Part shown: one piece after another, positions 1 through 64,000 of the stretch
How positions within the stretch are numbered: position 1 is the first letter of the stretch
How the letters are laid out: each line of letters opens with the position of its first letter
Source of the DNA: a virus
Taxonomy: Duplodnaviria; Heunggongvirae; Uroviricota; Caudoviricetes
Strand: one strand, 5' to 3'
DNA: 64,000 nucleotides
IMG/VR virus record: IMGVR_UViG_3300037067_008064
Span: 1 to 64,000 of that record
Program-made: the position numbers and the translations under genes
The notes under the pieces: model-generated
What the model was told of the DNA's origin: nothing
The model's input: the letters and a program-made list of their open reading frames with translations, nothing else
Database searches by the model: none

Positions 1-111
1 CCCTTGCTCATTATTTCATCACCACCCTTTCAGGTTGCTATAGGTTCTTCCGCAACCAGTTTCAATCATACGATTTCGTTTAACGTAAGTAGACCGCCAG
101 ATTTCTACTTG

Positions 112-756
112 TTACCCCATGTTTCTTCCTTTTACCCATCCTTGATTTAAATAATCTTGGATTTCTTCTTTTTTAATTTTCTTATTTTTTTTATTATTAG
201 TTATCCAACAAGTTCCATATTGAGAATTTCCATTTCCTTTTTGCTTAGTTGAATTTATTAAACCTAATTTTATTTTAAATTCTTCTGTATGATGTTTTCC
301 TAAAAATCTACCATTAAATTTATATTTATTTAATTTATGATTTATTTTAGTATATTTAATAAGATTTTGTTTATTTTTTTCTCTAAAAATGGGATCAGCC
401 CATTGTTTTTTAAGCCAATCTGAAGCAGCTTTATGCAATTTTATAGCATGTTCTTCATTATGAATTCCACCCTCTCCACCGATAGATAAATTCATGCATG
501 ATTTATCATAAACTAATTCTTCATTAACTAATTCTTTTTCTCTTTCTTTTAATGAACTTCTATTTGATAAAAATTCCATAATTTCTTTATTATGATTTTC
601 TTTACCATACTTATTTATAGATCTCCATAAATGTTTTCCACTACCTAAATAACCATCATTCAAGTTATCTGTTGAATGCATTCCAATGTAATATTTATTA
701 GTAATAGTACATGTGGTTTTATATATGTAGTGATATTGTTTTTGTTTCCTTGGCAT
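112..756 (-). CDS. GIY-YIG family homing endonuclease
   Basis: N-terminal YHYIYKTTCTITNKYYIGMHS...GSGKHLW block typical of GIY-YIG modules. Paralog of 1677-2336. TGAATATATAgAATAAA late-promoter-like cassette directly upstream. Lies inside the tRNA cluster. Confidence 0.6.
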   Translation of the reverse strand: MPRKQKQYHYIYKTTCTITNKYYIGMHSTDNLNDGYLGSGKHLWRSINKYGKENHNKEIMEFLSNRSSLKEREKELVNEELVYDKSCMNLSIGGEGGIHNEEHAIKLHKAASDWLKKQWADPIFREKNKQNLIKYTKINHKLNKYKFNGRFLGKHHTEEFKIKLGLINSTKQKGNGNSQYGTCWITNNKKNKKIKKEEIQDYLNQGWVKGRNMG

Positions 757-760
757 ATAG

Positions 761-780
761 ATTTTATTCTATATATTCAC
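761..780 (-). promoter_or_regulatory. late-promoter-like cassette (TGAATATATAgAATAAA) abutting an ATG
   Basis: Minus strand GTGAATATATAGAATAAAATCTAT-ATG; one mismatch to the T4-type TATAAATA box. Confidence 0.4.
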
Positions 781-803
781 AAAGAAAGTACAAATATTCC
801 CAG

Positions 804-875
804 TACCCCCGACAAGAATCGAACTCGCATCCTATGGTTCGTAGCCACATATTCTATCCGTTGAACTACAGGGGC
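804..875 (-). tRNA. tRNA-Arg (anticodon ACG)
   Basis: Cloverleaf folded by hand: GTTCGATTC T-arm, anticodon loop CTACGAA, acceptor 5' GCCCCTG / 3' CGGGGGT. Confidence 0.55.
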
Positions 876-968
876 ATAAATAATAAACTAGCCGCGATTG
901 GATTCTCCTCCAATGACATTTAACCATTCCTTTATAATAGTTTCGTACTATAGGAACTAATTTATTAG

Positions 969-1040
969 TACTCCCAAAGGGATTCGAACCCTTATTATCA
1001 GTTTAGAAGACTGACATTCTATCCTTTGAATTACAGGAGC
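969..1040 (-). tRNA. tRNA-Arg (anticodon TCT)
   Basis: GGGTTCGAATCCC T-arm; anticodon loop CTTCTAA. Confidence 0.55.
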
Positions 1041-1191
1041 ATGTGATAGAATTTTCATCTATCTTCTTAGGCTTGTTTTCATTGAGCCGGCCTTAAGTTT
1101 GACGGCCATTGGGTGAAAGATGGAGTACGATTCCATATATCCGGATTCACAGTCCGGCACTTTATCCATTTAAGTTACAATCACCATGTTG

Positions 1192-1264
1192 GGTGTCTGA
1201 TGGGGCTCGAACCCACACATACAAGATCCACAATCTTGCGCCCTACCATTAGGCTACAAACACC
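1192..1264 (-). tRNA. tRNA-His (anticodon GTG) with encoded G-1
   Basis: Extra 5' G pairing with C73 (the His identity element). Anticodon loop TTGTGGA. GGGTTCGAGCCCC T-arm. Confidence 0.65.
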
Positions 1265-1341
1265 ATTTTATATTCATTTAAATATAATTTCTATTGGTTT
1301 ATTAATTTTATATTCATTTAAATATAGTTTGTTTTAAGTTG

Positions 1342-1417
1342 TACCCTTAGATGGATTCGAACCAACGATCTTCTGGATGTAGGCCAGACGCTTTATAACC
1401 AGCTAAGCGATAAGGGC
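1342..1417 (-). tRNA. tRNA-Val (anticodon TAC)
   Basis: Anticodon arm TCTGG-CCTACAT-CCAGA; T-arm GTTGGTTCGAATCCATC. Confidence 0.6.
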
Positions 1418-1612
1418 TTTTAATTTGGATTATTTTCTATTACTTTATAATTAAAGTCCTCTAATATATGTTTGGTAACATACCAGGGATTAATTTCTAA
1501 AGCAGTAATTAATTTTTGTGAAGCATCACTATAGAAAATAATAGTTACATTATCTATTGAGTCATTAAATACTCGTTTTTCTAAATCATTCATAATATTA
1601 ATTTTTAATTAG

Positions 1613-1686
1613 AGGTGATGATGGGCCTCGAACCCATGAGTCTCTTCCTTACCAAAGAAGTGTTCTACCAATTAAACTACAACACC
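1613..1686 (-). tRNA. tRNA-Thr (anticodon GGT, tentative)
   Basis: T-arm GGGTTCGAGGCCC; anticodon loop TTGGTAA; one acceptor mismatch. Confidence 0.45.
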
Positions 1687-2336
1687 ATTTTTCTTCCTTT
1701 ACTCCATCCTTGATTTAAATAATCTTGAATTTCTTCTTTTTTAATTTTTTTATTTTCTTTATTATTAGTTATCCAACAAGTTCCATATTGAGAATTTCCA
1801 TTTCCTTTTTGTTTAATTGAATTTATTAAACCTAATTTTAGTTTAAATTCTTCAGTATGTTGGTTTCCTTTAAATGCTAAAGAATTTTTATATGACATTT
1901 TATTTCTATATTCTAAATTTTGCCATAATTTTTTAAATAATATTTGATTGCGTTCACAATTTCTTTTTCTAAAATTAATATCTGTCCATATAATTTTAAG
2001 CATTTGCTGTGTTCCTTTTTTTCTTTCTTCTTCTGAAAAACCACCATCGCCACCTAAATGTAGATTCATACATAATTTATCATGTATTAATTCTTCATTA
2101 ACTAATGTTTTTTCTCTTTCCTTTAAAGAACTTCTATTTGGCAAAAATTCCATAATTTCTTTTTTATGATTTTTTTTGCCGTGTTTATGGATTGAATTCC
2201 ATAAATGTTTTCCACTACCTAAATAACCATCATCCAAATTATCTGTTGAATGCATACCTATATAATATTTGTTTGTAATACTACATGTGGTTTTATAGAT
2301 GTAGTGATATTTTCTTCTTGATGCTCTTCTTTCCAT
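1677..2336 (-). CDS. GIY-YIG family homing endonuclease
   Basis: Paralog of 112-756. Likely start is the internal ATG at 2336 (MERRAS...); the track start at 2375 is TTG. An exact TATAAATA box lies at 2348-2355 just upstream. The stop overlaps tRNA 1613-1686. Confidence 0.6.
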   Translation of the reverse strand: MERRASRRKYHYIYKTTCSITNKYYIGMHSTDNLDDGYLGSGKHLWNSIHKHGKKNHKKEIMEFLPNRSSLKEREKTLVNEELIHDKLCMNLHLGGDGGFSEEERKKGTQQMLKIIWTDINFRKRNCERNQILFKKLWQNLEYRNKMSYKNSLAFKGNQHTEEFKLKLGLINSIKQKGNGNSQYGTCWITNNKENKKIKKEEIQDYLNQGWSKGRKMVL

Positions 2337-2344
2337 GAATATAG

Positions 2345-2361
2345 TTTTATTTATATATTCA
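2345..2361 (-). promoter_or_regulatory. T4-type late promoter box TATAAATA
   Basis: Minus strand TGAATATATAAATAAAACTATATTC-ATG. Confidence 0.5.
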
Positions 2362-2387
2362 TGAAAGAATGGCAAAAATTTCCACGG

Positions 2388-2459
2388 TGCAGGTGATGAG
2401 AATCGAACTCACATTACCAGTTTGGAAGACTGGAACACTGGCCATTGTGCTACACCTGC
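2388..2459 (-). tRNA. tRNA-Gly (anticodon TCC)
   Basis: Perfect acceptor GCAGGTG/CACCTGC; anticodon loop CTTCCAA. Confidence 0.65.
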
Positions 2460-2535
2460 GGCGCCGAATATCCTAACCATTAAACGACCTGGGTCCGAAG
2501 ACCCTGGGCGGGACTCGAACCCGCATCTTCCGGAG
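2460..2535 (-). other. tRNA-fragment-like structured element (T-arm-like hairpin + UUCG-closed hairpin + D-arm-like segment, wrong order for a tRNA)
   Basis: Minus strand reads GCGGGTTCGAGTCCCGC, then CCAGGGTC-TTCG-GACCCAGG, then GGTCGTTTAATGGTTAGGATATTCG. The elements are in non-canonical order. Confidence 0.3.
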
Positions 2536-2608
2536 AGCAAAATATGGGTCTCGAACCCACGACCTTAACCTTGGCAAGGTTACGCTCTACCAATTGAGCT
2601 AATTTTGC
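2536..2608 (-). tRNA. tRNA-Gly (anticodon GCC)
   Basis: Perfect acceptor GCAAAAT/ATTTTGC; canonical D-arm GCTC..GAGC; anticodon loop TTGCCAA. Confidence 0.65.
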
Positions 2609-2650
2609 AGTTGCGGATATCCTAACCAACTAGATGACCAACCCCAAAGG

Positions 2651-2720
2651 GGCCAGGTGAGATTTGAACTCACGTTTTCCGCCGCAGTCTACAAGGGATT
2701 CGAACCCACGTTTTCCGCCG
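2651..2720 (-). pseudogene. tRNA 3'-end fragments created by a 36-bp tandem duplication (2672-2707 = 2708-2743)
   Basis: Exact direct repeat ACGTTTTCCGCCGCAGTCTACAAGGGATTCGAACCC x2 duplicates the T-arm and acceptor 3' strand. A further T-arm (GTGAGTTCAAATCTCAC) lacks a 5' partner. Confidence 0.4.
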
Positions 2721-2796
2721 CAGTCTACAAGGGATTCGAACCCTTTGTCTTACATGGCAGACAACCATGTTCCTTTCCGGAAAGGCAAAGTAGACC
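2721..2796 (-). tRNA. tRNA-like, anticodon GTC (Asp-like, atypical D-region)
   Basis: Acceptor and T-arm are good; anticodon loop TTGTCTG; the D-region is a near-perfect palindrome CCTTTCCGGAAAGG. Confidence 0.35.
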
Positions 2797-3054
2797 AAAT
2801 TAATTATAATATTACTGGTGCGACTTTTAGATTTCAATAGTTCTCATGTGCACTAAAACCTTCTGAGTGAAACTCGCCAATGCTGCAGACATTGTTTTAC
2901 CTATCATAACAACAAGTTTTGAGTAATATTATAATTGCTGATTTTGTAAGATTCGAACTTAACTTCCACTGTACAGCCGCGTACCGTGTTGAATGACGTG
3001 CCTCCTTTACACTACAAAATCAAAATAAAATTGAGAAAATTAATAAGAGGATTT

Positions 3055-3129
3055 CCAGTATTACTACTGTTTGATAGGACTTGAACCTATAACTGTTTGT
3101 TTAATAGACAAATGCGTTACCATTACGCG
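3055..3129 (-). tRNA. tRNA-like, unresolved (anticodon loop CTATTAA; acceptor does not pair)
   Basis: Good D-arm GCGT-AATGGTA-ACGC, anticodon stem TTTGT/ACAAA and T-arm ATAGGTTCAAGTCCTAT, but no 7-bp acceptor could be formed. Confidence 0.25.
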
Positions 3130-3161
3130 ACGATGAAACTCTTATAGTTACTACAATTTTG

Positions 3162-3236
3162 CTCCCCCGACGGGAGTTGAACCCGCTTGAATTCCTGAGT
3201 GACAGTCAGACGTCCTAGCCGCTAGACCTCAAGGGA
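3162..3236 (-). tRNA. tRNA-Asp (anticodon GTC)
   Basis: Canonical Asp anticodon loop CTGTCAC; acceptor TCCCTTG/CGGGGGA with two G-U pairs. Confidence 0.55.
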
Positions 3237-3242
3237 ATGTTG

Positions 3243-3321
3243 TGGGGAAGATAGGATTCGAACCTACAAGTGGTGTGACAGTTTTACAGACTGCTGAGCC
3301 AGCCAATTGCTCAACCTCCCC
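3243..3321 (-). tRNA. tRNA-Tyr (anticodon GTA), class II
   Basis: Acceptor GGGGAGG/CTTCCCC; anticodon loop CTGTAAA; long variable arm. Confidence 0.6.
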
Positions 3322-3356
3322 AAGTTAAAACTAAGAAAATTAAAAAGAATGTTTTT

Positions 3357-3430
3357 TGGTGCTTGATGCGGGAATTTAACCCGCGCCTATTGATTTGAAT
3401 TCAATTGCTCTAACGTAGAGCTAATTAAGC
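3357..3430 (-). tRNA. tRNA with anticodon TCA (reads UGA; opal-suppressor or Trp-UCA type), genomically encoded CCA
   Basis: GCTC..GAGC D-arm; anticodon arm ATTGA-ATTCAAA-TCAAT; T-arm GCGGGTTAAATTCCCGC; 3' end ...ATCAAGC-A-CCA. Confidence 0.5.
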
Positions 3431-3460
3431 GATGTAATCCTTTAAATCACTATAGTTTTG

Positions 3461-3534
3461 CGGATAAGGTGAGATTCGAACTCACATCATTTAGCTTAAC
3501 AGGCTAAAGTTTTACCAATTATTACTACCTATCC
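3461..3534 (-). tRNA. tRNA-Asn (anticodon GTT)
   Basis: Anticodon arm TTAGC-CTGTTAA-GCTAA; T-arm GTGAGTTCGAATCTCAC. Confidence 0.55.
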
Positions 3535-3538
3535 CGGT

Positions 3539-3744
3539 AACCCTCTCAAGGATTTGAACCTTGGTCCCCTTGATTACACCTTGCCTTTTCACTTCATGCG
3601 CAATCCATGAAACGTTAAAGGTTCATCTACCTTAGTTATTTAATTACCTTTCTAATATGCCTTACGTACAACATATTAGATACTTCTTTAAACTTCTAAA
3701 TTCCGGCATCAATCCGGACGCTCTAACCACTGAGCTAAGAGGGC
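3539..3744 (-). tRNA. split tRNA-Ser (anticodon TGA): 5' half 3702-3744 and 3' half 3539-3563, with a ~140-nt intervening sequence at the variable-arm position
   Basis: 5' half = GCCCTCT-TA-GCTCAGTGGTTAGAGC-G-TCCGG-ATTGATG-CCGGA. 3' half = CAAGG-TTCAAAT-CCTTG-AGAGGGT-T. The acceptor strands pair 7/7. The intervening sequence contains hairpins (CTAATATG...CATATTAG; TTCATG-GATTGCG-CATGAA). Confidence 0.45.
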
Positions 3745-3749
3745 ATTTG

Positions 3750-3820
3750 CGCTCATAAACAGATTCGAACTGATATCAAGTGGTTAACAGCCACCCGTTC
3801 TACCTTTGAACTATATAAGC
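3750..3820 (-). tRNA. tRNA-Asn (anticodon GTT), second copy
   Basis: Acceptor GCTTATA/TATGAGC; anticodon arm GGTGG-CTGTTAA-CCACT. Confidence 0.5.
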
Positions 3821-3972
3821 ATTTAAACAGAGAAAATTAGTATGAGCATTTTTTAAACTTCTTCCCCGAGTTTTGTTTTAAATAATGGTGGGGAAGGCTG
3901 GTTACGAGCCAACTATTTTACATTTTCAATTGTATTGTTTTACGATGAAACTCATTATATTACTACTGTTTG

Positions 3973-4045
3973 TGGAGCCTAAGGGCATCGAACCCTTGTC
4001 TGGAGAGTGCAAATCTCCTATTCTCGCCATTTTAACTAAGGCCCC
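3973..4045 (-). tRNA. tRNA-Ala (anticodon TGC)
   Basis: Anticodon arm GGAGA-TTTGCAC-TCTCC; T-arm AAGGGTTCGATGCCCTT. Confidence 0.55.
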
Positions 4046-4115
4046 ATTATTTGTTAATGCTAAGTGCAGCCCACCTACTTAGCTTTACTCCTTCTTGTAA
4101 AGAACATTAACATTG

Positions 4116-4188
4116 TCGGCTACATAGGATTTGAACCTATATTGCGTGAGTATCAGTCACGTGTCCTAACCAGTTAGACGATAAGCCG
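4116..4188 (-). tRNA. tRNA-Ile (anticodon GAT)
   Basis: Anticodon arm CGTGA-CTGATAC-TCACG; the inner two acceptor pairs mismatch in my fold. Confidence 0.45.
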
Positions 4189-4196
4189 TAATGTTG

Positions 4197-4268
4197 AGCC
4201 TTCAACCAGAATCGAACTGGGATTTCAAGATTACAAGTCTAGTGTTCTACCTATTGAACTATGAAGGC
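4197..4268 (-). tRNA. tRNA-Thr (anticodon TGT)
   Basis: Perfect acceptor GCCTTCA/TGAAGGC; GTTC..GAAC D-arm; anticodon loop CTTGTAA. Confidence 0.6.
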
Positions 4269-4276
4269 ATTGTAGA

Positions 4277-4362
4277 TTTTAATAATAGGATTCGAACCTA
4301 TGAAGAATGCGAATGACTTCCGCTTTGATAACCGCTTCGCTCTATTTAAACGTCATATTGTC
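4277..4362 (-). tRNA. tRNA-like, unresolved (possibly class II)
   Basis: Canonical T-arm ATAGGTTCGAATCCTAT; the 5' part could not be folded confidently. Confidence 0.25.
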
Positions 4363-4483
4363 TCCATATTAAAATCTAATTTTATCGTACATTTTCTTCT
4401 ATCATACTTGACTAGAGCATCTTGCAGGTAGTCAGCCTACTGGCCTATAAAATTATTATGTGTCACAAAGAATTTGTACTCAG

Positions 4484-4567
4484 TGCACCCGGAGGGATTC
4501 GAACCCACGACTCTCGGTTTAAAAGACCGATACTCTATGCTTGCGCTGCCATCTGAGTTACGAGTGC
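4484..4567 (-). tRNA. tRNA-Lys (anticodon TTT) with an enlarged D-loop
   Basis: Acceptor GCACTCG/CGGGTGC; anticodon arm TCGGT-CTTTTAA-ACCGA; D-loop ~19 nt. Confidence 0.5.
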
Positions 4568-4573
4568 ATTAAT

Positions 4574-4634
4574 AATCTTTCTTAACTTTCTTTTATAGAT
4601 ACCTTTCAACGTAACATTAAAGTTAAGAAAGATT
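4574..4634. repeat. perfect 16-bp inverted repeat with 29-nt spacer
   Basis: AATCTTTCTTAACTTT ... AAAGTTAAGAAAGATT between tRNA-Lys and tRNA-Phe. Confidence 0.6.
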
Positions 4635-4673
4635 ATTTTAATTATTATACAACATGTCAAAGACCTTTTTAAT

Positions 4674-4747
4674 GTGGAACCAAACCGAATTGAACGGATG
4701 CCTTTGGATTTTCAGTCCAACGTGTCAAACCACCTACACCATAGTTC
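4674..4747 (-). tRNA. tRNA-Phe (anticodon GAA)
   Basis: D-arm GTGT..ACAC; anticodon arm TTGGA-CTGAAAA-TCCAA; acceptor GGAACTA/TGGTTCC. Confidence 0.6.
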
Positions 4748-4750
4748 CTT

Positions 4751-5428
4751 TTAATTAATTAGTTTTTCGTATTCAAGTAATTCTTTTTTTGTAATAATTT
4801 CAATTTTAATATGTTCATTTTGTCTTATAACTTGTTGCATTTTATTTTTATCTTCACCCCACCAATATCCTTTTATTTCAAAATACTTATTTAATTTAGA
4901 ACTATAAAAATCTGGGGTATAATAATGTTTATTTTTGTTTTCATCTTCCCATATAAAACTATGTTCTTTATTTCCTACACCAATTTTTATCCAATTTTCA
5001 TCTATTATATCTAATATTTTTGCAAATCTAACTTCCCATGTTCCTTGTAATTTAAATTCAGTATTATCTTTTTTAAGATATGAAAACCATTTGCATTTTC
5101 CTCCTTTATTGTTAATAGATAATTTTTTACTTATTTTTAATTTAGTTAAAGAAGTATGCATACTATTTTTCCAATGATTAATAGTTTTTCCGGATTTAAA
5201 GTTATTACTAAGAGTTTCACCAGTTTTTTTAACTCTTTCATCTATAAATTTAGTTAATCCTTTATTCCAGGGGATTTTATTTTTAAGTTTATTTTTATGT
5301 AATTTACCATTATCTGTATGCATTCTCCATATATGAGTAGCAATACCTTTTTTAGAAAATTCTTTATGACAAAAAGAACATTTATAATTACCATTATTTT
5401 GTAGCCATTCTGAATTTATTGTTATCAT
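4751..5428 (-). CDS. putative homing nuclease (Cys/His zinc-finger N-terminus + PD-(D/E)xK-like core)
   Basis: N-terminal CSFCHKEF...HIWRMH segment, then GTWE..FAKILD, YTPDFY and EIKGYW motifs (PD...E.K). Paralog of 25804-26484. Directly follows tRNA-Phe. Late-promoter cassette upstream. Confidence 0.4.
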   Translation of the reverse strand: MITINSEWLQNNGNYKCSFCHKEFSKKGIATHIWRMHTDNGKLHKNKLKNKIPWNKGLTKFIDERVKKTGETLSNNFKSGKTINHWKNSMHTSLTKLKISKKLSINNKGGKCKWFSYLKKDNTEFKLQGTWEVRFAKILDIIDENWIKIGVGNKEHSFIWEDENKNKHYYTPDFYSSKLNKYFEIKGYWWGEDKNKMQQVIRQNEHIKIEIITKKELLEYEKLIN

Positions 5429-5452
5429 TTTTATTTTATATATTCATAAATG
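5429..5452 (-). promoter_or_regulatory. late-promoter-like cassette (GAATATATAAAATAAAA-ATG)
   Basis: The same cassette recurs upstream of the endonuclease genes. Confidence 0.45.
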
Positions 5453-5515
5453 CTCTACCAAAAATATAGGTTTTTGTAAACGCAAAACCAATCAATATTT
5501 CAAAGTACAATTTAG

Positions 5516-5588
5516 CACGCCAGGTAGGAGTTGAACCCACAATCTTTGGTTTTGGAGACCACTGCTCAGCCAATTGAGCTACTGACGT
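5516..5588 (-). tRNA. tRNA-Trp (anticodon CCA)
   Basis: GCTC..GAGC D-arm; anticodon loop CTCCAAA; T-arm GTGGGTTCAACTCCTAC. Confidence 0.55.
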
Positions 5589-5620
5589 ATATTTTAAAGA
5601 ACTTATTTTTTAATTGCAAC

Positions 5621-5656
5621 AAAAAAGCGGGTGACTTTTCAGTGCGCCCGCTTTTT
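5621..5656. terminator. bidirectional intrinsic terminator
   Basis: AAAAAGCGGG...CCCGCTTTTT: a GC-rich stem flanked by an A-run and a T-run. Confidence 0.6.
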
Positions 5657-5855
5657 AATTTCTTTATTATTAAAGGTTTTATCCCTCAATTGTTTCTTCA
5701 TTAATCAGCGAGCATATTCTATTTCCTGTGCCATAATCTACGGCATCCCATTTTCTATTAATCATATGCAAATAAAATCGTGTCATCACTAATTTATTTA
5801 AAGTTTATTATTTTATTATATATCTACTAAAAAGTTTTAACTTATTTAGTTCTTG

Positions 5856-5944
5856 TTGCGGGTATCCGATTCGGACGGATGATGACATTTGAATGCCATT
5901 TGGGGTTATGAGTCCCATGAGTTAGTCCGCTACTCTAACCCGCG
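5856..5944 (-). tRNA. initiator-like tRNA-Met (anticodon CAT) with a ~20-nt extra hairpin in the variable region
   Basis: C1xA72 mismatch, GGG/CCC anticodon-stem pairs and a CTCATAA loop as in bacterial tRNA-fMet. An extra TGGCA-TTCAAA-TGTCA hairpin lies before the T-arm (ATCCG-TCCGAAT-CGGAT). Confidence 0.4.
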
Positions 5945-6855
5945 ATGTAGGAGCCCATCAGGAGCTCCGAAAGTCCATTAGCTTAATAGCTAAAATAGAG
6001 TGGTAAACCTTATGTAACAATATTGCAGTTACTATAGTGCCACTTTCCTATAACTTTGGACAATATTTTCAAATAACGTATTGCTAATATAAAACATTTT
6101 TTTCAATTTAAGACATCTTAAATGTTAAAGAATGTTAAAAGGCAATGTTCGGTTTGAGATAAAAGAAACTTCCTGTGTAATGCGCTACACTTAATTTTCT
6201 CAAAAAGAACGGTATAAATCTAGATTAACGCATGTTTATCTAATTTAATATCTATATTTGAATAAAGAAGTATTTAATTTTTTGCAACCATCCATATAGA
6301 CTAGCCTCGGTTGGTCATCCTTCCAATGTATGTTGCGCATCAGACTTGCTTAGACCTCAAGCATCTACCAGAATACCTTACGAGCTCGGTATAAAGGCTT
6401 GTTGAATTTCTCTTATTAGAAAATGGAATTTCACCATTTCCTCAATTGTTTCCTGGGTTTTCTGTACCCAACAATTTTTAGTTCATAATTCACAAAAAGA
6501 ACTTGTTTTTAATCCATAAATTACTTAACCTCTAGCACTGATTTCCATTATAAGATGTTATTATTCTTTATTCCTTGCCTAAGGGAATTGTTACACACAT
6601 TGACATGTGGTGAGTATAACTAAATAATACAAATCCCAACTTCGCGCCGGTTTAACCTTTAGTTGTTCATTTATGAACGCAATCCAATATCTCAAAGAAC
6701 ATCAGGTCTGAATAGACCGTACCGCCACTTACACTTAAGGTAGTAAGCACCTTTGATTTAAAAATTGTTATATGTAGCTCGTTACTTCTACCTTAGCTTC
6801 TTACCGTTTTCAGATAATACTATCCATTACTCTATGGAAATATAACAATATTTTG

Positions 6856-6928
6856 TAGCGGGAACGAGATTCGAACTCGTGACCTTCTGGTTATGAGCCA
6901 GGTGAGCTGGCCTCTGCTCCACCCCGCA
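6856..6928 (-). tRNA. initiator-like tRNA-Met (anticodon CAT)
   Basis: Collinear with E. coli tRNA-fMet (…GCGGGGTGGAGCAG…CTCATAA…AGGTC…TTCGAAT…CCCGC). Position 1/72 is mismatched (T/T). Confidence 0.5.
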
Positions 6929-7136
6929 ATGTATTGTAAAAATTATTCTTTTGGTCCCGCAAGCAACCATATAGATTAACACCTCGCAGTTAGAATCCAA
7001 TAATCTTTACAAATATTTTTAAAGAACTTAAATTTCAATTTTGAAGAATACTAAATTAATACAAATTTTTGAATCTAAAAAATTTTAATTGTTAATAAAT
7101 GTTAAAATTTATAACTTATTATTAATCAATTTTTAG

Positions 7137-7207
7137 AGCTTCATAAAGGACTCGAACCTTTACAACTACTTTACGAAAGTAGTATTCTTCCATTAAATTA
7201 AAGAAGC
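7137..7207 (-). tRNA. tRNA-Thr (anticodon CGT, tentative)
   Basis: T-arm AAAGGTTCGAGTCCTTT; anticodon arm CTACT-TTCGTAA-AGTAG; one acceptor mismatch. Confidence 0.35.
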
Positions 7208-7869
7208 TGGAATAATGCTGAGAAATCAAGAAGTGCAATTTTTTTGGGAGTTTTTATCTCCCTGTATACTGGATTTTATAGAAAACTTGTACGCAATATA
7301 GGCGCCAAGTTACCGTCACCAAGGTGTACGACCCTAAGGTCTATTAGTCCGTATGTATACGGTTCTAGTAATTCATATATTTAACGAAGTATCACTTACT
7401 TTTACTACAGTATTTTTTATTATTTTTATTCATATGAGAACCTTATGATGCGTGGTTTTACGAACTTTCATTCGGGATATTTTAAGATGTGTGCCAAATC
7501 TTTTATAGTATAGGATTTATGTGTTCGTCCTATCAGGAATCTATAAACTCAGATATTGCTACCTTTCCTCTTTGTTAGTACATGATCGAACTTATTGTTT
7601 GGTTTTCTATTGCTAGAAAGGTTTGTTTTACGAAGTACCGCATGCAATCGCTACATATGTTTTATTTTCAAAATTTAAAGAACTTGTGAATGTAATATAA
7701 CAAAAATATGAAAAGGTTTTAAAATTTTTAAGTTAAAGAATGTTAAAATATTTTCTTATTTTATTTATATATTCAGTTTGGTTTTTTAGTAATATATCAG
7801 TTAATGTTAAATAGGTGTTTTTAATTAGTTTAGTGAAGTCTGTTAAAAGATATCTAATAAATAAAAGGT

Positions 7870-8313
7870 TTACTTAATTAAATTTTTAACTTGTTCAGAT
7901 GTTATTCTAGTATCATCTTTTCCAACCCAAACTATTTCATCATAAATAATTGATTCAGATACAATACAATTAAAATAATATCCATTCCATTCACCAACAA
8001 AACATTTAGTTTCTTTTGGTATAATACATTTTACTATAACACCTTTTTTACCACATGATACAGTTCCAAATTCATCTATATTATTAATAATATCTAACAA
8101 ATCATTAAATGCATGAAATCCACTATTTATTTGTTTATTATCAATTTCAAATTCATCAAAATCAACATGATACAATTCTTTTAAATTTATTTTAAAACGA
8201 TTTTGATAAAACCCTTGATATTCATTGGTTACAGGGTCTTGTTCAATAAGTTTATAGACAATAATATCTTCTTTTGTAAGACTTGGTATTTTTTTATTAA
8301 TTGTTAAACACAT
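7870..8313 (-). CDS. hypothetical protein, Met-Cys-Leu paralog family A
   Basis: Internal start MCLTINKKIPSLTKEDIIVYKLI aligns with the MCL...DIKIYKVFV starts of 8373-8780 and 10489-10899. Shared GFHAF/GFHSF motif. The track start at 8337 is probably too far upstream. Confidence 0.4.
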   Translation of the reverse strand: MCLTINKKIPSLTKEDIIVYKLIEQDPVTNEYQGFYQNRFKINLKELYHVDFDEFEIDNKQINSGFHAFNDLLDIINNIDEFGTVSCGKKGVIVKCIIPKETKCFVGEWNGYYFNCIVSESIIYDEIVWVGKDDTRITSEQVKNLIK

Positions 8314-8372
8314 AATTTTAATATTTTTAATCTCCATACATCCAATTTAATTCATCTTCTAGTGTAATTTGA

Positions 8373-8780
8373 TTATTCATTTATTTTTGCTTTTATAATT
8401 ATTTGATTACTAACTATTTCGCTTCCTTGGCCTGAAATATAATTGCTACCTTTAGGAATAATACCACTATAAATACTTCTTACACTATTATTAGGCATTG
8501 ATTCTATAAGATATCTCGCACTTTTTATATCTGTAAAAGAATGGAACCCATTATTAATATGCCAATAAAATTTAAATCCATCTCTATATGGCTTTAAATC
8601 TCTTTTATTAAAAGAAGTTTCATTCAATTTATTTAATTCCCAATTATATGCATAACAGGGACTACATAACTGGTCGAGATCATTATATGAAACAAATACT
8701 TTGTATATTTTAATATCTTCTGTTGCTTTTTGAATAGGGTTTCTACCTTTAAATATATTTCTTTCTTTATCTAAACACAT
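8373..8780 (-). CDS. hypothetical protein, Met-Cys-Leu paralog family A
   Basis: MCLDKERNIFKGRNP...DIKIYKVFV...NNGFHSFTD; paralog of 10489-10899 and 7870-8313. Confidence 0.45.
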   Translation of the reverse strand: MCLDKERNIFKGRNPIQKATEDIKIYKVFVSYNDLDQLCSPCYAYNWELNKLNETSFNKRDLKPYRDGFKFYWHINNGFHSFTDIKSARYLIESMPNNSVRSIYSGIIPKGSNYISGQGSEIVSNQIIIKAKINE

Positions 8781-8784
8781 AATT

Positions 8785-9228
8785 TTAATAATTTATAGTC
8801 ATTTCTTTTCTTACTCTCATTAAGGTTATACCTAATTGGTTTCTTCCTTTAATATTTTTACATTCAGGACATGAACAATCACCCCAGTAATTATCATGCC
8901 AAGTATTACCTTCAACAAGTTCTTCTGTACCTGTTGCTAATAGTTTCTTTCTTAAATCAGGATTTTGAGCAAACTTAAGTTTAACAATCATATACATAAT
9001 TTGGTCTTTAACTTCAGTCCAATCTTCTCTTACTTTAATATGCTGCCCTAATCTTTTTGATTGCCCTGGAGTAGTTGCCAATCTTACCATATCATGGTCA
9101 GAAACATTTGAAGCTTTTGATGCTTGATAAAAATGTTCTGATGAAGGATATGTTCTTTTGCCATAAGTTATTGGGGCTAACCAAAAATTACTAAGGAATC
9201 TATATTGCCCATGAAAATCATTAATCAT
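8785..9228 (-). CDS. NADAR / YbiA-like (DUF1768) domain protein
   Basis: FLSNF, SSEHFYQASK and NTWHDNYWG blocks match the YbiA/NADAR fold, a family of ADP-ribose-processing N-glycosidases. Confidence 0.55.
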   Translation of the reverse strand: MINDFHGQYRFLSNFWLAPITYGKRTYPSSEHFYQASKASNVSDHDMVRLATTPGQSKRLGQHIKVREDWTEVKDQIMYMIVKLKFAQNPDLRKKLLATGTEELVEGNTWHDNYWGDCSCPECKNIKGRNQLGITLMRVRKEMTINY

Positions 9229-9246
9229 TTTATTTTATTTTAAATA

Positions 9247-10077
9247 TTAATCAATAAAAGCATTTGTTGAATTACCAACTTCAGTTGAAATATGAATTTC
9301 ATGCCAACTAGGTAAATTAATTGTGTGGTGATCTGGGTGTTTGACTTTACCACGACCAAGTACTGTTGCACCACGTACTTGTTGTGAAAAACCTAATCTT
9401 TCTTCTGGTGATAAACTTTTATATTCAGATTCTGTAATTATTCTATCTCGTTTAACATAAACAGTTTCACCACCAAAACGAACAACTTCTTCAACAACAT
9501 GTGATGTGCCTCCACGACGGCTAATTGGTTCATTTTTATGTATGATAGTACTTTTATCTTCTTGAAAATTTACGGGCACAAAAAACCATTCACCTTGACG
9601 GATAAATCCTTTGGTTTTTCTTTTTTTCCATTCTTTAGTTTTTACTCCTTGGCGAATCATTGAAATGTTTACAGCTTTTGGTCTAAGAAGTGCAAAAGCT
9701 TCACGAATATTTTTTGCCATAGTTACACCAGCAACAAACCAGTGCATTTCATCACGACCAAGTAAAAGTCTTTCATCAAAAGTTTCATTTGGTTTACCGC
9801 GTTTAAAAATTTGACGTCCTCCTACCCAAGAACTATCTATTCTTGGGGCACGAATAAAAATTAACATTTGACGAAGTTTTGGGTCAAAATCTAAAACTTG
9901 TAAAGTTATTTCTGATTCATTAATATCGGGGTGTATGGTCATTGTAAAATGTTCACCTTGTTTATCATTTGTAACATTCATACGAATAACCCCATCACGT
10001 GCTAATGAACTTCCTTTACGGATAGTAACACGTGCTCCAATTTTTTCAAAACTTTTTCTGAGATTATCTCTATTCAT
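9247..10077 (-). CDS. hypothetical protein (two H-x-T-x motifs; possible 2H-phosphoesterase-like)
   Basis: Long ORF between the NADAR and PTH2 genes. Contains EHFTMTIHP and HPDHHTINLP, two HxTx motifs; the function assignment is speculative. Confidence 0.45.
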   Translation of the reverse strand: MNRDNLRKSFEKIGARVTIRKGSSLARDGVIRMNVTNDKQGEHFTMTIHPDINESEITLQVLDFDPKLRQMLIFIRAPRIDSSWVGGRQIFKRGKPNETFDERLLLGRDEMHWFVAGVTMAKNIREAFALLRPKAVNISMIRQGVKTKEWKKRKTKGFIRQGEWFFVPVNFQEDKSTIIHKNEPISRRGGTSHVVEEVVRFGGETVYVKRDRIITESEYKSLSPEERLGFSQQVRGATVLGRGKVKHPDHHTINLPSWHEIHISTEVGNSTNAFID

Positions 10078-10078
10078 T

Positions 10079-10489
10079 TTATAATAATTTTAAATTTTTT
10101 GTTATTTCATCTATATCATTTGGATATGCGGGGCCTATTGCAATACATGTTTTAGTTGGTATTCCATGAAATTCTGTTAAACCAGAATCAACAATTAAAG
10201 AACATAATAAATGTTTTTCTTTAGCTTTATTATATAATTCATCTAATTCTTGTTCTGAATTACACCCAACTACAATTTTAACAAACCTTCCCTCAATCCA
10301 TTCTTTTAAATATGTTTCTTCTTTTTCAATTTCTAAAATCCAGTCTCTTCTATAACCAGAATATGTTAATTCAGAATTATATATTTTATCTAAAAGAACT
10401 TTCATAGAGGCATGTGCAGCTTGCGCGCACATTTTACCTTTACGCATATTAAGATCAGTCCTTATTACAATTACTTGTTTTGGTTCCAT
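10079..10489 (-). CDS. peptidyl-tRNA hydrolase, PTH2 family
   Basis: VIVIRTDLNMRKGKMCAQAAHAS is the PTH2 signature; typical length (~136 aa). Confidence 0.6.
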   Translation of the reverse strand: MEPKQVIVIRTDLNMRKGKMCAQAAHASMKVLLDKIYNSELTYSGYRRDWILEIEKEETYLKEWIEGRFVKIVVGCNSEQELDELYNKAKEKHLLCSLIVDSGLTEFHGIPTKTCIAIGPAYPNDIDEITKNLKLL

Positions 10490-10899
10490 TATATTGATTC
10501 TAAATCTATTTCTTTCAAAATAATAATTCTTTCAGAAACAATTTCACATGCTATATCATCACTTAATATATATTTAGTTCCATTTGGAACAACACATTCA
10601 AATATTGTACAGTGACAGTCCCTATGATCAATGGCATCTTCTATATTTAAGAAGGCGTGAAAACCTTGATTAATATACCATTGATTTTTATGTTTATAGT
10701 TATATACTGGCAATAAATCTAATTCACAAAAATTAGTTTCATATGTTTTATTAAATTCATATATAAAATTTCTATGAGGACTTACTATTGCGGTTTCTCC
10801 TTCATAATGAACTAAATATTTATATACTTTAATATCTTTTTTTGCTATTTTTACAGGGTTTTTACCCCATATAACATGCCTTTTTTTTGATAAACACAT
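10489..10899 (-). CDS. hypothetical protein, Met-Cys-Leu paralog family A
   Basis: MCLSKKRHVIWGKNP...DIKVYKYLV...NQGFHAFLN; start overlaps the PTH2 stop. Confidence 0.45.
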   Translation of the reverse strand: MCLSKKRHVIWGKNPVKIAKKDIKVYKYLVHYEGETAIVSPHRNFIYEFNKTYETNFCELDLLPVYNYKHKNQWYINQGFHAFLNIEDAIDHRDCHCTIFECVVPNGTKYILSDDIACEIVSERIIILKEIDLESI

Positions 10900-10905
10900 A
10901 ATTTG

Positions 10906-12093
10906 TTAATTTGTAATTTTTAATTTGTATTTGCAATATTCTACTTCTTTTGGGTCACCAGTACTTTTGCCTGGGTCATCTGATAATTTAACTGCCGGGA
11001 ACCATTCTCCATTAATAAAAACTTCAGAAATTTTAATTACCATATTTAATGGAGTAACCCCAACATCATTTGTAAAATTAGTTCCTATTCCAAAAGAACA
11101 ATTGATTTTATTTTCACAATATTTTTTTATGTTAACTGCTTTTTCTGGATTTAAATTATCACTAAAAATAATGGTTTTTGTTAATGGGTCTATTCCAAGC
11201 GATTTATAGTGTGTGATAGTTTTATCAGCAAATTCAATTGTATCACCACTATCTTGTCTTACACCATCAAATAATTTAACAAATTTTAAATTAAATGATT
11301 TATAAAATACATTACTTGTGTATGTATCTGATAAAGCAATACCAAGATCACCACCATATACTTTAATCCAATTATCAAGAGCTATTTCATTTGCTAAAGT
11401 ATATCCATATAAAGCGGCATGTATCATAAACCATAAATGTGCACATGTGCCTATTGGTTTTAAATCATATTTTTTAGCTAAAAATACATTACTTGTACCA
11501 ACAAAATTAGGTTGATAATTAGAAAAAATATGTACAATTCTATCATGATTTTCAAAAGAATATCTTCTCCTTTGCCCCATATCAACAAAGTTAACACCAT
11601 TATCTTTTAAAAATTTAGCTTTAGCCATATCTTTATTTAAAAGATTATGAAGATCAACTTGTTGTTCTGTCATTATAAAATATAATTCAGAAATTATTGA
11701 TAATAGAGGAACTTCCCACATCATGCATGTTGATAATGTACCTTCTAAAGTAATATCTAAATGTCCTCCTATTTGTTTTATTTTAATTTGACATGGATTA
11801 TATTTAAAAACTTTAAGAAAATTAACATATGTTTCTGGTAAATATTTAATTTTTTTAAGAAACAAATAATCAGTTTCCTTTAATGCTAATTCACTCATAT
11901 ATTGAACTTGTTTTCTTAATTCAATATCAAATTTCTTTGGAAATTCAATCTCTGATCTTGTAATAAATTTATATCTTACCTTAAGCTCCGGGAATATTTT
12001 TATTGTTGCCCATTGCATAGTAAATAAATATAAATCATTATCTAATATAGATTGTATAATTGGATTAATCATTTCCTTATGTATCAAAAACAT
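10906..12093 (-). CDS. nicotinate/nicotinamide phosphoribosyltransferase family protein (PncB/NadV-like)
   Basis: ~395 aa with a CSFGIGTNFTND block typical of the NAPRTase family. Sits next to pncA and nadE. Confidence 0.55.
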   Translation of the reverse strand: MFLIHKEMINPIIQSILDNDLYLFTMQWATIKIFPELKVRYKFITRSEIEFPKKFDIELRKQVQYMSELALKETDYLFLKKIKYLPETYVNFLKVFKYNPCQIKIKQIGGHLDITLEGTLSTCMMWEVPLLSIISELYFIMTEQQVDLHNLLNKDMAKAKFLKDNGVNFVDMGQRRRYSFENHDRIVHIFSNYQPNFVGTSNVFLAKKYDLKPIGTCAHLWFMIHAALYGYTLANEIALDNWIKVYGGDLGIALSDTYTSNVFYKSFNLKFVKLFDGVRQDSGDTIEFADKTITHYKSLGIDPLTKTIIFSDNLNPEKAVNIKKYCENKINCSFGIGTNFTNDVGVTPLNMVIKISEVFINGEWFPAVKLSDDPGKSTGDPKEVEYCKYKLKITN

Positions 12094-12101
12094 TTTATTA
12101 T

Positions 12102-12734
12102 TTAATCACCAAATTCACCAAAGGTAATTCTTTTTCTTTTAGATTCACTTATTTTTCTTTTAGTTTCTTCAGACAATTTAATAATTCCTTTAATATTCTT
12201 ATTCCAGGGAATTTGCCCTTGATGTGCCATGCTCATTTTTTTCTTGGTTTCTTTAGAATGTTTATGATTTTGTATATAAGCATTTTGTTTAAGAGAATTA
12301 ATTATTTTTTGTTTTGTACTTTCACTATGTGGGTTTTTCTTAATTCCTTTAGATGATAAGCTTATTTTTAATTTATGTTCTTTAGAAAGTTTTTTTCCTT
12401 TATGAGCTTCACTCATTTTCTTTTTAGTTTCTTCTGAAAAACATTCTATAATTCCTAATCCACCTTTCGGGCTTATATTATATCCATTTGGGCACAATGT
12501 ATTATATTGTTTAATATATTTTTCTTGTGCATTAAAAGCTTCTTCTTTAGTATTAAAATATTCTAGAATTTCTTTTTTAAAGTTTCTTTTTCCATATTTT
12601 TTAAATGCACTATTTAAAAGTGGCCGACCGCTTCCTATATATTTATCATTTAAATTATTGGTTGAATGTTCACCAACATATAATTTTTTATTAATAATAT
12701 TAATTGTTAAATAAACATAATGAAATTGTTTCAT
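12102..12734 (-). CDS. GIY-YIG homing endonuclease with NUMOD3-like C-terminal repeats
   Basis: MKQFHYVYLTINIINKKLYVGEHS GIY-YIG start; repeated ..SEETKKKMS..HKGKK.. units; late-promoter cassette upstream. Confidence 0.65.
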   Translation of the reverse strand: MKQFHYVYLTINIINKKLYVGEHSTNNLNDKYIGSGRPLLNSAFKKYGKRNFKKEILEYFNTKEEAFNAQEKYIKQYNTLCPNGYNISPKGGLGIIECFSEETKKKMSEAHKGKKLSKEHKLKISLSSKGIKKNPHSESTKQKIINSLKQNAYIQNHKHSKETKKKMSMAHQGQIPWNKNIKGIIKLSEETKRKISESKRKRITFGEFGD

Positions 12735-12736
12735 AA

Positions 12737-12758
12737 GTTTATTTTATATATTCATAAA
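12737..12758 (-). promoter_or_regulatory. late-promoter-like cassette
   Basis: Minus strand TTTATGAATATATAAAATAAAC-TT-ATG. Confidence 0.45.
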
Positions 12759-12760
12759 AA

Positions 12761-13447
12761 TTATAGAATATTCACCAAAGGTAATTCCCAACTCTCTACT
12801 ATATCCACATTGGCACCGAAGAATTCTTCAGTAACCTTTGGTAATTTATTCTTATAAATTTCTTTGCATGCATCTATAATTACGTATGTTGTATAACCGA
12901 GATTTGCAGATTGAATAGCAGTTTCTCTAATACAGTAATCAGTTGCTAAACCTGTTACAAACACTTCTGATACGCCAAACTTCTTCAGCAATTGATGTAA
13001 TCCAGTATGTTCATTTACTAATACAGGTGAATTATTTTTTTCATTTACAGTATGGCAATTAAAAAAAACACCATAAGATTCAAATTTTTCTTTGTTTCCT
13101 TTTTTAATTATATAAAGTTTTTTATTATTATCTTTAAAAAATTGCAGATTTAAATCTTCATGAAATTGGGCACCTGGAGTATTTTGTACACAATGGTCAG
13201 GCCATAATATATCTACGACTCCATCAATATTCATTGATTCAAAAGGCTTTTTTCCTTCATGATTTGAAGCAAACCATACATGATTTTGTGGGTGCCAATC
13301 CTTTGTAAATACAACTAAATCAAATTCAGGTATAAGTTTATTTATTAAAGGTATTATTGAGTTTGCACCCTTTACAGCCAATGACCCACCTTCACAAAAG
13401 TCATTTTGTACATCTACAACAAGTAAGGCTTTATTAATTTTTTTCAT
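12761..13447 (-). CDS. pncA: nicotinamidase/pyrazinamidase (isochorismatase fold)
   Basis: LLVVDVQNDFCEGG, lysine and ATDYCI give the Asp/Lys/Cys triad arrangement of PncA. Confidence 0.65.
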   Translation of the reverse strand: MKKINKALLVVDVQNDFCEGGSLAVKGANSIIPLINKLIPEFDLVVFTKDWHPQNHVWFASNHEGKKPFESMNIDGVVDILWPDHCVQNTPGAQFHEDLNLQFFKDNNKKLYIIKKGNKEKFESYGVFFNCHTVNEKNNSPVLVNEHTGLHQLLKKFGVSEVFVTGLATDYCIRETAIQSANLGYTTYVIIDACKEIYKNKLPKVTEEFFGANVDIVESWELPLVNIL

Positions 13448-13457
13448 AGTTTTATTT

Positions 13458-14276
13458 TTATAGTAAACAACATTTTGGTGCTACATTTCTTTTATGATCA
13501 GATTTACTAACCATTGTAGCAATTTTATCTAAATCATCATCTGATAAATTAAATTTCATTTTAAAATTGTTAAATGCTTTAACAATAGCAAAAACATTAG
13601 CATTATTTTTAACTATTAAATTATTAATTGCAAAATAGTTATCTAATATTTCATAACTATATCCAATTTCTTTTTCATCTGTTTGTTCATCATATAAACC
13701 AGCTGTCGGTGTTCTTCTGGCTATATGGTCTGGAAATCCATAACATTCACAAACTTGAAATACTTCACTTTTATATAAATCGGCAATAGGTTCAATATCT
13801 ACTCCTGAACCACCGTCACCACCTTTAGTAAAATAACCAATCTTATCTTCAATTAAATTAGTTGTACCGAGAACTAAATAATCAAGTTTTTCTGCTTTTG
13901 CTCTTAAAGCAGTCATTCGTATTCTTGCTTTAATATTAGGTATAGTTTTTAATTCTGTGGTTAAATCCATTTGTTCGACGAAATCATTTAAAGCATTACT
14001 TAAATATAATATATCATAGTTAATGTTTAAATAGTTTGCAACAAATTTAGCATCTTTAATATCTTCCGGCCTTTCATTTTCATTTGGTAAATACAATGGA
14101 AGTATTAATCCATATACATTATCAACTCCAACAGCTTCTACAGCTAACGCAGCAGTTGCTGTTGAATCTACACCACCAGATAATCCTATTACATATCCTT
14201 TAGCTCCAGAAGTTTTTAAATACTCTTTTAGCCAATCAACAATTTTTTGTATTTTATTTTCTGTTAAATTATTCAT
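13458..14276 (-). CDS. nadE: NH3-dependent NAD+ synthetase
   Basis: GYVIGLSGGVDS PP-loop. Start set at the ATG 14276 (MNNLTENK...); the track extension to 14333 begins with GTG. Confidence 0.7.
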   Translation of the reverse strand: MNNLTENKIQKIVDWLKEYLKTSGAKGYVIGLSGGVDSTATAALAVEAVGVDNVYGLILPLYLPNENERPEDIKDAKFVANYLNINYDILYLSNALNDFVEQMDLTTELKTIPNIKARIRMTALRAKAEKLDYLVLGTTNLIEDKIGYFTKGGDGGSGVDIEPIADLYKSEVFQVCECYGFPDHIARRTPTAGLYDEQTDEKEIGYSYEILDNYFAINNLIVKNNANVFAIVKAFNNFKMKFNLSDDDLDKIATMVSKSDHKRNVAPKCCLL

Positions 14277-14280
14277 TATT

Positions 14281-14448
14281 TTAAATATAATGTTTCTGAA
14301 ATCTTTCTTTATCTTCTTTTGATAACTTGCCACCTATCCAATCAAGAATACCTAATCTTTTATCTATCATCCATTGTTCTTTGCCTGATAACTTAAAAAA
14401 GTTTCTTGGCCTTTCAAAGGATTTTTCAAACATTTCTCTTTCTGTCAT
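14281..14448 (-). CDS. small hypothetical ORF (55 aa)
   Basis: ATG...TAA ORF (MTEREMFEKSF...) that fills the gap between nadE and the dCMP deaminase gene. Below the track threshold. Confidence 0.25.
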   Translation of the reverse strand: MTEREMFEKSFERPRNFFKLSGKEQWMIDKRLGILDWIGGKLSKEDKERFQKHYI

Positions 14449-14511
14449 TTGTTAATTGAATTTTATGATACAAATTTATCAATATATCTTTTATGTTTCA
14501 ATGATATTTTG

Positions 14512-14988
14512 TTAAAGATTGTTAAATTTTAAATTATTAACTTTAATAAATTCATTAAGTTCTTCAGATTCAACCTTTTCAATTTCAATAAACCCTAATA
14601 GCTCATTATTAATTGTAGCTTTATCATAATCAAATACATAATATATTTTCTTAATACCTGATTGAATAAGGTTTTTAAGACATTGATCGCATGGATGAAC
14701 TGTTGTATATAATTCACAACCATCAATACTAAGATCATTTTTAGCTGCAAATAATATTGCATTCATTTCTGCGTGTATTTCGTATTTATCTGAAAAAGCA
14801 TGATGTTTTTCTCTATCAAAGGTTTCTTTACGAAATATGGTATTGCAATTTGGAAATCCGGGCGCAGTACCGTTATAACCAGTTGATAATATTCTTTTGT
14901 CTTTTACAATAAGACATCCTACTTTATAAGAAACACATTTGGATTCTTGTGAAAGCAACAATGCTGTTTTTAAAAAAAATAATTTCAT
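14512..14988 (-). CDS. cd: dCMP deaminase (CMP/dCMP deaminase zinc-binding)
   Basis: HAEMNAI and PCDQC zinc-ligand motifs. Confidence 0.65.
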   Translation of the reverse strand: MKLFFLKTALLLSQESKCVSYKVGCLIVKDKRILSTGYNGTAPGFPNCNTIFRKETFDREKHHAFSDKYEIHAEMNAILFAAKNDLSIDGCELYTTVHPCDQCLKNLIQSGIKKIYYVFDYDKATINNELLGFIEIEKVESEELNEFIKVNNLKFNNL

Positions 14989-15149
14989 TAGTTTTCTATT
15001 TTAATTTTAATATCAAAGGTAATACTGTGACTCCATATTATATCTCCTATAGCTGCAACTATTGAAAGACCCTGTCCCCAAATTTCTGGATGACCTTCTA
15101 AATAAGCCATATAATCATTACCTCTTTTTTCTATTATTATTGTGTTCAT
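14988..15149 (-). CDS. small hypothetical ORF (~53 aa)
   Basis: MNTIIIEKRG... ORF. Its TAA stop shares one nucleotide with the cd start, and its ATG overlaps the upstream stop as ATGA, an arrangement typical of translational coupling. Confidence 0.3.
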   Translation of the reverse strand: MNTIIIEKRGNDYMAYLEGHPEIWGQGLSIVAAIGDIIWSHSITFDIKIKIEN

Positions 15150-15463
15150 TGTTTTATAAATAAATAATCATAATTATCTCTTATATTCTTTATATACCAA
15201 TAACTATCTTGTAAATCAATTGGTATATTAATTTTTTCTGAATATAATTCTTTTCTTGTAATTATAAACTTAAAATACCCGTAAAGTTTTATATATCTTA
15301 TATAAAGATTTAAATCATTTAATTGTTGAACGAATTCTTTTGTTATTAAACCTGGTTTATAGTTTAATATAATGTTGTTTATTTTTCCAATAATATCTTG
15401 TGATAACTGATATTTTTTAAACTCGTAAGTTTCTTTAACTGTCTTTTTATCGTAGCCTATCAT
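15146..15463 (-). CDS. hypothetical protein
   Basis: ORF in the operon context; no recognisable motif. Confidence 0.4.
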   Translation of the reverse strand: MIGYDKKTVKETYEFKKYQLSQDIIGKINNIILNYKPGLITKEFVQQLNDLNLYIRYIKLYGYFKFIITRKELYSEKINIPIDLQDSYWYIKNIRDNYDYLFIKQ

Positions 15464-16140
15464 GTTTGTTGTTCTATATAATCTTTACATTCTTTTATTG
15501 ATTTATATCTTCCTACTAAATCATTATCCTCTGCCCATTTAATCATAAAATAATGTTCAATATCTTTTTTAGTAATTACTTCAAGATAATCACTTTGTGG
15601 TAAATCAACATGATATAAACTATTAACTATAAATTTAGAGTGTTCTTCAATATTATATCTATGTTGATTATTAATAATTACATGATATAAAGAATTCATA
15701 ACATCATTTTCTTTATTAACTTCTAATGTAAACCATTCATTAATAAAATCTGTGTTACCATATCTGCCAAATTTATATTCATATTGTTTATCATATTTAA
15801 TAATTTTTTTATTAAAATCATAAACTTCCATTTCATTAACATCGTGTAATTTAGCCCAAAATCTACAACCTTGGTATTTACCATTTTTAACATAGAATGT
15901 TAATGAACTATAATCAGAATTACCTTTTCTAATATAAATTCTATCTACTTTAAGAATTGTATCTTGGCAAAAAAGACATTTAATTGATTCAAAATGAGAT
16001 TTGTCCCAATTAAATTTTTTGGATTCATCATCCACTAGTTTATCAATAAGACTCATATTACGATATTCGTAATATAAATCAAATGTCCAATCTTCTTTAA
16101 GTGTTATGATAGTTCCAATATCTGGAATAAACATTTTCAT
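15460..16140 (-). CDS. hypothetical protein
   Basis: ORF in the operon context; 4-nt overlaps with both neighbours. Confidence 0.45.
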   Translation of the reverse strand: MKMFIPDIGTIITLKEDWTFDLYYEYRNMSLIDKLVDDESKKFNWDKSHFESIKCLFCQDTILKVDRIYIRKGNSDYSSLTFYVKNGKYQGCRFWAKLHDVNEMEVYDFNKKIIKYDKQYEYKFGRYGNTDFINEWFTLEVNKENDVMNSLYHVIINNQHRYNIEEHSKFIVNSLYHVDLPQSDYLEVITKKDIEHYFMIKWAEDNDLVGRYKSIKECKDYIEQQT

Positions 16141-16601
16141 AATTCAACTTCTTTAACTGATTTAAATTCTGGTACTATATACAAATCAAAAGAATTGCCA
16201 TCTCCATTTAGCCAATCAAGATATCCTTCAAAAATTGGAGTTTCATCATTTGATATACCAACAATTTCAATAATTGTAAAATTTATGTTTTTGCTATAAC
16301 ATATGTTTTGTAAATTATCTAAAGCTTCTTTAACATCTTCTAGTGTTTTAAATAAACCGCTTTTACCATGATAATATGTTTTAAATGAAGCTACATCATT
16401 TCCATATACGTCAAACAATAAATTTTTAAATTCTTGATAAATATCTTTAGTTTCCATTGTGATATCATCATAAAGTTTTTCAACTTTACCAGGTTTATAT
16501 TCTTTTCCAGTAAATACTGAGAAATATTTATCATCTTTTTTATTTGCTATTTTGTAACCAATTACTTCTGTTAAATTGGTTGATTCGTTAATTTCACACA
16601 T
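16137..16601 (-). CDS. hypothetical protein, Met-Cys paralog family B
   Basis: MCEINESTNLTEVIGYKIANKKDDKYFSVFTGKEY; one of four paralogs sharing the MC(E/N)..E...GYKI..K..KY.S.F.GK start. Confidence 0.45.
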   Translation of the reverse strand: MCEINESTNLTEVIGYKIANKKDDKYFSVFTGKEYKPGKVEKLYDDITMETKDIYQEFKNLLFDVYGNDVASFKTYYHGKSGLFKTLEDVKEALDNLQNICYSKNINFTIIEIVGISNDETPIFEGYLDWLNGDGNSFDLYIVPEFKSVKEVEL

Positions 16602-16611
16602 AGTTTTTTAA

Positions 16612-17037
16612 TTATTTAAGTTCTTCAATTTTTTCTATAAATTCACCTGCAATTATTTCAGCATCTCCGTAATACCCTTCCATAAGATTTTTAGAAAGAG
16701 TCATTTTTACCACTGCTGTTTCTATTGGTAAAATTGGTTCTGAATATGATTTTTGATTTTTATCAATGCCATCTTTAAGGTCCCATGCATCTGTTGAATA
16801 TACAAATACAGCAGTTTTGCCGAAAAAGTTTTCTTTAAAACGCCCACCGGTTTTAGATAATATATTATTTGAAAAGACCATTGCTAATCTTTTTTGATAT
16901 TTTGGTCTTGGAACATTTACACTTTCAATATATTCAACCCCAGTTGCGGGACTAAAATATTTTTCATTTTGCTTAACAACTACTTTATAACCAGTATATT
17001 GTATATCTTTTGTAAAATCTGTTCTTAATTCACACAT
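16612..17037 (-). CDS. hypothetical protein, Met-Cys paralog family B
   Basis: MCELRTDFTKDIQYTGYKVVVKQNEKYFSPATGVEY. Confidence 0.45.
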   Translation of the reverse strand: MCELRTDFTKDIQYTGYKVVVKQNEKYFSPATGVEYIESVNVPRPKYQKRLAMVFSNNILSKTGGRFKENFFGKTAVFVYSTDAWDLKDGIDKNQKSYSEPILPIETAVVKMTLSKNLMEGYYGDAEIIAGEFIEKIEELK

Positions 17038-17042
17038 AGTTT

Positions 17043-17468
17043 TTAATTATTAATTTCTTCAATTTCTAAAACTTCTTCACCAGCATATACAATGTAATTA
17101 TTAAATCCTTCTACAATACGAGCAGAAGTACCTTTTATAATATTTCCAGTAATTTTAATTTTAATAATAATACAATCTTTCCATTGTAAATTACTTTCAT
17201 CTTTGTTTAAAACCTTTAATATTATTTGAGCTTCTTCTAATGACTTAAATACAGTAGTTTTTCCAATCATATTTGGATTATCCAGTTCATCATATACATA
17301 AAACCAATATTTAGTTTGGTCTTCAAAATTATAAAAAGGCATATCATATACTTTTCCAATTCCAATTTCTTTACCAGCAAATGGACTAAGATATTTATTT
17401 CCTTCTTTAAAAACAATTTTATAACCAACTATTTCTTGTATATTGGCTGGTTCTTTAACATTGCACAT
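17043..17468 (-). CDS. hypothetical protein, Met-Cys paralog family B
   Basis: MCNVKEPANIQEIVGYKIVFKEGNKYLSPFAGKEI. Confidence 0.45.
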   Translation of the reverse strand: MCNVKEPANIQEIVGYKIVFKEGNKYLSPFAGKEIGIGKVYDMPFYNFEDQTKYWFYVYDELDNPNMIGKTTVFKSLEEAQIILKVLNKDESNLQWKDCIIIKIKITGNIIKGTSARIVEGFNNYIVYAGEEVLEIEEINN

Positions 17469-17469
17469 T

Positions 17470-17778
17470 TTATTTATGTTTAATTATTACTTCTTCACTT
17501 ATTCTATAGGCTGTTACTGCTTCTTGTTTATAATGAGATATGGTAAAATCTATTATTTGATTTATAATTTCTCTTGTGCAAGCAATTCTAACAGGTATCA
17601 TTCTATCATTATATTCTTTGCCATCTGGCGCCACCCAGATTCCTTTAGAAGTTTTGAATATAGTTAATCCATTAGATAATGTTTTAACAAAACTGTCCCA
17701 CTTCTTGTGATGTTCTATTGGAAATTTCTCTCCATCATTAGAATACATAGGTACTAATATTTCCCAAAGATATATCAT
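17470..17778 (-). CDS. hypothetical protein
   Basis: ORF only. Confidence 0.35.
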   Translation of the reverse strand: MIYLWEILVPMYSNDGEKFPIEHHKKWDSFVKTLSNGLTIFKTSKGIWVAPDGKEYNDRMIPVRIACTREIINQIIDFTISHYKQEAVTAYRISEEVIIKHK

Positions 17779-18044
17779 TTTACAGGGTCATTTAACCATT
17801 GAATAAACCAAAATTGAACATCATATTTTTTATGACTGAATTTTATATTAAATTTTTTAGCTACAAAATATTGAAATACAATTATTTCTGCTATTGGGTC
17901 AAGTTGTATTTCTATTTGATAAATTCCTTGATTAGAAAGTGTATCAATTTGTTTTTCTATTTCTAGTATTTTTTCTGAGAATTCTTCTAAGCCTTTTTCA
18001 ACATGAAAATTATTAGCTTGAAGGTTTGCTATTATTGCGTTCAT
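17775..18044 (-). CDS. hypothetical protein
   Basis: ORF only. Confidence 0.35.
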   Translation of the reverse strand: MNAIIANLQANNFHVEKGLEEFSEKILEIEKQIDTLSNQGIYQIEIQLDPIAEIIVFQYFVAKKFNIKFSHKKYDVQFWFIQWLNDPVK

Positions 18045-18050
18045 ATATTT

Positions 18051-18497
18051 TTAATTATAAAGAAAATTTACTTCATTAAATTCAACAATTTCTTCACCCG
18101 CATATACAATGAAATAATTACAATCGGGATTCCAAGTAATGCTATCAGAAGTTCCTGTTAAAATAGGATTACCTTTAATTTTAATTTTAATAATTTTTAT
18201 ATAAGGTCTAAGACTATCATCTGGAGATAAAGTTTTTAATATACTCATTGCATCTTTAAAGTTTTTAAAAATTGTGGTTTTTCCAACTATACTAATATTA
18301 AAAAGTGCACTATCTCCATCGGTTCTATATTTATTAAAATAATTATGACTTATTTTTTCTTTAAATGGAAAGTCACTAACTTTGCCTATTTTAATAACTT
18401 TACCAGCAAAATAACTGATATATTGTTTATTAAATTTACAGACAATTTTATAACCTGTAATTTCAGTTAAAGTAGTTTCTTGATTTACATTACACAT
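18051..18497 (-). CDS. hypothetical protein, Met-Cys paralog family B
   Basis: Internal start MCNVNQETTLTEITGYKIVCKFNKQYISYFAGK matches the family; the track start at 18554 is probably an upstream artefact. Confidence 0.4.
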   Translation of the reverse strand: MCNVNQETTLTEITGYKIVCKFNKQYISYFAGKVIKIGKVSDFPFKEKISHNYFNKYRTDGDSALFNISIVGKTTIFKNFKDAMSILKTLSPDDSLRPYIKIIKIKIKGNPILTGTSDSITWNPDCNYFIVYAGEEIVEFNEVNFLYN

Positions 18498-18540
18498 ATT
18501 TTTTCTTATTAAGAATTGAGAATAAAATGTAAACATAACA

Positions 18541-18570
18541 AAAAAGTCCGACATCTGAGATACCGGACTT
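18541..18570 (-). terminator. intrinsic terminator after the secreted-protein gene
   Basis: Minus strand AGTCCG-loop-CGGACT followed by TTTTTT. Confidence 0.5.
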
Positions 18571-18587
18571 GTTAAAGTTTGTTAATT

Positions 18588-19052
18588 TTATTTAATATTA
18601 AATGAACAATTATAAGAAGAATTAGAATATTCATTTGGATTATCAAAAGTCATTTTATAATTATCAGGTCTAGTTAATATTACTTTCATTTTATTATATT
18701 CTATTTCATCTAAAACTACAACTCTTCCATTAGTAAACAAACATTTAATTGTTCTGTTTTGACTATTAGATGCTTTAATAGCAATTATACCTTCTTCTCC
18801 ACTAAAATTAGCTAAATATTTTCCATATTCTAAAACAGAAATATAAATTGTTTTTTCAGAAAAAACAAATTTGAATATACAAAATGCTTTAGTTTCAATA
18901 ATATTAGAAAATGTTCCATCAACTACCATTGTTTTATATGATTCATTGGTTGGATCTCCAAAATCATCAACAAAATATTTGTTAGACCATTGAGCATTTA
19001 ATGATGTTGTGACCATTATAAACATTAATGCAATAAAAATAAAAGATTTCAT
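18588..19052 (-). CDS. secreted hypothetical protein
   Basis: N-terminal signal-peptide-like MKSFIFIALMFIMVTTSLNAQ. Followed on the minus strand by a hairpin plus T-run terminator. Confidence 0.45.
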   Translation of the reverse strand: MKSFIFIALMFIMVTTSLNAQWSNKYFVDDFGDPTNESYKTMVVDGTFSNIIETKAFCIFKFVFSEKTIYISVLEYGKYLANFSGEEGIIAIKASNSQNRTIKCLFTNGRVVVLDEIEYNKMKVILTRPDNYKMTFDNPNEYSNSSYNCSFNIK

Positions 19053-19245
19053 AATTTAATTTTTTAAAGTTATAGATAAATGTAAATAAATTATAAATTG
19101 TAATTACATAAAAAATGTTAAGATTTGTTAAATGAATATATAAATATAAGGTGTTAGTTTTATATTGGCTTATAAAACAACATTAGGATAGAAAATGCTG
19201 TCCACCTTATAAATTATATATCTTTAAAATAATGGATAGAAATCT

Positions 19246-19857
19246 ATGAAACAATTTCACTACGTTTATATAACAACTAATTTAATAAATGGAAAACAAT
19301 ATGTCGGTGACCATTCAACAGATAATTTAGATGATGATTATTTAGGAAGCGGTAAATTAATTTCCAAAGCTATTCATAAATATGGTAAACATAATTTTAA
19401 GAAAGAAATATTAGAATCTTTTAATATTAAAGAAAAAGCATTTATTACACAAGAAAAATATATTCAGAAATTTAATACTTTAATTCCAAATGGATATAAT
19501 ATAAGTCCTAAAGGTGGACATAATGTTAAAAATAGTTTATCTGAAGAAACTAAAAGGAAAATTAAAATTGGTAATACTGGTAAAAAACTTTCGGATGAAC
19601 ATAAATTAAAATTAAGTATTTCACATAAAGGAAAAATCTTTTCAGAAGAACATAGATTAAAATTAAGTAATTCAAAAAAAGGAAAAATACTTTCTGCAGA
19701 ACATAAATTAAAAGTAAGTGAATCACGAAAAGGAATAATATTTTCAGAAGAACAAAAAAGAAAAATTAAAGAATATCATTTAGGTAAAAAACATTCAGAA
19801 GAAACTAAAACCAAAATAAGTAATTCACTTAAATTAAATAGATATCATTCAATATAA
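19246..19857 (+). CDS. GIY-YIG homing endonuclease with NUMOD3-like repeats
   Basis: MKQFHYVYITTNLINGKQYVGDHS; repeated KLS.EHKLK.S units. The only plus-strand gene in this region, bracketed by terminators. Confidence 0.65.
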   Translation: MKQFHYVYITTNLINGKQYVGDHSTDNLDDDYLGSGKLISKAIHKYGKHNFKKEILESFNIKEKAFITQEKYIQKFNTLIPNGYNISPKGGHNVKNSLSEETKRKIKIGNTGKKLSDEHKLKLSISHKGKIFSEEHRLKLSNSKKGKILSAEHKLKVSESRKGIIFSEEQKRKIKEYHLGKKHSEETKTKISNSLKLNRYHSI

Positions 19858-19860
19858 CAC

Positions 19861-19890
19861 AAAAAAAGGCTTAGAATTCTAAGCCTTTTA
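19861..19890. terminator. bidirectional intrinsic terminator
   Basis: AAAAAAAGGCTTAGAATTCTAAGCCTTTT sits between the convergent GIY-YIG (+) and Ro60-like (-) genes. Confidence 0.6.
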
Positions 19891-19910
19891 ATTTATAAAA
19901 TTTTAATTTA

Positions 19911-21614
19911 TTATATGTTAATTTGATTGATAGCTTTGATAACAACATTAGGATCTAATTCTACCTTTTTAGCGGTTTCATAAATATCTTTAGAGTAACC
20001 AAAGATACGGAATACTTTATTACCTGCTTTCATAACAGTTGGGCCGTAACCTACTATATTAACAAGGTAAATATATGGTGTACCATATTTAGCAGAATAT
20101 GCTTTAAGCATTCCTTCTACTCTTCCACCATCTTGTTCATCTGTTATAATGATAATACGGTCGAATTTTTCATTTGATCTTAAGAATAAGCTGAAAATTT
20201 GTGAATAATCAGTTCCGTGTCCAACACGACCATTATAACCCATGAAATGTTTCTTAAGAGTATTAATGGTATCATTTGGATTATAGCCAATAATTCTTTC
20301 ACAGCCTGATGCAAAGTGATAAACTGGTGAGTTCATAGCTTTGGTGAATGTTGCCGCAACAAGTGCAGCTTTTTCACATGGTCTTTTATTAATTGAACAT
20401 GCTTTTCCACCTTTTTCAATTTGGACGCCACTACCATATCCACCTTCCATTGAACCTGATGTATCAAATACAACGGCAGTTCTTCCTTCTGGGAATAATC
20501 CTACTAAGTTTGGAATTGAACGTTCATATGCAATGTCAAGAGCCTTTGCAACCTTTGACAAATATTTATTTGAGTTAAATTCAAGTAACATTATTTCTAA
20601 TGCTAAATCAATTTGATGTGGCCATACTAAAGATTTTTGTATGAACTTATCTTCTATTAAAAGATCACATGCGCTATCTACTAATTCAGCGTTATCAGTA
20701 TTAAGAATATTTCTCATATTTCTTAATAATGCAAGATAACCGATCTTTTTCTTTGCAATAAGTTCAGTGAAGTTTTCTGTCTTAAGTTCATTAAGTTTTT
20801 CTTCAGCTGCTTCTGATGTAAGTTCACCTGATTTAAAAGCTTCAGAAACTGTTTTACCAGCTTCAGTATTCTTGTCTTCAACAGTATTAAATTGCTTTAA
20901 TAAACCTAATACAAGAGCACGTAATGCAGAAATTCTTACAAATACTTTTCCTTCTTTTTCATATGATTCAGGTAGTTGAGCAGCATACTTTGTACCTTTT
21001 ACAGCTTTTTGATAATCTGCTATTTCAACTTCAATGAATCCATTTTTCTTTGATTCAATAGGGTGAACTAAGTTAACAACGTCAACTAAAGAAACACTTC
21101 TATTTTTTGCTTGATATTTAGCCAATTCATACATATCTGCATCTTCAATTGCAAGCGCAAATCCTTTCTTAATAGCATTTGGAATTGGGGCATTAGCTCC
21201 ATTCTTTGCTAGATAACATGCTAAAATTTCTAACATGTCATCAATACGATAGACAATACCACCAGCATTTTCTTTACGTGATCTTTTTGAGTAGAATTTC
21301 TTTCCTAACTCGTCACCTGCAAAATGCTTTAAAAGTTCAACAGCTCCTCTATGTGTAACTGTTCTTTGTCCAAAAACAGTACGGGCATAAATAAGAGCTT
21401 TAGCTGCAAAAAGCTTATTTTTCTTTGCAACTTCATTAAGGACTTGAGCAAAACGTATATCACGTTCTGATTCCTTTTCATAAAATGTGTTTTCTAAACC
21501 GGTGGCAAGGATTCCGATTAATTCGTTTTCTGGTTTTTGTGTAAAACCTGCGCCACCTTGATGTGTTACAGTTGGTTGAATTTCACTAACTGGTTTTTGA
21601 TTGTACTTTGCCAT
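19911..21614 (-). CDS. Ro60/TROVE-domain protein with C-terminal von Willebrand A (MIDAS) domain
   Basis: N-terminal VTHQGGAGF...TFYEKESE fits the TROVE start. C-terminal AVVFDTSGSM is a DxSxS MIDAS motif. AAAGGAGGT ribosome-binding site 7 nt before the ATG. Confidence 0.55.
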   Translation of the reverse strand: MAKYNQKPVSEIQPTVTHQGGAGFTQKPENELIGILATGLENTFYEKESERDIRFAQVLNEVAKKNKLFAAKALIYARTVFGQRTVTHRGAVELLKHFAGDELGKKFYSKRSRKENAGGIVYRIDDMLEILACYLAKNGANAPIPNAIKKGFALAIEDADMYELAKYQAKNRSVSLVDVVNLVHPIESKKNGFIEVEIADYQKAVKGTKYAAQLPESYEKEGKVFVRISALRALVLGLLKQFNTVEDKNTEAGKTVSEAFKSGELTSEAAEEKLNELKTENFTELIAKKKIGYLALLRNMRNILNTDNAELVDSACDLLIEDKFIQKSLVWPHQIDLALEIMLLEFNSNKYLSKVAKALDIAYERSIPNLVGLFPEGRTAVVFDTSGSMEGGYGSGVQIEKGGKACSINKRPCEKAALVAATFTKAMNSPVYHFASGCERIIGYNPNDTINTLKKHFMGYNGRVGHGTDYSQIFSLFLRSNEKFDRIIIITDEQDGGRVEGMLKAYSAKYGTPYIYLVNIVGYGPTVMKAGNKVFRIFGYSKDIYETAKKVELDPNVVIKAINQINI

Positions 21615-22023
21615 AATTTGACCTCCTTTTACTATTGGTTATTTTTATTTTACCCAAAGAAACTTTTTTACTACCGTTACCGGAGAAAGCTTCCCTGAAA
21701 TTTTAATTCAAGTTATATAATATTTTCACTGAGAAAATTGAAAGAGCTTGTGTTTGAAAACAGAATTTCGATGAAACTCTTATCGTTACTACAGTAATTT
21801 CTTTTTTAATTTAATGATACAAATATAATCTATATATTATCGCTTGAGACGAAAGATTTGTTAAGTAATGTTAAACTCTTCAAGTTCATTTAGATTAATA
21901 TTTTCCATTATAATAAAAATATAAAATGAAAAATTTCTTAAATTATCTTCAAAAAATTGATGTTTTAATTTTCTTTCTAATATTTTATTAGATGTATCAA
22001 TATAATTATCTAAACTATTCATA

Positions 22024-22254
22024 TTATAATTTTATCCACCTAATTAATAATTGTGCTGACATAACAGCTTCAAAATCCGCATTCCCCATATCTGATACAG
22101 GTATTTCAAAATTTATTGTTGGAACATCAGCTTGATTAATATTTGTATAATAATATGCTATGCCTTCTCTAATATAGCTAAAATATGCCCAAGGTTTTTG
22201 TTTATATAATTCTTTTTTAATATCATTAAGTTCCATCTTATTCGTCTTTATCAA
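22024..22254 (-). CDS. hypothetical protein
   Basis: ORF only. Confidence 0.3.
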   Translation of the reverse strand: MIKTNKMELNDIKKELYKQKPWAYFSYIREGIAYYYTNINQADVPTINFEIPVSDMGNADFEAVMSAQLLIRWIKL

Positions 22255-22459
22255 AAGTTAATTTATATTCAAATGATGGGGGTAATTCATCTATTTGTCT
22301 TCCATCTTCAGCATCACGTAATTCAAATTCTTTACCATTAATAGTTACAAGAGTACTATAAGAACCAAATGCTATAGAAATACCCATTTTTTCCATAATA
22401 CTAAAAAATTCATCTAAATGTTTGAATTCTGCTGCTTCTCTTTTTAATCTCCAAGCCAT
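22238..22459 (-). CDS. hypothetical protein
   Basis: ORF only. Confidence 0.3.
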   Translation of the reverse strand: MAWRLKREAAEFKHLDEFFSIMEKMGISIAFGSYSTLVTINGKEFELRDAEDGRQIDELPPSFEYKLTFDKDE

Positions 22460-22469
22460 ATTGTTTATA

Positions 22470-22688
22470 TTATTTTAATTTATTTTTTGCTATTTGATAT
22501 GGTAATTCAATTGCCAACCAATTTATATATTCATGAATCGCCTGCTTAGCTACTTCACATTGTAAATATGATAAACAAGATATACTACCAGGTTTAGAAT
22601 CTCTTAAAATTAATTTATAAATAGGATTACTTTGAATTATGCTTTCATATTTATCTTGAGGTACTATAAGATATATTTCTTTTATCAT
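22470..22688 (-). CDS. hypothetical protein
   Basis: ORF only. Confidence 0.3.
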   Translation of the reverse strand: MIKEIYLIVPQDKYESIIQSNPIYKLILRDSKPGSISCLSYLQCEVAKQAIHEYINWLAIELPYQIAKNKLK

Positions 22689-22689
22689 A

Positions 22690-23079
22690 TTATCTTAATT
22701 TGTTTTCACCCCATCCTGGGTACCATTGTTCTAGTGGTTTAATTGCCAAATTAATTATTTTATCATTAATTTCTTTATGAATGTTTAATCCTTCTATAGT
22801 TTTAAGAGCTTGATCAAATTGATCTATAGAATCTGTATTATTTGCATTAACTACTAATACATATTTTTTATTTATTATTCTATCAGGATATGTCCAACCA
22901 GCCTTAGTATTATTATTTCCTAATACTTTAACCATAGGTGTTTTATTGCCATAACCATCATCATGATTTTCATCTATTACAAGAATTTTACCTTCTTTAA
23001 AATCAGGTGAATGTCCTAACACACCTATATATAGAATTTCATTTCCAATATCTAAAGGATTTCCAAAATAATCTTTCAT
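22690..23079 (-). CDS. hypothetical protein
   Basis: ORF; tightly packed with neighbours. Confidence 0.4.
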   Translation of the reverse strand: MKDYFGNPLDIGNEILYIGVLGHSPDFKEGKILVIDENHDDGYGNKTPMVKVLGNNNTKAGWTYPDRIINKKYVLVVNANNTDSIDQFDQALKTIEGLNIHKEINDKIINLAIKPLEQWYPGWGENKLR

Positions 23080-23080
23080 A

Positions 23081-23416
23081 TTAATTTAATAATTGTGTTG
23101 AAATACTAATTGCAGAACCAGAATAATTAGTTGCAATATTATAAATATAATCTTTATCATTAATTCTAATTATATAAACTCTTAATGTAAGATTATTACT
23201 TCCCCAATTTGATTCTGATGAAGCTATCCATGAAGTAATAATTTTAAAATTATAATTATCATTAAATGATGGTGCTAGTGGGGTGTAACTATCATCTGCT
23301 TTGGATGATTGTGTACACGAAAAATTAACTATAGAAAATACTACAGTTAATAACCCAATTAATAATATTTTAATTTTCATTTTTCTTTGATTTATGTCTG
23401 TGAATTTTACCACCAA
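23081..23416 (-). CDS. hypothetical secreted/membrane protein
   Basis: Hydrophobic N-terminus KILLIGLLTVVFSIVNFSC. Confidence 0.35.
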   Translation of the reverse strand: MVVKFTDINQRKMKIKILLIGLLTVVFSIVNFSCTQSSKADDSYTPLAPSFNDNYNFKIITSWIASSESNWGSNNLTLRVYIIRINDKDYIYNIATNYSGSAISISTQLLN

Positions 23417-23732
23417 CTATATTAAGATTTTCATCTACTTCTATTGTTAGATCAGCAAATTCACCATATTCAAATATATCATAAATTTCTTTTTCTTTAT
23501 ATCCTAAAGAATAAGCTAATTCAAACCAACCATCAGTTTCTTTAATTGATTCTAGTTTAATTGTAGCAGTTTTCATTTCCTATTTGTATAAGTTTTTCAG
23601 TTGGATTGTTTTCTGAAATAAAAATTTCTTTTCCAAACAATCTTATTTTAAATCCAACAATATGTTTAAATTTAAAAAATCTGAAAAACCAATATCTACT
23701 TGGATAAAATTTTATAAAAGTTATAGTTGTTT

Positions 23733-23933
23733 TCATTCTAGGTTTTTTAATTTTTCAGGATTTTTACAATCTTCAATAAAATTATATACGGTTTTAACTT
23801 TTGAAGAATATCTATTTTTCCAATCAATAGCATGAATTAAAATTTCTTCAGCTATTTCTGATGGTAAAATTTCTGTAAATTCTGTAAATGTTCCGTCTTC
23901 ATTTTTTATATGAAGCTTTAATTTTGAAATCAT
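23733..23933 (-). CDS. hypothetical protein
   Basis: Small ORF adjacent to tRNA cluster 2. Confidence 0.3.
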   Translation of the reverse strand: MISKLKLHIKNEDGTFTEFTEILPSEIAEEILIHAIDWKNRYSSKVKTVYNFIEDCKNPEKLKNLE

Positions 23934-23949
23934 TGTTTTAAAATATGTG

Positions 23950-24022
23950 TTGTCCTTAAAGGATTCGAACCTTTACTCTGTGGTTCAAGGCCACAGATGC
24001 TCACCAATTACACCAAGGGACA
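23950..24022 (-). tRNA. tRNA-like, anticodon TTG (Gln-like; C at position 33)
   Basis: T-arm AAAGGTTCGAATCCTTT; anticodon arm TGTGG-CCTTGAA-CCACA. Confidence 0.35.
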
Positions 24023-24160
24023 ATATTGTGTAGTCACCTTTCTACACTATCAACTAAAGTTTTTCTCATTCAATTAATCATAGATTAAAATTAGAGGCAG
24101 GCGTTGATTTGATACATTACCTTTAACCCGATCAGGTGTTATAAACGGTTTAAACCGTGT

Positions 24161-24229
24161 TGCCCCATTAAGATTCGAACTTAAAACGAGAGCTCCAAAA
24201 ACTCTTGTGTTACCATTACACTATAGGGC
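24161..24229 (-). tRNA. tRNA-Gln (anticodon TTG)
   Basis: Anticodon loop TTTTGGA (Gln-type UUUUG); shares D-arm GTGTAATGGTAACAC with the next gene. Confidence 0.45.
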
Positions 24230-24237
24230 AATTTTTG

Positions 24238-24308
24238 TTGCTTCATTAGGGGTTGAACCTAAAATATATGTGTCAGAGACATATGTGTTACCATTACACC
24301 ATAAAGCA
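24238..24308 (-). tRNA. tRNA-Gln (anticodon CTG)
   Basis: Acceptor TGCTTTA/TGAAGCA; anticodon arm TATGT-CTCTGAC-ACATA. Confidence 0.5.
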
Positions 24309-24315
24309 ATATAAG

Positions 24316-24388
24316 TCGAAGTAGTCCGACTCGAACGGACGATCTCTTGGTCCCAAACCAAGCATTCTACCAACTGAACTACACCTCG
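24316..24388 (-). tRNA. tRNA-Pro (anticodon TGG)
   Basis: GTTC..GAAT D-arm; anticodon arm CTTGG-TTTGGGA-CCAAG; T-arm GTCCGTTCGAGTCGGAC. Confidence 0.55.
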
Positions 24389-24394
24389 TTAAAG

Positions 24395-24479
24395 TAGCCG
24401 GGATGGGGGTCGAACCCACACATCCGTAAAGGATAACAGATTTTAAGTCTGTCGCGTCTGCCAATTCCGCCACCCAGCC
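24395..24479 (-). tRNA. tRNA-Leu (anticodon TAA), class II
   Basis: Anticodon arm ACAGA-CTTAAAA-TCTGT; long variable arm; T-arm GTGGGTTCGACCCCCAT. Confidence 0.55.
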
Positions 24480-24684
24480 ATATATTCGGCGAGGGAAAGA
24501 GTACCATTTCATTTGCATTAATTTGGCTTTCGATTTAAATCTCTTTTGTAAGCAAGGCTGTTCTAATGGTTTAAAATTAGATGCTTCCGCGGTCATCCTA
24601 ATTTTCTAACATTATTCCCTACACATTGCGTGAACTATCACCCCTCCGAATATATTTGTTCAATAAAACAATGAACTTTACTTG

Positions 24685-24757
24685 TACCCCTACTCAGATT
24701 CGAACTGAGATACTCGGCGTTTAAGACCGATACGATTACCAATTGCGTCATAGAGGC
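24685..24757 (-). tRNA. tRNA with Leu-type anticodon TAA but class I (short variable arm)
   Basis: Acceptor GCCTCTA/TAGGGGT; anticodon arm TCGGT-CTTAAAC-GCCGA; 4-nt variable loop. Confidence 0.4.
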
Positions 24758-24980
24758 ATGACTAGAAAGGGTCTCATCCTTTCTTTTAAATAATCTTAAT
24801 GTGCACCAAAATTATTTCATCTGAAATTTATAAGGAAAAATATTCAGCAAAACCCATCCCTTTTTTATGTTTCCATAGGTTACCATAGATCCGCAAGATG
24901 CTTTGGAAAAAGGTTATAACTTAGCCTTTCAAAAAGTACTGATTCACAGTTTCACAGTTTACCAGCTGTGCCTGGGAGAG

Positions 24981-25062
24981 TGACCTTAGAGAGACTTGAA
25001 CTCTCAAACCTTTCGGTACTGGCTTCTTAGACCAGTGTGTTTGCCAATTTCACCATAAGGCC
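24981..25062 (-). tRNA. class II tRNA, anticodon uncertain (loop CTAAGAA)
   Basis: Acceptor GGCCTTA/TAAGGTC; long variable arm; T-arm GAGAGTTCAAGTCTCTC. Confidence 0.4.
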
Positions 25063-25329
25063 AATTGATATTTTTTTGATAGATTCATGAACCTCTATAT
25101 GTAGGTAAACGTCTTCCTTCGCTGTTTATCCTTGGGCCAATCTTCCACTCGAGTGTTACCCAACCTACTCATCATACTTTCACTAACCAATAGTTAATCA
25201 TATGTACTTAGCGTCTTCCAATTTCCGCCACAAAAAAATATCAAAGATCAATTGATTGAGAAAATTTAATTGAGTCTTTTGTTTATAGACCATAATACGA
25301 TGAAACTCAATTGTTACTACAATCATTTG

Positions 25330-25404
25330 TATAAGTGGTGAGATTCGAACTCACGAACGCTTGGCTCCAGACCAAGTCCATATAGCCATCTGTGGAACAC
25401 CTAT
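25330..25404 (-). tRNA. tRNA-like, anticodon TGG (Pro-like; C33)
   Basis: Acceptor ATAGGTG/CACTTAT; anticodon arm CTTGG-TCTGGAG-CCAAG. Confidence 0.35.
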
Positions 25405-25414
25405 ATTTTACTTG

Positions 25415-25487
25415 TACACCCAAAGGGATTCGAACCCTTACCCTATGCTCCTAAGGCATATACGTTTACCAGTTACGCCATGGGTGC
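25415..25487 (-). tRNA. tRNA with Leu-type anticodon TAG but class I
   Basis: D-arm GCGT..ACGT; anticodon arm TATGC-CTTAGGA-GCATA; T-arm AAGGGTTCGAATCCCTT. Confidence 0.4.
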
Positions 25488-25581
25488 AGTTAAAACTGAG
25501 AATTTCAATAAGAGCATTTCTTTAGTCAGATTTTCAAAGTCAGATTGATACGATGTAACTCTATATTTTACTACAGTTTAG

Positions 25582-25652
25582 ATTTATTAATAGGATTCGA
25601 ACCTATGCCTCCGGGCTCAGTGCCCAGCGTGCTTCCACAACACCTTAATAAA
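25582..25652 (-). tRNA. tRNA-like, anticodon CTG (A at position 33), all-A/T acceptor stem
   Basis: Acceptor TTTATTA/TAATAAA; anticodon arm CTGGG-CACTGAG-CCCGG; T-arm ATAGGTTCGAATCCTAT. Confidence 0.3.
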
Positions 25653-25750
25653 AACACATACTATAAATTATTGCCGTAATTTAATTTTGTGTATTGAATC
25701 TGCTCCTACTTTATAACCGGCAAGTTATAAAAAAGAGCCTCCATCAATTG

Positions 25751-25829
25751 TCCGGCAGGATGGGGTCGAACCATCATACACCAATTACGCTTTTAATGCA
25801 TGTTTATAAGACATGGGCGTTACTGCCGG
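25751..25829 (-). tRNA. atypical tRNA-like gene (anticodon-like loop CTTATAA = TAT; rearranged D-region)
   Basis: Perfect acceptor CCGGCAG/CTGCCGG. T-arm GATGGTTCGACCCCATC. The anticodon-like hairpin CATGT-CTTATAA-ACATG sits inside the D-arm position. Overlaps the 3' end of CDS 25804-26484. Confidence 0.3.
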
Positions 25830-26484
25830 TTATTTTATTTAAAATTTCTTTTTCATTATTAATCATTTTTGAATTAATAATTACTAAATTAATTTTGTTA
25901 TTTTTTATTACTTTGTTCATTTTGTCTTTATCTTTAATACTAAAATATCCTTTAACTTCTAAATAAAGATTATATTTTGGTAAATAAAAATCAGGACAAT
26001 ATGTTCTCTTTATTTTATTATCAATATAATTTAAGTAAATTTTTCTAATCCATAAGATATTATTATCATTTAATAAATTAGCTATTTTAAGTTCCCAAGT
26101 TCCTCTAAGAATAAATTCCTCCTTTTCAATATTAAAAATTTTATACCATTTAATATTTTTAAATCCTCCTTTACCTTGTTCTTCAATAATTTTTGACCTA
26201 ATTAAAGAAAGTTTTTCTTTAACTTCATTACTTAATTTTCTTCCTTTACTAGCATTACTTAATTTTAATCTTCCTTCTTTTGATAAAGACCAACATTCTC
26301 CCTTTTCTTTGGCTAATTGATATTGATTTTTATTTTTAGGTTTTAACCCGTTTCTTACTTCATCATTATATTCAGTAAAATGAGATTTATAAATAATTCT
26401 ATTTGGATTATATTTACAACCATTTTGGTGTTTTATTAATCCGCCTTTATTATTAATTTCTTTATTACAAAATATACATTTCAT
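25804..26484 (-). CDS. putative homing nuclease (zinc-finger N-terminus + PD-(D/E)xK-like core)
   Basis: MKCIFCNKE...HQNGC, then GTWELKIANLL, YCPDFY and EVKGYF; paralog of 4751-5428. The 3' end overlaps a tRNA-like gene. GAATATATAA cassette upstream. Confidence 0.4.
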   Translation of the reverse strand: MKCIFCNKEINNKGGLIKHQNGCKYNPNRIIYKSHFTEYNDEVRNGLKPKNKNQYQLAKEKGECWSLSKEGRLKLSNASKGRKLSNEVKEKLSLIRSKIIEEQGKGGFKNIKWYKIFNIEKEEFILRGTWELKIANLLNDNNILWIRKIYLNYIDNKIKRTYCPDFYLPKYNLYLEVKGYFSIKDKDKMNKVIKNNKINLVIINSKMINNEKEILNKITGSNAHVL

Positions 26485-26531
26485 AAATTATATATTCACA
26501 AATTTTTCAAAGAACTGTGCGCTAACCGCAG

Positions 26532-26603
26532 TACTCCAACCCGGATTCGAACCGAGATTCACGGACTGAAAATCCGCTGTCCTAGCCGTTAGACGAAAGG
26601 AGC
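26532..26603 (-). tRNA. tRNA-Glu (anticodon TTC)
   Basis: D-arm GTCT..GGAC; anticodon arm GCGGA-TTTTCAG-TCCGT; T-arm CTCGGTTCGAATCCGGG. Confidence 0.5.
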
Positions 26604-26692
26604 ATTTACCCTCAAGATCTCTTGATATTACTATCATTGTAGGCGTGGATTTGACGCCTCGTTGTTCGGTTTATTAGACCTACACCTTGAGC

Positions 26693-26763
26693 AGGCCGGT
26701 GTGGGATTTTAACCCACGTCTCCAAGATAAAATCTAGGACTCTAAACACTAAGCTAACCGGCC
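26693..26763 (-). tRNA. tRNA-Lys (anticodon TTT), second copy
   Basis: Perfect acceptor GGCCGGT/ACCGGCC; anticodon arm CCTAG-ATTTTAT-CTTGG; T-loop TTAAAAT. Confidence 0.45.
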
Positions 26764-26866
26764 ATATATTTTTCAACTTTTTAAAGAACTTATTTAATTT
26801 TTGAGAGTACTAATATATAACTTTTTCTTGAAACTAAAAAACTTTAAATGTTAAAGAATGTTAAAA

Positions 26867-27061
26867 TTATTTTACCCATTCCCAATATCCAGCTTCTATT
26901 GCTTCTTCAATTGTTAAACTTGGATCTTCCTTCATTGCTTTTAGTGCCCAATAAACTACTTCTACTTCCAATCCATATTCTCTGGCACCGTTTAAAGCAT
27001 TATTAATAGCATCCATATTATTACTATCCTCATTACCCATGTATTTTGTTTCTTCAGCCAT
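26867..27061 (-). CDS. hypothetical acidic small protein
   Basis: ORF only. Confidence 0.3.
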   Translation of the reverse strand: MAEETKYMGNEDSNNMDAINNALNGAREYGLEVEVVYWALKAMKEDPSLTIEEAIEAGYWEWVK

Positions 27062-27272
27062 TTTTTATAATATTTAAAATTAATTTTGATGGAACTAAAA
27101 TGCTTTTGTTCTGAATTTCAGAGATGCGTTTCTTGGGTATATCATAATGATTCTTATGGAACCAACATCTTTTAATATTCAATTCATCTGCCATTTTATG
27201 TAAATTTTCTATTGAATATGGCATACATACTAAATGTCTATAAGCATCACAATAAAAAATTAAATTTTCCAT
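27054..27272 (-). CDS. hypothetical protein
   Basis: ORF only. Confidence 0.3.
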   Translation of the reverse strand: MENLIFYCDAYRHLVCMPYSIENLHKMADELNIKRCWFHKNHYDIPKKRISEIQNKSILVPSKLILNIIKNG

Positions 27273-27334
27273 GTTACAATATTAATCAAAATTTCTTAAT
27301 TTTTTCTTTGTTTTTTGTTAAAAAATGTTAAAAT

Positions 27335-27365
27335 AAAAAAACCTCCTAAACTTAGGAGGTTGAAA
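27335..27365. terminator. bidirectional intrinsic terminator
   Basis: AAAAAAACCTCCTAAACTTAGGAGGTT. Confidence 0.55.
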
Positions 27366-27583
27366 TTATTTTGAATGATAACATTATTTGGTTATTTTCA
27401 TCTCCGTCTTTAGTCTAAACATAATATTTGTTGTTCACCAACTAGTGGTAACTCATCGCAAAGATAGGGGCAATATATTAAACCTGTTATCATCATTTTT
27501 ATAAATGTATATACTATATATTAGCGATGTTTTAAAAAGTTTTAATTGTTGTCGTAAAATTTGAATAAATAAATAAAACATTT

Positions 27584-28642
27584 ATGTCTTTTATTAATTA
27601 CAATAACTACCTACTTGAAAAAGAAAATGAAAATAAATCATATTTACAATATATTTATAATCTGCCTTTAGAAAAAAGACAAGAACTTCTTTTATTTTTA
27701 GATAATAAAGATGTAAATGAATCTTTTATAGGGAATATAACTGATAAAGTTAAATATTGGATAAATAAAAAAGTCTTTGATTGGTTAATAAATCAAACTG
27801 AACGCGAAATATTATCAAGAATTAAAGAACTAAAAGCATTAGACCCTACAACTATTGATGATTTACAACGCATCCCGAAAATTATTTATTTAGGTGGAGG
27901 AATAGATAAAACCCCAGATATTTATCAAGTAATAGACCCAACTAAATATAATAAGATAATAAGTTTAATGACTAATTTTTTTAAAGAGGTTAGTGAAGAA
28001 ACAAATATTCCTTCTTTGTTATTAAAAGTAGATAAAGAAAACAATACTTTTGAAGTAAAACGTAGAACGGATTTATCATTTTTAGAAGCTGATGGTTTAT
28101 TAAATTATATTAAACAAGTTATAGGGGGTAGTAATTGGAGAATTGATATTGAAAAATATATTGGTTTAAAACACGTTTTAAGAGGTGAAGCAGTTACTAT
28201 ATTAACTAATGATGGAAAATTAATTACACCAAATAATAAATTTCCTATCTTAATTAATCCTTTAAGAAGTGAAGGCAATAAAAGAAAAGATACAAAATGG
28301 ATTGATTTATATAGAAAATGGAAAAGTAATGAAATCTTATCAAAAGAAGATCACATTACTTTTCAAAAAAAGATTCAAAAAAATATTGTTACACCAGATT
28401 TAAGAATGTTAAATGTTTGTGATACTAATCTTGTACGATTAGATGGGTCTGAAGGAGCTGGTACTCAACAGGAATTAGGAATGTCAACCTTTAGATGGAT
28501 GAATATTTTTATTTGGTTAGAAAATGGGTATGGATTTGCAGATATTAGTCCCTGGTTATTTCCTTCTGTGTCAAAACTTTTAAGATCAAAAGAAGAAGTA
28601 TACACCTTATTAAATACAATTAAAAAAGAATATAATTATTAA
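27584..28642 (+). CDS. hypothetical protein
   Basis: 352-aa ORF on the plus strand; no recognisable motif. Confidence 0.45.
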   Translation: MSFINYNNYLLEKENENKSYLQYIYNLPLEKRQELLLFLDNKDVNESFIGNITDKVKYWINKKVFDWLINQTEREILSRIKELKALDPTTIDDLQRIPKIIYLGGGIDKTPDIYQVIDPTKYNKIISLMTNFFKEVSEETNIPSLLLKVDKENNTFEVKRRTDLSFLEADGLLNYIKQVIGGSNWRIDIEKYIGLKHVLRGEAVTILTNDGKLITPNNKFPILINPLRSEGNKRKDTKWIDLYRKWKSNEILSKEDHITFQKKIQKNIVTPDLRMLNVCDTNLVRLDGSEGAGTQQELGMSTFRWMNIFIWLENGYGFADISPWLFPSVSKLLRSKEEVYTLLNTIKKEYNY

Positions 28643-28992
28643 AATACTTTTTTATAAATAATTGCATTTTCAGGTTTACCCCAATATCTAACTGTTTCTT
28701 CGGTGGATTCAAATCCTTGTTCTTTTAAATATTTTGTTAAAATTGGATTAGTTAAAACCAAATAAACAACATTGCCTGGTTTCATTCTTGAAAGAAAATC
28801 TTCAAATATACATTTAAAGACTCCAGAACTTCTATATTCTTTATCAACATAACCACCTATATCAACAATAATACCATCTGCATATTCTCTATATTTAAGA
28901 TGGCCATGACACATAGGGTCAGTAATAGTTACATCAATATATTTAATTTGTTCTTTTTCAAAGAGATAAGCATTAATACTTTTAAATCCCAT
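28639..28992 (-). CDS. hypothetical protein
   Basis: 117-aa ORF. Confidence 0.35.
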   Translation of the reverse strand: MGFKSINAYLFEKEQIKYIDVTITDPMCHGHLKYREYADGIIVDIGGYVDKEYRSSGVFKCIFEDFLSRMKPGNVVYLVLTNPILTKYLKEQGFESTEETVRYWGKPENAIIYKKVF

Positions 28993-29004
28993 AAGTATTT
29001 TTTA

Positions 29005-29415
29005 TTATATATTTACATTTTCTTCAATATCATAAATATAAGGAATAGATATTTCTCCCATTCCTTTACAAACAGGGCAATCAATTTTTTCATTTTCTTT
29101 TACTTCATCAATATGCCTACATTTCCTTCTAAAGGTATATCCAGCACAATTACAAGTATAACTGCCATAAGATGTTAATCTTACGGTATATGTTTCTTTA
29201 CCATTAGAACTTAATACAGGCCAAGTTTTTTCTTGTACAATAGGTTGATTTTCAATTTGTTCATGAACCCATCCACCACCAATAAGATTGTTTTTTAAAT
29301 CTGTTAAAAACTTTTCATATTGTTTTTTAGTAATTGGGCTCCAACCATTTGAATCTATTAACCAATACCTATTATTAATAAATAGTGCAGTATCTCGCCA
29401 CATCCTCATAACCAA
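29005..29415 (-). CDS. SWIM-type zinc-finger protein
   Basis: CNCAGYTFRRKCRHI fits the CxCxnCxH SWIM signature; an additional CPVCKG pair follows. Confidence 0.4.
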   Translation of the reverse strand: MVMRMWRDTALFINNRYWLIDSNGWSPITKKQYEKFLTDLKNNLIGGGWVHEQIENQPIVQEKTWPVLSSNGKETYTVRLTSYGSYTCNCAGYTFRRKCRHIDEVKENEKIDCPVCKGMGEISIPYIYDIEENVNI

Positions 29416-29492
29416 AAATTTATAAACAAATATAACAATAATAATGATACTACTAAGATTTTTTTTTGTTAAAAAATGTTAAAATTATTTAA

Positions 29493-30086
29493 TTACTTGA
29501 TTGTTAAACATTTAGTAACCAAATCCCAATTATTGAATTGTAGAAAGGTATATCCGGAATATCCCCATTTTGGACCCCATGAATTTCTTAATATAAAAGC
29601 ATCATCAGTCCAACCCACTACGGTCATTGCATGATTACATTGTTTATCTTCATTAGGATATTCTTTAATCCAAAAAGTATAACTATGTTCATTATACATT
29701 GGTAATGAAATATAACAAGGGCCATTATCAAATAATGAATATTTTAATTCATCAATAGAATTAATAAATTGATAAGTATTAAATTTATATTTTGATGCTG
29801 TATCTAAGGTTTCTTGAGTTATTGAATCTTTATTCCAATATTTTTCAGGTAACATTCCTATGGTAGTAGATATATTGATAGCATCATTTAAGTTCATACC
29901 AGAATCATTTTCTTTATTTCGATAATGGTATATAAAATCTGAAGAAAAGTATTCCCAGAACGCACTGTTTTTGTGTTCATAAAACTCTTTAATAGTACAT
30001 AAAACTACTGGTAAACATTGAGCAATTTTTGTTTCCTTTTTAATAGGTAGTAAAAATTGTCTTAAATCAAATGTATTGGGAATCAT
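29493..30086 (-). CDS. papain-like (C1 family) cysteine peptidase-like protein
   Basis: C-terminal HAMTVVGW...NSWGPKWG resembles the His / Asn-Ser-Trp-Gly..Trp-Gly blocks of papain-family enzymes. Confidence 0.4.
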   Translation of the reverse strand: MIPNTFDLRQFLLPIKKETKIAQCLPVVLCTIKEFYEHKNSAFWEYFSSDFIYHYRNKENDSGMNLNDAINISTTIGMLPEKYWNKDSITQETLDTASKYKFNTYQFINSIDELKYSLFDNGPCYISLPMYNEHSYTFWIKEYPNEDKQCNHAMTVVGWTDDAFILRNSWGPKWGYSGYTFLQFNNWDLVTKCLTIK

Positions 30087-30448
30087 TATTTATTTAAATC
30101 TTCATGTCCAGACCAAAAATTAGACCAATAATTTCTTAATTGTGTTTTAGCTGGTTCTTCAATTTCATTATCTAATACTATATTCATTAAACTTTCGAGA
30201 TATTCTGATATTTCAGTTTCATTCATATCACCTGATTCTATTTCATCTTCAGTAAATAAATCATATACTAAATCTTCTAGTTCACCTTCAATTGATGATT
30301 CTTCATAAGCATCAAAATTAATACTATTTGTCTCCGTATCTATAAAACCTTCTAGATAATTTTTTATAATTTCTTTTATTTCTTCTTCCTTTGATTGTAG
30401 TACAAATAATTTATTATTTTCTAATGATTCTCTTACTATTTTATTCAT
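30086..30448 (-). CDS. hypothetical acidic protein
   Basis: Asp/Glu-rich 120 aa; late-promoter-like cassette upstream. Confidence 0.4.
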   Translation of the reverse strand: MNKIVRESLENNKLFVLQSKEEEIKEIIKNYLEGFIDTETNSINFDAYEESSIEGELEDLVYDLFTEDEIESGDMNETEISEYLESLMNIVLDNEIEEPAKTQLRNYWSNFWSGHEDLNK

Positions 30449-30480
30449 ATTATTGGGTTTATTTTATATATTTACACAAA

Positions 30481-30512
30481 AAAAGTTATCACCTCAGCTG
30501 AGGTGATAACTT
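30481..30512 (-). terminator. perfect 13-bp hairpin after the SPFH gene
   Basis: AAGTTATCACCTCAGCTGAGGTGATAACTT, followed on the minus strand by a TATAAAATA cassette and the next gene. Confidence 0.5.
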
Positions 30513-30536
30513 TAATTATCATTTAAATATGTGATA

Positions 30537-32084
30537 CTACTTCTTTTCAGTTGTAGTTTTAGGTTCTTCAGGTTTTGAAGTGGTTGGGTTAACTCCCATA
30601 AAGTTGAACAACTTTGATGGGTCCATACCTGCTCCAGTTAAACCTTCAAATACTTTGGTAAGTATTTCTACTGGAATTGAACCGAATTTACTAACTGAAC
30701 CGGAACCATCCTTTCCACCACCGAAGTCAATAACTTTAACTTCTTTAATGTTAGCCAAATGTTTGGTTGTTTCACCCATAACACCAGCGAATTCTTTAAT
30801 AACATTAGGAGCCAATGTCTGTAATGCATTAAGTATTTCAAGGAATTTACCTGTTTGGTCAAGTTTAGCATAAGCTTCAGCCTTTGCAGCAATGCCTTCA
30901 GCTTCACCAACCAATTTTGCTTTAATAGCTTTACCTTCAGCTTCACCCATTTGGACTATAACTGCGGCATTACCTTCAGCTTCAGCTTTCTTTCTAATAA
31001 CCATTGATTCACCTTCACCATTGGCTTTAATAATCATTGATTGTTTAATACCTTCAGCTTCAACAATGGCTGATTTTTGTGTAGCTTCTGCATTAATAAT
31101 CCTTTGTGCTTTTTCAGCGGTTGCTGGAACAATTAATGTTGCATTTAAAGCAGCTTCTTGTTTCTTTGCTCTCATTTCTTCAACAACAATATTAGCCTTT
31201 TCTTTTGCAGCCGCAGTATTTGCTTCTGCTTCAAGAACTGCTTTCAAAGCATTTGCATTTGATAAAGGACCAGCTTGTGCAACTTCAGCATTCCTTGTAT
31301 CAACCATAGCTTTCATGTTTGCATTCTTAATAGATAATTCCTTATTAGATTCAGCAATTAACTGGTCATTTAAGTTCTTTTGTGATATACCTTCCTTTTC
31401 AGCATTGGAAGTTTTAATTTTAGAATCTCTTTCTGCTTCTGCTTTACCAATGTCAGCATCCCTTTGAATTTCTGCAACTCTCTTCTTACCTAAGTTTTCA
31501 ATATATTTGAATTGATCAGTAATATTTTGGATATTAAGTGATGTAATATCAACACCAATCTTCTTAAAGTCTTCAATTGCATCTTCCAAAACAGCTTTAT
31601 TCAATTTTTGTTTGTCACCAATCAATGCTTCAATTGTCATCTTACCAACCACAGAACGTAAGTGACCTTCCAAGTTCTGATAAATAATGGTATCAATTTC
31701 TTCCTGTGTTTTACCTAATAAACTTTCAACCGCGTTTTCCAAAAGTTCTGGTTTACTTGATATTTTACAGTTAGCCACACCTTGTACTGTGACCATAACA
31801 CCATCAACGTTAGGTGCATTTTTAACATCAATATTAATAACGTGTGTAGATAAATCCAAAGATTTAAAGGTTTCAAAAAATGGAATCCTGAATGAACCAC
31901 CACCGGTGATTAAACGATAATCTTTTTTGGCTTGACCATCTGCTGATTTACTTTTTCTACCAAAGAATACACCTGCTTGATTAGGCGGGATTTTAATGTA
32001 ATTACGGACTATGAATGCCCATAGGGAGATTAGCAGTACAACAACTCCTACTGCAATGGAGCTTACTAAAATAACAGTGTTTCC
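30537..32084 (-). CDS. SPFH/band-7 (flotillin/YqiK-like) membrane protein
   Basis: N-terminal TM helix, then a conserved PNQAGVFFGR...ITGGGSF band-7 block and an Ala/Glu/Lys-rich coiled coil. The reading frame is open from 32084, but there is no ATG/GTG/TTG before the TTG at 31859. Confidence 0.55.
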   Translation of the reverse strand, partial: GNTVILVSSIAVGVVVLLISLWAFIVRNYIKIPPNQAGVFFGRKSKSADGQAKKDYRLITGGGSFRIPFFETFKSLDLSTHVINIDVKNAPNVDGVMVTVQGVANCKISSKPELLENAVESLLGKTQEEIDTIIYQNLEGHLRSVVGKMTIEALIGDKQKLNKAVLEDAIEDFKKIGVDITSLNIQNITDQFKYIENLGKKRVAEIQRDADIGKAEAERDSKIKTSNAEKEGISQKNLNDQLIAESNKELSIKNANMKAMVDTRNAEVAQAGPLSNANALKAVLEAEANTAAAKEKANIVVEEMRAKKQEAALNATLIVPATAEKAQRIINAEATQKSAIVEAEGIKQSMIIKANGEGESMVIRKKAEAEGNAAVIVQMGEAEGKAIKAKLVGEAEGIAAKAEAYAKLDQTGKFLEILNALQTLAPNVIKEFAGVMGETTKHLANIKEVKVIDFGGGKDGSGSVSKFGSIPVEILTKVFEGLTGAGMDPSKLFNFMGVNPTTSKPEEPKTTTEKK

Positions 32085-32132
32085 GAAGATGTTTTAAAAT
32101 TTAATTGTTTGTTAATAAATATTTGTTTGTTA

Positions 32133-32663
32133 TTAGTTTTGTTTTTCAACAATAAGAGTATCACCCACTGAATCCACAACCATAACCGTGTCATTGGGTT
32201 CAAGTTCTTTTTGATTTTTTTCTTTACATAAATAATCTTTAGAACCATTAGGTGTATTTAATTCAATTTGTGCAACTCCTTGACGAGTGGTACCTATTAT
32301 AACTCTTCCTGATGTACCATGTAATGTTGAGGTTATTATCATTGAAGAACCTTGTTGATTCCACATTGCCCTCATTAAAAGAACCGCAACTAATCCACAA
32401 GAAAGTCCGGCTAAAAACCCGAATATTATTTGTGTTGAAATTGGTTTTTGTGTATAATAAGATGCATAAGCTGCTATAGAAAATGCAAGTAAAAATACAC
32501 AAATGCTACGGATAGAGAAAATACTGGGATGATCACCATCACCAGCGTGGTCAAAATGCATGTCGTGACCGAAATCATGATCATGGCCAAGTATTAAAGG
32601 AAGTAAAAGTCCTATTAAACTAATGACTCCTAATACGATGTAAACAATTCCTGCCGTTTCCAT
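32133..32663 (-). CDS. NfeD-like membrane protein (SPFH partner)
   Basis: Two TM helices, a His/Asp-rich HDHDFGHDMHFDHAGDGDH segment and a C-terminal short beta-domain (VDSVGDTLIVE). Sits directly upstream of the SPFH gene, as in yqiJK-type operons. Confidence 0.5.
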   Translation of the reverse strand: METAGIVYIVLGVISLIGLLLPLILGHDHDFGHDMHFDHAGDGDHPSIFSIRSICVFLLAFSIAAYASYYTQKPISTQIIFGFLAGLSCGLVAVLLMRAMWNQQGSSMIITSTLHGTSGRVIIGTTRQGVAQIELNTPNGSKDYLCKEKNQKELEPNDTVMVVDSVGDTLIVEKQN

Positions 32664-32706
32664 TTGTTTTTGGTTTTAATTTAATTTAAAAATAATTTAT
32701 TTTATT

Positions 32707-34236
32707 TTACGGATCAATTATTGTAAAGATAAGTTGATATAATAATGGATTATTATTAACCATCATTAAAACAGCTGCCCATCCACCTGGGAAAGGAACA
32801 AAATTTCCATGAGATATAGCATCAGTAGCCATATGTATTGATTTAGCTTCATCCCCGCCAACTAAAACATTATAACCATTGTTTCCAAGAATTTGCCACA
32901 AAGCCATTTGAATAGTCCTACCATCATTTTGGGAGATATTATTAATATCTATTCCATATTCAGATAAGTTATTAAATAACCAATTTGCTTTTGCAAATGC
33001 CTGAAGTGTTAGGTGTGCTGGCATCGTTGGCCAGCCTACATTAGTTAATGAACTATAAATATTAACTGTATATGTATTAGGTGTCAAATATACATCTTTA
33101 TCACCGCAGAATCCACTCATTTGACCTGTAGATATATCATAACCTGTACTTGATGCTGATGGATAAAAATTCGAAGTGTTTAATTTCCAATATCCAGAAC
33201 AAGTGAAAAAGTTATCGAATATGAAATTTACAGTTGCGGTTTCAGGTAAATTCATATATGGTGCTAATTGAACATCGGGTTCATCCATATTACCATTACC
33301 TATAACGAAGTCAACTATACCATCAGGTCCAGTAACGAATTGTTCATTGTCAGTAATTGCCCAAGAATAAAATTCTTTGAAACAAAAATTATCACCAATT
33401 TTTACTAAAACATATAGACGAAATGTAAAAACTTCACCATTTCCTGTAATTGAAATATTATCTGGATAAGTTACACATACAGGCGAACCAACGCCATAAT
33501 TGGGTGTAATATCGTTAGTGAATGAGAAATAAGGTGATTGTAAGGCTTGGCCATTTTTAAAAACATCTATTCTAAAAATTGCTGGCATATCCATTTTTAA
33601 TCCATCTGGTTGTAATGCATAATGTGAACTTGCATAATCATTATAATTTTTAAAGAAAATATCACCAAAAAAACATTGTTCTCTTACAACAATTTCTGTA
33701 ATTGAGAACCAATCAAAACCAAATGCTTGATATGCTTTATCTTCAAAACATAAAACCTCTAATTTAAGGTCAACTTTTGTAAAGCCAGTTACATGAAATG
33801 TTTTAGGTAATCTTGATGTAGATGAAATATATCCTTCATATTCTGCACCCGCTGTTGGAGTTCCAAATACAATTATATCAACATCAGTATTCAAACCATC
33901 AATTCCATCAATATCATCATATAAAACAAATTCTGATATTGTGTAGTCTCCTACAGGAAATTTAATAGATTCTGTGTATAATACACCATTATTAGTAAAT
34001 AATTTTGGGTAATAAGTAATGCCACCAATAGTGACTTTTGCATGGTCTGGTATATTTGATTTACATGGAAATGTAGATTTTAAACCACCTAAATCTGGTT
34101 CAATTTGTGTGTAACCTATTGAGACCGGTTGATCTTTAGGTAAAGGGTCAAATACATCTTTTTTACAACCATTAAAGGTCATAAAAGTTAATAACATTAT
34201 TACTGTTGTTAATAATGTTAACATTGTTTTTTTCAT
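32707..34236 (-). CDS. large putative lipoprotein / secreted protein
   Basis: Signal peptide ending in a TFNGC lipobox-like site; 509 aa. Confidence 0.45.
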   Translation of the reverse strand: MKKTMLTLLTTVIMLLTFMTFNGCKKDVFDPLPKDQPVSIGYTQIEPDLGGLKSTFPCKSNIPDHAKVTIGGITYYPKLFTNNGVLYTESIKFPVGDYTISEFVLYDDIDGIDGLNTDVDIIVFGTPTAGAEYEGYISSTSRLPKTFHVTGFTKVDLKLEVLCFEDKAYQAFGFDWFSITEIVVREQCFFGDIFFKNYNDYASSHYALQPDGLKMDMPAIFRIDVFKNGQALQSPYFSFTNDITPNYGVGSPVCVTYPDNISITGNGEVFTFRLYVLVKIGDNFCFKEFYSWAITDNEQFVTGPDGIVDFVIGNGNMDEPDVQLAPYMNLPETATVNFIFDNFFTCSGYWKLNTSNFYPSASSTGYDISTGQMSGFCGDKDVYLTPNTYTVNIYSSLTNVGWPTMPAHLTLQAFAKANWLFNNLSEYGIDINNISQNDGRTIQMALWQILGNNGYNVLVGGDEAKSIHMATDAISHGNFVPFPGGWAAVLMMVNNNPLLYQLIFTIIDP

Positions 34237-34260
34237 TTTTGTTTTTGTTTTAATTTATAA

Positions 34261-34872
34261 TTATTGTATTGCTTGTGATTTATAATCTATAGTTTCTTCT
34301 ATTGTGCCTGCCATCACATCAGCGGCATGTATTAATTTAACAAGTGGATGTTCATATGCTTGTCCATAAGAATATTTAAGTAACCCTGGAATTGTTGTTC
34401 CAACTTCAAAACTACCCATATGAAATCTAATTGCTAAAGCTTCAGGTTGTGTAAGCTTTATATGTTGATTAATCAAATAAAGACTTTTTTCACCATGACC
34501 TAAGGGGAATGTGTCCTCAACATCATAACCTTTATATGTTTTCCATTGATTATGTTGGTCTTTAATATACTTCTCATTTGATTTAAATTGATTTGTTTTA
34601 CATACATCATGAAATAATGCACATATAATTATAGATTCTTTTAAATATTCTAAATCTGGTTTTCTATTTATAATAAAAGCAAAATTATGTAAAGCAACTT
34701 CCAACACGTTTATTGAATGTTCAATTAACCCGCCTGGATAATTGCAATGGAATAATGTGCTTGATGGTGCTGTAAAAAAGTCTGTTTCTTCCTTAAGCCA
34801 CTTATCAAGAGATAAAATTCCAGGTCTTTTAATATAAGAAAGTGCTTTATCGTATTTTTCTTGTGCTGTCAT
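34261..34872 (-). CDS. HD-domain phosphohydrolase
   Basis: LIEHS...ICALFHDVCK gives the H...HD metal-binding signature. Confidence 0.5.
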   Translation of the reverse strand: MTAQEKYDKALSYIKRPGILSLDKWLKEETDFFTAPSSTLFHCNYPGGLIEHSINVLEVALHNFAFIINRKPDLEYLKESIIICALFHDVCKTNQFKSNEKYIKDQHNQWKTYKGYDVEDTFPLGHGEKSLYLINQHIKLTQPEALAIRFHMGSFEVGTTIPGLLKYSYGQAYEHPLVKLIHAADVMAGTIEETIDYKSQAIQ

Positions 34873-34874
34873 TT

Positions 34875-35126
34875 TTATTCAGAATCTTGGGCGTATAACA
34901 TACCTCTATATGACCCTTTAATAAATTCACTACATTTTGTTGTACCTGGTTCAAAGGGATTTTTATCTTCTGGAATCTCAGATTCTGGCCATGAAGATTG
35001 TAGATAAGACCAATATCCTTTTTCAAAGGGTGTTAATCTATTATATTCTTCTAATGTTAAAAGAAATTCCTTTGATGGATTAATAAAGAATTTGTTTATT
35101 TTATTTTGTGTATCTTTCGATATCAT
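34875..35126 (-). CDS. hypothetical protein
   Basis: ORF only. Confidence 0.3.
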   Translation of the reverse strand: MISKDTQNKINKFFINPSKEFLLTLEEYNRLTPFEKGYWSYLQSSWPESEIPEDKNPFEPGTTKCSEFIKGSYRGMLYAQDSE

Positions 35127-35533
35127 TTTTTGTAATTTGTTGTGTTAAATTAATAAATTATATAATGTGTTTTACATTTAATTTGTTAAGGATATGTTAA
35201 ATTTCAGTTTTTGTTTTAAAATTAATGTGAGGATTTTCGTATGTGTCAAACCAAATAGCTGCACATAATATTTTTTTTTCCATTTATGATAGATTTATTT
35301 TTTCTTCCATTTGTGATAGATTTATTTTATCTGACCATGAAATTATTAAGTTTCTAATTTCATCTATTTTATATTGAGCTAAACCATATGTTAATCCTTG
35401 AAATAAAGTTTCACATACATTAATATAAGCTCTAATTTCATAAGATTTTATATCTTGAGATTTTTCAGTAAGAATATCAAAATCATGTCTTAATAAAATC
35501 ATTTGATCATTTAAAAATTTAAAATCTTCCATT

Positions 35534-36262
35534 TTATTCAGGTAATATAATTGTTTCACTATCAGTATCAGGGTCAAATAAAATTTTTACTTCTCCTTCA
35601 TCGTTAATAGCAGCTTCATCGGTTATAATATGATGTATGTTTTCATCAACATCAGAAATATGAGTTGATGTAATTTTTTCAGTTTTACTAAGTTTCTTAA
35701 ATATCATATATGATTTATCTCCAATTTTACCATCAACAAACTTAGCTACTTTAAAATCTTCCAATTGTTCATCTTCTATTATTCTAATAATAAGTTTTTC
35801 ATTACCATCTTTAATAAGCATATATTTACCAACAGTTGAATCTTCTTTTAAGAATTTTCTATAGTCTTTACTAAAAATACCCCCTCTTCCTTTAAACCAT
35901 AATTTTAATTTATCTTTTGTAAAATAAGATGCTATAGTTAAAGAATGTATTCCATCATCACTATGAATAACAACATCATCAAAAGACATTGGAATCATTT
36001 CATTAAATGTTAATTCTTTAATGGTCGTTAATTCATTAACATGTTTTTTAATTTTAGATTCTATCTTTTTAAGAATTGTTTTTTTAGTTTTTTGAGGTTT
36101 TATTTTGGTTTCTTTTTTCTTTATAACAGGCTTTTTAATTTTTTTAGCTGGAGCTTTTTCTATTTTTTTAATAGTAGTTTTCTTTAAAGATTTTTTAGTA
36201 GTTTTTGTTTTAGTTTTAATTGGTTTCTTTGTTGTTTTAGCCTTAGTTGTTTTTGTTCTCAT
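35534..36262 (-). CDS. lysine-rich (histone H1-like N-terminus) putative nucleic-acid-binding protein
   Basis: First ~75 aa are KTKTTKK-type basic repeats, followed by a globular C-terminal domain. Confidence 0.4.
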   Translation of the reverse strand: MRTKTTKAKTTKKPIKTKTKTTKKSLKKTTIKKIEKAPAKKIKKPVIKKKETKIKPQKTKKTILKKIESKIKKHVNELTTIKELTFNEMIPMSFDDVVIHSDDGIHSLTIASYFTKDKLKLWFKGRGGIFSKDYRKFLKEDSTVGKYMLIKDGNEKLIIRIIEDEQLEDFKVAKFVDGKIGDKSYMIFKKLSKTEKITSTHISDVDENIHHIITDEAAINDEGEVKILFDPDTDSETIILPE

Positions 36263-36263
36263 T

Positions 36264-36686
36264 TTATTTCTTATTAGTTATAAGTTTTTCAAATTCTTTA
36301 ATTTCTTTAATGGTTGCTTCTGGAAACAAAAGCATTCCGTCTTGAATAGTTTTAGTATCTAAATTATAAGTTTGACAATATTTATAAATTATTTCTTTAG
36401 ATAAATGTGTTGGTTTTTTTTCTTTTACTTCTTTTGATTTTTTAACTCCCTTTATGTAAATCCAGAATGGTATTTTATTATATCTTTTAGAAAGAAAATC
36501 AAACCAAAAATCCATTACTGCAACAGGATTACTTTTTATATGCTGCAATAATTGAGCCTGTAATGGATAGTTAATAGAGAAAAATCTATTTAGCATAAAG
36601 AAGTTTTTCTTTTTATCACCATTGGTAACATCTTTCCACCTTTTATGGTCTTGAAAGATGATTTTCTCTATATCAAATAATTCCAT
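36264..36686 (-). CDS. hypothetical protein
   Basis: ORF; TGTTAAG/TGTTAAA tandem motif immediately upstream. Confidence 0.4.
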   Translation of the reverse strand: MELFDIEKIIFQDHKRWKDVTNGDKKKNFFMLNRFFSINYPLQAQLLQHIKSNPVAVMDFWFDFLSKRYNKIPFWIYIKGVKKSKEVKEKKPTHLSKEIIYKYCQTYNLDTKTIQDGMLLFPEATIKEIKEFEKLITNKK

Positions 36687-36838
36687 TTAAATTTGTTAAG
36701 ATATGTTAAAATTTTGCTATTTTTTAGTACTATAGTCTATAGATAATAGATTTTTTCCCAAAGACTCAAGTACTTATTATATGAACCCCGAAAAAAAAGT
36801 TTTTTCATGATTGTTAAGAATTTGTTAAGACTTTAGTT

Positions 36839-37189
36839 CTAATATCTATTTAAAAAATCACGTGAAGGGTCATGTGAATGATCCTTTTTTTCATTTTCTA
36901 TTTTAGATTCAGGTGCTGCATGATATGGTTCTGGTGGGATATTTGTAACCGGTTCACTGTATGTATTAGATTCTATTTTAATTACAAAATGATATACACC
37001 TTCTTTGGTTGTAAACAAAGTATAAACTGGAAAGTGTTTTTCTTCTAAATAATTTAGAATAATTTCAACTGCATTCTTAAATGCTATACCACGTATTTTA
37101 TTTGGTATTTCTGGAAATTGTTGACTTATTTCATTAATGTCAAGTACTTTAAATTTGTTCATGTTATTTTTATTTGTTAATTTTTTCAA
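36839..37189 (-). CDS. hypothetical protein
   Basis: ORF only. Confidence 0.35.
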   Translation of the reverse strand: MKKLTNKNNMNKFKVLDINEISQQFPEIPNKIRGIAFKNAVEIILNYLEEKHFPVYTLFTTKEGVYHFVIKIESNTYSEPVTNIPPEPYHAAPESKIENEKKDHSHDPSRDFLNRY

Positions 37190-37350
37190 TTAATTCATTA
37201 TATTCTTCTATCCAAGAAATTAGAATCTTTTTTCCTGCATTATAATAATTAGAAATGGCTTCACATACTTGATAAAATCTTTTTAAATCCCATATATATT
37301 TTGGCATTAAACCAAGTGGGGGTCTTTCAGTGTAATTATCTATTAACATA

Positions 37351-38490
37351 TTAAAATAATTTAGTATTGATTCGGTCCATTTCTTTAAATATACTAGATT
37401 CATTGTTACTGATATATTTAGTATTTTCTAACATGTTAAGCATGTTAAAACTTAATACATTAATTTTTGGTTTAGATAAATGTTTTTCCTTTTTATTATT
37501 AAATTCATTTACAATTTCTAAAGGAAATAAAGAAGGATTTAAAACAACTAATTTAAGTTGTCTGTTAAGTCTATCTTCAATTTTAAATGGCATGTTAATA
37601 TCAGCATATTCATTAATCATTGTTTTAATTTCTTCTTTTTTGTTTTGAAGATCTTTCCAAGTTTTAATTTCTAATTGTTCAATGATTTTTTCAAATTTAG
37701 AATTGGTTATTCTTACTTCTTTATTATTTTTAATCCATGTATATATTGCTGGTACATTATCTCCATCATCACCACAGAATATTTTTCTAAGAGCAATAAG
37801 GTCCGGTTGAATTTCTTCAAATACAATTTTTTCAAAATCTCTTAAACGTAATATATCAGATTTGTCCATATCAACTGCACCAGTCATGAAATCACCTTCA
37901 TCATCTCTAAGTAACCACATACTAAATCCAAAATCATGATAAAGTTTCTTTGGTGTTGTTTTTGTGTGTGTAAATGGATTATAAACAGTGCACCAACTAG
38001 TATCTTCAGGTCCTTCAAATGGAGTATATGTTGTAACTAATTGTCTAACATCTTCATCACCTGAAGCAATAATAACATTTTGGTGTCGGTGAAAAACTAA
38101 TTCATGACTCCATAATGCAATTAAATCATCTGCTTCTGCTTTTGTTTCTCTTGATACAACAAATCCATTTATATCTAATATATTAATTAATTCGTTTAAT
38201 ATTCCAAAAACATTATCCCAATTGATATGTTTAGATTTAACACGATTTCCTTTATATCCTTCATTTTCTTCAATGGGAATATCTTTTCTCCATGAGGAAT
38301 CATCTACACAAAAAATAGCACGTGTAGGGTTAACCTGTCTTAATATAAAGGATATATCAGTTGCTACTTTTCTCATTAACTGCTCACACTCAGTATGATT
38401 CTCAAAGGTATAATCATGTTTTCCATAACCACCTGTTACAAATAATGAGCGAAAGAAAATATTTGAAAGATCTACTACTAAATTAATCAT
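37351..38490 (-). CDS. rnh: RNase H / 5'-3' flap endonuclease (T4 rnh family)
   Basis: GYKGNR, AEADDLIALW and IIASGDEDVRQL match the T4 RNase H/FEN blocks (YYKKNR, ADDHIAVL, IISSDGDF). Confidence 0.7.
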   Translation of the reverse strand: MINLVVDLSNIFFRSLFVTGGYGKHDYTFENHTECEQLMRKVATDISFILRQVNPTRAIFCVDDSSWRKDIPIEENEGYKGNRVKSKHINWDNVFGILNELINILDINGFVVSRETKAEADDLIALWSHELVFHRHQNVIIASGDEDVRQLVTTYTPFEGPEDTSWCTVYNPFTHTKTTPKKLYHDFGFSMWLLRDDEGDFMTGAVDMDKSDILRLRDFEKIVFEEIQPDLIALRKIFCGDDGDNVPAIYTWIKNNKEVRITNSKFEKIIEQLEIKTWKDLQNKKEEIKTMINEYADINMPFKIEDRLNRQLKLVVLNPSLFPLEIVNEFNNKKEKHLSKPKINVLSFNMLNMLENTKYISNNESSIFKEMDRINTKLF

Positions 38491-38697
38491 AATAATGTAT
38501 TAGGTTTAATTAAAGTTATTTCATCTAATTGTTTAAGAATTTCATTTCTATTTTCCTCAGTACCACAACATATATCAGTTGAACTACTACTATGAATAAA
38601 ATTTATATAAATATTATTATTATTATATTCTCTTGGACTATATCCTATAATTTTAGAAAGATTAATTCTAGAATCCTTTATTTTAAAGTATTTCATA

Positions 38698-39273
38698 TTA
38701 ATCTACTTTATTAATAATGTTATAGTATTCATCATTAAATCCACTAAAATTAGCATTCATAAAGTTTTCACATTCTTTATTATGAAAATATTGCATTATG
38801 AAAAATCTCCATTTACCTTCTGGAATATAATATTTTTCTTCTATTCCCTGGTAAATTTCATTAATAAGTTTTTTATTTCTTAAAATTTTTATACAAATTG
38901 AACTACCAAATAAAGAAGCATGATAGGAAATAATTTGAAAGACTAAGTTTTTTGGAAGAGAATGTTTGAATTCTTGGTTTTGCCAATTTTTGAAAACCCA
39001 ATTGTAATCTTCATTAAGGATAAATTTATCCCCCGGTTTTAATGTAAACATATTTTTTAATTTGAATGTTGTTTTACTTTCAACATGTGAATTTATGCCA
39101 TCATGAAAATCATACCAACCTATTACTACTAAATCTTCTGGTTGAATTAAAATCATAGTTATTTTATCAAACCAATCTTTAGCATATATTATACCCCAAT
39201 AGGCATTATGTATTTTACTTGATTTCTTTTTCTTTATTACAAAGGTAATGTGTTTATCTAAAATTAATTCCAT
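38698..39273 (-). CDS. hypothetical protein (positional candidate for clamp-loader small subunit)
   Basis: 191 aa, downstream of the gp44-like gene and separated from it by an HNH insertion; no motif support. Confidence 0.3.
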   Translation of the reverse strand: MELILDKHITFVIKKKKSSKIHNAYWGIIYAKDWFDKITMILIQPEDLVVIGWYDFHDGINSHVESKTTFKLKNMFTLKPGDKFILNEDYNWVFKNWQNQEFKHSLPKNLVFQIISYHASLFGSSICIKILRNKKLINEIYQGIEEKYYIPEGKWRFFIMQYFHNKECENFMNANFSGFNDEYYNIINKVD

Positions 39274-39275
39274 TT

Positions 39276-40139
39276 TTATGTGTTTAAATATTTGTTTATT
39301 TTAATTTTATAAATTAAATTTCTTTGTACATTATATTCTTTTGCTATATCTTTTATTTTCATAAAATTTATTTTTTCTTTAATTTTATTAACTTGTGTTT
39401 CATTTAATTTAGTTTTTCCTTTTTTAGATAAACTCATTTTTAATTTAGTTTCATTAGAAATTTTTTTGCCTTTATGAATTTTACTTATTTTATTTCTTGT
39501 TTCTTCTGAAATAGGTTTTCTATTTTTAGATGCAATACTTATTTTATTTTTAATTTCATTTGCTTTTTCTTCTCCAAAAAGCTCATTAAAATTTTTTCCA
39601 ATTCTGTTTTGTCTTAATTTATTTTTATGAATTTCAGATTTTGGTTTACTGTTTGCTATTTTAATATTATTTAATCCATTTTCAGAAATTTTCCAATTAC
39701 TTCTATCTCGTTTTTTAAGATTTAATTTAGTTTCTTCTGAACGAATTTTCCCCTTATTTCTAGTATTTCCAATTAATGAATTAATGATTTTATTTCTTGT
39801 TTCTTCTGAAATAGGAGTATTATTAAATAAAATTCTAATATATTCATAATCTCTTCCGGAAACAATTTTACCATATCTTTTGCTAAATGCCATTTTATGC
39901 AAAGCACAAATCATTTTCCTATTGTTTATATAAATATAAGTTAATAATTTATGACAAACAAAATGTTCTTTAGCAGTTAATAAAACTAAATTTTCTTTTT
40001 CATTAGTTCCATTTAAACATTTAGGAATAATATGATGTTCTTCATAATAAATATAATTAAAATTATTTTTAGATAACTTAGTTCTATTTTGTAATAATGC
40101 ATTTTTAATAATGGAATCATAAAGTTTTTGATGATTCAT
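39276..40139 (-). CDS. HNH homing endonuclease
   Basis: EHHIIPKCLNGTNEKENLVLLTAKEHFVCH HNH motif; paralog of 52474-53220; late-promoter cassette upstream. Confidence 0.65.
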   Translation of the reverse strand: MNHQKLYDSIIKNALLQNRTKLSKNNFNYIYYEEHHIIPKCLNGTNEKENLVLLTAKEHFVCHKLLTYIYINNRKMICALHKMAFSKRYGKIVSGRDYEYIRILFNNTPISEETRNKIINSLIGNTRNKGKIRSEETKLNLKKRDRSNWKISENGLNNIKIANSKPKSEIHKNKLRQNRIGKNFNELFGEEKANEIKNKISIASKNRKPISEETRNKISKIHKGKKISNETKLKMSLSKKGKTKLNETQVNKIKEKINFMKIKDIAKEYNVQRNLIYKIKINKYLNT

Positions 40140-40140
40140 T

Positions 40141-40165
40141 TTTATTTTATATATTCACTCACATT
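40141..40165 (-). promoter_or_regulatory. late-promoter-like cassette
   Basis: Minus strand GTGAATATATAAAATAAAA-ATG before the HNH gene. Confidence 0.45.
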
Positions 40166-40187
40166 ATTAACATTTATATTAAAAATA

Positions 40188-41147
40188 CTAACTATTTAAT
40201 ATACTTTGAAGTTCGAAAATAAGAGCTTCTAAACATACTATAGGGTCTATGACAAATGATTTTTGATATTGATATTTGGCTGTTGTTATTATAATTAATG
40301 GTAATTTATTAATTTTATTCGGAACGTTATTTCTTAAATATTCCGGAAAATCACTATGTAATACAGACAATGCTTCATCAACCCTGGTTGAATATTCACT
40401 TATAACATTTTTATAAATTTCATAAGGTTTATCTGGTTTTTGTAAACAAATATTAAACATATCAACATAATCATAATTAATATTGAAATTTTTAGGATTA
40501 AGTTCCGTAATACCTCTTAAATAAAAGCTTTGAATTTTATTCATTAATGATCTTAAATCAGGAAAATCATTCATGACAAATTTTGTTAATATGGTATCAT
40601 CAAAAGTAATTTTAGCTGCTTTTAAAATAAGTGATATTCTTTTCTTATATTCTGTTACCAAATATTGTTCTTCTTCAGTATTAATTGGGTCAAATGATTG
40701 ATAGTTAAAACGAGATTGCATTTCAGGTGGAACCTTTTGCACGTGGTTTGTTGTAGCAATAAATCTTACAAGATGTGCATATTTTTCCATTACTGCTTTT
40801 AAGGCATCCATAAATTCAGGGGTTGCACCCTCAAATTCTTCCATCATAATACACTTTAGTTTATCACGACCATCTTCTAAAGAAATAGTAGAAGCAAATC
40901 TAGAAAATCTTTCTCTTACAACTTCAATACCTCTTTCTGATGAAGCATTAATTAAAAGTGAAGGATGACCATCTGATAATATTCTCATTAAAGATGTTTT
41001 CCCTGTACCTTGTGTACCAAAGAATAAAAGATTTTGAATTAAACCTTTATTTACTTCTTCTCTAATTCTTGGCAATAAAATAATTGTTTGTAAGTTTTTA
41101 GGGCGGAACTTTTCTGTAAAAAGTTCTTGCGGAAATACTTGTGACAT
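40188..41147 (-). CDS. sliding-clamp loader large subunit (T4 gp44-like AAA+)
   Basis: EKFRP, Walker A GTQGTGKTS, MEEFE and SRF mirror the EKYRP, GTGKT, IDEFD and SRC blocks of T4 gp44. Confidence 0.7.
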   Translation of the reverse strand: MSQVFPQELFTEKFRPKNLQTIILLPRIREEVNKGLIQNLLFFGTQGTGKTSLMRILSDGHPSLLINASSERGIEVVRERFSRFASTISLEDGRDKLKCIMMEEFEGATPEFMDALKAVMEKYAHLVRFIATTNHVQKVPPEMQSRFNYQSFDPINTEEEQYLVTEYKKRISLILKAAKITFDDTILTKFVMNDFPDLRSLMNKIQSFYLRGITELNPKNFNINYDYVDMFNICLQKPDKPYEIYKNVISEYSTRVDEALSVLHSDFPEYLRNNVPNKINKLPLIIITTAKYQYQKSFVIDPIVCLEALIFELQSILNS

Positions 41148-41149
41148 TT

Positions 41150-41272
41150 TTATAATTTTTTAGTTTTTATTGATTTAGTTCTGTTGATAATTCTGTAAAT
41201 TATTTCAACAATAAGAACACAAAATACAACAATTAACATTCTTATGGAAAGTCCAGTTAAAAATTCTATCAT
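41150..41272 (-). CDS. small hydrophobic ORF (40 aa)
   Basis: MIEFLTGLSIRMLIVVFCVLIVEII...; its stop is 3 nt before the gp44-like start. Confidence 0.25.
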   Translation of the reverse strand: MIEFLTGLSIRMLIVVFCVLIVEIIYRIINRTKSIKTKKL

Positions 41273-41314
41273 ATATTTTGTTTTAATGTTTTATGTAAAA
41301 GGATATTAAATGTT

Positions 41315-41767
41315 TTAAAACATAATAATTATTTTTCCATTTTCACCCGTAAAAGTTTTATGTCCTTTAATTATAGGTGATAAACTTATTTTTCTTTGAA
41401 TGTCTCCAACAATCTCAGGTTTAAGACCAACAAAAATATATTCAATAGCTGGTCCAGAATATCTTATATCCGGTTGGTCTCTATCCATACCATTATAGAT
41501 GGTGAAATTAGACATTATTTTTCTTGATTCTGAAGGTAACTCAAATGTTTTTGATAATATTTCTTTGTATGTATTTTCAATTAAAGACTCAACACTAAAC
41601 CAATTGTTTTCCCACCATTTTAAATTCTCTTGTAAAATAGAAATAGCAGCTTCTATATATGGAAACTGATCTTCAGTTTTATTTAAAAATAAATTACTTT
41701 TAATTTTTCTTTGTTTTGGCGTTTGTTTAGCCTCAACAATAATAGTTACTTTTTTAACATTATTCAT
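41315..41767 (-). CDS. hypothetical protein
   Basis: ORF only. Confidence 0.4.
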   Translation of the reverse strand: MNNVKKVTIIVEAKQTPKQRKIKSNLFLNKTEDQFPYIEAAISILQENLKWWENNWFSVESLIENTYKEILSKTFELPSESRKIMSNFTIYNGMDRDQPDIRYSGPAIEYIFVGLKPEIVGDIQRKISLSPIIKGHKTFTGENGKIIIMF

Positions 41768-41823
41768 ATGTAATACTTTTTTTTATATATTTGAAGTTAT
41801 TTCTTTAATAATTATAGTATCAC

Positions 41824-42231
41824 TTACATATTCAGTATTATTTCAACAAATATTTTTGGTAAATAAATATTTTCTATATTAATTGCATCTTTAAATAAAG
41901 GAGCTATTTCTTCTGGTGTATATGTTGCTAATCCACAACCAATTTGTGTTACTAAAAAATTTAAGTGAATGTTCATTTTTGCCATTTTAATAAAACTATC
42001 TACAAAAGGTTTAATATCTTCAATTTTCATTGTTCTAATATTTTCATCTTTGGTTGGAATGGCATATGTTTTACCCCCAAATCCAAATCCTTTTCCCCAT
42101 ATAGCTCCCCACTTTTGATGCGCCAATTTTGCAGCTCCAGCACCATGTATGCCAGCTAAATTAGAACCAAATACAAATATTTCATTTGAGTTTAATTCTG
42201 TAATAAGATCATTTGATAATTTCTGTTCCAT
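41824..42231 (-). CDS. hypothetical protein
   Basis: ORF only. Confidence 0.4.
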   Translation of the reverse strand: MEQKLSNDLITELNSNEIFVFGSNLAGIHGAGAAKLAHQKWGAIWGKGFGFGGKTYAIPTKDENIRTMKIEDIKPFVDSFIKMAKMNIHLNFLVTQIGCGLATYTPEEIAPLFKDAINIENIYLPKIFVEIILNM

Positions 42232-42517
42232 ATTTTTCTTTAATTTGTTTTGTTGTCATTAAAAAGTACCATGATGCATGTGGGAAATTAGTTATATATT
42301 CCTCAATAACATGATAATATTGTTCGCCACTATATTCATAACAAGGAAAATAATGTAACATCATTCCCTTGTACATATTAGTAAATACTTTGAATCCTTT
42401 TTTTCTTTTATTGGATGCAAATGTATTGGTACAATCAGACCAAATATCATCTTTTTTAGTGAATTGTTTATTATAATCTATATCATCACCCGGAAGATTT
42501 TTATCCATCTTTACCAT
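42209..42517 (-). CDS. hypothetical protein
   Basis: ORF only. Confidence 0.35.
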   Translation of the reverse strand: MVKMDKNLPGDDIDYNKQFTKKDDIWSDCTNTFASNKRKKGFKVFTNMYKGMMLHYFPCYEYSGEQYYHVIEEYITNFPHASWYFLMTTKQIKEKYGTEIIK

Positions 42518-42676
42518 GTTTTAATTCCCACATTCTTTCTCTTAGTTGTTTATTTTCATCAGCTACTATATGTGGCCAAAGATTACCAACCATTTGATTT
42601 ACCAATTCAATTCGTTCTTGAATTTCTTTTTCAATTTCTGAAATTGATGTTAATTCCAGTGCTTCTTTAATATATC

Positions 42677-43447
42677 TCATTCAGTTATAAAATTAATATA
42701 ATTTTGAATACTATCATTCATAAGACCATCATTCATATTACCAATACCCATATTATATGTGGCTATTGCATAATTCCATATTATGTCATTTGATAATTTC
42801 GGTTTTTTCATATGCCAATAATCATACATTTCAGCTAAAAACCACGTTCCTATAAATACATTTTTCTTTACTGTTATTGGATATGGTTCTATATTTAATT
42901 TTCTACAATATGCTTTATATGTTAATGGCATTACTTGCATATAACCATAAGCACCTCTTGGTGAAAGTGCTGTACTATCAAAACTTGATTCTTTATAAAT
43001 TAAACGAAATAAAATAGAAATAGGTATTTTTTTATCTATAGCACGTTCAAACATATATTTTAAATGGTCTTTAGGAACATAATTAGGAATATCAATTTTT
43101 GCTTCAGACTTAACCCAGTATTTTAAATATCCACTTGATTCTATAATATTCATTAGTGAATCTTTTATATCATTATTCACCCATAAAGTATTTTCAAGTA
43201 ATGAAGCAGTTTGTTTAAGTTCATCAATTTTATTATTTTTATGTATAAGAATAACATTAAATGATATACTTATTATTAACAATAAAGCAAAAAGACTATA
43301 AATAATATTTCTTCTAATGATTACTGCACGTATTAATTTTTTTATATCAAAGTCCGGATGCCAATCTAAAATAGGATCTATTTTTCTTAATTCTTTTAAA
43401 AGATGCCAACCAAAAAAGTTTTTTATTTTTCTTAAAATTTTTAACAT
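42677..43447 (-). CDS. membrane-anchored lytic transglycosylase (SLT domain)
   Basis: N-terminal TM helix; IYKESSFDSTALSPRGAYGYMQVMPLT matches the SLT ES...GLMQ core. Confidence 0.55.
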   Translation of the reverse strand: MLKILRKIKNFFGWHLLKELRKIDPILDWHPDFDIKKLIRAVIIRRNIIYSLFALLLIISISFNVILIHKNNKIDELKQTASLLENTLWVNNDIKDSLMNIIESSGYLKYWVKSEAKIDIPNYVPKDHLKYMFERAIDKKIPISILFRLIYKESSFDSTALSPRGAYGYMQVMPLTYKAYCRKLNIEPYPITVKKNVFIGTWFLAEMYDYWHMKKPKLSNDIIWNYAIATYNMGIGNMNDGLMNDSIQNYINFITE

Positions 43448-44268
43448 TTCATATTTTTTAAATAACCTTCAACAATAAAATATTCATTGCTGCATACACC
43501 ATTTGTAAAGTAATTAAATGAATTACATGATGTTTCCACTGTTCTCCAAAAATTAACTTCTTTTCCAAATAATTCATATTGTTGCGCCAAATAAAATGCA
43601 CCTGTTTTTTCATGTGTATTATTAAAGTCAATATAAAACTTTTCATATAATTTTATATCTTCTTCTAATTCAGCTAATCTTGTTTCAGTTGAAATTCTTC
43701 TAACTTGAATATATCTAACATTTTCAAAAGTTGAAAAATATTTAACTAAATCATAAAATTCATTAACATTATATCTATTTAGAACAATAGATATTCTTAC
43801 ATTTTTTCCTGATAATGGAATTATTTTATCCCAATCTGGAATATCAAAAGTTCCCATTATTTTAAAATTAGTTTCTGGATTTAATGTATGAATTGAATAT
43901 CCAATACCACCATCCATTTTCTGAATTTCATTCATTTTACGAAGTGCCAAATAACCATTAGTTCTAACACCTACAATGAAATTTCGTGATTGCAAATTAT
44001 CAATTATTTCACTTAAATATTTATATTGTAGCCCATCTGCTGTTTGACCAGTTAAATAAAGTTTTTGTATGCCGGCATCTTTACATTGTTGTAAAAATTT
44101 GTCAAAATTTTGCCATTCAGAAAAATGAACATTTAACTGATTTTTACCAGCTAATTTATCTTTAATATCTTTTCCTAAACAAAAATAACAATCAACATTA
44201 CATTTCCCTAATAAATTAATATTAGCAAATGTAAATTTTTCTCTATTTCTATTTTTATTAATAAACAT
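43441..44268 (-). CDS. radical SAM domain protein
   Basis: GKCNVDCYFCLG = CxxxCxxC [4Fe-4S] binding motif near the N-terminus. Confidence 0.5.
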   Translation of the reverse strand: MFINKNRNREKFTFANINLLGKCNVDCYFCLGKDIKDKLAGKNQLNVHFSEWQNFDKFLQQCKDAGIQKLYLTGQTADGLQYKYLSEIIDNLQSRNFIVGVRTNGYLALRKMNEIQKMDGGIGYSIHTLNPETNFKIMGTFDIPDWDKIIPLSGKNVRISIVLNRYNVNEFYDLVKYFSTFENVRYIQVRRISTETRLAELEEDIKLYEKFYIDFNNTHEKTGAFYLAQQYELFGKEVNFWRTVETSCNSFNYFTNGVCSNEYFIVEGYLKNMKC

Positions 44269-44270
44269 TA

Positions 44271-44840
44271 TTAACTATTTAAATATTTTTTAAGAAATAA
44301 CATGATTCTTTTATCATGATCAAATGCAAAATTATAATTAGATAAATTTGAAATACTTACCCATCTTATATCTGACAATTCTTTAGTGTCCATAATTAAA
44401 TCAGATATCATTGTAGTATTATAGATATAAACATATCCATAAAATAAATGAACATTTTGTCTGTAATTTTTTAATTCTGAACCAATATAAAATGGGTCTT
44501 TAGTTTTATACAATTTATATTTTTCGTAATCAGGAAGGTATAAACCAGTTTCTTCCCACACTTCACGTAAGGTACTATCTTCAAGTTCTTCGTCCCAATC
44601 TAAATATCCACATGGAAAACACCATAAAAGTGGATGATCCATCTTTTCACTTCTTTTTTCTAAAAGAACAAAATAATCTCCGTCCTTATCTGGATTTTGC
44701 ATAAGAATAACAACGCCTGTAGCAACAGACCTGCTATGCCAAATTTCTTTTCCTTTTAGTAAACACTTAAATAAATAAGGAAAAGTTATTTTTTTGTTTT
44801 CCTTATTATTAAATAAATTAATTTGTAGTGATTTTTCCAT
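44271..44840 (-). CDS. Nudix hydrolase
   Basis: Nudix box LREVWEETGL. Confidence 0.55.
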   Translation of the reverse strand: MEKSLQINLFNNKENKKITFPYLFKCLLKGKEIWHSRSVATGVVILMQNPDKDGDYFVLLEKRSEKMDHPLLWCFPCGYLDWDEELEDSTLREVWEETGLYLPDYEKYKLYKTKDPFYIGSELKNYRQNVHLFYGYVYIYNTTMISDLIMDTKELSDIRWVSISNLSNYNFAFDHDKRIMLFLKKYLNS

Positions 44841-45044
44841 TATCGTTTACAATTAAATTAAAGTCACTGACCAAATTTATACCTGCTATAACACCCAAAT
44901 AATATGAGTATGTTAAATTATATTGGATTTCTTCAAGTGCACTCAGTACGCCTGCTGGTTTTAATAGATTAATATCTTTAAAGTAATCTAATGCTTGTTC
45001 TTTTGTTTTAAATTCCATTGTAATTATTTTATTAATTCTTTATT

Positions 45045-45560
45045 TTAAATAGTTATTCCAATACCAAGCTGTATTATTTTAGCTGGTGTTGCTGTATTAA
45101 TTATCATATAATCTAATATTAGATAAGCTTTATAATTAAAGCTATTGGCTGAATTAAATATAAGTCCTGTATCAATATTATATTTTATACCAAATTTAGT
45201 AATAAGATTTATTCCATCTTCTTTATTTCCAAAAAGAGGACCAATGCAAACAAAAGCAGAAAAGTTTTTATAAGGTTGTGTAAAAGCAGTTATTGGTATA
45301 AACAATTTAACTTTAACATCAAAAGTACTTTCAGCATCTGGTTTTTGAAATATTAAAACATTAGTGCCAATACTAGTATATAAAATTTTATCAATGGGTA
45401 CTTGTGCATTACCACCAAATTCAACACCAAAATTTTGTGATGAATCTATTGATATAAAAGGAAAAAACAAATCCAAATTAAATTCAAGGTCTTTGAAATT
45501 TTGAGAAAATGTTGTCAGTGTTGTGATAAATAATATTATCGTAATAAATAATTTTTTCAT
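45045..45560 (-). CDS. secreted hypothetical protein
   Basis: Signal peptide MKKLFITIILFITTLTTFSQ. Confidence 0.4.
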   Translation of the reverse strand: MKKLFITIILFITTLTTFSQNFKDLEFNLDLFFPFISIDSSQNFGVEFGGNAQVPIDKILYTSIGTNVLIFQKPDAESTFDVKVKLFIPITAFTQPYKNFSAFVCIGPLFGNKEDGINLITKFGIKYNIDTGLIFNSANSFNYKAYLILDYMIINTATPAKIIQLGIGITI

Positions 45561-46687
45561 TCTATTTCATTTTTTATAATCCAAATGTTTATTCCTATTG
45601 ATACTAATAACATAATTATATATGTAATTATAACAGATGTTTTGGATGGTTCAATTCTTATGTATTCAAATTCTTTAAATGGTCGTCTTACATAATCTTT
45701 AAGATTATCTTTTAGATAGGTATCTAGATTATTCAGGGTGCTATCAGACATACTTCCCATATTATTAATGTAATCCCTTATCTCTATTTTTAAATCTTCC
45801 GAAGGTGACCAAGAAAATATATGAGCCCAATTAATTTTGTTGGTTGTTGTGTCAATACCAAAACATAGAATCAATTCATTTTTATTTCCTCTTACCCAAT
45901 AATTTTCTTGTTGTAAACCAATTTGTATTGTTCCGCCATTAAAAACTAATATCCATAATCTTAATTGATTTTCAGGACCATAGATGGCATTAAGTTTATT
46001 AAATTTCTTTTGTATAGAATCACTTGGATTATAACCTATAATTGTTTTGTAATTAAAATTATCATCTAATCTAGGATAATCAAATAATTTTAAACTATCT
46101 GCTTCTTTATCTGTTATTATTTTAATATTAAAGAGTGTTACATCAGAAGCTTTAATTTTATTTGTGTACGTATGTTCTGTTGTTATGGGTATATTTTTTG
46201 TATATGAATTGTCCCATTGAGTATAATACATATCACCATCATTAGTATAATAATCTCTATGCATATCATAAAATGAACGATTGCCAAATAGATTAACAAT
46301 ACTATCATATTTATTTTCTGATATATTTATTTCTTCTTTACTTGTTGTTATAATCATCCAATATTCTGAATGATAAGATACATATGAACAATCATATGTT
46401 TCAGTATGAGATTTTCCATCTCCATCATCTACAGTACGTGAACACGTTTGTTGTATGTATTCATTCCAAGGTTCATAATATCTTGCTTCAACTACACTGG
46501 AGCCCCAATATTCTGTATATGATGTTTCAAAACTATCAATTAAAAGTTTTGAACTAATAATACAAATTATACCTACACCAATAGGTATAAAAAATTCCCA
46601 CCACGTAAAGTGTCTTTTACCATAAAGATAAAAGACACATGTTACGATGACAGGAATTAACAATGATAAATATATCAATGTATTCAT
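45557..46687 (-). CDS. membrane protein
   Basis: N-terminal and C-terminal TM segments; 376 aa. Confidence 0.4.
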   Translation of the reverse strand: MNTLIYLSLLIPVIVTCVFYLYGKRHFTWWEFFIPIGVGIICIISSKLLIDSFETSYTEYWGSSVVEARYYEPWNEYIQQTCSRTVDDGDGKSHTETYDCSYVSYHSEYWMIITTSKEEINISENKYDSIVNLFGNRSFYDMHRDYYTNDGDMYYTQWDNSYTKNIPITTEHTYTNKIKASDVTLFNIKIITDKEADSLKLFDYPRLDDNFNYKTIIGYNPSDSIQKKFNKLNAIYGPENQLRLWILVFNGGTIQIGLQQENYWVRGNKNELILCFGIDTTTNKINWAHIFSWSPSEDLKIEIRDYINNMGSMSDSTLNNLDTYLKDNLKDYVRRPFKEFEYIRIEPSKTSVIITYIIMLLVSIGINIWIIKNEIE

Positions 46688-46696
46688 GTGACTTAA

Positions 46697-47227
46697 TTAA
46701 AAAAGTTTGACATCATCCTCTTTACCAGTCTTATAAATATCATCCGTTTTGGTAGATGTAATAACTACAATACCAACATCTGGACGATTACCAATAAACC
46801 AACTATTAGGAACTGTTTGGCGCATATTTTTATGCATCATATCCATATCAATAAGTTTCTTTTGTTCAATAAAGAATCCTTCACGTTGTGCTTCAACGGC
46901 AACCATAATATCTTTAAATAATGAGGCATCAAATTGTGGGTTACTTTCTTGAATCCATTTCATAAGAGTGCCACTGCCTTCATTTGAATAACGGCCTTCA
47001 ATAAGAGGTGTGTAAACTTCCTTGAAGGAATCCTTATATTTATCGGCAATTTGTGCCTTTTGTGAAATAACCTTCCACATCTTATCAAAGTATGATGTGC
47101 AAACTGTTTGTTCAGCAACAATACGATTTCTCAACTTAATCTCTGAGTTTGATAATGAGAAATACCAAACGATTCCAATAATTGCCGCAATAACGGCCAT
47201 TCCAATTACAATAAATCCTGTTTTCAT
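46697..47227 (-). CDS. single-pass membrane protein (tentatively LemA-like)
   Basis: N-terminal TM, then ~150 aa; weak resemblance to the LemA family layout. Confidence 0.3.
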   Translation of the reverse strand: MKTGFIVIGMAVIAAIIGIVWYFSLSNSEIKLRNRIVAEQTVCTSYFDKMWKVISQKAQIADKYKDSFKEVYTPLIEGRYSNEGSGTLMKWIQESNPQFDASLFKDIMVAVEAQREGFFIEQKKLIDMDMMHKNMRQTVPNSWFIGNRPDVGIVVITSTKTDDIYKTGKEDDVKLF

Positions 47228-47308
47228 GTGTTAATTTGTTTTATTTGTTTTATTCAGGTTTTATTTAAATAGCATAAAACCTATAAATGCTAAAATATTT
47301 TTTATAAT

Positions 47309-47653
47309 TTAATTTATTGGAATAATTATATCAAATGTTGGATTACTAAATATAGTATCGATTTTTATAACACCATCAAAAAATACAACCAATCTGTTTC
47401 CCCACGATCCCATTATAAGAGTATCTGGTAATTCAACAGTTTGATTAAATATAGTATCACCATTATGGTAATAATTTTTTAACCAAACTCCATCATTCCA
47501 AGATGAAAGTCTAACACCAGCATCAATACTATCATTATTGCCATAAGTAGTAACGGTTATATTAATTGATGGTGTTGTATTATCTTTTTGACAACCAATA
47601 AAGGACATGGTAAAGATAACCATTAAAGCGAATAAAATGTTTTTTGTTTTCAT
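47309..47653 (-). CDS. putative lipoprotein
   Basis: Signal peptide with MSFIGC lipobox-like cysteine. Confidence 0.4.
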   Translation of the reverse strand: MKTKNILFALMVIFTMSFIGCQKDNTTPSINITVTTYGNNDSIDAGVRLSSWNDGVWLKNYYHNGDTIFNQTVELPDTLIMGSWGNRLVVFFDGVIKIDTIFSNPTFDIIIPIN

Positions 47654-48135
47654 TTGTTTGTTATTATTTATATTTTACAATAGGGTTGTTTTCAAATTCA
47701 TTAATATTATCTGCCAAACACATTAATTGAGCCATCATTAAAGCTCCATCAATATGTTCATCTAATAATAATATAATTCTTTTACAAGTGGCCTTAAGCT
47801 TTTCACAGTTTTCTGCTGTGAAAATTATTTCCGTGTTATCCTTCATAACCTGATAAGGTTTTAGCATGTTTATACCACAACCATCTTTTAGGACGGTAAT
47901 CACCGGGGTTTTGAAAAGCTATTAATTCTGAAGGGCTATAACAATATCCAGCTGCATCAAAATATGCATTTTCAACAACACATACCAGACCTTCAACAAA
48001 TTTATCTGGAGAAGGCATTGGAATTTCTAAAGCACCGTCTTTAATAAGTGCGTCGGCTTTACCACAACTTGGAAGTGGTTCGCCTTTTGAGTTTTTATCT
48101 ATATAATATCCCATCTTTTTAATTATTAATTTTTA

Positions 48136-48513
48136 TTAAATAACCATCATTTTTTTAACTCCTTCGGCTGAAAACTTAAAGGTTTTAGTACCATTTAATT
48201 CTTTACCAATAATAGGATATTTAAATGAACGTGGTTTAATACCTGTAATTGCATAGGTTTTTCCATTCATGACAAACTTCTTTCCGAAGTCTTCATTTTT
48301 AAAACCAAAGATAAAACAATTTTTGGTCCATTCTAATTTACCGGCATCGGATTTACTGGCAACCGCAAAACACTTAAGTTGTGTATGAAAATTGTCAGTG
48401 TTAAAACGAATATTACCAATATTAAAGGTAATTCCGTGTTTCTTTCCAACCTTTGCAAGAGCTTCGTCTAACTCTGTACGCAAGGTTTTAAGATTTACTT
48501 TGTTAAATTCCAT
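48136..48513 (-). CDS. hypothetical protein
   Basis: ORF; tandem ATGTTAAA motif upstream. Confidence 0.4.
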   Translation of the reverse strand: MEFNKVNLKTLRTELDEALAKVGKKHGITFNIGNIRFNTDNFHTQLKCFAVASKSDAGKLEWTKNCFIFGFKNEDFGKKFVMNGKTYAITGIKPRSFKYPIIGKELNGTKTFKFSAEGVKKMMVI

Positions 48514-48603
48514 TTTATAATGTATTAATTTTGAAATTATAAGGTTAATTTTAACAAAAAATTTAACACCATGATTAAAAATAATGTTAAAAAATGTTAA
48601 AAT

Positions 48604-48846
48604 TTAATCTTTATAAGGATAGATAGGTTTATCTAAAACATCACATATAAATGGTTCTATTCTATAGTCTTGATTAGAACTATTTGGATTTGATTGTTTT
48701 AAAATTCTTCTTAATTCATTTTGAGCTTGAATTTCGGTATCAAATGATATATCAGCATAGGTCCATCTTCTATTCATGGCAATGCCTAATTTATCTGTAT
48801 AGGTAATACGCCATCTTTTTTCCTTATGTGTTTCATCATAAGGCAA
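48604..48846 (-). CDS. hypothetical protein
   Basis: ORF; tandem ATGTTAAA motif upstream. Confidence 0.35.
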   Translation of the reverse strand: MPYDETHKEKRWRITYTDKLGIAMNRRWTYADISFDTEIQAQNELRRILKQSNPNSSNQDYRIEPFICDVLDKPIYPYKD

Positions 48847-48894
48847 ATATATACAATTTCCTAGTACTGAGGAAATAAAAAATGTTAAAAAATG

Positions 48895-49569
48895 TTAAAA
48901 ATTTAGTTTATGTTTACAATTTTCATTATGCCATCTAGTTATAATCCCCTGATTTATAGATTCTACATTACAATATTTACATTTGATTTTTTCTTTTTTA
49001 TGCAATGTATTTAAATATTTAATTTTAAATTCTGGAGTATTTCTTATTTCAATTAATTTATTTCTATATTCTTCATCTTTCCATTTTTCTTTAATTTTAA
49101 TGGAAATTTTATTTGAAGCATTTTCCATAGCTTCTTTAAATTTTGTTTTAAATTCTGGGTTGTGTGCGGTATTATATTGTTTATTTCTATATTCAGGATT
49201 TTTCCAAATTTCTTTATTAATTTTACTTATTTTTTTGCAAGTTTCTTTATTTGGTCCTAATTCTCCGCCGTATGTTGAATTATATCCATATTTTTTTAAA
49301 TATGTTTTATTTTCTTTTATAAAATAAATTTCTCTTTCTTTTAATATATTTAATAATTCATCATAAGAATTTAATTTGTGTTCTTCTATAATTTCCCACA
49401 TAAAATTATTTTTATATTTTCTAATAGCATTATGAAATAAAAGGTGAGAACTATTTTTATATACAGATATTAAATGGCCATTTTTGCGTTTTTCTAAAGA
49501 AGTTGTAGTTAATCCAAAATATTTTTTATTAGAAGGAGAAGTTGCACAATAAATATATCCATTAAACAT
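48895..49569 (-). CDS. GIY-YIG homing endonuclease
   Basis: GYIYCATSPSNKKYFGLTT...RKNGH GIY-YIG start; basic repeat-rich C-terminus. Confidence 0.55.
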   Translation of the reverse strand: MFNGYIYCATSPSNKKYFGLTTTSLEKRKNGHLISVYKNSSHLLFHNAIRKYKNNFMWEIIEEHKLNSYDELLNILKEREIYFIKENKTYLKKYGYNSTYGGELGPNKETCKKISKINKEIWKNPEYRNKQYNTAHNPEFKTKFKEAMENASNKISIKIKEKWKDEEYRNKLIEIRNTPEFKIKYLNTLHKKEKIKCKYCNVESINQGIITRWHNENCKHKLNF

Positions 49570-50407
49570 TTTTATTAATTCTTATTTTCATTTCTTCTTC
49601 TATCCAAGGAACTTGTAAATTTGTTAATCTTTGTTCTAATTTTTTAACATATACACTATTATCTGGAACATTAAATAACATTATGGCAGATTCTCCTTCT
49701 TTCCAATTTTCCCATCTTTCAACTGCTTTATTTATAAGATCTTGATTAAAATGGTCTTTGGCTGACCAATTTTCTAGTTTTTTTCTTATATTCTTTCTAA
49801 TCCATGCACAGTGTTGCATTCTAAGTTCTTCATCTTTAAATATATAAGTGCCTAAATTTAAAGGATTATATATTCTTCTTGTTGGGTCAGTAGGACCTGG
49901 TGCAGGGCCTTCATACGTGTACGTGAAAAAAGAATTATGTATAAATGGAACAAATGGTCTGAAAGGATAAACAAGATAATGTTCAAAATCTTTAAAGTAA
50001 TTAATATAAGAACAATAAGTTATAGCATATCCTTTTTGATTTATTAAGTCTTTTGCATATTTAAATTCTTCTTTTTCATATCCCTCATCTGCATCAGTAT
50101 TAATAATATGTGAACAACCTCTTTCTTTTAGTAATTGAATTCCAAAATTTCTTTTATTAGTTTCTTGTTTTCTAGCATATTCACTTGTGTTTGGTTTAAA
50201 TTCAACTAATTCATCAATAATTCCTATTTTTTTTAATCTTTCTAACTCATTCATATCAATAGGGTCTATTGGATTACCCCAATAAGATTTTTTTTGATAT
50301 ACACTAATAATATAATCAACTTGTTCTCTAATTTCTGATATAAAATATTCTAAAAATTCACTTGAATCAAAACTATTTATACACATTCCTAACTTTTTAA
50401 TACTCAT
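49562..50407 (-). CDS. hypothetical protein (possible nucleotide-sugar transferase; TDADE motif)
   Basis: 281 aa; a DxD-like TDADE segment only. Confidence 0.3.
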   Translation of the reverse strand: MSIKKLGMCINSFDSSEFLEYFISEIREQVDYIISVYQKKSYWGNPIDPIDMNELERLKKIGIIDELVEFKPNTSEYARKQETNKRNFGIQLLKERGCSHIINTDADEGYEKEEFKYAKDLINQKGYAITYCSYINYFKDFEHYLVYPFRPFVPFIHNSFFTYTYEGPAPGPTDPTRRIYNPLNLGTYIFKDEELRMQHCAWIRKNIRKKLENWSAKDHFNQDLINKAVERWENWKEGESAIMLFNVPDNSVYVKKLEQRLTNLQVPWIEEEMKIRINKNV

Positions 50408-51099
50408 ATATTTATATTTTGTTTAAATAATTTTTCTTTTTGTCTTCTTAATTTTTGCGCTATTATAATTTTTTGCTTAGTTTCTTCACTACGTTTTTTT
50501 CTCATTTTTTGTTTAGTTTGTTCGTTATGTTGTTTTCCAAACATTCCATTTTTTTCTCCTTTAATTAAAATTCCTTTTTTAAACATTGGATTATTTTCTC
50601 CACATGTTATAAATGATATTTTTTCTTTATATTCTTTTGCTTTAATAATTCCTTCTTCTAATCCATATAATTTTATCATTTGTTCTTCATATGTTTTATT
50701 CTTTTTGTTTAAAGTATTGAATATAGTAAAATGACTTTTATCTCCAGAATGTTTACCTTTATTGTTATTTTTTATTTTTATTTTAGTTTCTTCTGATAAA
50801 TAACTTTTAGGAATACCATAACCACCCTTTGGACTTATATTATAACCAATGGGGCTTAATGTATTAAATTGATTTATATATTTTTCTTGAATATTAAATG
50901 CATCTTCTTTGTTATTAAAATGTTCTAAAATTTCTTTTTTAAAGTTATGCTTTCCATATTTTTTAATAGCAATTTTTATTAATAACCCAGAACCAATATA
51001 ATTATCATTTAAATTATTAGTTGAATGATCACCTATATATTGTTTACCATTAATTAAGTTAGTTGTAATATAAACATAATTATATTTTTTTATACTCAT
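50404..51099 (-). CDS. GIY-YIG homing endonuclease
   Basis: MSIKKYNYVYITTNLINGKQYIGDHS; paralog of 54288-55079. Confidence 0.65.
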   Translation of the reverse strand: MSIKKYNYVYITTNLINGKQYIGDHSTNNLNDNYIGSGLLIKIAIKKYGKHNFKKEILEHFNNKEDAFNIQEKYINQFNTLSPIGYNISPKGGYGIPKSYLSEETKIKIKNNNKGKHSGDKSHFTIFNTLNKKNKTYEEQMIKLYGLEEGIIKAKEYKEKISFITCGENNPMFKKGILIKGEKNGMFGKQHNEQTKQKMRKKRSEETKQKIIIAQKLRRQKEKLFKQNINI

Positions 51100-51276
51100 G
51101 ATTTAAGTAATTGTTCTTCTTTTTGTTCTTTTTTTGGTTGTTCTGTTATTTCTTTTATTTCAGCTGTTAAAACATGAAAATATTTAACATCTAATACATC
51201 TACTAATTCAGAATATGTTGTCATTATACCTGTGGCTGGACCATTAACTTCATCCATTTTAACCACAAATTTTATT

Positions 51277-51582
51277 TCATATATTTTCATCTTGTTCTAA
51301 TACTTTACGTTCAAATGTTTCATAAGATTTATAATCATCAAATGTATTTAATACTTCCATTCCTGAATCTAAAATTTTATAATTATTTTCACTTAATAAA
51401 TTTCCTATTTGAGCAAATATATTAATTGCGCCGGGTTCTTCTCTAAGAGGTATTTTAATTGGTTTTTCAACAATAAAAGTTATTTTTAAAAATTCTTTTT
51501 TATTATTATCAACAATATCAATTAATTCTGTATTTTTTAAATATTTTTCAATATCTTTAATTTCTTTTTTCATAATTAACAA
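51277..51582 (-). CDS. hypothetical protein
   Basis: ORF only. Confidence 0.35.
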   Translation of the reverse strand: MLIMKKEIKDIEKYLKNTELIDIVDNNKKEFLKITFIVEKPIKIPLREEPGAINIFAQIGNLLSENNYKILDSGMEVLNTFDDYKSYETFERKVLEQDENI

Positions 51583-52088
51583 TTTTCTTTATTTTCTTTT
51601 ATATATTTACAGAATTTATATTTTATTCCATTTTGACTTTCTAACCAACCACTGTCATTAACTAATTCAAAATTATTATATAATTTATCAATAGGAAATC
51701 TTTTATTAGCATCTGGGTATATTTTATTAACCCAAGTTATATATGCTTCATCACACTCTTCAATAAATTCTTTGTATATTTTTTGCCCACCAACAATCCA
51801 TATTTCTTCTTTTTGATTATTTAATAAAATAGATTTTAGTTCTTCTTTTGATTTTATAATAATATGCGGTGATGCTGTTTCAATTTTTTTAGAAGATAAT
51901 ATGAAATATAATCTATGTTGTTTAGCACCTTCAGGTAATGTTAAAAATGTATTAGCACCTATAATAAGTGTTTTATCTATTGTGTGTTGTTTAAATTGTT
52001 TTAAATCTTCTGAAATATGCCATAAAAGATTATCATTATTTCCAATGGCACCATCAACTGAAACAGCTGCAATAAGTTTTAATTTCAT
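51576..52088 (-). CDS. frd: dihydrofolate reductase
   Basis: LIAAVSVDGAIGNNDNLLWH...IIGANTF DHFR fingerprint; ~170 aa. Confidence 0.7.
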   Translation of the reverse strand: MKLKLIAAVSVDGAIGNNDNLLWHISEDLKQFKQHTIDKTLIIGANTFLTLPEGAKQHRLYFILSSKKIETASPHIIIKSKEELKSILLNNQKEEIWIVGGQKIYKEFIEECDEAYITWVNKIYPDANKRFPIDKLYNNFELVNDSGWLESQNGIKYKFCKYIKENKENC

Positions 52089-52237
52089 AAATTTCTTGTT
52101 TTAATTTTTTTAATAATTTCTAATCGTTCTATATCGGAATAATTTAGCCAATTTGATATTTCTTCACTATTTCTTTTACATCCAATACAAATTTTATTTT
52201 CATTATATTTACATATATGTTTGCAAGGTGTTATCAT
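52085..52237 (-). CDS. small Cys-rich protein (DUF1289-like CxxxC..CxGCxR)
   Basis: MITPCKHICKYNENKICIGCKRNSEEISNW; ATGA overlap with the frd start. Confidence 0.35.
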   Translation of the reverse strand: MITPCKHICKYNENKICIGCKRNSEEISNWLNYSDIERLEIIKKIKTRNL

Positions 52238-52473
52238 TTAATTAATTTTAGATGAAGTATTTTGTTGAAAATATAATTTATCTATTTCATTAGAAACATT
52301 ATTCCAAAATTCTATATCATCTTCATTTTTTAAAGATGGCAAAATTAATTCAGTAATTATAATAGTAATTTTAGGATAATTTTTATTACACCTTCCCCAT
52401 AATTGTTTTGCTATATTTATTTCTGTTATTTCCATTAGTTTATTTAATTTTATACTTAAAACAACATAAGGTT

Positions 52474-53220
52474 TTAAACTATTATTTTAAAATTATCATA
52501 TTTTTTATTATACAATCTATAATAAATTTGATAATGTGTCATATTAAGTTTTTGACAAGCAATTTTAATATTATCATAATTAATATTATTAATTTGAATT
52601 TTAAGAGAATTATTAGCAGGTTTTCCAAAATTTGGATTTTTCTCTCCTTTTAATGAATTACTAATTTTAGTTTTTGTTTCATTTGTTATTTTTGAAATAT
52701 ATCCATTTTTAAATAATTGTTTTCTTGATTCACTCATTTTTTTACACATCCATTTTGGTCTTTTTTTATTTAAGTTTGCATTTTTAATAGCTTCACAATG
52801 AGATTTGGTTTTTGGTTTTCCTTTGAGGGCTTTGCTTATTTTATCTTTTGCTTCTTGTGTATGTTTATAATTTTTTATTTTTAATTTAGTTTCTTCTGAT
52901 AAATTAGATTGGTGAAGTAATTCTCTAGCATATAAATAATCTCTTGAACTTATATTTATTTTTATGGGTTTTTTAGTTCCATAAGTCATAAGATGAAATG
53001 CTGTAATTATATTTCTATTATTTGGATAAATGTATGTTAATAATTTGTGTGCTATAAAATGTTCTTTTGCTGTTAATAAAACTAAATTTTCTTTTTCATT
53101 AGTACCATTTAAACATTTAGGAATAATATGATGTCTTTCATAATAAATTCCAAAACCTTTTTTTCTATTTTCTTTTTTATTTTTATTTATTAAATTTTGA
53201 TAAATTAATTGATAATTCAT
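52474..53220 (-). CDS. HNH homing endonuclease
   Basis: RHHIIPKCLNGTNEKENLVLLTAKEHFIAH. Sits between frd and the thymidylate synthase gene; TATAAATA cassette upstream. Confidence 0.65.
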   Translation of the reverse strand: MNYQLIYQNLINKNKKENRKKGFGIYYERHHIIPKCLNGTNEKENLVLLTAKEHFIAHKLLTYIYPNNRNIITAFHLMTYGTKKPIKINISSRDYLYARELLHQSNLSEETKLKIKNYKHTQEAKDKISKALKGKPKTKSHCEAIKNANLNKKRPKWMCKKMSESRKQLFKNGYISKITNETKTKISNSLKGEKNPNFGKPANNSLKIQINNINYDNIKIACQKLNMTHYQIYYRLYNKKYDNFKIIV

Positions 53221-53224
53221 GAAT

Positions 53225-53245
53225 TTTTTATTTATATATTCATGT
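53225..53245 (-). promoter_or_regulatory. T4-type late promoter box TATAAATA
   Basis: Minus strand CATGAATATATAAATAAAAAATTC-ATG before the HNH gene. Confidence 0.5.
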
Positions 53246-53267
53246 TCTTCTAATTAATCTGTACTTT

Positions 53268-54275
53268 TTAAATTGCTATAGGAATGTTACGCCAATTTGG
53301 CCAACTTTCATAATTAACTAACGTAAAATCTTCAGGAGTATAATCAAATATTGAATCTTTTTTATTTAATAACATTTGTGGTGGTTCACTTTTTGAATCA
53401 CGGGCTAGTTGCTGATTAACATATTCCATGTGGTTTTCATATAAATGTGTATCGCCTAAATGTCCTATTAATTCATCAGCATACATATTAGTTTGTTGTG
53501 CTAACATTAATAATAATATAGCATATGAAGCAATATTAAAAGGTATACCAAGAAAGGTATCACATGAACGTTGATTCCAAAGTAATGAAATAGCTTTTTT
53601 GGAAATATTTCTTGTAGATAATTTAGATTCTACCCATTCATCATGTTGAATTTTGATTCCATTAGTAAAATTATCTTCATATATTTTAATCCTTTCTTCT
53701 AAATTTAAGTCTCTTGTCCAAATTTGAAAGGCATAATGGCATGGCGGCAAAGCCATTTTATCTATATCAGCAACATTCCAAGCTGATACCATTATTCTTC
53801 TATCATCAGGGTTCTTTTTTAGTTGTTCAACTATTTGAGATATTTGGTCAAACCATAAAGAACCACATTTTCCAGTTTCTGTATTTACTAACCAACCCTG
53901 CCATTTTCTCCACTGTTTTCCATAAACAGGTCCTAGTTCACCAGTTTCATCATCACCCCATTCATCCCATATTGAAACACCATATTTTTCTTTAAGTTCG
54001 TGTTTATTAGATGACCCACTTAAAAACCATAATAATTCTCCAATTACTGATTTTAAATGTAATTTTTTAGTTGTTAATAAAGGAAAGTTTTTAGTAATGT
54101 TTTTAAATTTTATTTGTTCCCCAAATACAGATATAGTTTTAACACCCGTTCTATTTTGTTTTTCATAACCATTTTTTATTATATTTCGTAAAAGATTATG
54201 ATATTGATAATCAACATCGTTTAATGTTGTATATTGTTTGGTTGGTGAAGATAAAGGTACGTTAAATAAATTCAT
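53268..54275 (-). CDS. thyA: thymidylate synthase
   Basis: Classic ThyA blocks: the active-site region PCH.. (ALPPCHYAFQ) and DTHLYENH. Confidence 0.75.
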   Translation of the reverse strand: MNLFNVPLSSPTKQYTTLNDVDYQYHNLLRNIIKNGYEKQNRTGVKTISVFGEQIKFKNITKNFPLLTTKKLHLKSVIGELLWFLSGSSNKHELKEKYGVSIWDEWGDDETGELGPVYGKQWRKWQGWLVNTETGKCGSLWFDQISQIVEQLKKNPDDRRIMVSAWNVADIDKMALPPCHYAFQIWTRDLNLEERIKIYEDNFTNGIKIQHDEWVESKLSTRNISKKAISLLWNQRSCDTFLGIPFNIASYAILLLMLAQQTNMYADELIGHLGDTHLYENHMEYVNQQLARDSKSEPPQMLLNKKDSIFDYTPEDFTLVNYESWPNWRNIPIAI

Positions 54276-54287
54276 AGTTTTTCAATT

Positions 54288-55079
54288 TTATAAGAAAAAG
54301 AATGTTGTAAGTTTTTTGTTTTTCATTGTTTCACTTATTTTTTGTTTAATTTCTTCTGAACGATGTGTTCCTTTTAATGAATTACTTATTTTTTCTTTTG
54401 TTTCTTGGGAACGAATTTTCCCTTTATTTAATCCTATTCTATCTTTTTTCATTTTTTCTATAGTTTCATGTGAATGTTTATATCCTAATGTATGATGATT
54501 TCCTTTAGCCGCTAATCCACATTTTCTTTTCATTTCATCAGCTTTTTCTTTACCATATAATTTTTCCCAAGTTTTTCCTTTATAAAAATTATGTAAAAAA
54601 TCTTTAGTTTCTTTAGAACGATTTTTTCCTTTATTAGCTTTACTTATTTTTTCTTTAGTTTCTTTAGAAACTATATGCCCCATATTTTTAGAAATTCCTT
54701 TTTGAGATTTACTTATTTTTTCCTTAGTTTCTTTAGAATGAGATTTTCCTTTATGAAATAAACCAATTTTATTTTTAGTTTCTTCAGAATGTTCACTAAA
54801 TTTAACACCACCTTTATCATGTATATTGTATCCATTAGGGATTAGTGTATTAAATTGTTTAATATATTTTTCTTGATTTTTAACAGCGTTTTCTTTAGTA
54901 TCAAAATATTCTAAAATTTCTTTTTTAAAACTTGATTTACTATATTTTTTAATAGCTGGTTTTATTAATAACCCAGAACCAATATAATTATCATTTAAAT
55001 TATTAGTTGAATGATCACCTATATATTGTTTACCATTAATTAAGTTAGTTGTAATATAAACATAATTATATTGTTTCAT
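54288..55079 (-). CDS. GIY-YIG homing endonuclease with NUMOD3-like repeats
   Basis: MKQYNYVYITTNLINGKQYIGDHS; repeated SKETKEKISK units; TATAAATA cassette upstream. Confidence 0.65.
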   Translation of the reverse strand: MKQYNYVYITTNLINGKQYIGDHSTNNLNDNYIGSGLLIKPAIKKYSKSSFKKEILEYFDTKENAVKNQEKYIKQFNTLIPNGYNIHDKGGVKFSEHSEETKNKIGLFHKGKSHSKETKEKISKSQKGISKNMGHIVSKETKEKISKANKGKNRSKETKDFLHNFYKGKTWEKLYGKEKADEMKRKCGLAAKGNHHTLGYKHSHETIEKMKKDRIGLNKGKIRSQETKEKISNSLKGTHRSEEIKQKISETMKNKKLTTFFFL

Positions 55080-55084
55080 AATGA

Positions 55085-55104
55085 ATTTTTATTTATATAT
55101 TCAT
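55085..55104 (-). promoter_or_regulatory. T4-type late promoter box TATAAATA
   Basis: Minus strand AATGAATATATAAATAAAAATTCATT-ATG, squeezed between the tape-measure stop and the GIY-YIG start. Confidence 0.5.
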
Positions 55105-58100
55105 TTATGAAATGTCAAGATTTCCCTTTAATATATTACCATCTTCACCCGTAAATGAGAATAATAAAATTGCATTCTTTAATCCTTCTGTTACTGCATC
55201 TCCAACTGCCAAACCTATTGATTCTAAATCTTCTTTAGATAATGTTACTGTTGAAGCACCTTGTGGCATTGGCGCCGGCGTAGCTGGCCAAGGTGTATAA
55301 TTGGTTGGAGCTGGGGGGGTATATGATTCTGTTGGTGTTGTTTCTGATTTTATTGCTTCAATTTTTAAATTACCAGGGTACCAACCACCTTCTTCTTTAT
55401 TTAATTCTATTTTAAGAGATGATTCTAATTTTGAAATAGATTCTAATTTACTGGTATCAATTTTATCAACTGCCCCAGCTAATTCTTTTATTCTATCAGC
55501 AAATATTCCAATGGTTTTAGCAGTTTTATCTAAACCATCTTTTTGTTTTATTAGTCTTTCAAGTTGAGTATTAACTCTATCCATGACATCAATCATTGTT
55601 ATCTTACCACCAGATAAAGCTTGTACTCTTGTAAATTCACTAGATACTGTTGTTAAAAATGTTGAAATCATACCCACCATATCTTGTGCTGCTTTAGTAT
55701 AATCTACTTGAATCCATTTTGGTTTTTCATCATTTCTAGTATTTGGATCCATTATAAAATTATTGGCAAACTTAAGTATTAAATCATGAAATTTATCGAA
55801 AATTGTGAATACACCTTTTTTCTTTTTACCACCTAATAAAATTTCAGCCCAATCATCAATATTACCTGCTGTTTTTTTATCTAATCCAACAAACCCAATA
55901 TTTAATTCAGATATAAAAGTTGATATAGAACCAACAATACTTTTTGCAACTTCAGGATAATTAATTGGTTTACTTATTGTTTTTCCATTAGCATCAACTG
56001 TTGTATAAGTTCCTGATGCAAACATTTGAATTAATTCACTAAAATTCATTAATGGTTCTAATATGCCAACTTTTTTACTTGATGGTCTATCTAACACTAA
56101 ATCACCAATCCACTGTCCAACAGTTCTTTTTCTACCAACTAAAACATCAGTTATTGCTTGTGATGTTGCAACAATATTAGGCCCGACATTAACAGTTAAT
56201 TCATTATTTAATGCACTAAAGAATGTGTTTAATGCCCCCATAATATTAGATGCAACTGCACTTAAAGGTATTCCAGCTATAGGTTTTCCATCTGAATCAA
56301 ATTGCGGAATTTCTCCCTTTTGTCCAAATTTACCCCACATACTTAATAAATCACCAAATTTTCCTAATACTTCTATAACACCAACTCTTTGTTTGCCGGC
56401 ACTAAATAACGGTATTCCAAGGGCTCCTTTAATTTTAAATCCAGAAGTACCCATTAAAATATCAACCATATCACCCATTGCTTTTTTATCTGGTAATGTG
56501 CCACCTTCATCAGCAGGTTTCATTGATGTGGTTAAAATATTAAAAAATTCAGAAATAGTTGTAGCAATAGTTTTTGCTATATTAGTTGTTGGTATGGCTT
56601 CTCCAAATATTGGGTCACCATTTTCTTTATATCCAGTAATTACTCTAATAGTTCCGGCTTGTGCAAATGCAGATATAGCTCTTCCTAACATAGATAAAGT
56701 TAATGCAGTATAAAATACCAATCCTATTCCTGCCATTAAGGTTAATGCATTTTTACCAATGTTAAATATTTTTCCAAAAAATCCCTTTGAATCTCCATCT
56801 TCACCTAATAATCCTCTTTGTATACCTGATGCAGTTCCTATTAAAACTGATGATACCATATCTGATATATTTTCTTTAATAGTTGATATATCAATTTCTC
56901 CAAGTATTTTATTAATTAACATTACTGTTAATGCTAATACTATTAATGAACCAGATATTGCTATAGCCGCCCAGGCACCAGCTATAATTGGGATGCTTAA
57001 TATTCCCATGCCTGCAAATATTAAAGCTAATAAACCTAAAGATTTTGCAACTTCGGCCATTGTTGTAAAAATTCCACCCGGCATCATCATACCTAATAAT
57101 GCTGATACACCTCCAAATGCTAACATTCCGAGTGATAATATTAATAATGAACCGCCCATACCAATTGCAGCATAGCTGCCTAACATTATTAATGGTGATA
57201 ATATTCCTAATCCTGAAAAAATTAAAGCCAATAAACCTACAGTCATTATTAATTGATGCATTGAATCTATGCTAGCTCCCATCATATCCATTAATTTAGA
57301 TACTCCAACAAAAGCCAATAACCCAATACTTAACGATGTTAAGCCTATACCCATAAAAGCGGCGGCAGTTGCGCCTAACATAATTGGAACTGATAATGCA
57401 CCAAGCATTGCAAACCCTAATGCAAAGGTACCAATTAATCCAAGAATAATCATTATAGATTCAAATGGGCCTACATTAAATACTTTTGATGCTAAGATAG
57501 TTGCTCCTAAAAATATAAGAATAGAGGCAGCAAAAGATATCATTAATATTGCCATAGATTTAAATACTGAACCTAAACCTAATAATACTGTTCCAACTTT
57601 TCCTAATGCTTCAGCACCAGCTAAAGCTAATGGGTCGGCGCCAATACTAATCATAACACCATGAAGTGCAGTTAAACCACCAACGGTAGCTAATACTAAT
57701 CCCGTCATACTCATTAATCCAAAGAACATAACTCCTTTAGCTAATTGTGGCAGTGCAGTACTTAATATTGCTATAGATTCAGCAACTTCTTTAGTTGATC
57801 CTTTTACATTTTCTTGTGAAAGACCAACTATGTCTCTCATAAAATCAATTAAATCTTTTTTCCCAGGTGCTAATTTAAATTTCCATAATCCAGATGATAA
57901 TTCTTTTAATGCTTCTCCTAATGTTTTTAATCCTTCTGCTGTATTTTTCATGTTATCCACTTCTTTTTTGGAAACATTATTTAACCCAGCTATTCCATTA
58001 CCACTTATAGCTGCGGATTCTTCTTCACTTAATTTAGATTTTTCAGTTTCTTTACCTTTTTCTTTGCCCTTTTCCATTGTAGATGGAGCATAAATACGGT

Positions 58101-58167
58101 CTAATTTAGCACTTATTTGTCCAAGTGAAACTAATATGGCACGTAATAAATCGTTAGCATTTAACAT
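55105..58167 (-). CDS. tape-measure-like tail protein with multiple hydrophobic helices
   Basis: 1020 aa with many Gly/Ala/Leu-rich membrane-like segments. Lies downstream of the sheath, tube and small putative chaperones. Confidence 0.45.
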   Translation of the reverse strand: MLNANDLLRAILVSLGQISAKLDRIYAPSTMEKGKEKGKETEKSKLSEEESAAISGNGIAGLNNVSKKEVDNMKNTAEGLKTLGEALKELSSGLWKFKLAPGKKDLIDFMRDIVGLSQENVKGSTKEVAESIAILSTALPQLAKGVMFFGLMSMTGLVLATVGGLTALHGVMISIGADPLALAGAEALGKVGTVLLGLGSVFKSMAILMISFAASILIFLGATILASKVFNVGPFESIMIILGLIGTFALGFAMLGALSVPIMLGATAAAFMGIGLTSLSIGLLAFVGVSKLMDMMGASIDSMHQLIMTVGLLALIFSGLGILSPLIMLGSYAAIGMGGSLLILSLGMLAFGGVSALLGMMMPGGIFTTMAEVAKSLGLLALIFAGMGILSIPIIAGAWAAIAISGSLIVLALTVMLINKILGEIDISTIKENISDMVSSVLIGTASGIQRGLLGEDGDSKGFFGKIFNIGKNALTLMAGIGLVFYTALTLSMLGRAISAFAQAGTIRVITGYKENGDPIFGEAIPTTNIAKTIATTISEFFNILTTSMKPADEGGTLPDKKAMGDMVDILMGTSGFKIKGALGIPLFSAGKQRVGVIEVLGKFGDLLSMWGKFGQKGEIPQFDSDGKPIAGIPLSAVASNIMGALNTFFSALNNELTVNVGPNIVATSQAITDVLVGRKRTVGQWIGDLVLDRPSSKKVGILEPLMNFSELIQMFASGTYTTVDANGKTISKPINYPEVAKSIVGSISTFISELNIGFVGLDKKTAGNIDDWAEILLGGKKKKGVFTIFDKFHDLILKFANNFIMDPNTRNDEKPKWIQVDYTKAAQDMVGMISTFLTTVSSEFTRVQALSGGKITMIDVMDRVNTQLERLIKQKDGLDKTAKTIGIFADRIKELAGAVDKIDTSKLESISKLESSLKIELNKEEGGWYPGNLKIEAIKSETTPTESYTPPAPTNYTPWPATPAPMPQGASTVTLSKEDLESIGLAVGDAVTEGLKNAILLFSFTGEDGNILKGNLDIS

Positions 58168-58169
58168 TA

Positions 58170-58203
58170 AAAAAGCGGATATTTTATTTATATATCCGCT
58201 TTC
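58170..58203 (-). terminator. hairpin + T-run terminator with embedded TATAAATA box, abutting the tape-measure start codon
   Basis: Minus strand GAAAGCGGATATATAAATAAAATATCCGCTTTTTTA-ATG. Confidence 0.45.
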
Positions 58204-58209
58204 TTAATT

Positions 58210-58485
58210 TTATCCCATTTTAGGGAAATTATAGTTTGGTAATTTAAATCCACCATAATTTGGTAGATTTTTCATGAAATCATTAGAAGAAGGAGCAGCT
58301 TGAGTTTTATATTTTTTCTCATATTCTTCTTGTTGTTTTTTGTGTCTATTTTCTTCTTCTTCTATGTATTCTTGATATTGTTCTATCATATCTTCAACAC
58401 GATAAAATTCTAGTTTATCTAAATCAACTGGTGATGTATTAAATTTAAATGCAAATAAAAATTCAATTTTAGGCCAATTTTCCAA
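58210..58485 (-). CDS. hypothetical protein (possible frameshift extension of 58469-59428)
   Basis: Begins with TTG and overlaps the upstream ORF by 17 nt in the +1 frame. Confidence 0.3.
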   Translation of the reverse strand: MENWPKIEFLFAFKFNTSPVDLDKLEFYRVEDMIEQYQEYIEEEENRHKKQQEEYEKKYKTQAAPSSNDFMKNLPNYGGFKLPNYNFPKMG

Positions 58486-59428
58486 ATGGATCTGAAATAA
58501 GGAAAAGGGATTTAAATCCTCCGAGAAAGTTTAATGGAACTGTAAGTTCCGCACCTCCTTCATCTTCATAACTAATTATAGGGTTTATTGAATCTTTAAA
58601 TAAATCTATAATGGTTGACATCATTGATAATTTATCAATAGACCATGAATTATAATCCATTACAAATTCATCATAAATATTATCAGTTAATCCTCTCCAA
58701 TCTTTAATTAAAAATGATGCATAATCTGCAAAACTTTCATCATAACGTTCTTGGTTTTGTCTTTTTCTTGTAATATAATTTTTAATCCAAGAAGTAACAC
58801 CAACACAAGGCATATGTATTATTAATTGTTCTCCCGTTTTAAATTTTAAATTAATTGATCTTGTTATTGAATCATAATAACGCATTAATCTTTCATCAAA
58901 ATTAACATAGCTAATCATATCTTTAGTTACACTAATTTTTTTGTTTTCAGATATTTTTACTTGTAGTTGATTTTCACCTTTAATAAAAGTAAATTCTCTA
59001 ACTGCAATTATTAAATAAAATCTATCAACTTCTTTAATATCTTTCCATGATGAATGCTGTCCACCAGGAAATTTAATAACTACACATCTTTCTAGAATAT
59101 AATTTAACATATCATCTAAGTTAAATATATTACTTTGAATAGATGACCAGTGTCTAATTTCTGCAGAACTTGCTGCTCTAATTACTATTTCAGTTCCTTC
59201 AGGATAAAACATACCATAAGTTGGTAAATCTTCTAAAGGAATAGTTAACCAACCTATATTATTTTGTAATGAAATTTGATCATTGGTTTTTTCCCAAGGT
59301 TTTTTAACAGCTGAATCATCTAAAATTGGACCACCTATTGATGATTGTTTATTTGAATTGGATAAAGGTTGTGAGTTTTCTTGTTCTTCTACTAATTTTT
59401 TAGCTTTGTCTTCTTGCGTATACTCCAT
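58469..59428 (-). CDS. hypothetical tail-module protein
   Basis: 319 aa between the tube and tape-measure genes; TATAAATA cassette upstream. Confidence 0.45.
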   Translation of the reverse strand: MEYTQEDKAKKLVEEQENSQPLSNSNKQSSIGGPILDDSAVKKPWEKTNDQISLQNNIGWLTIPLEDLPTYGMFYPEGTEIVIRAASSAEIRHWSSIQSNIFNLDDMLNYILERCVVIKFPGGQHSSWKDIKEVDRFYLIIAVREFTFIKGENQLQVKISENKKISVTKDMISYVNFDERLMRYYDSITRSINLKFKTGEQLIIHMPCVGVTSWIKNYITRKRQNQERYDESFADYASFLIKDWRGLTDNIYDEFVMDYNSWSIDKLSMMSTIIDLFKDSINPIISYEDEGGAELTVPLNFLGGFKSLFLISDPFGKLA

Positions 59429-59458
59429 AATAAGATATTTTATTTATATATCTATATG
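59429..59458 (-). promoter_or_regulatory. T4-type late promoter box TATAAATA
   Basis: Minus strand ATAGATATATAAATAAAATATCTTATT-ATG. Confidence 0.5.
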
Positions 59459-59489
59459 TTTAAAAAAAGGCAAAGTTTTGAAATTTATA

Positions 59490-60053
59490 TTAAAGAGATT
59501 TTATAATCTTATTTAAGGTTTTAAATGAAACTACCCAATGAAATTTTACATTAGATTTTTTTTCAGTTTCATCAAAAAGAATTTTATAAGCTTTATTAGT
59601 ATTATATATGAATTGCCATTTAGCTGAATTTGGTAACTCAACAAAAAATTTAATATCATCATAATTAAATTTTGAACACACACCTTGTAGTAGTTCATAT
59701 TTTTTTTGATAAATTTCTAAACTAATAGATGAGTTTACATTAATGTTAGCTAAAATAGGATTCAGCTTTATAATCTTATCATATACATAATTAAGTATAG
59801 AAAATTTTTCTTTAAATTTAATTTTTTCATCCCAATAAATAAAAAGACAAAGTGAAAATATTTTATTTATATCGAATGGTTCTGGTATTTTCCAATTTTC
59901 ATATAATTTAATTCCTAAAAGATCACTAGCTTTTTTTGAAGGAAAACCACTTGCTAAAAATCCATTTTTATCTTTTTTCCCATATGAATTTTGGCAATAA
60001 TATAAAACATTATCTAATAAATATGAATCATTATCTACAAATTTAGCTTCCAT
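59490..60053 (-). CDS. hypothetical tail-module protein
   Basis: 187 aa, immediately downstream of the tail tube gene and a hairpin terminator. Confidence 0.4.
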   Translation of the reverse strand: MEAKFVDNDSYLLDNVLYYCQNSYGKKDKNGFLASGFPSKKASDLLGIKLYENWKIPEPFDINKIFSLCLFIYWDEKIKFKEKFSILNYVYDKIIKLNPILANINVNSSISLEIYQKKYELLQGVCSKFNYDDIKFFVELPNSAKWQFIYNTNKAYKILFDETEKKSNVKFHWVVSFKTLNKIIKSL

Positions 60054-60063
60054 TTAATATTAG

Positions 60064-60086
60064 AAAAGCCGACATAATCGGCTTTT
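60064..60086. terminator. intrinsic terminator downstream of the tail tube gene
   Basis: AAAAGCCGACATAATCGGCTTTT. Confidence 0.55.
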
Positions 60087-60109
60087 CATTTTTATTTTAA
60101 ATTTTATTT

Positions 60110-60730
60110 TTAAACAATACTTTCATCCCAACTATCAGCTGCTAAAGTAAATCCTGTTATCTTGTATAAACCATCTGTCATATATTCTAATTCAGGAGCA
60201 TTTAATTGTGTGATTGGAAATACATAGAAAAGTTTCCATTGCCAAAATGGCTTTGCATCTCTACTATATAATGTAATAAGAACCCAATCTGCGGTATAAT
60301 CTTTTTTAACACCTGTTCTACCTGTTAATGGGTCATAAACTAAATCAGCCCATTTACGTAAAGTTTTTAAAACATAAGGACTATTATTATCATCTAAGTT
60401 AACTTCAAAATCAAGCGTAACATCCATTGTTGTTTTGTCTGGTTTTGGACCTGCAAATCTTCTTTGTGCCCATTTATATTGTTGTACTGCCGGTGTTGTT
60501 GGGAACGTATGTGATTGTAAACCTCCAATTTTAGTGATTCCTTCTAATAGTAAATTTGTTCCTTCTTGACCTGGAGCGTATCCTTCCCCAATACCAGATG
60601 GTAAATCTATCAACACTGTGAACATATTTAAATAAATAGGTTCAAATAAAGATGTTGATGCTCTTGATTGTCTAAAATGTCCAGTACCAAAAGTACCTGA
60701 AGATTTTGTAGGATTTATTGACTTTGCCAT
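60110..60730 (-). CDS. putative tail tube protein
   Basis: ~200 aa protein immediately downstream of the putative sheath gene. Assignment by position and size only. Confidence 0.4.
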   Translation of the reverse strand: MAKSINPTKSSGTFGTGHFRQSRASTSLFEPIYLNMFTVLIDLPSGIGEGYAPGQEGTNLLLEGITKIGGLQSHTFPTTPAVQQYKWAQRRFAGPKPDKTTMDVTLDFEVNLDDNNSPYVLKTLRKWADLVYDPLTGRTGVKKDYTADWVLITLYSRDAKPFWQWKLFYVFPITQLNAPELEYMTDGLYKITGFTLAADSWDESIV

Positions 60731-60757
60731 ATATTTTTTATTTATTTATTTTATTTA

Positions 60758-63235
60758 TTAAACAGATGCAAATCCACCAGAACTTACTCCACCAGTTGAG
60801 TTAAGAGAAACTCTGTTAACAACTTTTTGCATACCTTTAGTAACCCAAACTCCGATATCAATAACGGCAAATCCATCTTGTATGATATCATTTGTATTAT
60901 TAGAATCATCCATTACAAGTTCATATTTATCTAATGCACCTGAATTTTTAATTCCTTCTAAAATAGGAGCTACTGAATTAATAACATTTAATCTTGTTAC
61001 AGGATTATTAATGTCAAACACATAATTTTTAAGAACTTCTTCAACTTGAATTTCAATTGTATTTAATAATTCTCTTACGTGTAAGTAATTGTAATCACTT
61101 TTTATATTTTGATAAGCTGTTGCATTTGAATAAATTAATATTTCACCAGTTGATGGTCTTTCAATAATTGAATTATAACCAAATGGTTCAAGATAATCTC
61201 TATCCTGTTTATCAATTGGATATTCTACACCTAAAACATCAGGATTAGAAATAACTCCATTTTTATTTGCGACAATAACATAAGGATTTCCGCCTAAGAA
61301 TTTTTTAATGTATGTATTAGAAATATCTGCAGCAGGTGGTACTAATATAGTTTTACCATCATCATTGTATTTTAAAAATGGACCAAATACTCCGCTGTAT
61401 TTAGAACCGTATTCTTCATTAGGGAATGAAAATCTAAACGAACGTTGCATATCAGGATTTCCACCTTCAGCTATCCATTGAGTATTGAATATAGGTGTTG
61501 GGTCAACCCCTGGAATAAATGTATCACAGAAATATGGGTCTGTTGATGATGCAAAATGTTGCATTGAAGGGGCATTTAACAAAGCTGTTGTTTTTCCTCT
61601 TGCTTTTGCTAATCTAGATATGTATGATTTACCACCCATTAATGGTTGTAAACCGTAAGCCATAGTATCAACTATATAACGATACTGAATCATGTCAGGA
61701 TTTACTAATCCTCTAAAAATTCCTTGGTCATATAACATTGAATATATTTTTGTAACCCCAGATTCAACGCCTGGTGCACCGTTTTCGTCATATCCTGGTG
61801 CATGATTATTTGTTATTGTTAAACCAGGTAATTTTACTAATTTATAATAAGGTGATACTAATGGATTATCTATTGTTTTTTGAACTTTTATTTCAGAAGG
61901 GTCAATTGCAAAATTATAAATAGGTTCGGCCGTTGAAATTAAATATTGACTTGTAGCTGATACCCAATTTTTTCCAATAACATATGTTACACCCGGTTGA
62001 ATACTAGCATCTGATTTAATTAATGTTCCCATTGTTAATCCAGATGCATCAGCATTTGACATATAAAATGTTTTACCATCTGCACCAACACTTGAGCATG
62101 TTAATAACATGTGCATATCTGCTTCAGCAATACTTATATCATAACTTAAAAACGAAAATCTTTTGTTAGTCATATTAGTATTAATAAGATTGTGTCCTAC
62201 TAAATCTACAAGATATGGTGCTGCTTCTGTTGAAGTACCATCACCCAATTCCCATTGACCTTGCGAAGCATCATATACTAATTGGTCTAATGCTTGATTA
62301 TTAATGTTCATTAAAATACCTGTAAGTGAAACAGAATTATTAATTATAGTTTCAATATATTGAACTGAACCATTTTGATCTTTAAAATCAGGAATTATAG
62401 TTCCTACCCACGAACCCATTAATCTAATTTGTTTTAAATTAATAAAATCATTTATTTTATCTTGTTTTAACCCATTTATATTAAAATAAGATGAATAATA
62501 TGGGTCGGTAGATAATGAACCATAATTAGTCCAATCTCCTTCAATTGCAATAACTTGAATAAAATAATCCTTTAATAAATCATAAGGTCTTATCCATTGA
62601 AATGGAATGTTTGCTGCGGAACCATAAAAATCTTTAGCAGTTATACTATATCCTTGAATACCTATTGCTTTTCTAATAATGAATGATATAGGTTTTGTAT
62701 TAGTATTAACAAGTTGAAAAAGTGGGTCTGAATCTGCACTTGAATTAAGATATTTATTAGTTACAACTCCTTGTAAATATTCAGGGTCAGCTTTCCAAAA
62801 TCTTTGTCTGTTGAAAAAATTAACGTATAAATCAGTAAGTGCTGATTCTCCTTGAGCAAAATTAGGGTCATTTGAACTTGCACAATTTAAAGAAAACGTA
62901 GTAAATCCTGCATAATCAGTTGAGGTTTGAGGGTTATCATTAACTTTAATTAAACTTAATGCAAATACAGGTGCAGTTATTAAACATGTATCTAAAGCTC
63001 TATGAAAAAATGAACCTTTTCTTTCTACCTTTTTATCATTTAAACCATAAAATCTTTCACGGTCTTTAGTTGATCTTAAAAATACAGGGGCATTATGAAT
63101 ACCTACACCAGAATATCCAACTACCAATCTTAATGTTTGTGTTGTTACTGTAACACGTTCTGTATTATCTATTTCAATCGTATAAACACCTGATGATTTA
63201 AATTGAGATAAATCTAAGGAAATTGAATTTGCCAT
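60758..63235 (-). CDS. putative contractile tail sheath protein
   Basis: 825-aa structural-looking protein followed by a tube-size gene, then chaperone-size genes and a tape-measure-like gene. No motif-level proof. Confidence 0.4.
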   Translation of the reverse strand: MANSISLDLSQFKSSGVYTIEIDNTERVTVTTQTLRLVVGYSGVGIHNAPVFLRSTKDRERFYGLNDKKVERKGSFFHRALDTCLITAPVFALSLIKVNDNPQTSTDYAGFTTFSLNCASSNDPNFAQGESALTDLYVNFFNRQRFWKADPEYLQGVVTNKYLNSSADSDPLFQLVNTNTKPISFIIRKAIGIQGYSITAKDFYGSAANIPFQWIRPYDLLKDYFIQVIAIEGDWTNYGSLSTDPYYSSYFNINGLKQDKINDFINLKQIRLMGSWVGTIIPDFKDQNGSVQYIETIINNSVSLTGILMNINNQALDQLVYDASQGQWELGDGTSTEAAPYLVDLVGHNLINTNMTNKRFSFLSYDISIAEADMHMLLTCSSVGADGKTFYMSNADASGLTMGTLIKSDASIQPGVTYVIGKNWVSATSQYLISTAEPIYNFAIDPSEIKVQKTIDNPLVSPYYKLVKLPGLTITNNHAPGYDENGAPGVESGVTKIYSMLYDQGIFRGLVNPDMIQYRYIVDTMAYGLQPLMGGKSYISRLAKARGKTTALLNAPSMQHFASSTDPYFCDTFIPGVDPTPIFNTQWIAEGGNPDMQRSFRFSFPNEEYGSKYSGVFGPFLKYNDDGKTILVPPAADISNTYIKKFLGGNPYVIVANKNGVISNPDVLGVEYPIDKQDRDYLEPFGYNSIIERPSTGEILIYSNATAYQNIKSDYNYLHVRELLNTIEIQVEEVLKNYVFDINNPVTRLNVINSVAPILEGIKNSGALDKYELVMDDSNNTNDIIQDGFAVIDIGVWVTKGMQKVVNRVSLNSTGGVSSGGFASV

Positions 63236-63314
63236 ATTTTAAACATTTTTTTTATTTAATATCTTTTTAATATGATATTTTTATTATATATCTTAATTTT
63301 TTTTCTTAAATTTA

Positions 63315-63908
63315 TCAATTTTTAAATTTCATAGTTGAGCTTGGGTTATATCTCAAAATGTTTAATTGACGTTGGGTTGTTTCTTGATTTAACCATGATA
63401 ATTCATTAGTAGGTGTTTTACCATCGGAATTATTTCCATATAAAGCTTTAAACATATCATCAGACATACTTGCATCTGTATCTTCATACTGAGCTAATAA
63501 TTCATTAATTTTGGTTTTTTCTGGGCAATCTGGATAATCATCTATAAATTCATTTAGGAATAAAATATATTCATCTTCTTCATATCCTCTTGCTAAATTT
63601 AATGTAGCCATTACTGTATCATCATGTGAACCGCTTAAACCACTTAAACTTCCTCTTTTGTTTTTTCCAAAATTAGAAAATTCATTAACTGTTATTGGAT
63701 TATTGATAACAAAAAGCTTTTCATCAATATATTTTTTTCCAAGTTTACAGAAGTGTTCTTTGTCTATTCTGACTTTAAATCCCGGTTTTTTTCTTGGTGC
63801 TTTTTCTCCGGGTATTGGTTTAGTATGGTGTGTATGTAAAACCATTCCTGGGAAAAAGTTTTCTTGTGTCATTATTTCTTTAAGAACTAACTTACCATTA
63901 AAATTCAT
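63315..63908 (-). CDS. hypothetical protein
   Basis: ORF only. Confidence 0.4.
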   Translation of the reverse strand: MNFNGKLVLKEIMTQENFFPGMVLHTHHTKPIPGEKAPRKKPGFKVRIDKEHFCKLGKKYIDEKLFVINNPITVNEFSNFGKNKRGSLSGLSGSHDDTVMATLNLARGYEEDEYILFLNEFIDDYPDCPEKTKINELLAQYEDTDASMSDDMFKALYGNNSDGKTPTNELSWLNQETTQRQLNILRYNPSSTMKFKN

Positions 63909-64000
63909 TTCAACAAATATTTTACAATTTTCTGCCCCTAATTGATCAAAGGCTATGGCTTTTGTAACTTTTCCTGTTAATGTTTCATCTTGAAAATTAT

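Follow-up and report, generated by a model that had tools for sequence, protein, structure and literature searches.

Gene content and layout of the locus

The genes of interest lie within a 64-kb stretch of DNA (the window) from the genome of a jumbo phage of 316,176 bp (~316 kb). All of them are located on the minus strand, at coordinates taken from the initial annotation, and are listed below together with the adjoining features.

803..7207, minus strand: array of tRNA genes, 20 according to ARAGORN and further ones according to Rfam, directly downstream of the cluster
7870..8337, minus strand: small paralog A (phrog_13450, E=1.3e-12), just outside the start of the region
8373..8780, minus strand: small paralog B (phrog_13450 family)
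8785..9228, minus strand: NADAR ADP-ribosylglycohydrolase, predicted AdfN-like orphan "antitoxin" (PF08719, 112.7 bits vs. 35.1)
9247..10077, minus strand: 276-aa protein of a conserved family with no recognizable fold
10079..10489, minus strand: PTH2, archaeal-type peptidyl-tRNA hydrolase (PF01981, 116.5 bits vs. 23)
10489..10899, minus strand: small paralog C (phrog_13450, E=4.7e-15; weak sub-threshold match to DUF7666)
10906..12093, minus strand: PncB, nicotinate phosphoribosyltransferase (Pfam NAPRTase 206.6 and NAPRTase_N 91.4)
12102..12734, minus strand: GIY-YIG and NUMOD3 homing endonuclease (Pfam GIY-YIG, NUMOD3; phrog_314 homing endonuclease)
12761..13447, minus strand: PncA, nicotinamidase (Pfam Isochorismatase, 80.5 bits vs. 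cut-off 27)
13458..14333, minus strand: NadE, single-domain (NH3-type) NAD+ synthetase (Pfam NAD_synthase, 215.5 vs. 21)
14512..14988, minus strand: dCMP deaminase (NCBIfam ComEB/deaminase matches), directly upstream of the cluster

The domain assignments proposed in the initial annotation for NADAR, PTH2, PncB, PncA and NadE were all upheld, each protein passing curated thresholds or keeping its catalytic motifs. The "novel small paralogs" reported there are also real, as the proteins encoded at 8373–8780 and 10489–10899 match each other (E=1e-21) and both belong to phrog_13450. Paralog A has the motifs MCL, I.VYK, GFHAF and IVS..II in common with this family, and homologs of paralog C adjoin PncB in three related loci (L023, L024 and L031).

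The genes are tightly packed, with spacing from a 1-nt overlap up to gaps of 35 nt, and 63 nt preceding the dCMP deaminase. No minus-strand terminator was found within the gene run. Co-expression of the genes is probable and would agree with a common role. Besides these genes, the window encodes a tail sheath domain, thymidylate synthase and DHFR. The closest cellular homologs of PncB (55–58% identical) are named Bacteroidota/Bacteroidales, and the host is therefore probably a member of Bacteroidota; the sigma-70 promoter scan is not applicable to promoters of the Bacteroidota type.

The NAD+ salvage genes

Among the three salvage enzymes, PncB is assigned with scores above the cut-offs of TIGR01514 (414.7 vs. 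269.55, equivalog) and NF003704 (447.9 vs. 379), matches PDB structure 2IM5 (320 bits) and keeps His219 in the GT.AH.W motif; its match to the NAMPT PHROG is weak (E=2.6e-14). The best PDB matches of PncA are all nicotinamidases (top 2WT9, 160.9 bits), and the catalytic and metal motifs VVDVQNDF, DWHPQNH, KKG and ATDYC are kept, whereas its score against the NF008623 nicotinamidase model (167.1) falls slightly below the cut-off of 174. NadE exceeds the TIGR00552 cut-off (210.3 vs. 63.65) and shows the SGGVDS P-loop. Its true start is more likely the ATG at 14276 (M20 in the ORF as annotated), and with this start there is no overlap with the 55-aa ORF at 14281–14448. The GIY-YIG endonuclease is a selfish element between PncA and PncB that stands outside the pathway: the window holds seven ORFs related to it, and in one relative (L012) no such gene occupies the PncA-PncB position.

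We compared the neighbors within 10 kb of 80 viral PncB loci from IMG/VR with those of 80 PTH2-centered loci. NadE was found near PncB in 65 of 80 loci versus 4 of 80 near PTH2 (p=1e-24), and the corresponding counts were 54 and 3 for PncA (p=1e-18) and 36 and 4 for a NadD-like gene (p=3e-9). PncA, PncB and NadE constitute a real, recurrent phage module that clusters far beyond chance and is also present in the 735-kb phage LR756501 and the cultured phage Phosso. In the relatives L012–L035, the gene order dCMP deaminase, (NadE), PncA, PncB is kept; despite this conserved position, the deaminase is unrelated to NAD.

A Pfam scan of the 75 other ORFs, a phage NadD profile and a motif search revealed no NadD/NMNAT in the 64-kb window, where NAMPT, PRPS-like Adps, PnuC, NadR and any HIGH-motif adenylyltransferase are likewise absent. 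A NadD may be encoded elsewhere in the ~316-kb genome. The route from PncA through PncB and host NadD to NadE, put forward in the initial annotation, fits this gene content. As its first step, PncA would convert nicotinamide to nicotinate, from which PncB would form NaMN (nicotinate mononucleotide) with PRPP. Since the window lacks an adenylyltransferase, NaAD would be supplied by host NadD or by a gene in another part of the phage genome, and would then be amidated to NAD+ by NadE.

The module is common in large phages and has already been described computationally. Jumbo-phage pncB-nadD-nadE clusters of the Preiss-Handler type were published in 2024 from computational data, with a proposed role in countering Sir2-type NAD+ depletion (Li et al., Microbiome, PMC11662467), so the novelty initially ascribed to the Preiss-Handler-like arrangement does not hold. 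The present locus resembles these "NAD-jumbo phages" (e.g., Kuafu_71) in its jumbo genome and clustered pncB and nadE; the predicted hosts of their main clade are Bacteroidota, and both cases are purely computational. It differs in having PncA, which a homing endonuclease splits from PncB, and, whereas membership in that class is defined by pathway completeness, there is no NadD within the 64 kb of the window. The bacterial pyridine nucleotide cycle (PncA-PncB-NadD-NadE) uses the same families with the same intact catalytic motifs, but the set described here is viral, clustered and without NadD. The only bacterial locus inspected (L011) has an isochorismatase-family gene ~2.8 kb away from PncB, and neither NadE nor NadD occurs within 10 kb of the latter.

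Three other phage systems, NARP1 (Adps and Namat), NARP2 (NAMPT and NMNAT, e.g., NadV/NatV of Vibrio phage KVP40) and NARP3 (PnuC and NadR), experimentally overcome NAD+-depleting defenses. They share with the present module the phage-encoded rebuilding of NAD+ from breakdown products or precursors, whereas the route predicted here is deamidating (nicotinamide, nicotinate, NaMN, NaAD, NAD+) and takes four steps, one of which is not phage-encoded in the window.

The three genes could also be an ordinary auxiliary metabolic set that increases the NAD+ available to phage replication or serves in a salvage-deficient host and is not specifically directed against defense, an explanation we regard as tenable but doubtful. 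It is consistent with the nucleotide-metabolism surroundings (a dCMP deaminase adjoins the module, and the window also encodes thymidylate synthase and DHFR), with the host-derived appearance of PncB, and with the findings of Li et al. that the NAD pathways of phages and hosts are mutually complementary and that many phage enzymes consume NAD. However, neither an NAD+-dependent ligase nor any other evident consumer of NAD+ is encoded in the 64 kb, and the analogous NAMPT/NMNAT and PnuC/NadR pairs, once deemed metabolic, were shown to counter NADase defenses. NADase-type abortive-infection systems release nicotinamide, which is the substrate of PncA.

PTH2, NADAR and the 276-aa protein

PTH2 matches PDB structures of Pth2 and keeps the GK..AQ..HA and D.G.T motifs. 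In the window, it lies 2.9 kb from the 20-tRNA array. Among the 80 PTH2-centered viral loci, tRNAs were found in 53, as compared with 23 of 80 controls (p=3.5e-6), whereas NAD genes were found in only eight; the consistent partner of PTH2 is thus the tRNA array, and its inclusion in a NAD island, as first proposed, is not borne out. In the phages Myrna and Astolliot, tRNA-processing genes adjoin PTH2, and a published analysis places phage PTH2 in ribosome rescue (PMC7824862). PTH2 is best read as part of a translation and tRNA support set, with the tRNA array as its likely functional context. The jumbo-phage PTH2 described by Iyer et al. (2021, PMC7824862) is likewise archaeal-type and encoded in tRNA-rich jumbo phages with an adjoining tRNA array, but the position seen here, wedged directly after PncB, has not been described before. 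A lineage-specific tie to NAD metabolism may exist, since PTH2 follows PncB in nine of the 80 PncB loci, all of them nearest relatives, and in one relative (L018) has PncB on one side and a MazG-NadD fusion on the other.

NADAR shares 45% identity (E=2e-39) with bas32_0066, or AdfN-Bas32, a protein shown by experiment to neutralize the DNA ADP-ribosyltransferase DarT1 and to allow three phages to form plaques again (Johannesman et al. 2025, PMC11825919). This similarity supports its earlier designation as a predicted ADP-ribose remover. The two proteins are alike in being stand-alone phage NADARs of ~147 aa with no toxin adjoining; identity extends over nearly the full length, and all conserved motifs are retained (SNF, EH..Q..K and EGNTW.D.YWG are invariant). 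In contrast to AdfN-Bas32, the activity of the NADAR described here is predicted, and it also scores above the cut-off of the YbiA/riboflavin-type NCBIfam model TIGR02464, "riboflavin biosynthesis intermediates N-glycosidase" (100.5 vs. 73.7). Together with E. coli YbiA being the best PDB match (2B3W, 78.9 bits), this score would suit a YbiA-like housekeeping enzyme that serves to detoxify intermediates of the riboflavin pathway and takes no part in conflict; E. coli YbiA does not rescue DarT1 toxicity in vivo, and the AdfN authors class YbiA-like NADARs as housekeeping. We consider such a role very unlikely here, given the closer relationship to AdfN-Bas32, the homologs in 774 phage records and the absence of riboflavin genes from the 64-kb window.

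The 276-aa protein has a confidently predicted fold that matches no known fold and is not recognizable as an ADP-ribosyltransferase. Its family was found near PncB in one of 80 loci and near PTH2 in none of 80, and occurs in heterogeneous gene contexts; the protein is probably an enzyme encoded by an unrelated accessory gene.

PTH2, the 276-aa protein and NADAR might instead form an RNA and translation-rescue unit beside the tRNA array, in which NADAR would de-ADP-ribosylate tRNA or rRNA guanines, PTH2 would free stalled peptidyl-tRNA and the 276-aa protein would perform a further step. NADARs do reverse guanosine ADP-ribosylation on RNA, and PTH2 and NADAR lie 1–5 kb apart in RAS14, Xoo-sp13, XacN1 and Atu_ph07, a proximity seen in three independent lineages. 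RAS14 has a HAD gene of the RNA-repair type that overlaps NADAR and precedes a NUDIX gene, and in another locus (L104) a 276-aa homolog lies 5 kb from PTH2, near RtcB. However, in the unbiased IMG/VR sample NADAR occurs near PTH2 in 4 of 80 loci versus 1 of 80 controls (p=0.37), and the distribution of the 276-aa family given above also makes this unit improbable.

A probable composite accessory region

The initial annotation proposed NADAR, PTH2, PncB, PncA and NadE as one co-selected counter-defense island acting against NAD+-cleaving or ADP-ribosylating immunity. The shared strand, tight packing and lack of a terminator agree with this proposal, as do the homology of NADAR to a validated anti-DarT1 factor, the adjacency of PTH2 and PncB in nine relatives, and the NADAR-salvage neighborhoods reported for NadV/NadM phages; a 2022 publication (PMC9503650) had already noted NADAR beside NAD+ salvage genes of phages, so this neighborhood is not a novelty of the locus. 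Conservation of the five genes as a single unit is contradicted by the 80 PncB loci, near which NADAR and the 276-aa gene were each found once and PTH2 nine times, in the closest lineage only, in which synteny extends just as well to the unrelated dCMP deaminase. PTH2 goes with tRNAs, and a NADAR is present anyway in ~48% of medium and jumbo phages. Both NADAR (31% GC vs. ~25% in neighbors) and the 276-aa gene exceed the surrounding genes in GC content and are missing from the PncB-PTH2 regions of relatives. The present counts suggest independent gain and loss, and a single island is quite improbable.

The assigned families, their intact catalytic motifs and the statistics on co-occurrence point to a different explanation, which we consider likely: the stretch combines accessory genes that were inherited independently of one another and now share one long minus-strand transcription block. 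The homing endonuclease would have invaded the PncA-PncB junction, PTH2 would pair with the adjacent tRNA array in recycling the peptidyl-tRNA of stalled ribosomes, and NADAR would act as an AdfN-like orphan antitoxin that strips ADP-ribose off guanine in nucleic acids. PncA, PncB and NadE would operate as a deamidating (Preiss-Handler-type) module that boosts or replenishes the NAD+ of the infected cell, with resistance to NADase-type abortive-infection systems as its main presumed benefit and NAD+ supply as a secondary one.

Gene content and order of the predicted NAD+ salvage region

The window has a GC content of 27.6% and carries almost all of its genes on the minus strand; it has a tail-sheath domain and 31 (ARAGORN) or 33 (Rfam) tRNAs in two arrays. 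A PncB protein identical to that of the window was found on a 316,176-bp JGI contig, indicating that the source phage is a jumbo phage with a genome above 200 kb. Megablast of the region returned no near-identical DNA among 50,697 phage records. In the minus-strand 5' to 3' direction, the region comprises the following genes, with spacing from a 1-nt overlap up to 35 nt within the run and 63 nt before the dCMP deaminase.

Genes of the region in minus-strand 5' to 3' order
14512-14988, minus: dCMP deaminase, first in order
between dCMP deaminase and NadE, minus: 55-aa ORF
13458-14333, minus: NAD synthetase NadE
12761-13447, minus: nicotinamidase PncA
12102-12734, minus: GIY-YIG/NUMOD3 endonuclease, between PncA and PncB
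10906-12093, minus: nicotinate phosphoribosyltransferase PncB
10489-10899, minus: paralog C, between PncB and PTH2
10079-10489, minus: peptidyl-tRNA hydrolase PTH2
9247-10077, minus: 276-aa protein, between PTH2 and NADAR
8785-9228, minus: NADAR
8373-8780 and 7870-8337, minus: paralogs B and A, 3' of NADAR
7207-803, minus: array of 20 tRNAs, last in order

No minus-strand terminator was detected within the run. Scanning for sigma-70 promoters gave 73 sites versus 76 expected and was therefore not informative; this model does not apply to promoters of the Bacteroidota type.

Profile searches against Pfam, NCBIfam and PHROG upheld all domain calls of the initial annotation. PncA has an isochorismatase fold (Pfam, 80.5 bits) and falls 7 bits short of the NF008623 cut-off (167.1 versus 174); it aligns best to solved nicotinamidases (2WT9) and retains the metal-binding motifs as well as the Asp, Lys and Cys of the active site. 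PncB scores 414.7 against a cut-off of 269.55 for the TIGR01514 equivalog, conserves His219 of the GT.AH.W motif and matches the NAMPT PHROG weakly; 10906-12093 is thus assigned as a nicotinate phosphoribosyltransferase, not as a NAMPT. Its closest matches are Bacteroidota enzymes. NadE is of the single-domain type (TIGR00552, 210.3 versus 63.65) and contains the SGGVDS PP-loop. Three members of the deamidating (Preiss-Handler) pathway, PncA, PncB and NadE, are present in the window and NadD is not; as far as gene content goes, the predicted NAD+ salvage role holds up.

The missing NadD step was sought by several approaches. Neither a Pfam search of the 75 other ORFs nor a motif search revealed a NadD or another HIGH-motif NMN/NaMN adenylyltransferase in the 64-kb window, CTP_transf_like matched none of the window ORFs, and searches with the NMNAT of phage Phosso and a four-sequence phage NadD profile found no NadD there. 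A weak match of the NadD profile to an 89-aa ORF (17775-18044; E=0.0016) was rejected, as no Pfam domain is present in that ORF. Three of the four pathway steps are therefore encoded in the 64 kb examined, about 250 kb of the genome lies outside, and the pathway as seen needs either the NadD of the host or a gene from another part of the phage genome.

Several other features of the window were recorded. Paralogs A, B and C (the phrog_13450 family), which share the motifs MCL, I.VYK, IN.GFHAF and IVS..II, flank the block of PTH2, the 276-aa gene and NADAR, and a phrog_13450-type copy adjoins PncB in three related loci (L023, L024 and L031). The endonuclease at 12102-12734 matches Pfam GIY-YIG and NUMOD3 and phrog_314, as expected of GIY-YIG homing endonucleases. 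It is one of seven ORFs of this type in 64 kb (112-756, 1677-2375, 12102-12734, 19246-19857 on the plus strand, 39276-40139, 50404-51099 and 54288-55079), two of which lie within the tRNA array and are 70% identical to each other. A 567-aa protein (19911-21614, minus) has a sub-threshold match to TROVE, a Ro60-like domain (21.5 bits versus a cut-off of 23), and is kept at the same position in a related phage (L012, 799-2502); no Y-RNA-like gene was found near it by Rfam. Four tRNA-like matches on the minus strand (1112-1184, 3073-3131, 3360-3430 and 4492-4558) were reported by Rfam and not by ARAGORN; two of them are incomplete and may represent pseudogenes or pieces of tRNAs.

Conservation of the module around viral PncB

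Conservation was assessed around relatives of PncB in 80 viral loci, drawn from at least 222 PncB-carrying IMG/VR contigs, with 80 PTH2-centred loci as controls. The contigs were obtained by an alignment-based scan of IMG/VR; a scan with the single PncB protein gave no matches.

Genes within 10 kb of PncB in the 80 PncB-centred loci, with p-values for enrichment versus PTH2-centred controls
NadE: 65/80 (p = 1e-24)
PncA: 54/80 (p = 1e-18)
NadD-type adenylyltransferase: 36/80 (p = 3e-9)
PTH2: 9/80
NADAR: 1/80
276-aa gene: 1/80

PncA, PncB and NadE occur together in 50 of the 80 loci, 29 of which also have NadD, and the module is found in the 735-kb phage LR756501 and in the cultured Sinorhizobium phage Phosso. 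These counts and the enrichment demonstrate that the three NAD genes form a genuine module, to which none of the remaining genes belongs as a conserved member. The initial annotation had proposed a single five-gene counter-defence island that included NADAR and PTH2; with these two genes near PncB in only one and nine loci, respectively, the NAD+ salvage gene content is retained from that interpretation and the single system is not, the 'island' being a juxtaposition of separate accessory functions. The window and its nearest relatives share the order dCMP deaminase - NadE - PncA - PncB - PTH2; this represents lineage gene order rather than evidence of shared function, since the dCMP deaminase, which is unrelated, shows the same synteny. 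The endonuclease at the PncA-PncB junction is patchy, being present in several relatives, and the close relative L012 lacks both it and NadE at the corresponding site.

One viral relative of the window (contig L018, 12408-13307 and 13581-15539) has PncB-PTH2 closely followed by a gene for a fusion of MazG with NadD (CTP_transf_like), and then by a TonB-dependent receptor gene, which is either unusual phage cargo or a sign of host DNA in the contig. NUDIX genes lie near the PncB module in five of the ten relatives' loci scanned. The stand-alone NUDIX hydrolase of the window (44271-44840, minus), which might act on NAD+ or ADP-ribose, is 30 kb from the NAD genes and not clustered with them.

PTH2, NADAR and the 276-aa protein

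By its matches to PF01981 (116.5 bits) and TIGR00283 (99.6 versus 82), 10079-10489 is classified as an archaeal-type PTH2 with conserved signature residues; in a comparison of 11 phage PTH2s, K19, Q23, H26, D101, G103 and T105 do not vary. A relative of this protein was found on at least 493 IMG/VR contigs. NAD genes occur near PTH2 in just 8 of the 80 PTH2-centred loci, and tRNA genes in 53 of them (521 tRNAs), versus 23 of the 80 PncB-centred loci (138 tRNAs) for equal DNA (Fisher p = 3.5e-6). Among cultured phages, PTH2 lies within tRNA arrays in RsoM2USA, SCTP-2 and LR756500, and adjoins tRNA-processing enzymes in Myrna and Astolliot. This association agrees with the literature, in which the PTH2 of jumbo phages is assigned to ribosome rescue (PMC7824862).

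A conserved PTH2-NADAR pair, for which RAS14, Xoo-sp13, XacN1 and Atu_ph07 provided a lead, was not supported by an unbiased survey (NADAR near PTH2 in 4/80 loci versus 1/80 controls, p = 0.37). The Stenotrophomonas phage RAS14 (L093, 8407-11315), together with Xoo-sp13 and XacN1 (L095 and L096), has a conserved block of PTH2, a hypothetical gene, a phosphoesterase or HTH gene, NADAR, HAD_SAK_2 and NUDIX. HAD_SAK_2 is the HAD domain of the 'Swiss Army Knife' RNA repair proteins, and the block looks like an RNA-repair and ADPr-processing module of Xanthomonadaceae jumbo phages. A suppressor-type tRNA (anticodon tta, reading a stop codon) adjoins PTH2 in a 485-kb phage (LR745208; L100, 7629-7705), and a tRNA-SeC(tca) was called in another comparison locus (L038, 17521-17593); both may point to recoding of stop codons.

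The NADAR protein (PF08719, 112.7 bits) also exceeds the cut-off of the riboflavin-type YbiA model, and homologues occur in 774 phage records. Megablast of the NADAR from T5-like coliphages traced it to bas32_0066/bas33_0070, that is, AdfN-Bas32. Along almost its entire length, the NADAR of the window shares 45% identity with this protein (E = 2e-39), and it keeps every conserved motif; E31, H32, K38, E106 and EGNTW.D.YWG are invariant and shared with bas32_0066. Like AdfN, it is an orphan, with no cognate ADP-ribosyltransferase toxin beside it. AdfN-Bas32 has been shown to neutralise DarT1 and to restore plaquing on DarTG1 hosts (PMC11825919). E. coli YbiA is active in vitro but gives no protection in vivo. 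By homology, the window NADAR is predicted to remove guanine-linked ADP-ribose and to neutralise DarT1 during infection. The GC content of NADAR and the 276-aa gene (31-34%, versus ~25% in their neighbours) suggests a later insertion.

The 276-aa protein belongs to a well-conserved family of at least 129 homologues, none of them annotated, whose genomic neighbourhoods vary. The structure prediction suggested for it in the initial annotation yielded a confident AlphaFold2 model (pLDDT 91.9) but no recognisable fold: the model matched neither an ART nor another fold, and the sequence had no match in the PDB. A YarT/DarT-like ADP-ribosyltransferase paired with NADAR was rejected on these grounds. 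The protein is probably an enzyme, to judge from its invariant Asp, Glu and His positions. In a huge-phage contig (L005), a homologue lies among ART-PolyVal, CYTH, AAA_28 (the NadR-like kinase family) and PnuC-type NMN transporter genes (positions 8165-9127, 11252-11737, 16477-17466 and 20571-20846), a setting reminiscent of a NARP3-like pair.

Relation to known phage NAD+ pathways

NAD+ depletion is among the commonest bacterial anti-phage strategies. To our knowledge, three phage pathways for NAD+ reconstitution have been proven to date, and none of them runs through the deamidating branch. NARP1 (Adps and Namat) and NARP2 (NAMPT and NMNAT) are experimentally established, in a paper that is silent on PncA, NadE and nicotinate, and NARP3 consists of PnuC and NadR. 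None of these six families was found in the window by Pfam, NCBIfam and PHROG, and it thus belongs to none of the three systems. A 2022 survey of viral NAD+/ADPr genes covered only NadV, NadM and NadR, and noted NADAR in salvage neighbourhoods (PMC9503650).

The initial annotation regarded the arrangement as a distinct solution. This claim is superseded by Li et al. (2024), who described 174 'NAD-jumbo phages', pncB-nadD-nadE clusters among them, predicted Bacteroidota hosts and proposed, without experiments, a counter to Sir2-mediated NAD+ depletion (PMC11662467); the module of the window is therefore of a described kind. It has local particulars, namely the presence of PncA, the absence of NadD, the insertion of a homing endonuclease, and an AdfN-like NADAR and PTH2 alongside. 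Of the complete phage-encoded pathway that defines a 'NAD-jumbo phage', the 64 kb examined carry three of the four steps, all but NadD.

A putative anti-defence role of PncA-PncB-NadE is plausible. We put forward, as a tentative proposal that we hold to be somewhat improbable, that PncA-PncB-NadE(-NadD) would be the fourth phage pathway of NAD+ reconstitution, one that experiments have yet to recognise, and would recycle nicotinamide released by TIR/SIR2-type effectors via the deamidated branch; the set is widespread among large phages that have not been cultured. In this lineage, co-expressed with the AdfN-like NADAR and PTH2, it would form one transcription unit that counters the loss of NAD+, the ADP-ribosylation of nucleic acids and the arrest of translation. 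Correcting the membership of NADAR and PTH2 in the NAD module removes an idea that would otherwise misdirect experiments, and the analysis brings to attention a well-conserved 276-aa family without a recognisable fold. In large phages, PncA-PncB-NadE, frequently accompanied by NadD, is a widespread module with robust statistical support, for which the window supplies a concrete, compact gene set, together with an AdfN-like NADAR, open to direct testing.

Follow-up and report, generated by a model that had tools for sequence, protein, structure and literature searches.

A giant phage encodes a Ro60 homolog and, probably, a set of Y-RNA-like small RNAs that share one conserved scaffold

Results

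A phage Ro60 gene and its product

The window analyzed here is a 64,000-nt stretch of a tailed phage genome (IMG/VR record IMGVR_UViG_3300037067_008064). Its minus strand carries a 567-aa ORF at 19911-21614 (Table 1), with the N-terminus and the DTSGS motif that a first-pass annotation had reported. That annotation had assigned the product the TROVE-vWA architecture of Ro60, and comparison with solved proteins upheld the assignment. The closest solved homolog is Ro60 of Thermus phage phiLo (9KOP/9L5Y; phmmer E 8e-15, Foldseek E 1e-15, identity about 20%), which phmmer aligned across both domains in two colinear stretches, 15-192 and 283-552, with DTSGSM opposite DVSGSM. When an AF2 model of the product (pLDDT 78) was compared to the PDB with Foldseek, the 12 best matches were all Ro60 from phage, Xenopus and human, full length at TM 0.35-0.6, followed by vWA domains. 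The model thus predicts a HEAT-repeat ring joined to a vWA fold. DTSGS occupies residues 384-388 (MIDAS D384-T-S386-G-S388), and D384, S386 and S388, the residues of the DxSxS pattern, are unchanged across 22 homologs of the phage protein. The Pfam TROVE profile (PF05731), by which the annotation had proposed to judge the assignment, matched residues 43-338 with an E value of 1.5e-4, at 21.5 bits and so below the gathering score of 23. Because of that score, membership in the Ro60 family is carried by the phiLo structures, by the fold search, by a full-length match to PHROG 850 'RNA-binding protein' (1e-26), and by more than 700 homologs, nearly all with PF05731, including homologs with 58-74% identity on which the domain is precomputed. 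Together, sequence comparison and the structural model indicate that the product is a Ro60 homolog.

The annotation had also placed the phage in the T4 superfamily, which our searches do not establish. PHROG matches were tail sheath, clamp loader and thymidylate synthase; no close GenBank relative was found, as nothing matched an ORF of 1020 aa in tblastn and blastn matches were limited to segB-like and tRNA pieces. Nor would a Ro60 ribonucleoprotein be new to phages, jumbo phages included: Y RNAs were described in 22 phages in 2014 (PMC4201824), TROVE proteins of jumbo phages in 2021 (PMC7824862), and Ro60-Yrl structures of phage phiLo in 2025 (PDB 9KOP, 9L5Y; PMC12135203).

A structured RNA family upstream of the Ro60 gene

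Upstream of the gene, positions 21615-22023 had been taken for about 400 nt free of ORFs and for the possible source of a Y-RNA-like partner. The stretch contains a 53-aa ATG ORF at 21861-22022 with no counterpart in the closest relative and no conservation found, so its coding status is uncertain. The conserved non-coding block is shorter, approximately 21615-21866 (about 250 nt), and is about 95% kept in a relative whose Ro60 has 74% identity. The annotation had noted a short repeat here, which is real and non-random: GAGTTTCATCG occurs in the window four times exactly and twice with one mismatch (0.43 expected), and TGTAGTAA-N-GAGTTTCAT occurs three times (0 expected). One copy does lie 5′ of the Ro60 gene (21769-21793), and the claim that all others sit at tRNA 3′ flanks holds for four of the six other full copies, which begin 2-3 nt past a tRNA 3′ end. 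What had been read as a bare sequence motif makes up the 5′ half of a structured RNA of 68 nt running from 21795 to 21728 on the minus strand, hereafter the scaffold.

The Ro60-proximal copy reads ACUG-U-AG-UAAC GAU AAGAG UUUCAUCG, then an insert, then CUCUU UC AAUUUUCUC AGU. Helix P1 is built from the RNA's own 5′ and 3′ ends and consists of four variable pairs, a bulged U, an R-Y and a G-C pair, a second bulged U, and a conserved UAA / AAUUUU loop, so that the bulged U's accompany a conserved UAGUAA/AAUUUUCUC core. Next comes the second helix, P2, which covaries freely. After P2 comes a conserved single-stranded junction, UUACUUCG in the family and UUUCAUCG in this phage, which leads into variable cargo. 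The cargo may be absent, or it may consist of a hairpin, of a tRNA-like domain (tRNA or YrlA order) or of an entire tRNA. Relative to the copy in the 74%-identity relative, the proximal copy has three substitutions and an 8-nt indel, all within the variable insert, and is otherwise identical. Its MFE fold recovers P1 and P2; the single-sequence folding energy of the scaffold is unremarkable (z -1.6 to +0.9).

Covariation supports both helices. Thirty copies aligned with MAFFT were 90% paired, with compensatory changes in 12 of 15 pairs; none of 500 shuffles reached this level, and slid controls gave 45-55%. For 93 distinct copies aligned with a covariance model (CM), pairing was 91.5% with all four Watson-Crick types at the outer pairs, and it was 91.8% for 64 distinct copies that form an independent set, taken from a second Ro60 clade. 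The sixth position alternates between A6-U and G6-C at 63:29 with zero mismatch in the 93-copy set and at 54:9 in the independent set. A 5′ half also pairs better with its own 3′ half than with that of another copy (P = 2e-10). A G11-U pair was considered as an extension of P1 and ruled out by covariation, being unpaired in 41/93 and 45/64 cells. By inspection, P2 often extends toward P1. On this comparative evidence the scaffold is a structured RNA in which P1 and P2 are both backed by covariation.

Table 1. Features of the Ro60 locus and scaffold copies in the window.
Feature	Position	Strand	Basis or remark
Intrinsic terminator after rsr, common to convergent GIY-YIG gene	19864..19889	-	terminator scan
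rsr-like gene, Ro60 (TROVE HEAT-repeat ring + C-terminal vWA)	19911..21614	-	567-aa ORF
Conserved leader, scaffold to ATG	21615..21727	-	near-identical in relatives L197/L198
Scaffold RNA, Ro60-proximal, minimal form (22-nt insert)	21728..21795	-	113 nt 5′ of ATG; CM R1 53.1 bits, E 7e-10
P2 3′ strand (CUCUU), internal loop, conserved AAUUUUCUC, P1 3′ strand (CAGU)	21728..21746	-	covariation and CM
Junction motif UUUCAUCG (family consensus UUACUUCG)	21769..21776	-	alignments of copies
P1 5′ strand (ACUG, bulged U, AG) and conserved UAGUAA core	21786..21795	-	pairs 1-4, 6, 7 covary with 3′ end
Candidate sigma-70-like promoter TTAACA-17-GATAAT	21836..21864	-	10/12 consensus match; upstream of scaffold
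53-aa ORF, uncertain coding status	21861..22022	-	ATG start; no PHROG match
Scaffold copy around tRNA-like D/anticodon/T module (3073-3131) without acceptor stem	3030..3157	-	CM 41.2 bits
Scaffold copy around complete tRNA with encoded CCA, anticodon UCA (3360-3430)	3330..3456	-	CM 43.3 bits
Scaffold copy, T-arm-like hairpin and closed acceptor-like stem (CUUCCCC-A-CCA ... GGGGAAG) in insert	3827..3969	-	pairing, CM, fold
Scaffold copy, 149-nt multi-hairpin insert	7217..7411	-	regex and pairing 3/4 + 5/5; tRNA-Thr follows after 9 nt
Scaffold copy, minimal form	25255..25323	-	CM 59.9 bits
Scaffold copy between tRNA-Gln and tRNA-Leu	25495..25577	-	CM 53.7 bits; starts 3 nt past tRNA-Gln, ends 7 nt before tRNA-Leu

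The scaffold adjoins Ro60 genes across divergent phages

About 280 scaffold matches adjoin Ro60 genes, and all are on the Ro60 strand; the genes belong to two protein clades, to a megaphage of 634 kb and to a crAss-like phage. Among the loci listed, drawn from lists of up to 80 Ro60 loci, the strand agrees for 134/134 matches in the first clade and 74/74 in clade 2. At the 59 non-redundant loci listed, scaffold counts per successive upstream kb were 50/30/10/1/5/3, with 6 downstream, against a flat tRNA profile of 46/70/85/60/53/50 with 122 downstream. A copy lies within 1.5 kb upstream of Ro60 in 43 of 53 loci. In clade 2 the copies begin 33-134 nt past the Ro60 stop codon. The Salmonella rsr-yrlBA operon has this same order, the Ro60 gene followed by the Y RNA. 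The sole match in megaphage LR745206 is 394 nt 5′ of a Ro60 with 31% identity, and the only two in the complete 151-kb genome of crAss-like phage OR575929 are less than 500 nt upstream of Ro60, with none at its other tRNA cluster. A single pattern scan of IMG/VR returned 414 Ro60-encoding stretches.

At E ≤ 0.01, no copy was found at the Ro60 loci L041, L042 and L076 or at 13 of 51 clade 2 loci. Thirteen of 29 scaffold-bearing metagenomic stretches were contig fragments with no Ro60 seen on the fragment, and about 65 of the first 100 viral stretches listed with the 5′ motif were without the full scaffold element. Across 185,579 cellular genomes, the 15-base 5′ motif picked out 120 stretches, none with Ro60, and the model matched none of the 100 tested, 727 kb of cellular DNA chosen by that motif. 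These cellular stretches are chance matches, a negative control for the specificity of the model. Since the scaffold adjoins Ro60 in many unrelated phages, the RNA at 21728-21795 is most likely the Y-RNA-like partner of the phage Ro60, with Ro60 binding inferred from this genomic linkage. In substance, then, the earlier proposal of a Y-RNA-like partner in the upstream stretch is borne out by a covarying RNA family, some of whose members carry a tRNA-like domain of YrlA type.

Scaffold copies in tRNA clusters and their cargo

Seven scaffold copies lie in the window, four of them 12-18 kb from the Ro60 gene in a tRNA cluster. The tRNA enclosed at 3360-3430 scores 62.1 bits with the Rfam tRNA model, and ARAGORN calls its anticodon tca at a relaxed threshold only. 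Within the copy at 3030-3157, the module matches Rfam tRNA positions 7-64 at 47 bits, and the fold also contains a CAGUA-GUAA-UACUG hairpin. The MFE fold of the copy at 7217-7411 closes P1 and P2, and the CM gives it just 20 bits over a shorter span. Rfam YrlA matches below threshold, at 34-38 bits (E 1e-5 to 5e-4), overlap scaffolds at three other loci, L035 (5573-5648), L125 (1818-1944) and L142 (746-893), because some inserts are YrlA-type tRNA-like domains. This domain (T arm, closed acceptor-like stem, D arm) is present in those three copies, partly present in the window copies at 3827-3969 and 3030-3157, and absent from the proximal copy.

This arrangement raises the alternative that the scaffold is a tRNA-operon element, either a conserved leader/trailer duplex or a spacer RNA that guides tRNA processing, folding or the timing of release, and that it lies near Ro60 solely through the location of the Ro60 gene within tRNA clusters. 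Such clusters hold most of the window copies, and the spacing to flanking tRNA ends is constant, the gap from the upstream tRNA peaking at 2-4 nt and that to the next tRNA at 5-9 nt. A T-loop-like motif is found in 59 of 147 distinct copies and an ARAGORN-detectable tRNA in 26 of 147, and whole CCA-bearing tRNAs lie within copies, as at 3360-3430 and as with the tRNA-Tyr of OR575929. The place of four window copies in a tRNA cluster, and the apparently functional tRNAs enclosed by some copies, would fit a tRNA-precursor element too. However, scaffold density is highest in the first kb from Ro60 where tRNA density is flat, and both copies of OR575929 abut Ro60 with none at the far tRNA cluster. 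About half of all copies are minimal and without tRNA-like cargo, among them the proximal copy, which stands more than 2 kb from any tRNA, and permuted modules of YrlA type cannot mature into tRNAs. We consider this alternative rather unlikely, and it is compatible with a Ro60 role in that the protein could act on such precursors.

The Ro60 leader and cis-acting alternatives

Between the proximal scaffold and the Ro60 ATG, the leader contains a CCG-GUAA-CGG hairpin (21674-21683) followed by a second GUAGUAA (21668-21674), and an AUAGUAA (21629-21635) that adjoins an AAGGAGG Shine-Dalgarno. In L197/L198 the hairpin has two compensatory pairs and GNRA loops; the leader as a whole folds at -17.7 kcal/mol (z -1.7). 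A putative promoter upstream of the scaffold is suggested by its consensus match, and its TTAACA is kept in L197. A sub-threshold Rfam STnc40 match at 19862-19914 proved to be merely the rsr terminator hairpin.

The copy at 21728-21795 could instead be a cis-acting 5′-UTR element that controls the Ro60 mRNA, for example by autoregulation, rather than a separate small RNA. It stands 113 nt before the start codon with no intrinsic terminator found in between in this phage, the entire leader is far better conserved than the protein, and the core hexamer TAGTAA that recurs in the leader is found no more than 40 nt from the Ro60 ATG at 31 of 54 non-redundant loci (2% expected). In clade 2 a different conserved motif, CCUUGUACUAA, precedes the ATG rather than TAGTAA. 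Against cis control, the six other window copies and most copies elsewhere have no ORF behind them, clade 2 copies lie downstream of the Ro60 gene, and a hairpin plus U-run can be seen by eye between the last copy and Ro60 at L003, L008, L013, L021, L035, L052, L066 and L067. On balance, we find this explanation improbable.

A DNA-level repeat with no RNA function, such as a miniature mobile element or a homing-endonuclease target, is highly improbable: the copies are multiple and dispersed and share regions with GIY-YIG/NUMOD3 homing endonuclease genes (e.g. 19246-19857), but their strand bias is absolute, their pairing is preserved by compensatory changes that include G-U pairs functional on one strand only, sequence conservation is confined to loops and bulges while the helices vary freely, and the spacing to tRNA ends is fixed.

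Comparison with known Y RNAs

Rfam scans of the window and its relatives, at gathering and permissive thresholds, found no match to Y_RNA, YrlA, a ribozyme or a riboswitch on the upstream element, and no member of the scaffold family reached the gathering score of any Rfam family. In the window, YrlA (RF02553) had no match at gathering or at E ≤ 5-10, and metazoan Y RNA (RF00019) had none at E ≤ 10 in 19000-23000 or 21600-21900. The search for a Y-RNA-like fold that the annotation had suggested yielded a structured 68-nt element, but its membership among canonical Y RNAs is not supported, as the window has no Rfam Y_RNA or YrlA match and the YrlA motif GNCGAAN0-1G is not conserved. At the position of that motif the family has UUACUUCG and the proximal copy UUUCAUCG, the window copy reading AUCGAAAU there. 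CGAA was rejected as a conserved Ro-binding signature, as only some 15% of copies have it directly after UCG.

The scaffold shares several features with YrlA and YrlB (RF02553; PMC4201824): adjacency to Ro60 on the same strand (YrlA within 4 kb, the window copy at 113 nt), paired 5′ and 3′ ends (here P1 and P2), and a CG-containing single-stranded motif after the stem. Members with the T-arm / closed acceptor-like stem / D-arm module resemble YrlA, and minimal copies that lack a tRNA-like domain resemble YrlB. In contrast to these RNAs, the best scaffold score with the YrlA model is 38 bits (gathering 69), GNCGAAN0-1G is replaced, the stem has its own conserved core and bulged U's, seven copies occur in the window alone, placed in tRNA operons at fixed spacing, and the cargo is widely variable, with complete tRNAs among it. 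In Yrn1 of Deinococcus radiodurans, the tRNA-like part is ordered opposite to that of YrlA (PMC4201824); going by that paper's description, scaffold copies to which D/anticodon/T cargo is joined at the acceptor position seem comparable.

Phage phiLo provides a precedent, with the Y-like RNAs Yrl1 and Yrl2 located just 5′ of its Ro60 gene and a Ro60-Yrl RNP that engages host PNPase (PMC12135203). The criteria for choosing these Yrls were a stem-bulge-stem fold and the presence of CGAA, with no tRNA association described (PMC12135203), and on that description they are set apart from the scaffold. The best Rfam match on the proximal element was RAGATH-30 (RF03055), at 19.4 bits against a gathering score of 59.5. 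The 5′ half of its consensus, GUAAAAAUAAGAAuUUAUCGAA, resembles GUAACGAUAAGAGUUUCAUCGAA of the window copy, but its annotated structure lacks P1/P2 and it was not among the matches for five scaffold copies of L035. RAGATH-30 is at most a distant or partially modelled relative. Phage Ro60 proteins and phage Y RNAs are already known; the scaffold RNA family is not in Rfam.

Discussion

The conservation of Ro60-Y RNA particles extends from bacteria to humans. To our knowledge, the roles of the bacterial and viral particles come from only a handful of systems. We think it probable that this giant phage encodes, alongside its Ro60 ring protein, a set of Y-RNA-like small RNAs that share one conserved scaffold, and we read the scaffold family as a divergent, modular Y-RNA-like class. 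From their spacing, most copies would be transcribed within tRNA operons and freed by cuts of the RNase Z/RNase P type. By linkage and by analogy to D. radiodurans Yrn1, Salmonella YrlA/YrlB and phiLo Yrl1/2, the conserved scaffold may be the dock for the phage Ro60, and the cargo module may recruit or mimic tRNA-handling partners. Such an RNP could then change the course of RNA decay, repair or quality control in the infected cell. Cellular Ro60 with a tRNA-like partner has been proposed as an RNA-repair platform (PMC7824862).

We also speculate, as a possibility that we hold to be unlikely, that the scaffold is a general Ro60-docking cassette that loads whole tRNAs as well as tRNA mimics, e.g. 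the UGA-reading tRNA(UCA) at 3360-3430. If so, the RNP would gate, protect or sequester tRNA precursors, unlike the exonuclease tethering of known Ro60-Y RNA systems; possible purposes would be the timed release of a suppressor tRNA for stop-codon recoding or a decoy for host anticodon nucleases, and autoregulation would be completed by the TAGTAA core beside the start codon of Ro60.

The finding points to a large Y-RNA-like class with hundreds of loci in viral metagenomes. The sharply defined conserved core of the scaffold is an obvious candidate for a protein-binding site, and the natural cargo swaps, from none to a complete tRNA, offer a variant series with which to ask what Ro60 recognizes and what the cargo recruits. 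Across jumbo, mega and crAss-like phages, the scaffold also connects Ro60 with the tRNA operons of the phage.

The 567-aa product is a phage Ro60 protein

The 567-aa product is encoded by an open reading frame at 19911-21614 (-), as the first-pass annotation had it, and its proposed identity as Ro60 (TROVE plus vWA) held up. In the TROVE profile search suggested there, Pfam TROVE matched at 21.5 bits, slightly below the cut-off of 23, and an NCBIfam profile search with the protein gave no match, yet all other evidence is concordant and leads us to assign it as Ro60. A phmmer search of PDB sequences matched the Thermus phage phiLo Ro60 (9KOP, 9L5Y) at E 8e-15 in two colinear stretches spanning the TROVE and vWA parts, with DTSGSM opposite DVSGSM, and PHROG 850, 'RNA-binding protein', matched over its full length at 1e-26. 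Metagenomes yielded more than 700 homologs; identity is 58-74% among the best 120, of which nearly all have PF05731, and MIDAS residues D384, S386 and S388 are unchanged across 22 homologs. With an AlphaFold2 model (pLDDT 78) as the Foldseek query against the PDB, the best 12 matches were Ro60 only, followed by isolated vWA domains.

The window is phage DNA with tail sheath, clamp loader and thymidylate synthase genes, its own contig is 316 kb, and no close relative was found in GenBank. The suggestion that a Ro60 ribonucleoprotein would be new for such a phage is not supported: YrlA-like RNAs adjoin Ro60 in 22 phages (Chen et al. 2014, PMC4201824), jumbo-phage TROVE proteins have been noted (Iyer et al. 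2021, PMC7824862), and a 2025 study determined the structure of the phiLo Ro60-Yrl complex (PMC12135203). Our tblastn search found 48 GenBank phage records with Ro60. A GIY-YIG/NUMOD3 homing endonuclease gene at 19246-19857 (+), which matches T4-type segB at about 70% nucleotide identity across 180 nt, and the Ro60 gene converge on a bidirectional terminator (19864-19889) common to both. NAD salvage genes (nicotinamide/nicotinate phosphoribosyltransferase and NAD synthase; 10906-12093 and 13458-14333, both -) lie between two tRNA clusters, and the same genes come after Ro60 in the closest relative (L196), whose Ro60 is 74% identical.

The repeat is part of a structured RNA present in seven copies

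The repeat singled out earlier, GAGTTTCATCG, has four exact copies and two one-mismatch copies in the window against 0.43 expected, and a longer form, TGTAGTAA-N-GAGTTTCAT, occurs three times with none expected. It is the 5′ half of a structured element, which we call the scaffold RNA and for which we found no description in the literature. From the minus-strand repeat copies, and then from the regions 5′ of 77 IMG/VR Ro60 homologs, we derived the architecture 5′-NNNG-U-RG-U-AA(G)...[P2 5′ strand]-UUACUUCG-[variable insert]-A-rich-[P2 3′ strand]...AAUUUUC-Y-C-NNN-3′, where helix P1 joins the two ends. The Ro60-proximal window copy reads ACUG U AG UAAC GAU AAGAG UUUCAUCG aaauucuguuuucaaacacaag CUCUU UC AAUUUUCUC AGU. 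A covariance model, R1, run with filters off, found seven copies in the window, all on the minus strand (see table); as a specificity control it was run on 727 kb of DNA from bacteria and archaea, pre-selected for the 15-base 5′ motif, with no match.

Scaffold copies in the window and YrlA matches in comparison loci
Feature	Sequence	Position	Strand	Basis or score
Scaffold copy	window	25577-25495	-	R1
Scaffold copy	window	25323-25255	-	R1
Scaffold copy, Ro60-proximal	window	21795-21728	-	R1
Scaffold copy	window	7411-7217	-	full span by regex pairing and MFE; CM score reduced by long insert
Scaffold copy	window	3969-3827	-	R1
Scaffold copy	window	3456-3330	-	R1
Scaffold copy	window	3157-3030	-	R1
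YrlA match	L035	5573-5648		33.8 bits, E 1.5e-5
YrlA match	L125	1818-1944		36.1 bits, full model; 87 nt upstream of Ro60
YrlA match	L142	746-893		33.7 bits

When 30 short-insert copies chosen by a pairing filter were aligned with MAFFT without constraints, P1 and P2 were 90% paired, as against 45-55% in slid-register controls, and 12 of the 15 P1/P2 pairs showed compensatory changes, values attained in 0 of 500 shuffles. The R6-Y pair, which lies outside that filter, was AU in 63, GC in 29 and GU in 1 of 93 distinct CM-aligned copies, with zero mismatches. Each 5′ half paired better with the region downstream of it at its own locus than with that of other loci (permutation test, P = 2e-10). A second Ro60 clade supplied 64 distinct copies independent of the model; these were 91.8% paired, and their outer pairs show all four Watson-Crick types. 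The G11-U pair as initially drawn was unsupported by covariation in either the 93 or the 64 copies and was dropped. Folding energies of single sequences were unremarkable; MFE folds recovered P1 and P2 for most window copies.

Several window copies have further features. The copy with the longest span carries a 149-nt insert with five predicted hairpins and no matching Rfam family. Another encloses a complete tRNA (3360-3430, -) with an encoded CCA and the anticodon UCA, which would read UGA; it scores 62 bits with Rfam tRNA, and ARAGORN was blank at default and called tRNA-SeC(tca) at a relaxed threshold. A role in suppression or recoding is possible for this tRNA, and a similar one lies at L125 1605-1730. 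Other minus-strand Rfam tRNA matches uncalled by ARAGORN are 1112-1184 (49 bits), 3073-3131 (47) and 4492-4558 (31), the last two without an acceptor stem (model positions 7-64 and 10-63). There is also a weak DUF2693-RNA match at 4483-4665.

The scaffold is linked to Ro60 by strand and position

The window's Ro60 clade, covered by 77 loci, gave 134 scaffold matches, every one on the Ro60 strand; in 43 of 53 loci a copy lies no more than 1.5 kb upstream of the gene. The main alternative is a tRNA-precursor element unconnected with Ro60. The gap from a preceding tRNA to the scaffold peaks at 2-4 nt and that to a following tRNA at 5-9 nt, fixed distances that imply release by tRNA 3′- and 5′-end processing; no tRNA lies within 2 kb of the Ro60-proximal window copy. 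However, in 59 non-redundant loci scaffold counts fall off per successive kb upstream of Ro60 (50/30/10/1/5/3; downstream 6), whereas tRNA counts are flat (46/70/85/60/53/50; downstream 122). The alternative is further weakened by the complete 151-kb crAss-like genome csAssE-Sib, whose only two matches lie less than 500 nt upstream of a Ro60 gene (27.5% identical; annotated 'Ro sixty-related protein') and whose other tRNA cluster has zero matches. The sole match in 41 kb of the 634-kb megaphage LR745206 (Ro60 31% identical) lies 394 nt upstream of Ro60, and in the second clade (35-38% identical to the window protein) 74 of 74 matches are on the Ro60 strand, many copies beginning 33-134 nt past the Ro60 stop codon. 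Together this indicates that the association tracks Ro60, not tRNA clusters, across unrelated phage lineages, and a role in tRNA precursors may be complementary to it.

Other RNAs were seen at these loci. The annotated tRNA-Tyr of csAssE-Sib, immediately upstream of Ro60, is enclosed by a weak match to the scaffold (18 bits; L200 11643-11739, equal to OR575929 72733-72829). At L066 4489-4905, amid tRNAs and scaffold copies, a GOLLD RNA (Rfam 277 bits) shares its strand with a Ro60 homolog that it precedes by 1.1 kb, and at L195 2427-2793 (-), on a viral contig, a tmRNA gene (Rfam 60.6 bits) lies beside tRNAs, scaffold copies and a Ro60 homolog.

The Ro60 leader

The upstream stretch was described as ORF-free, but it holds a putative 53-aa ATG ORF at 21861-22022, with no PHROG match and no counterpart found in the closest relative; the window and that relative share a non-coding block of about 250 nt (roughly 21615-21866). 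A sigma-70-like consensus match, TTAACA-17-GATAAT, is a candidate promoter ahead of the Ro60-proximal copy. A TTTAACAAAA(T)TTTAACA-like sequence at about 21855-21866 recurs ahead of Ro60-proximal copies in L008, L013, L021 and L052, about 60-90 nt 5′ of the first scaffold copy, and may be a promoter element in common. In relatives the last copy and Ro60 are usually parted by a hairpin and U-run, as judged by eye; no such terminator-like site was found between them in the window, where this copy could be either a separate RNA or a piece of the mRNA leader.

The scaffold core hexamer TAGTAA occurs within 40 nt 5′ of the Ro60 ATG in 31 of 54 non-redundant loci (L001-L077), where 2% would be expected (P about 2e-38). 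Its positions cluster at -7, -21 and -34. The second clade has instead a conserved CCUUGUACUAA immediately 5′ of the ATG. These motifs may be an autoregulatory or initiation signal. In the window leader the hexamer is at 21629-21635 and 21668-21674, and a hairpin, CCG-GUAA-CGG (21674-21683, -), is CUC-GAAA-GAG in the 74%-identity relative, with two compensatory pairs and the GNRA loop retained.

Cargo and probable kinship with Y RNAs

By size, scaffold copies divide into 78 minimal ones, no longer than 95 nt, and 68 that measure 96-160 nt, and 59 of 147 distinct copies have a T-loop-like motif. In some inserts the tRNA-like parts come in normal order, and acceptor stems made up entirely of A and U are frequent there; others resemble YrlA (Chen et al.) in order, with a T arm, a closed acceptor-like stem with CCA and a D arm. 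Rfam YrlA gave sub-threshold yet significant matches exactly on three copies with YrlA order (see table). No window copy matched YrlA in Rfam; the best Rfam match to the Ro60-proximal copy was RAGATH-30, at 19.4 bits far below threshold, with a scaffold-like consensus 5′ half. Unlike in canonical Y RNAs, GNCGAAN0-1G is unconserved in the family, with UCG then CGAA in about 15% of copies. The proposal of a Y-RNA-like partner upstream of Ro60 thus stands as to a structured, Ro60-linked RNA and fails as to the canonical motif or an Rfam YrlA match in the window.

The best-supported reading of these sequences is that the scaffold family is divergent, modular and Y-RNA-like, with the Ro60-proximal window copy probably a minimal, YrlB-like member. 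We hypothesize that the conserved scaffold would serve as the Ro60 docking site, and that the cargo would act as a tRNA mimic or tRNA carrier.
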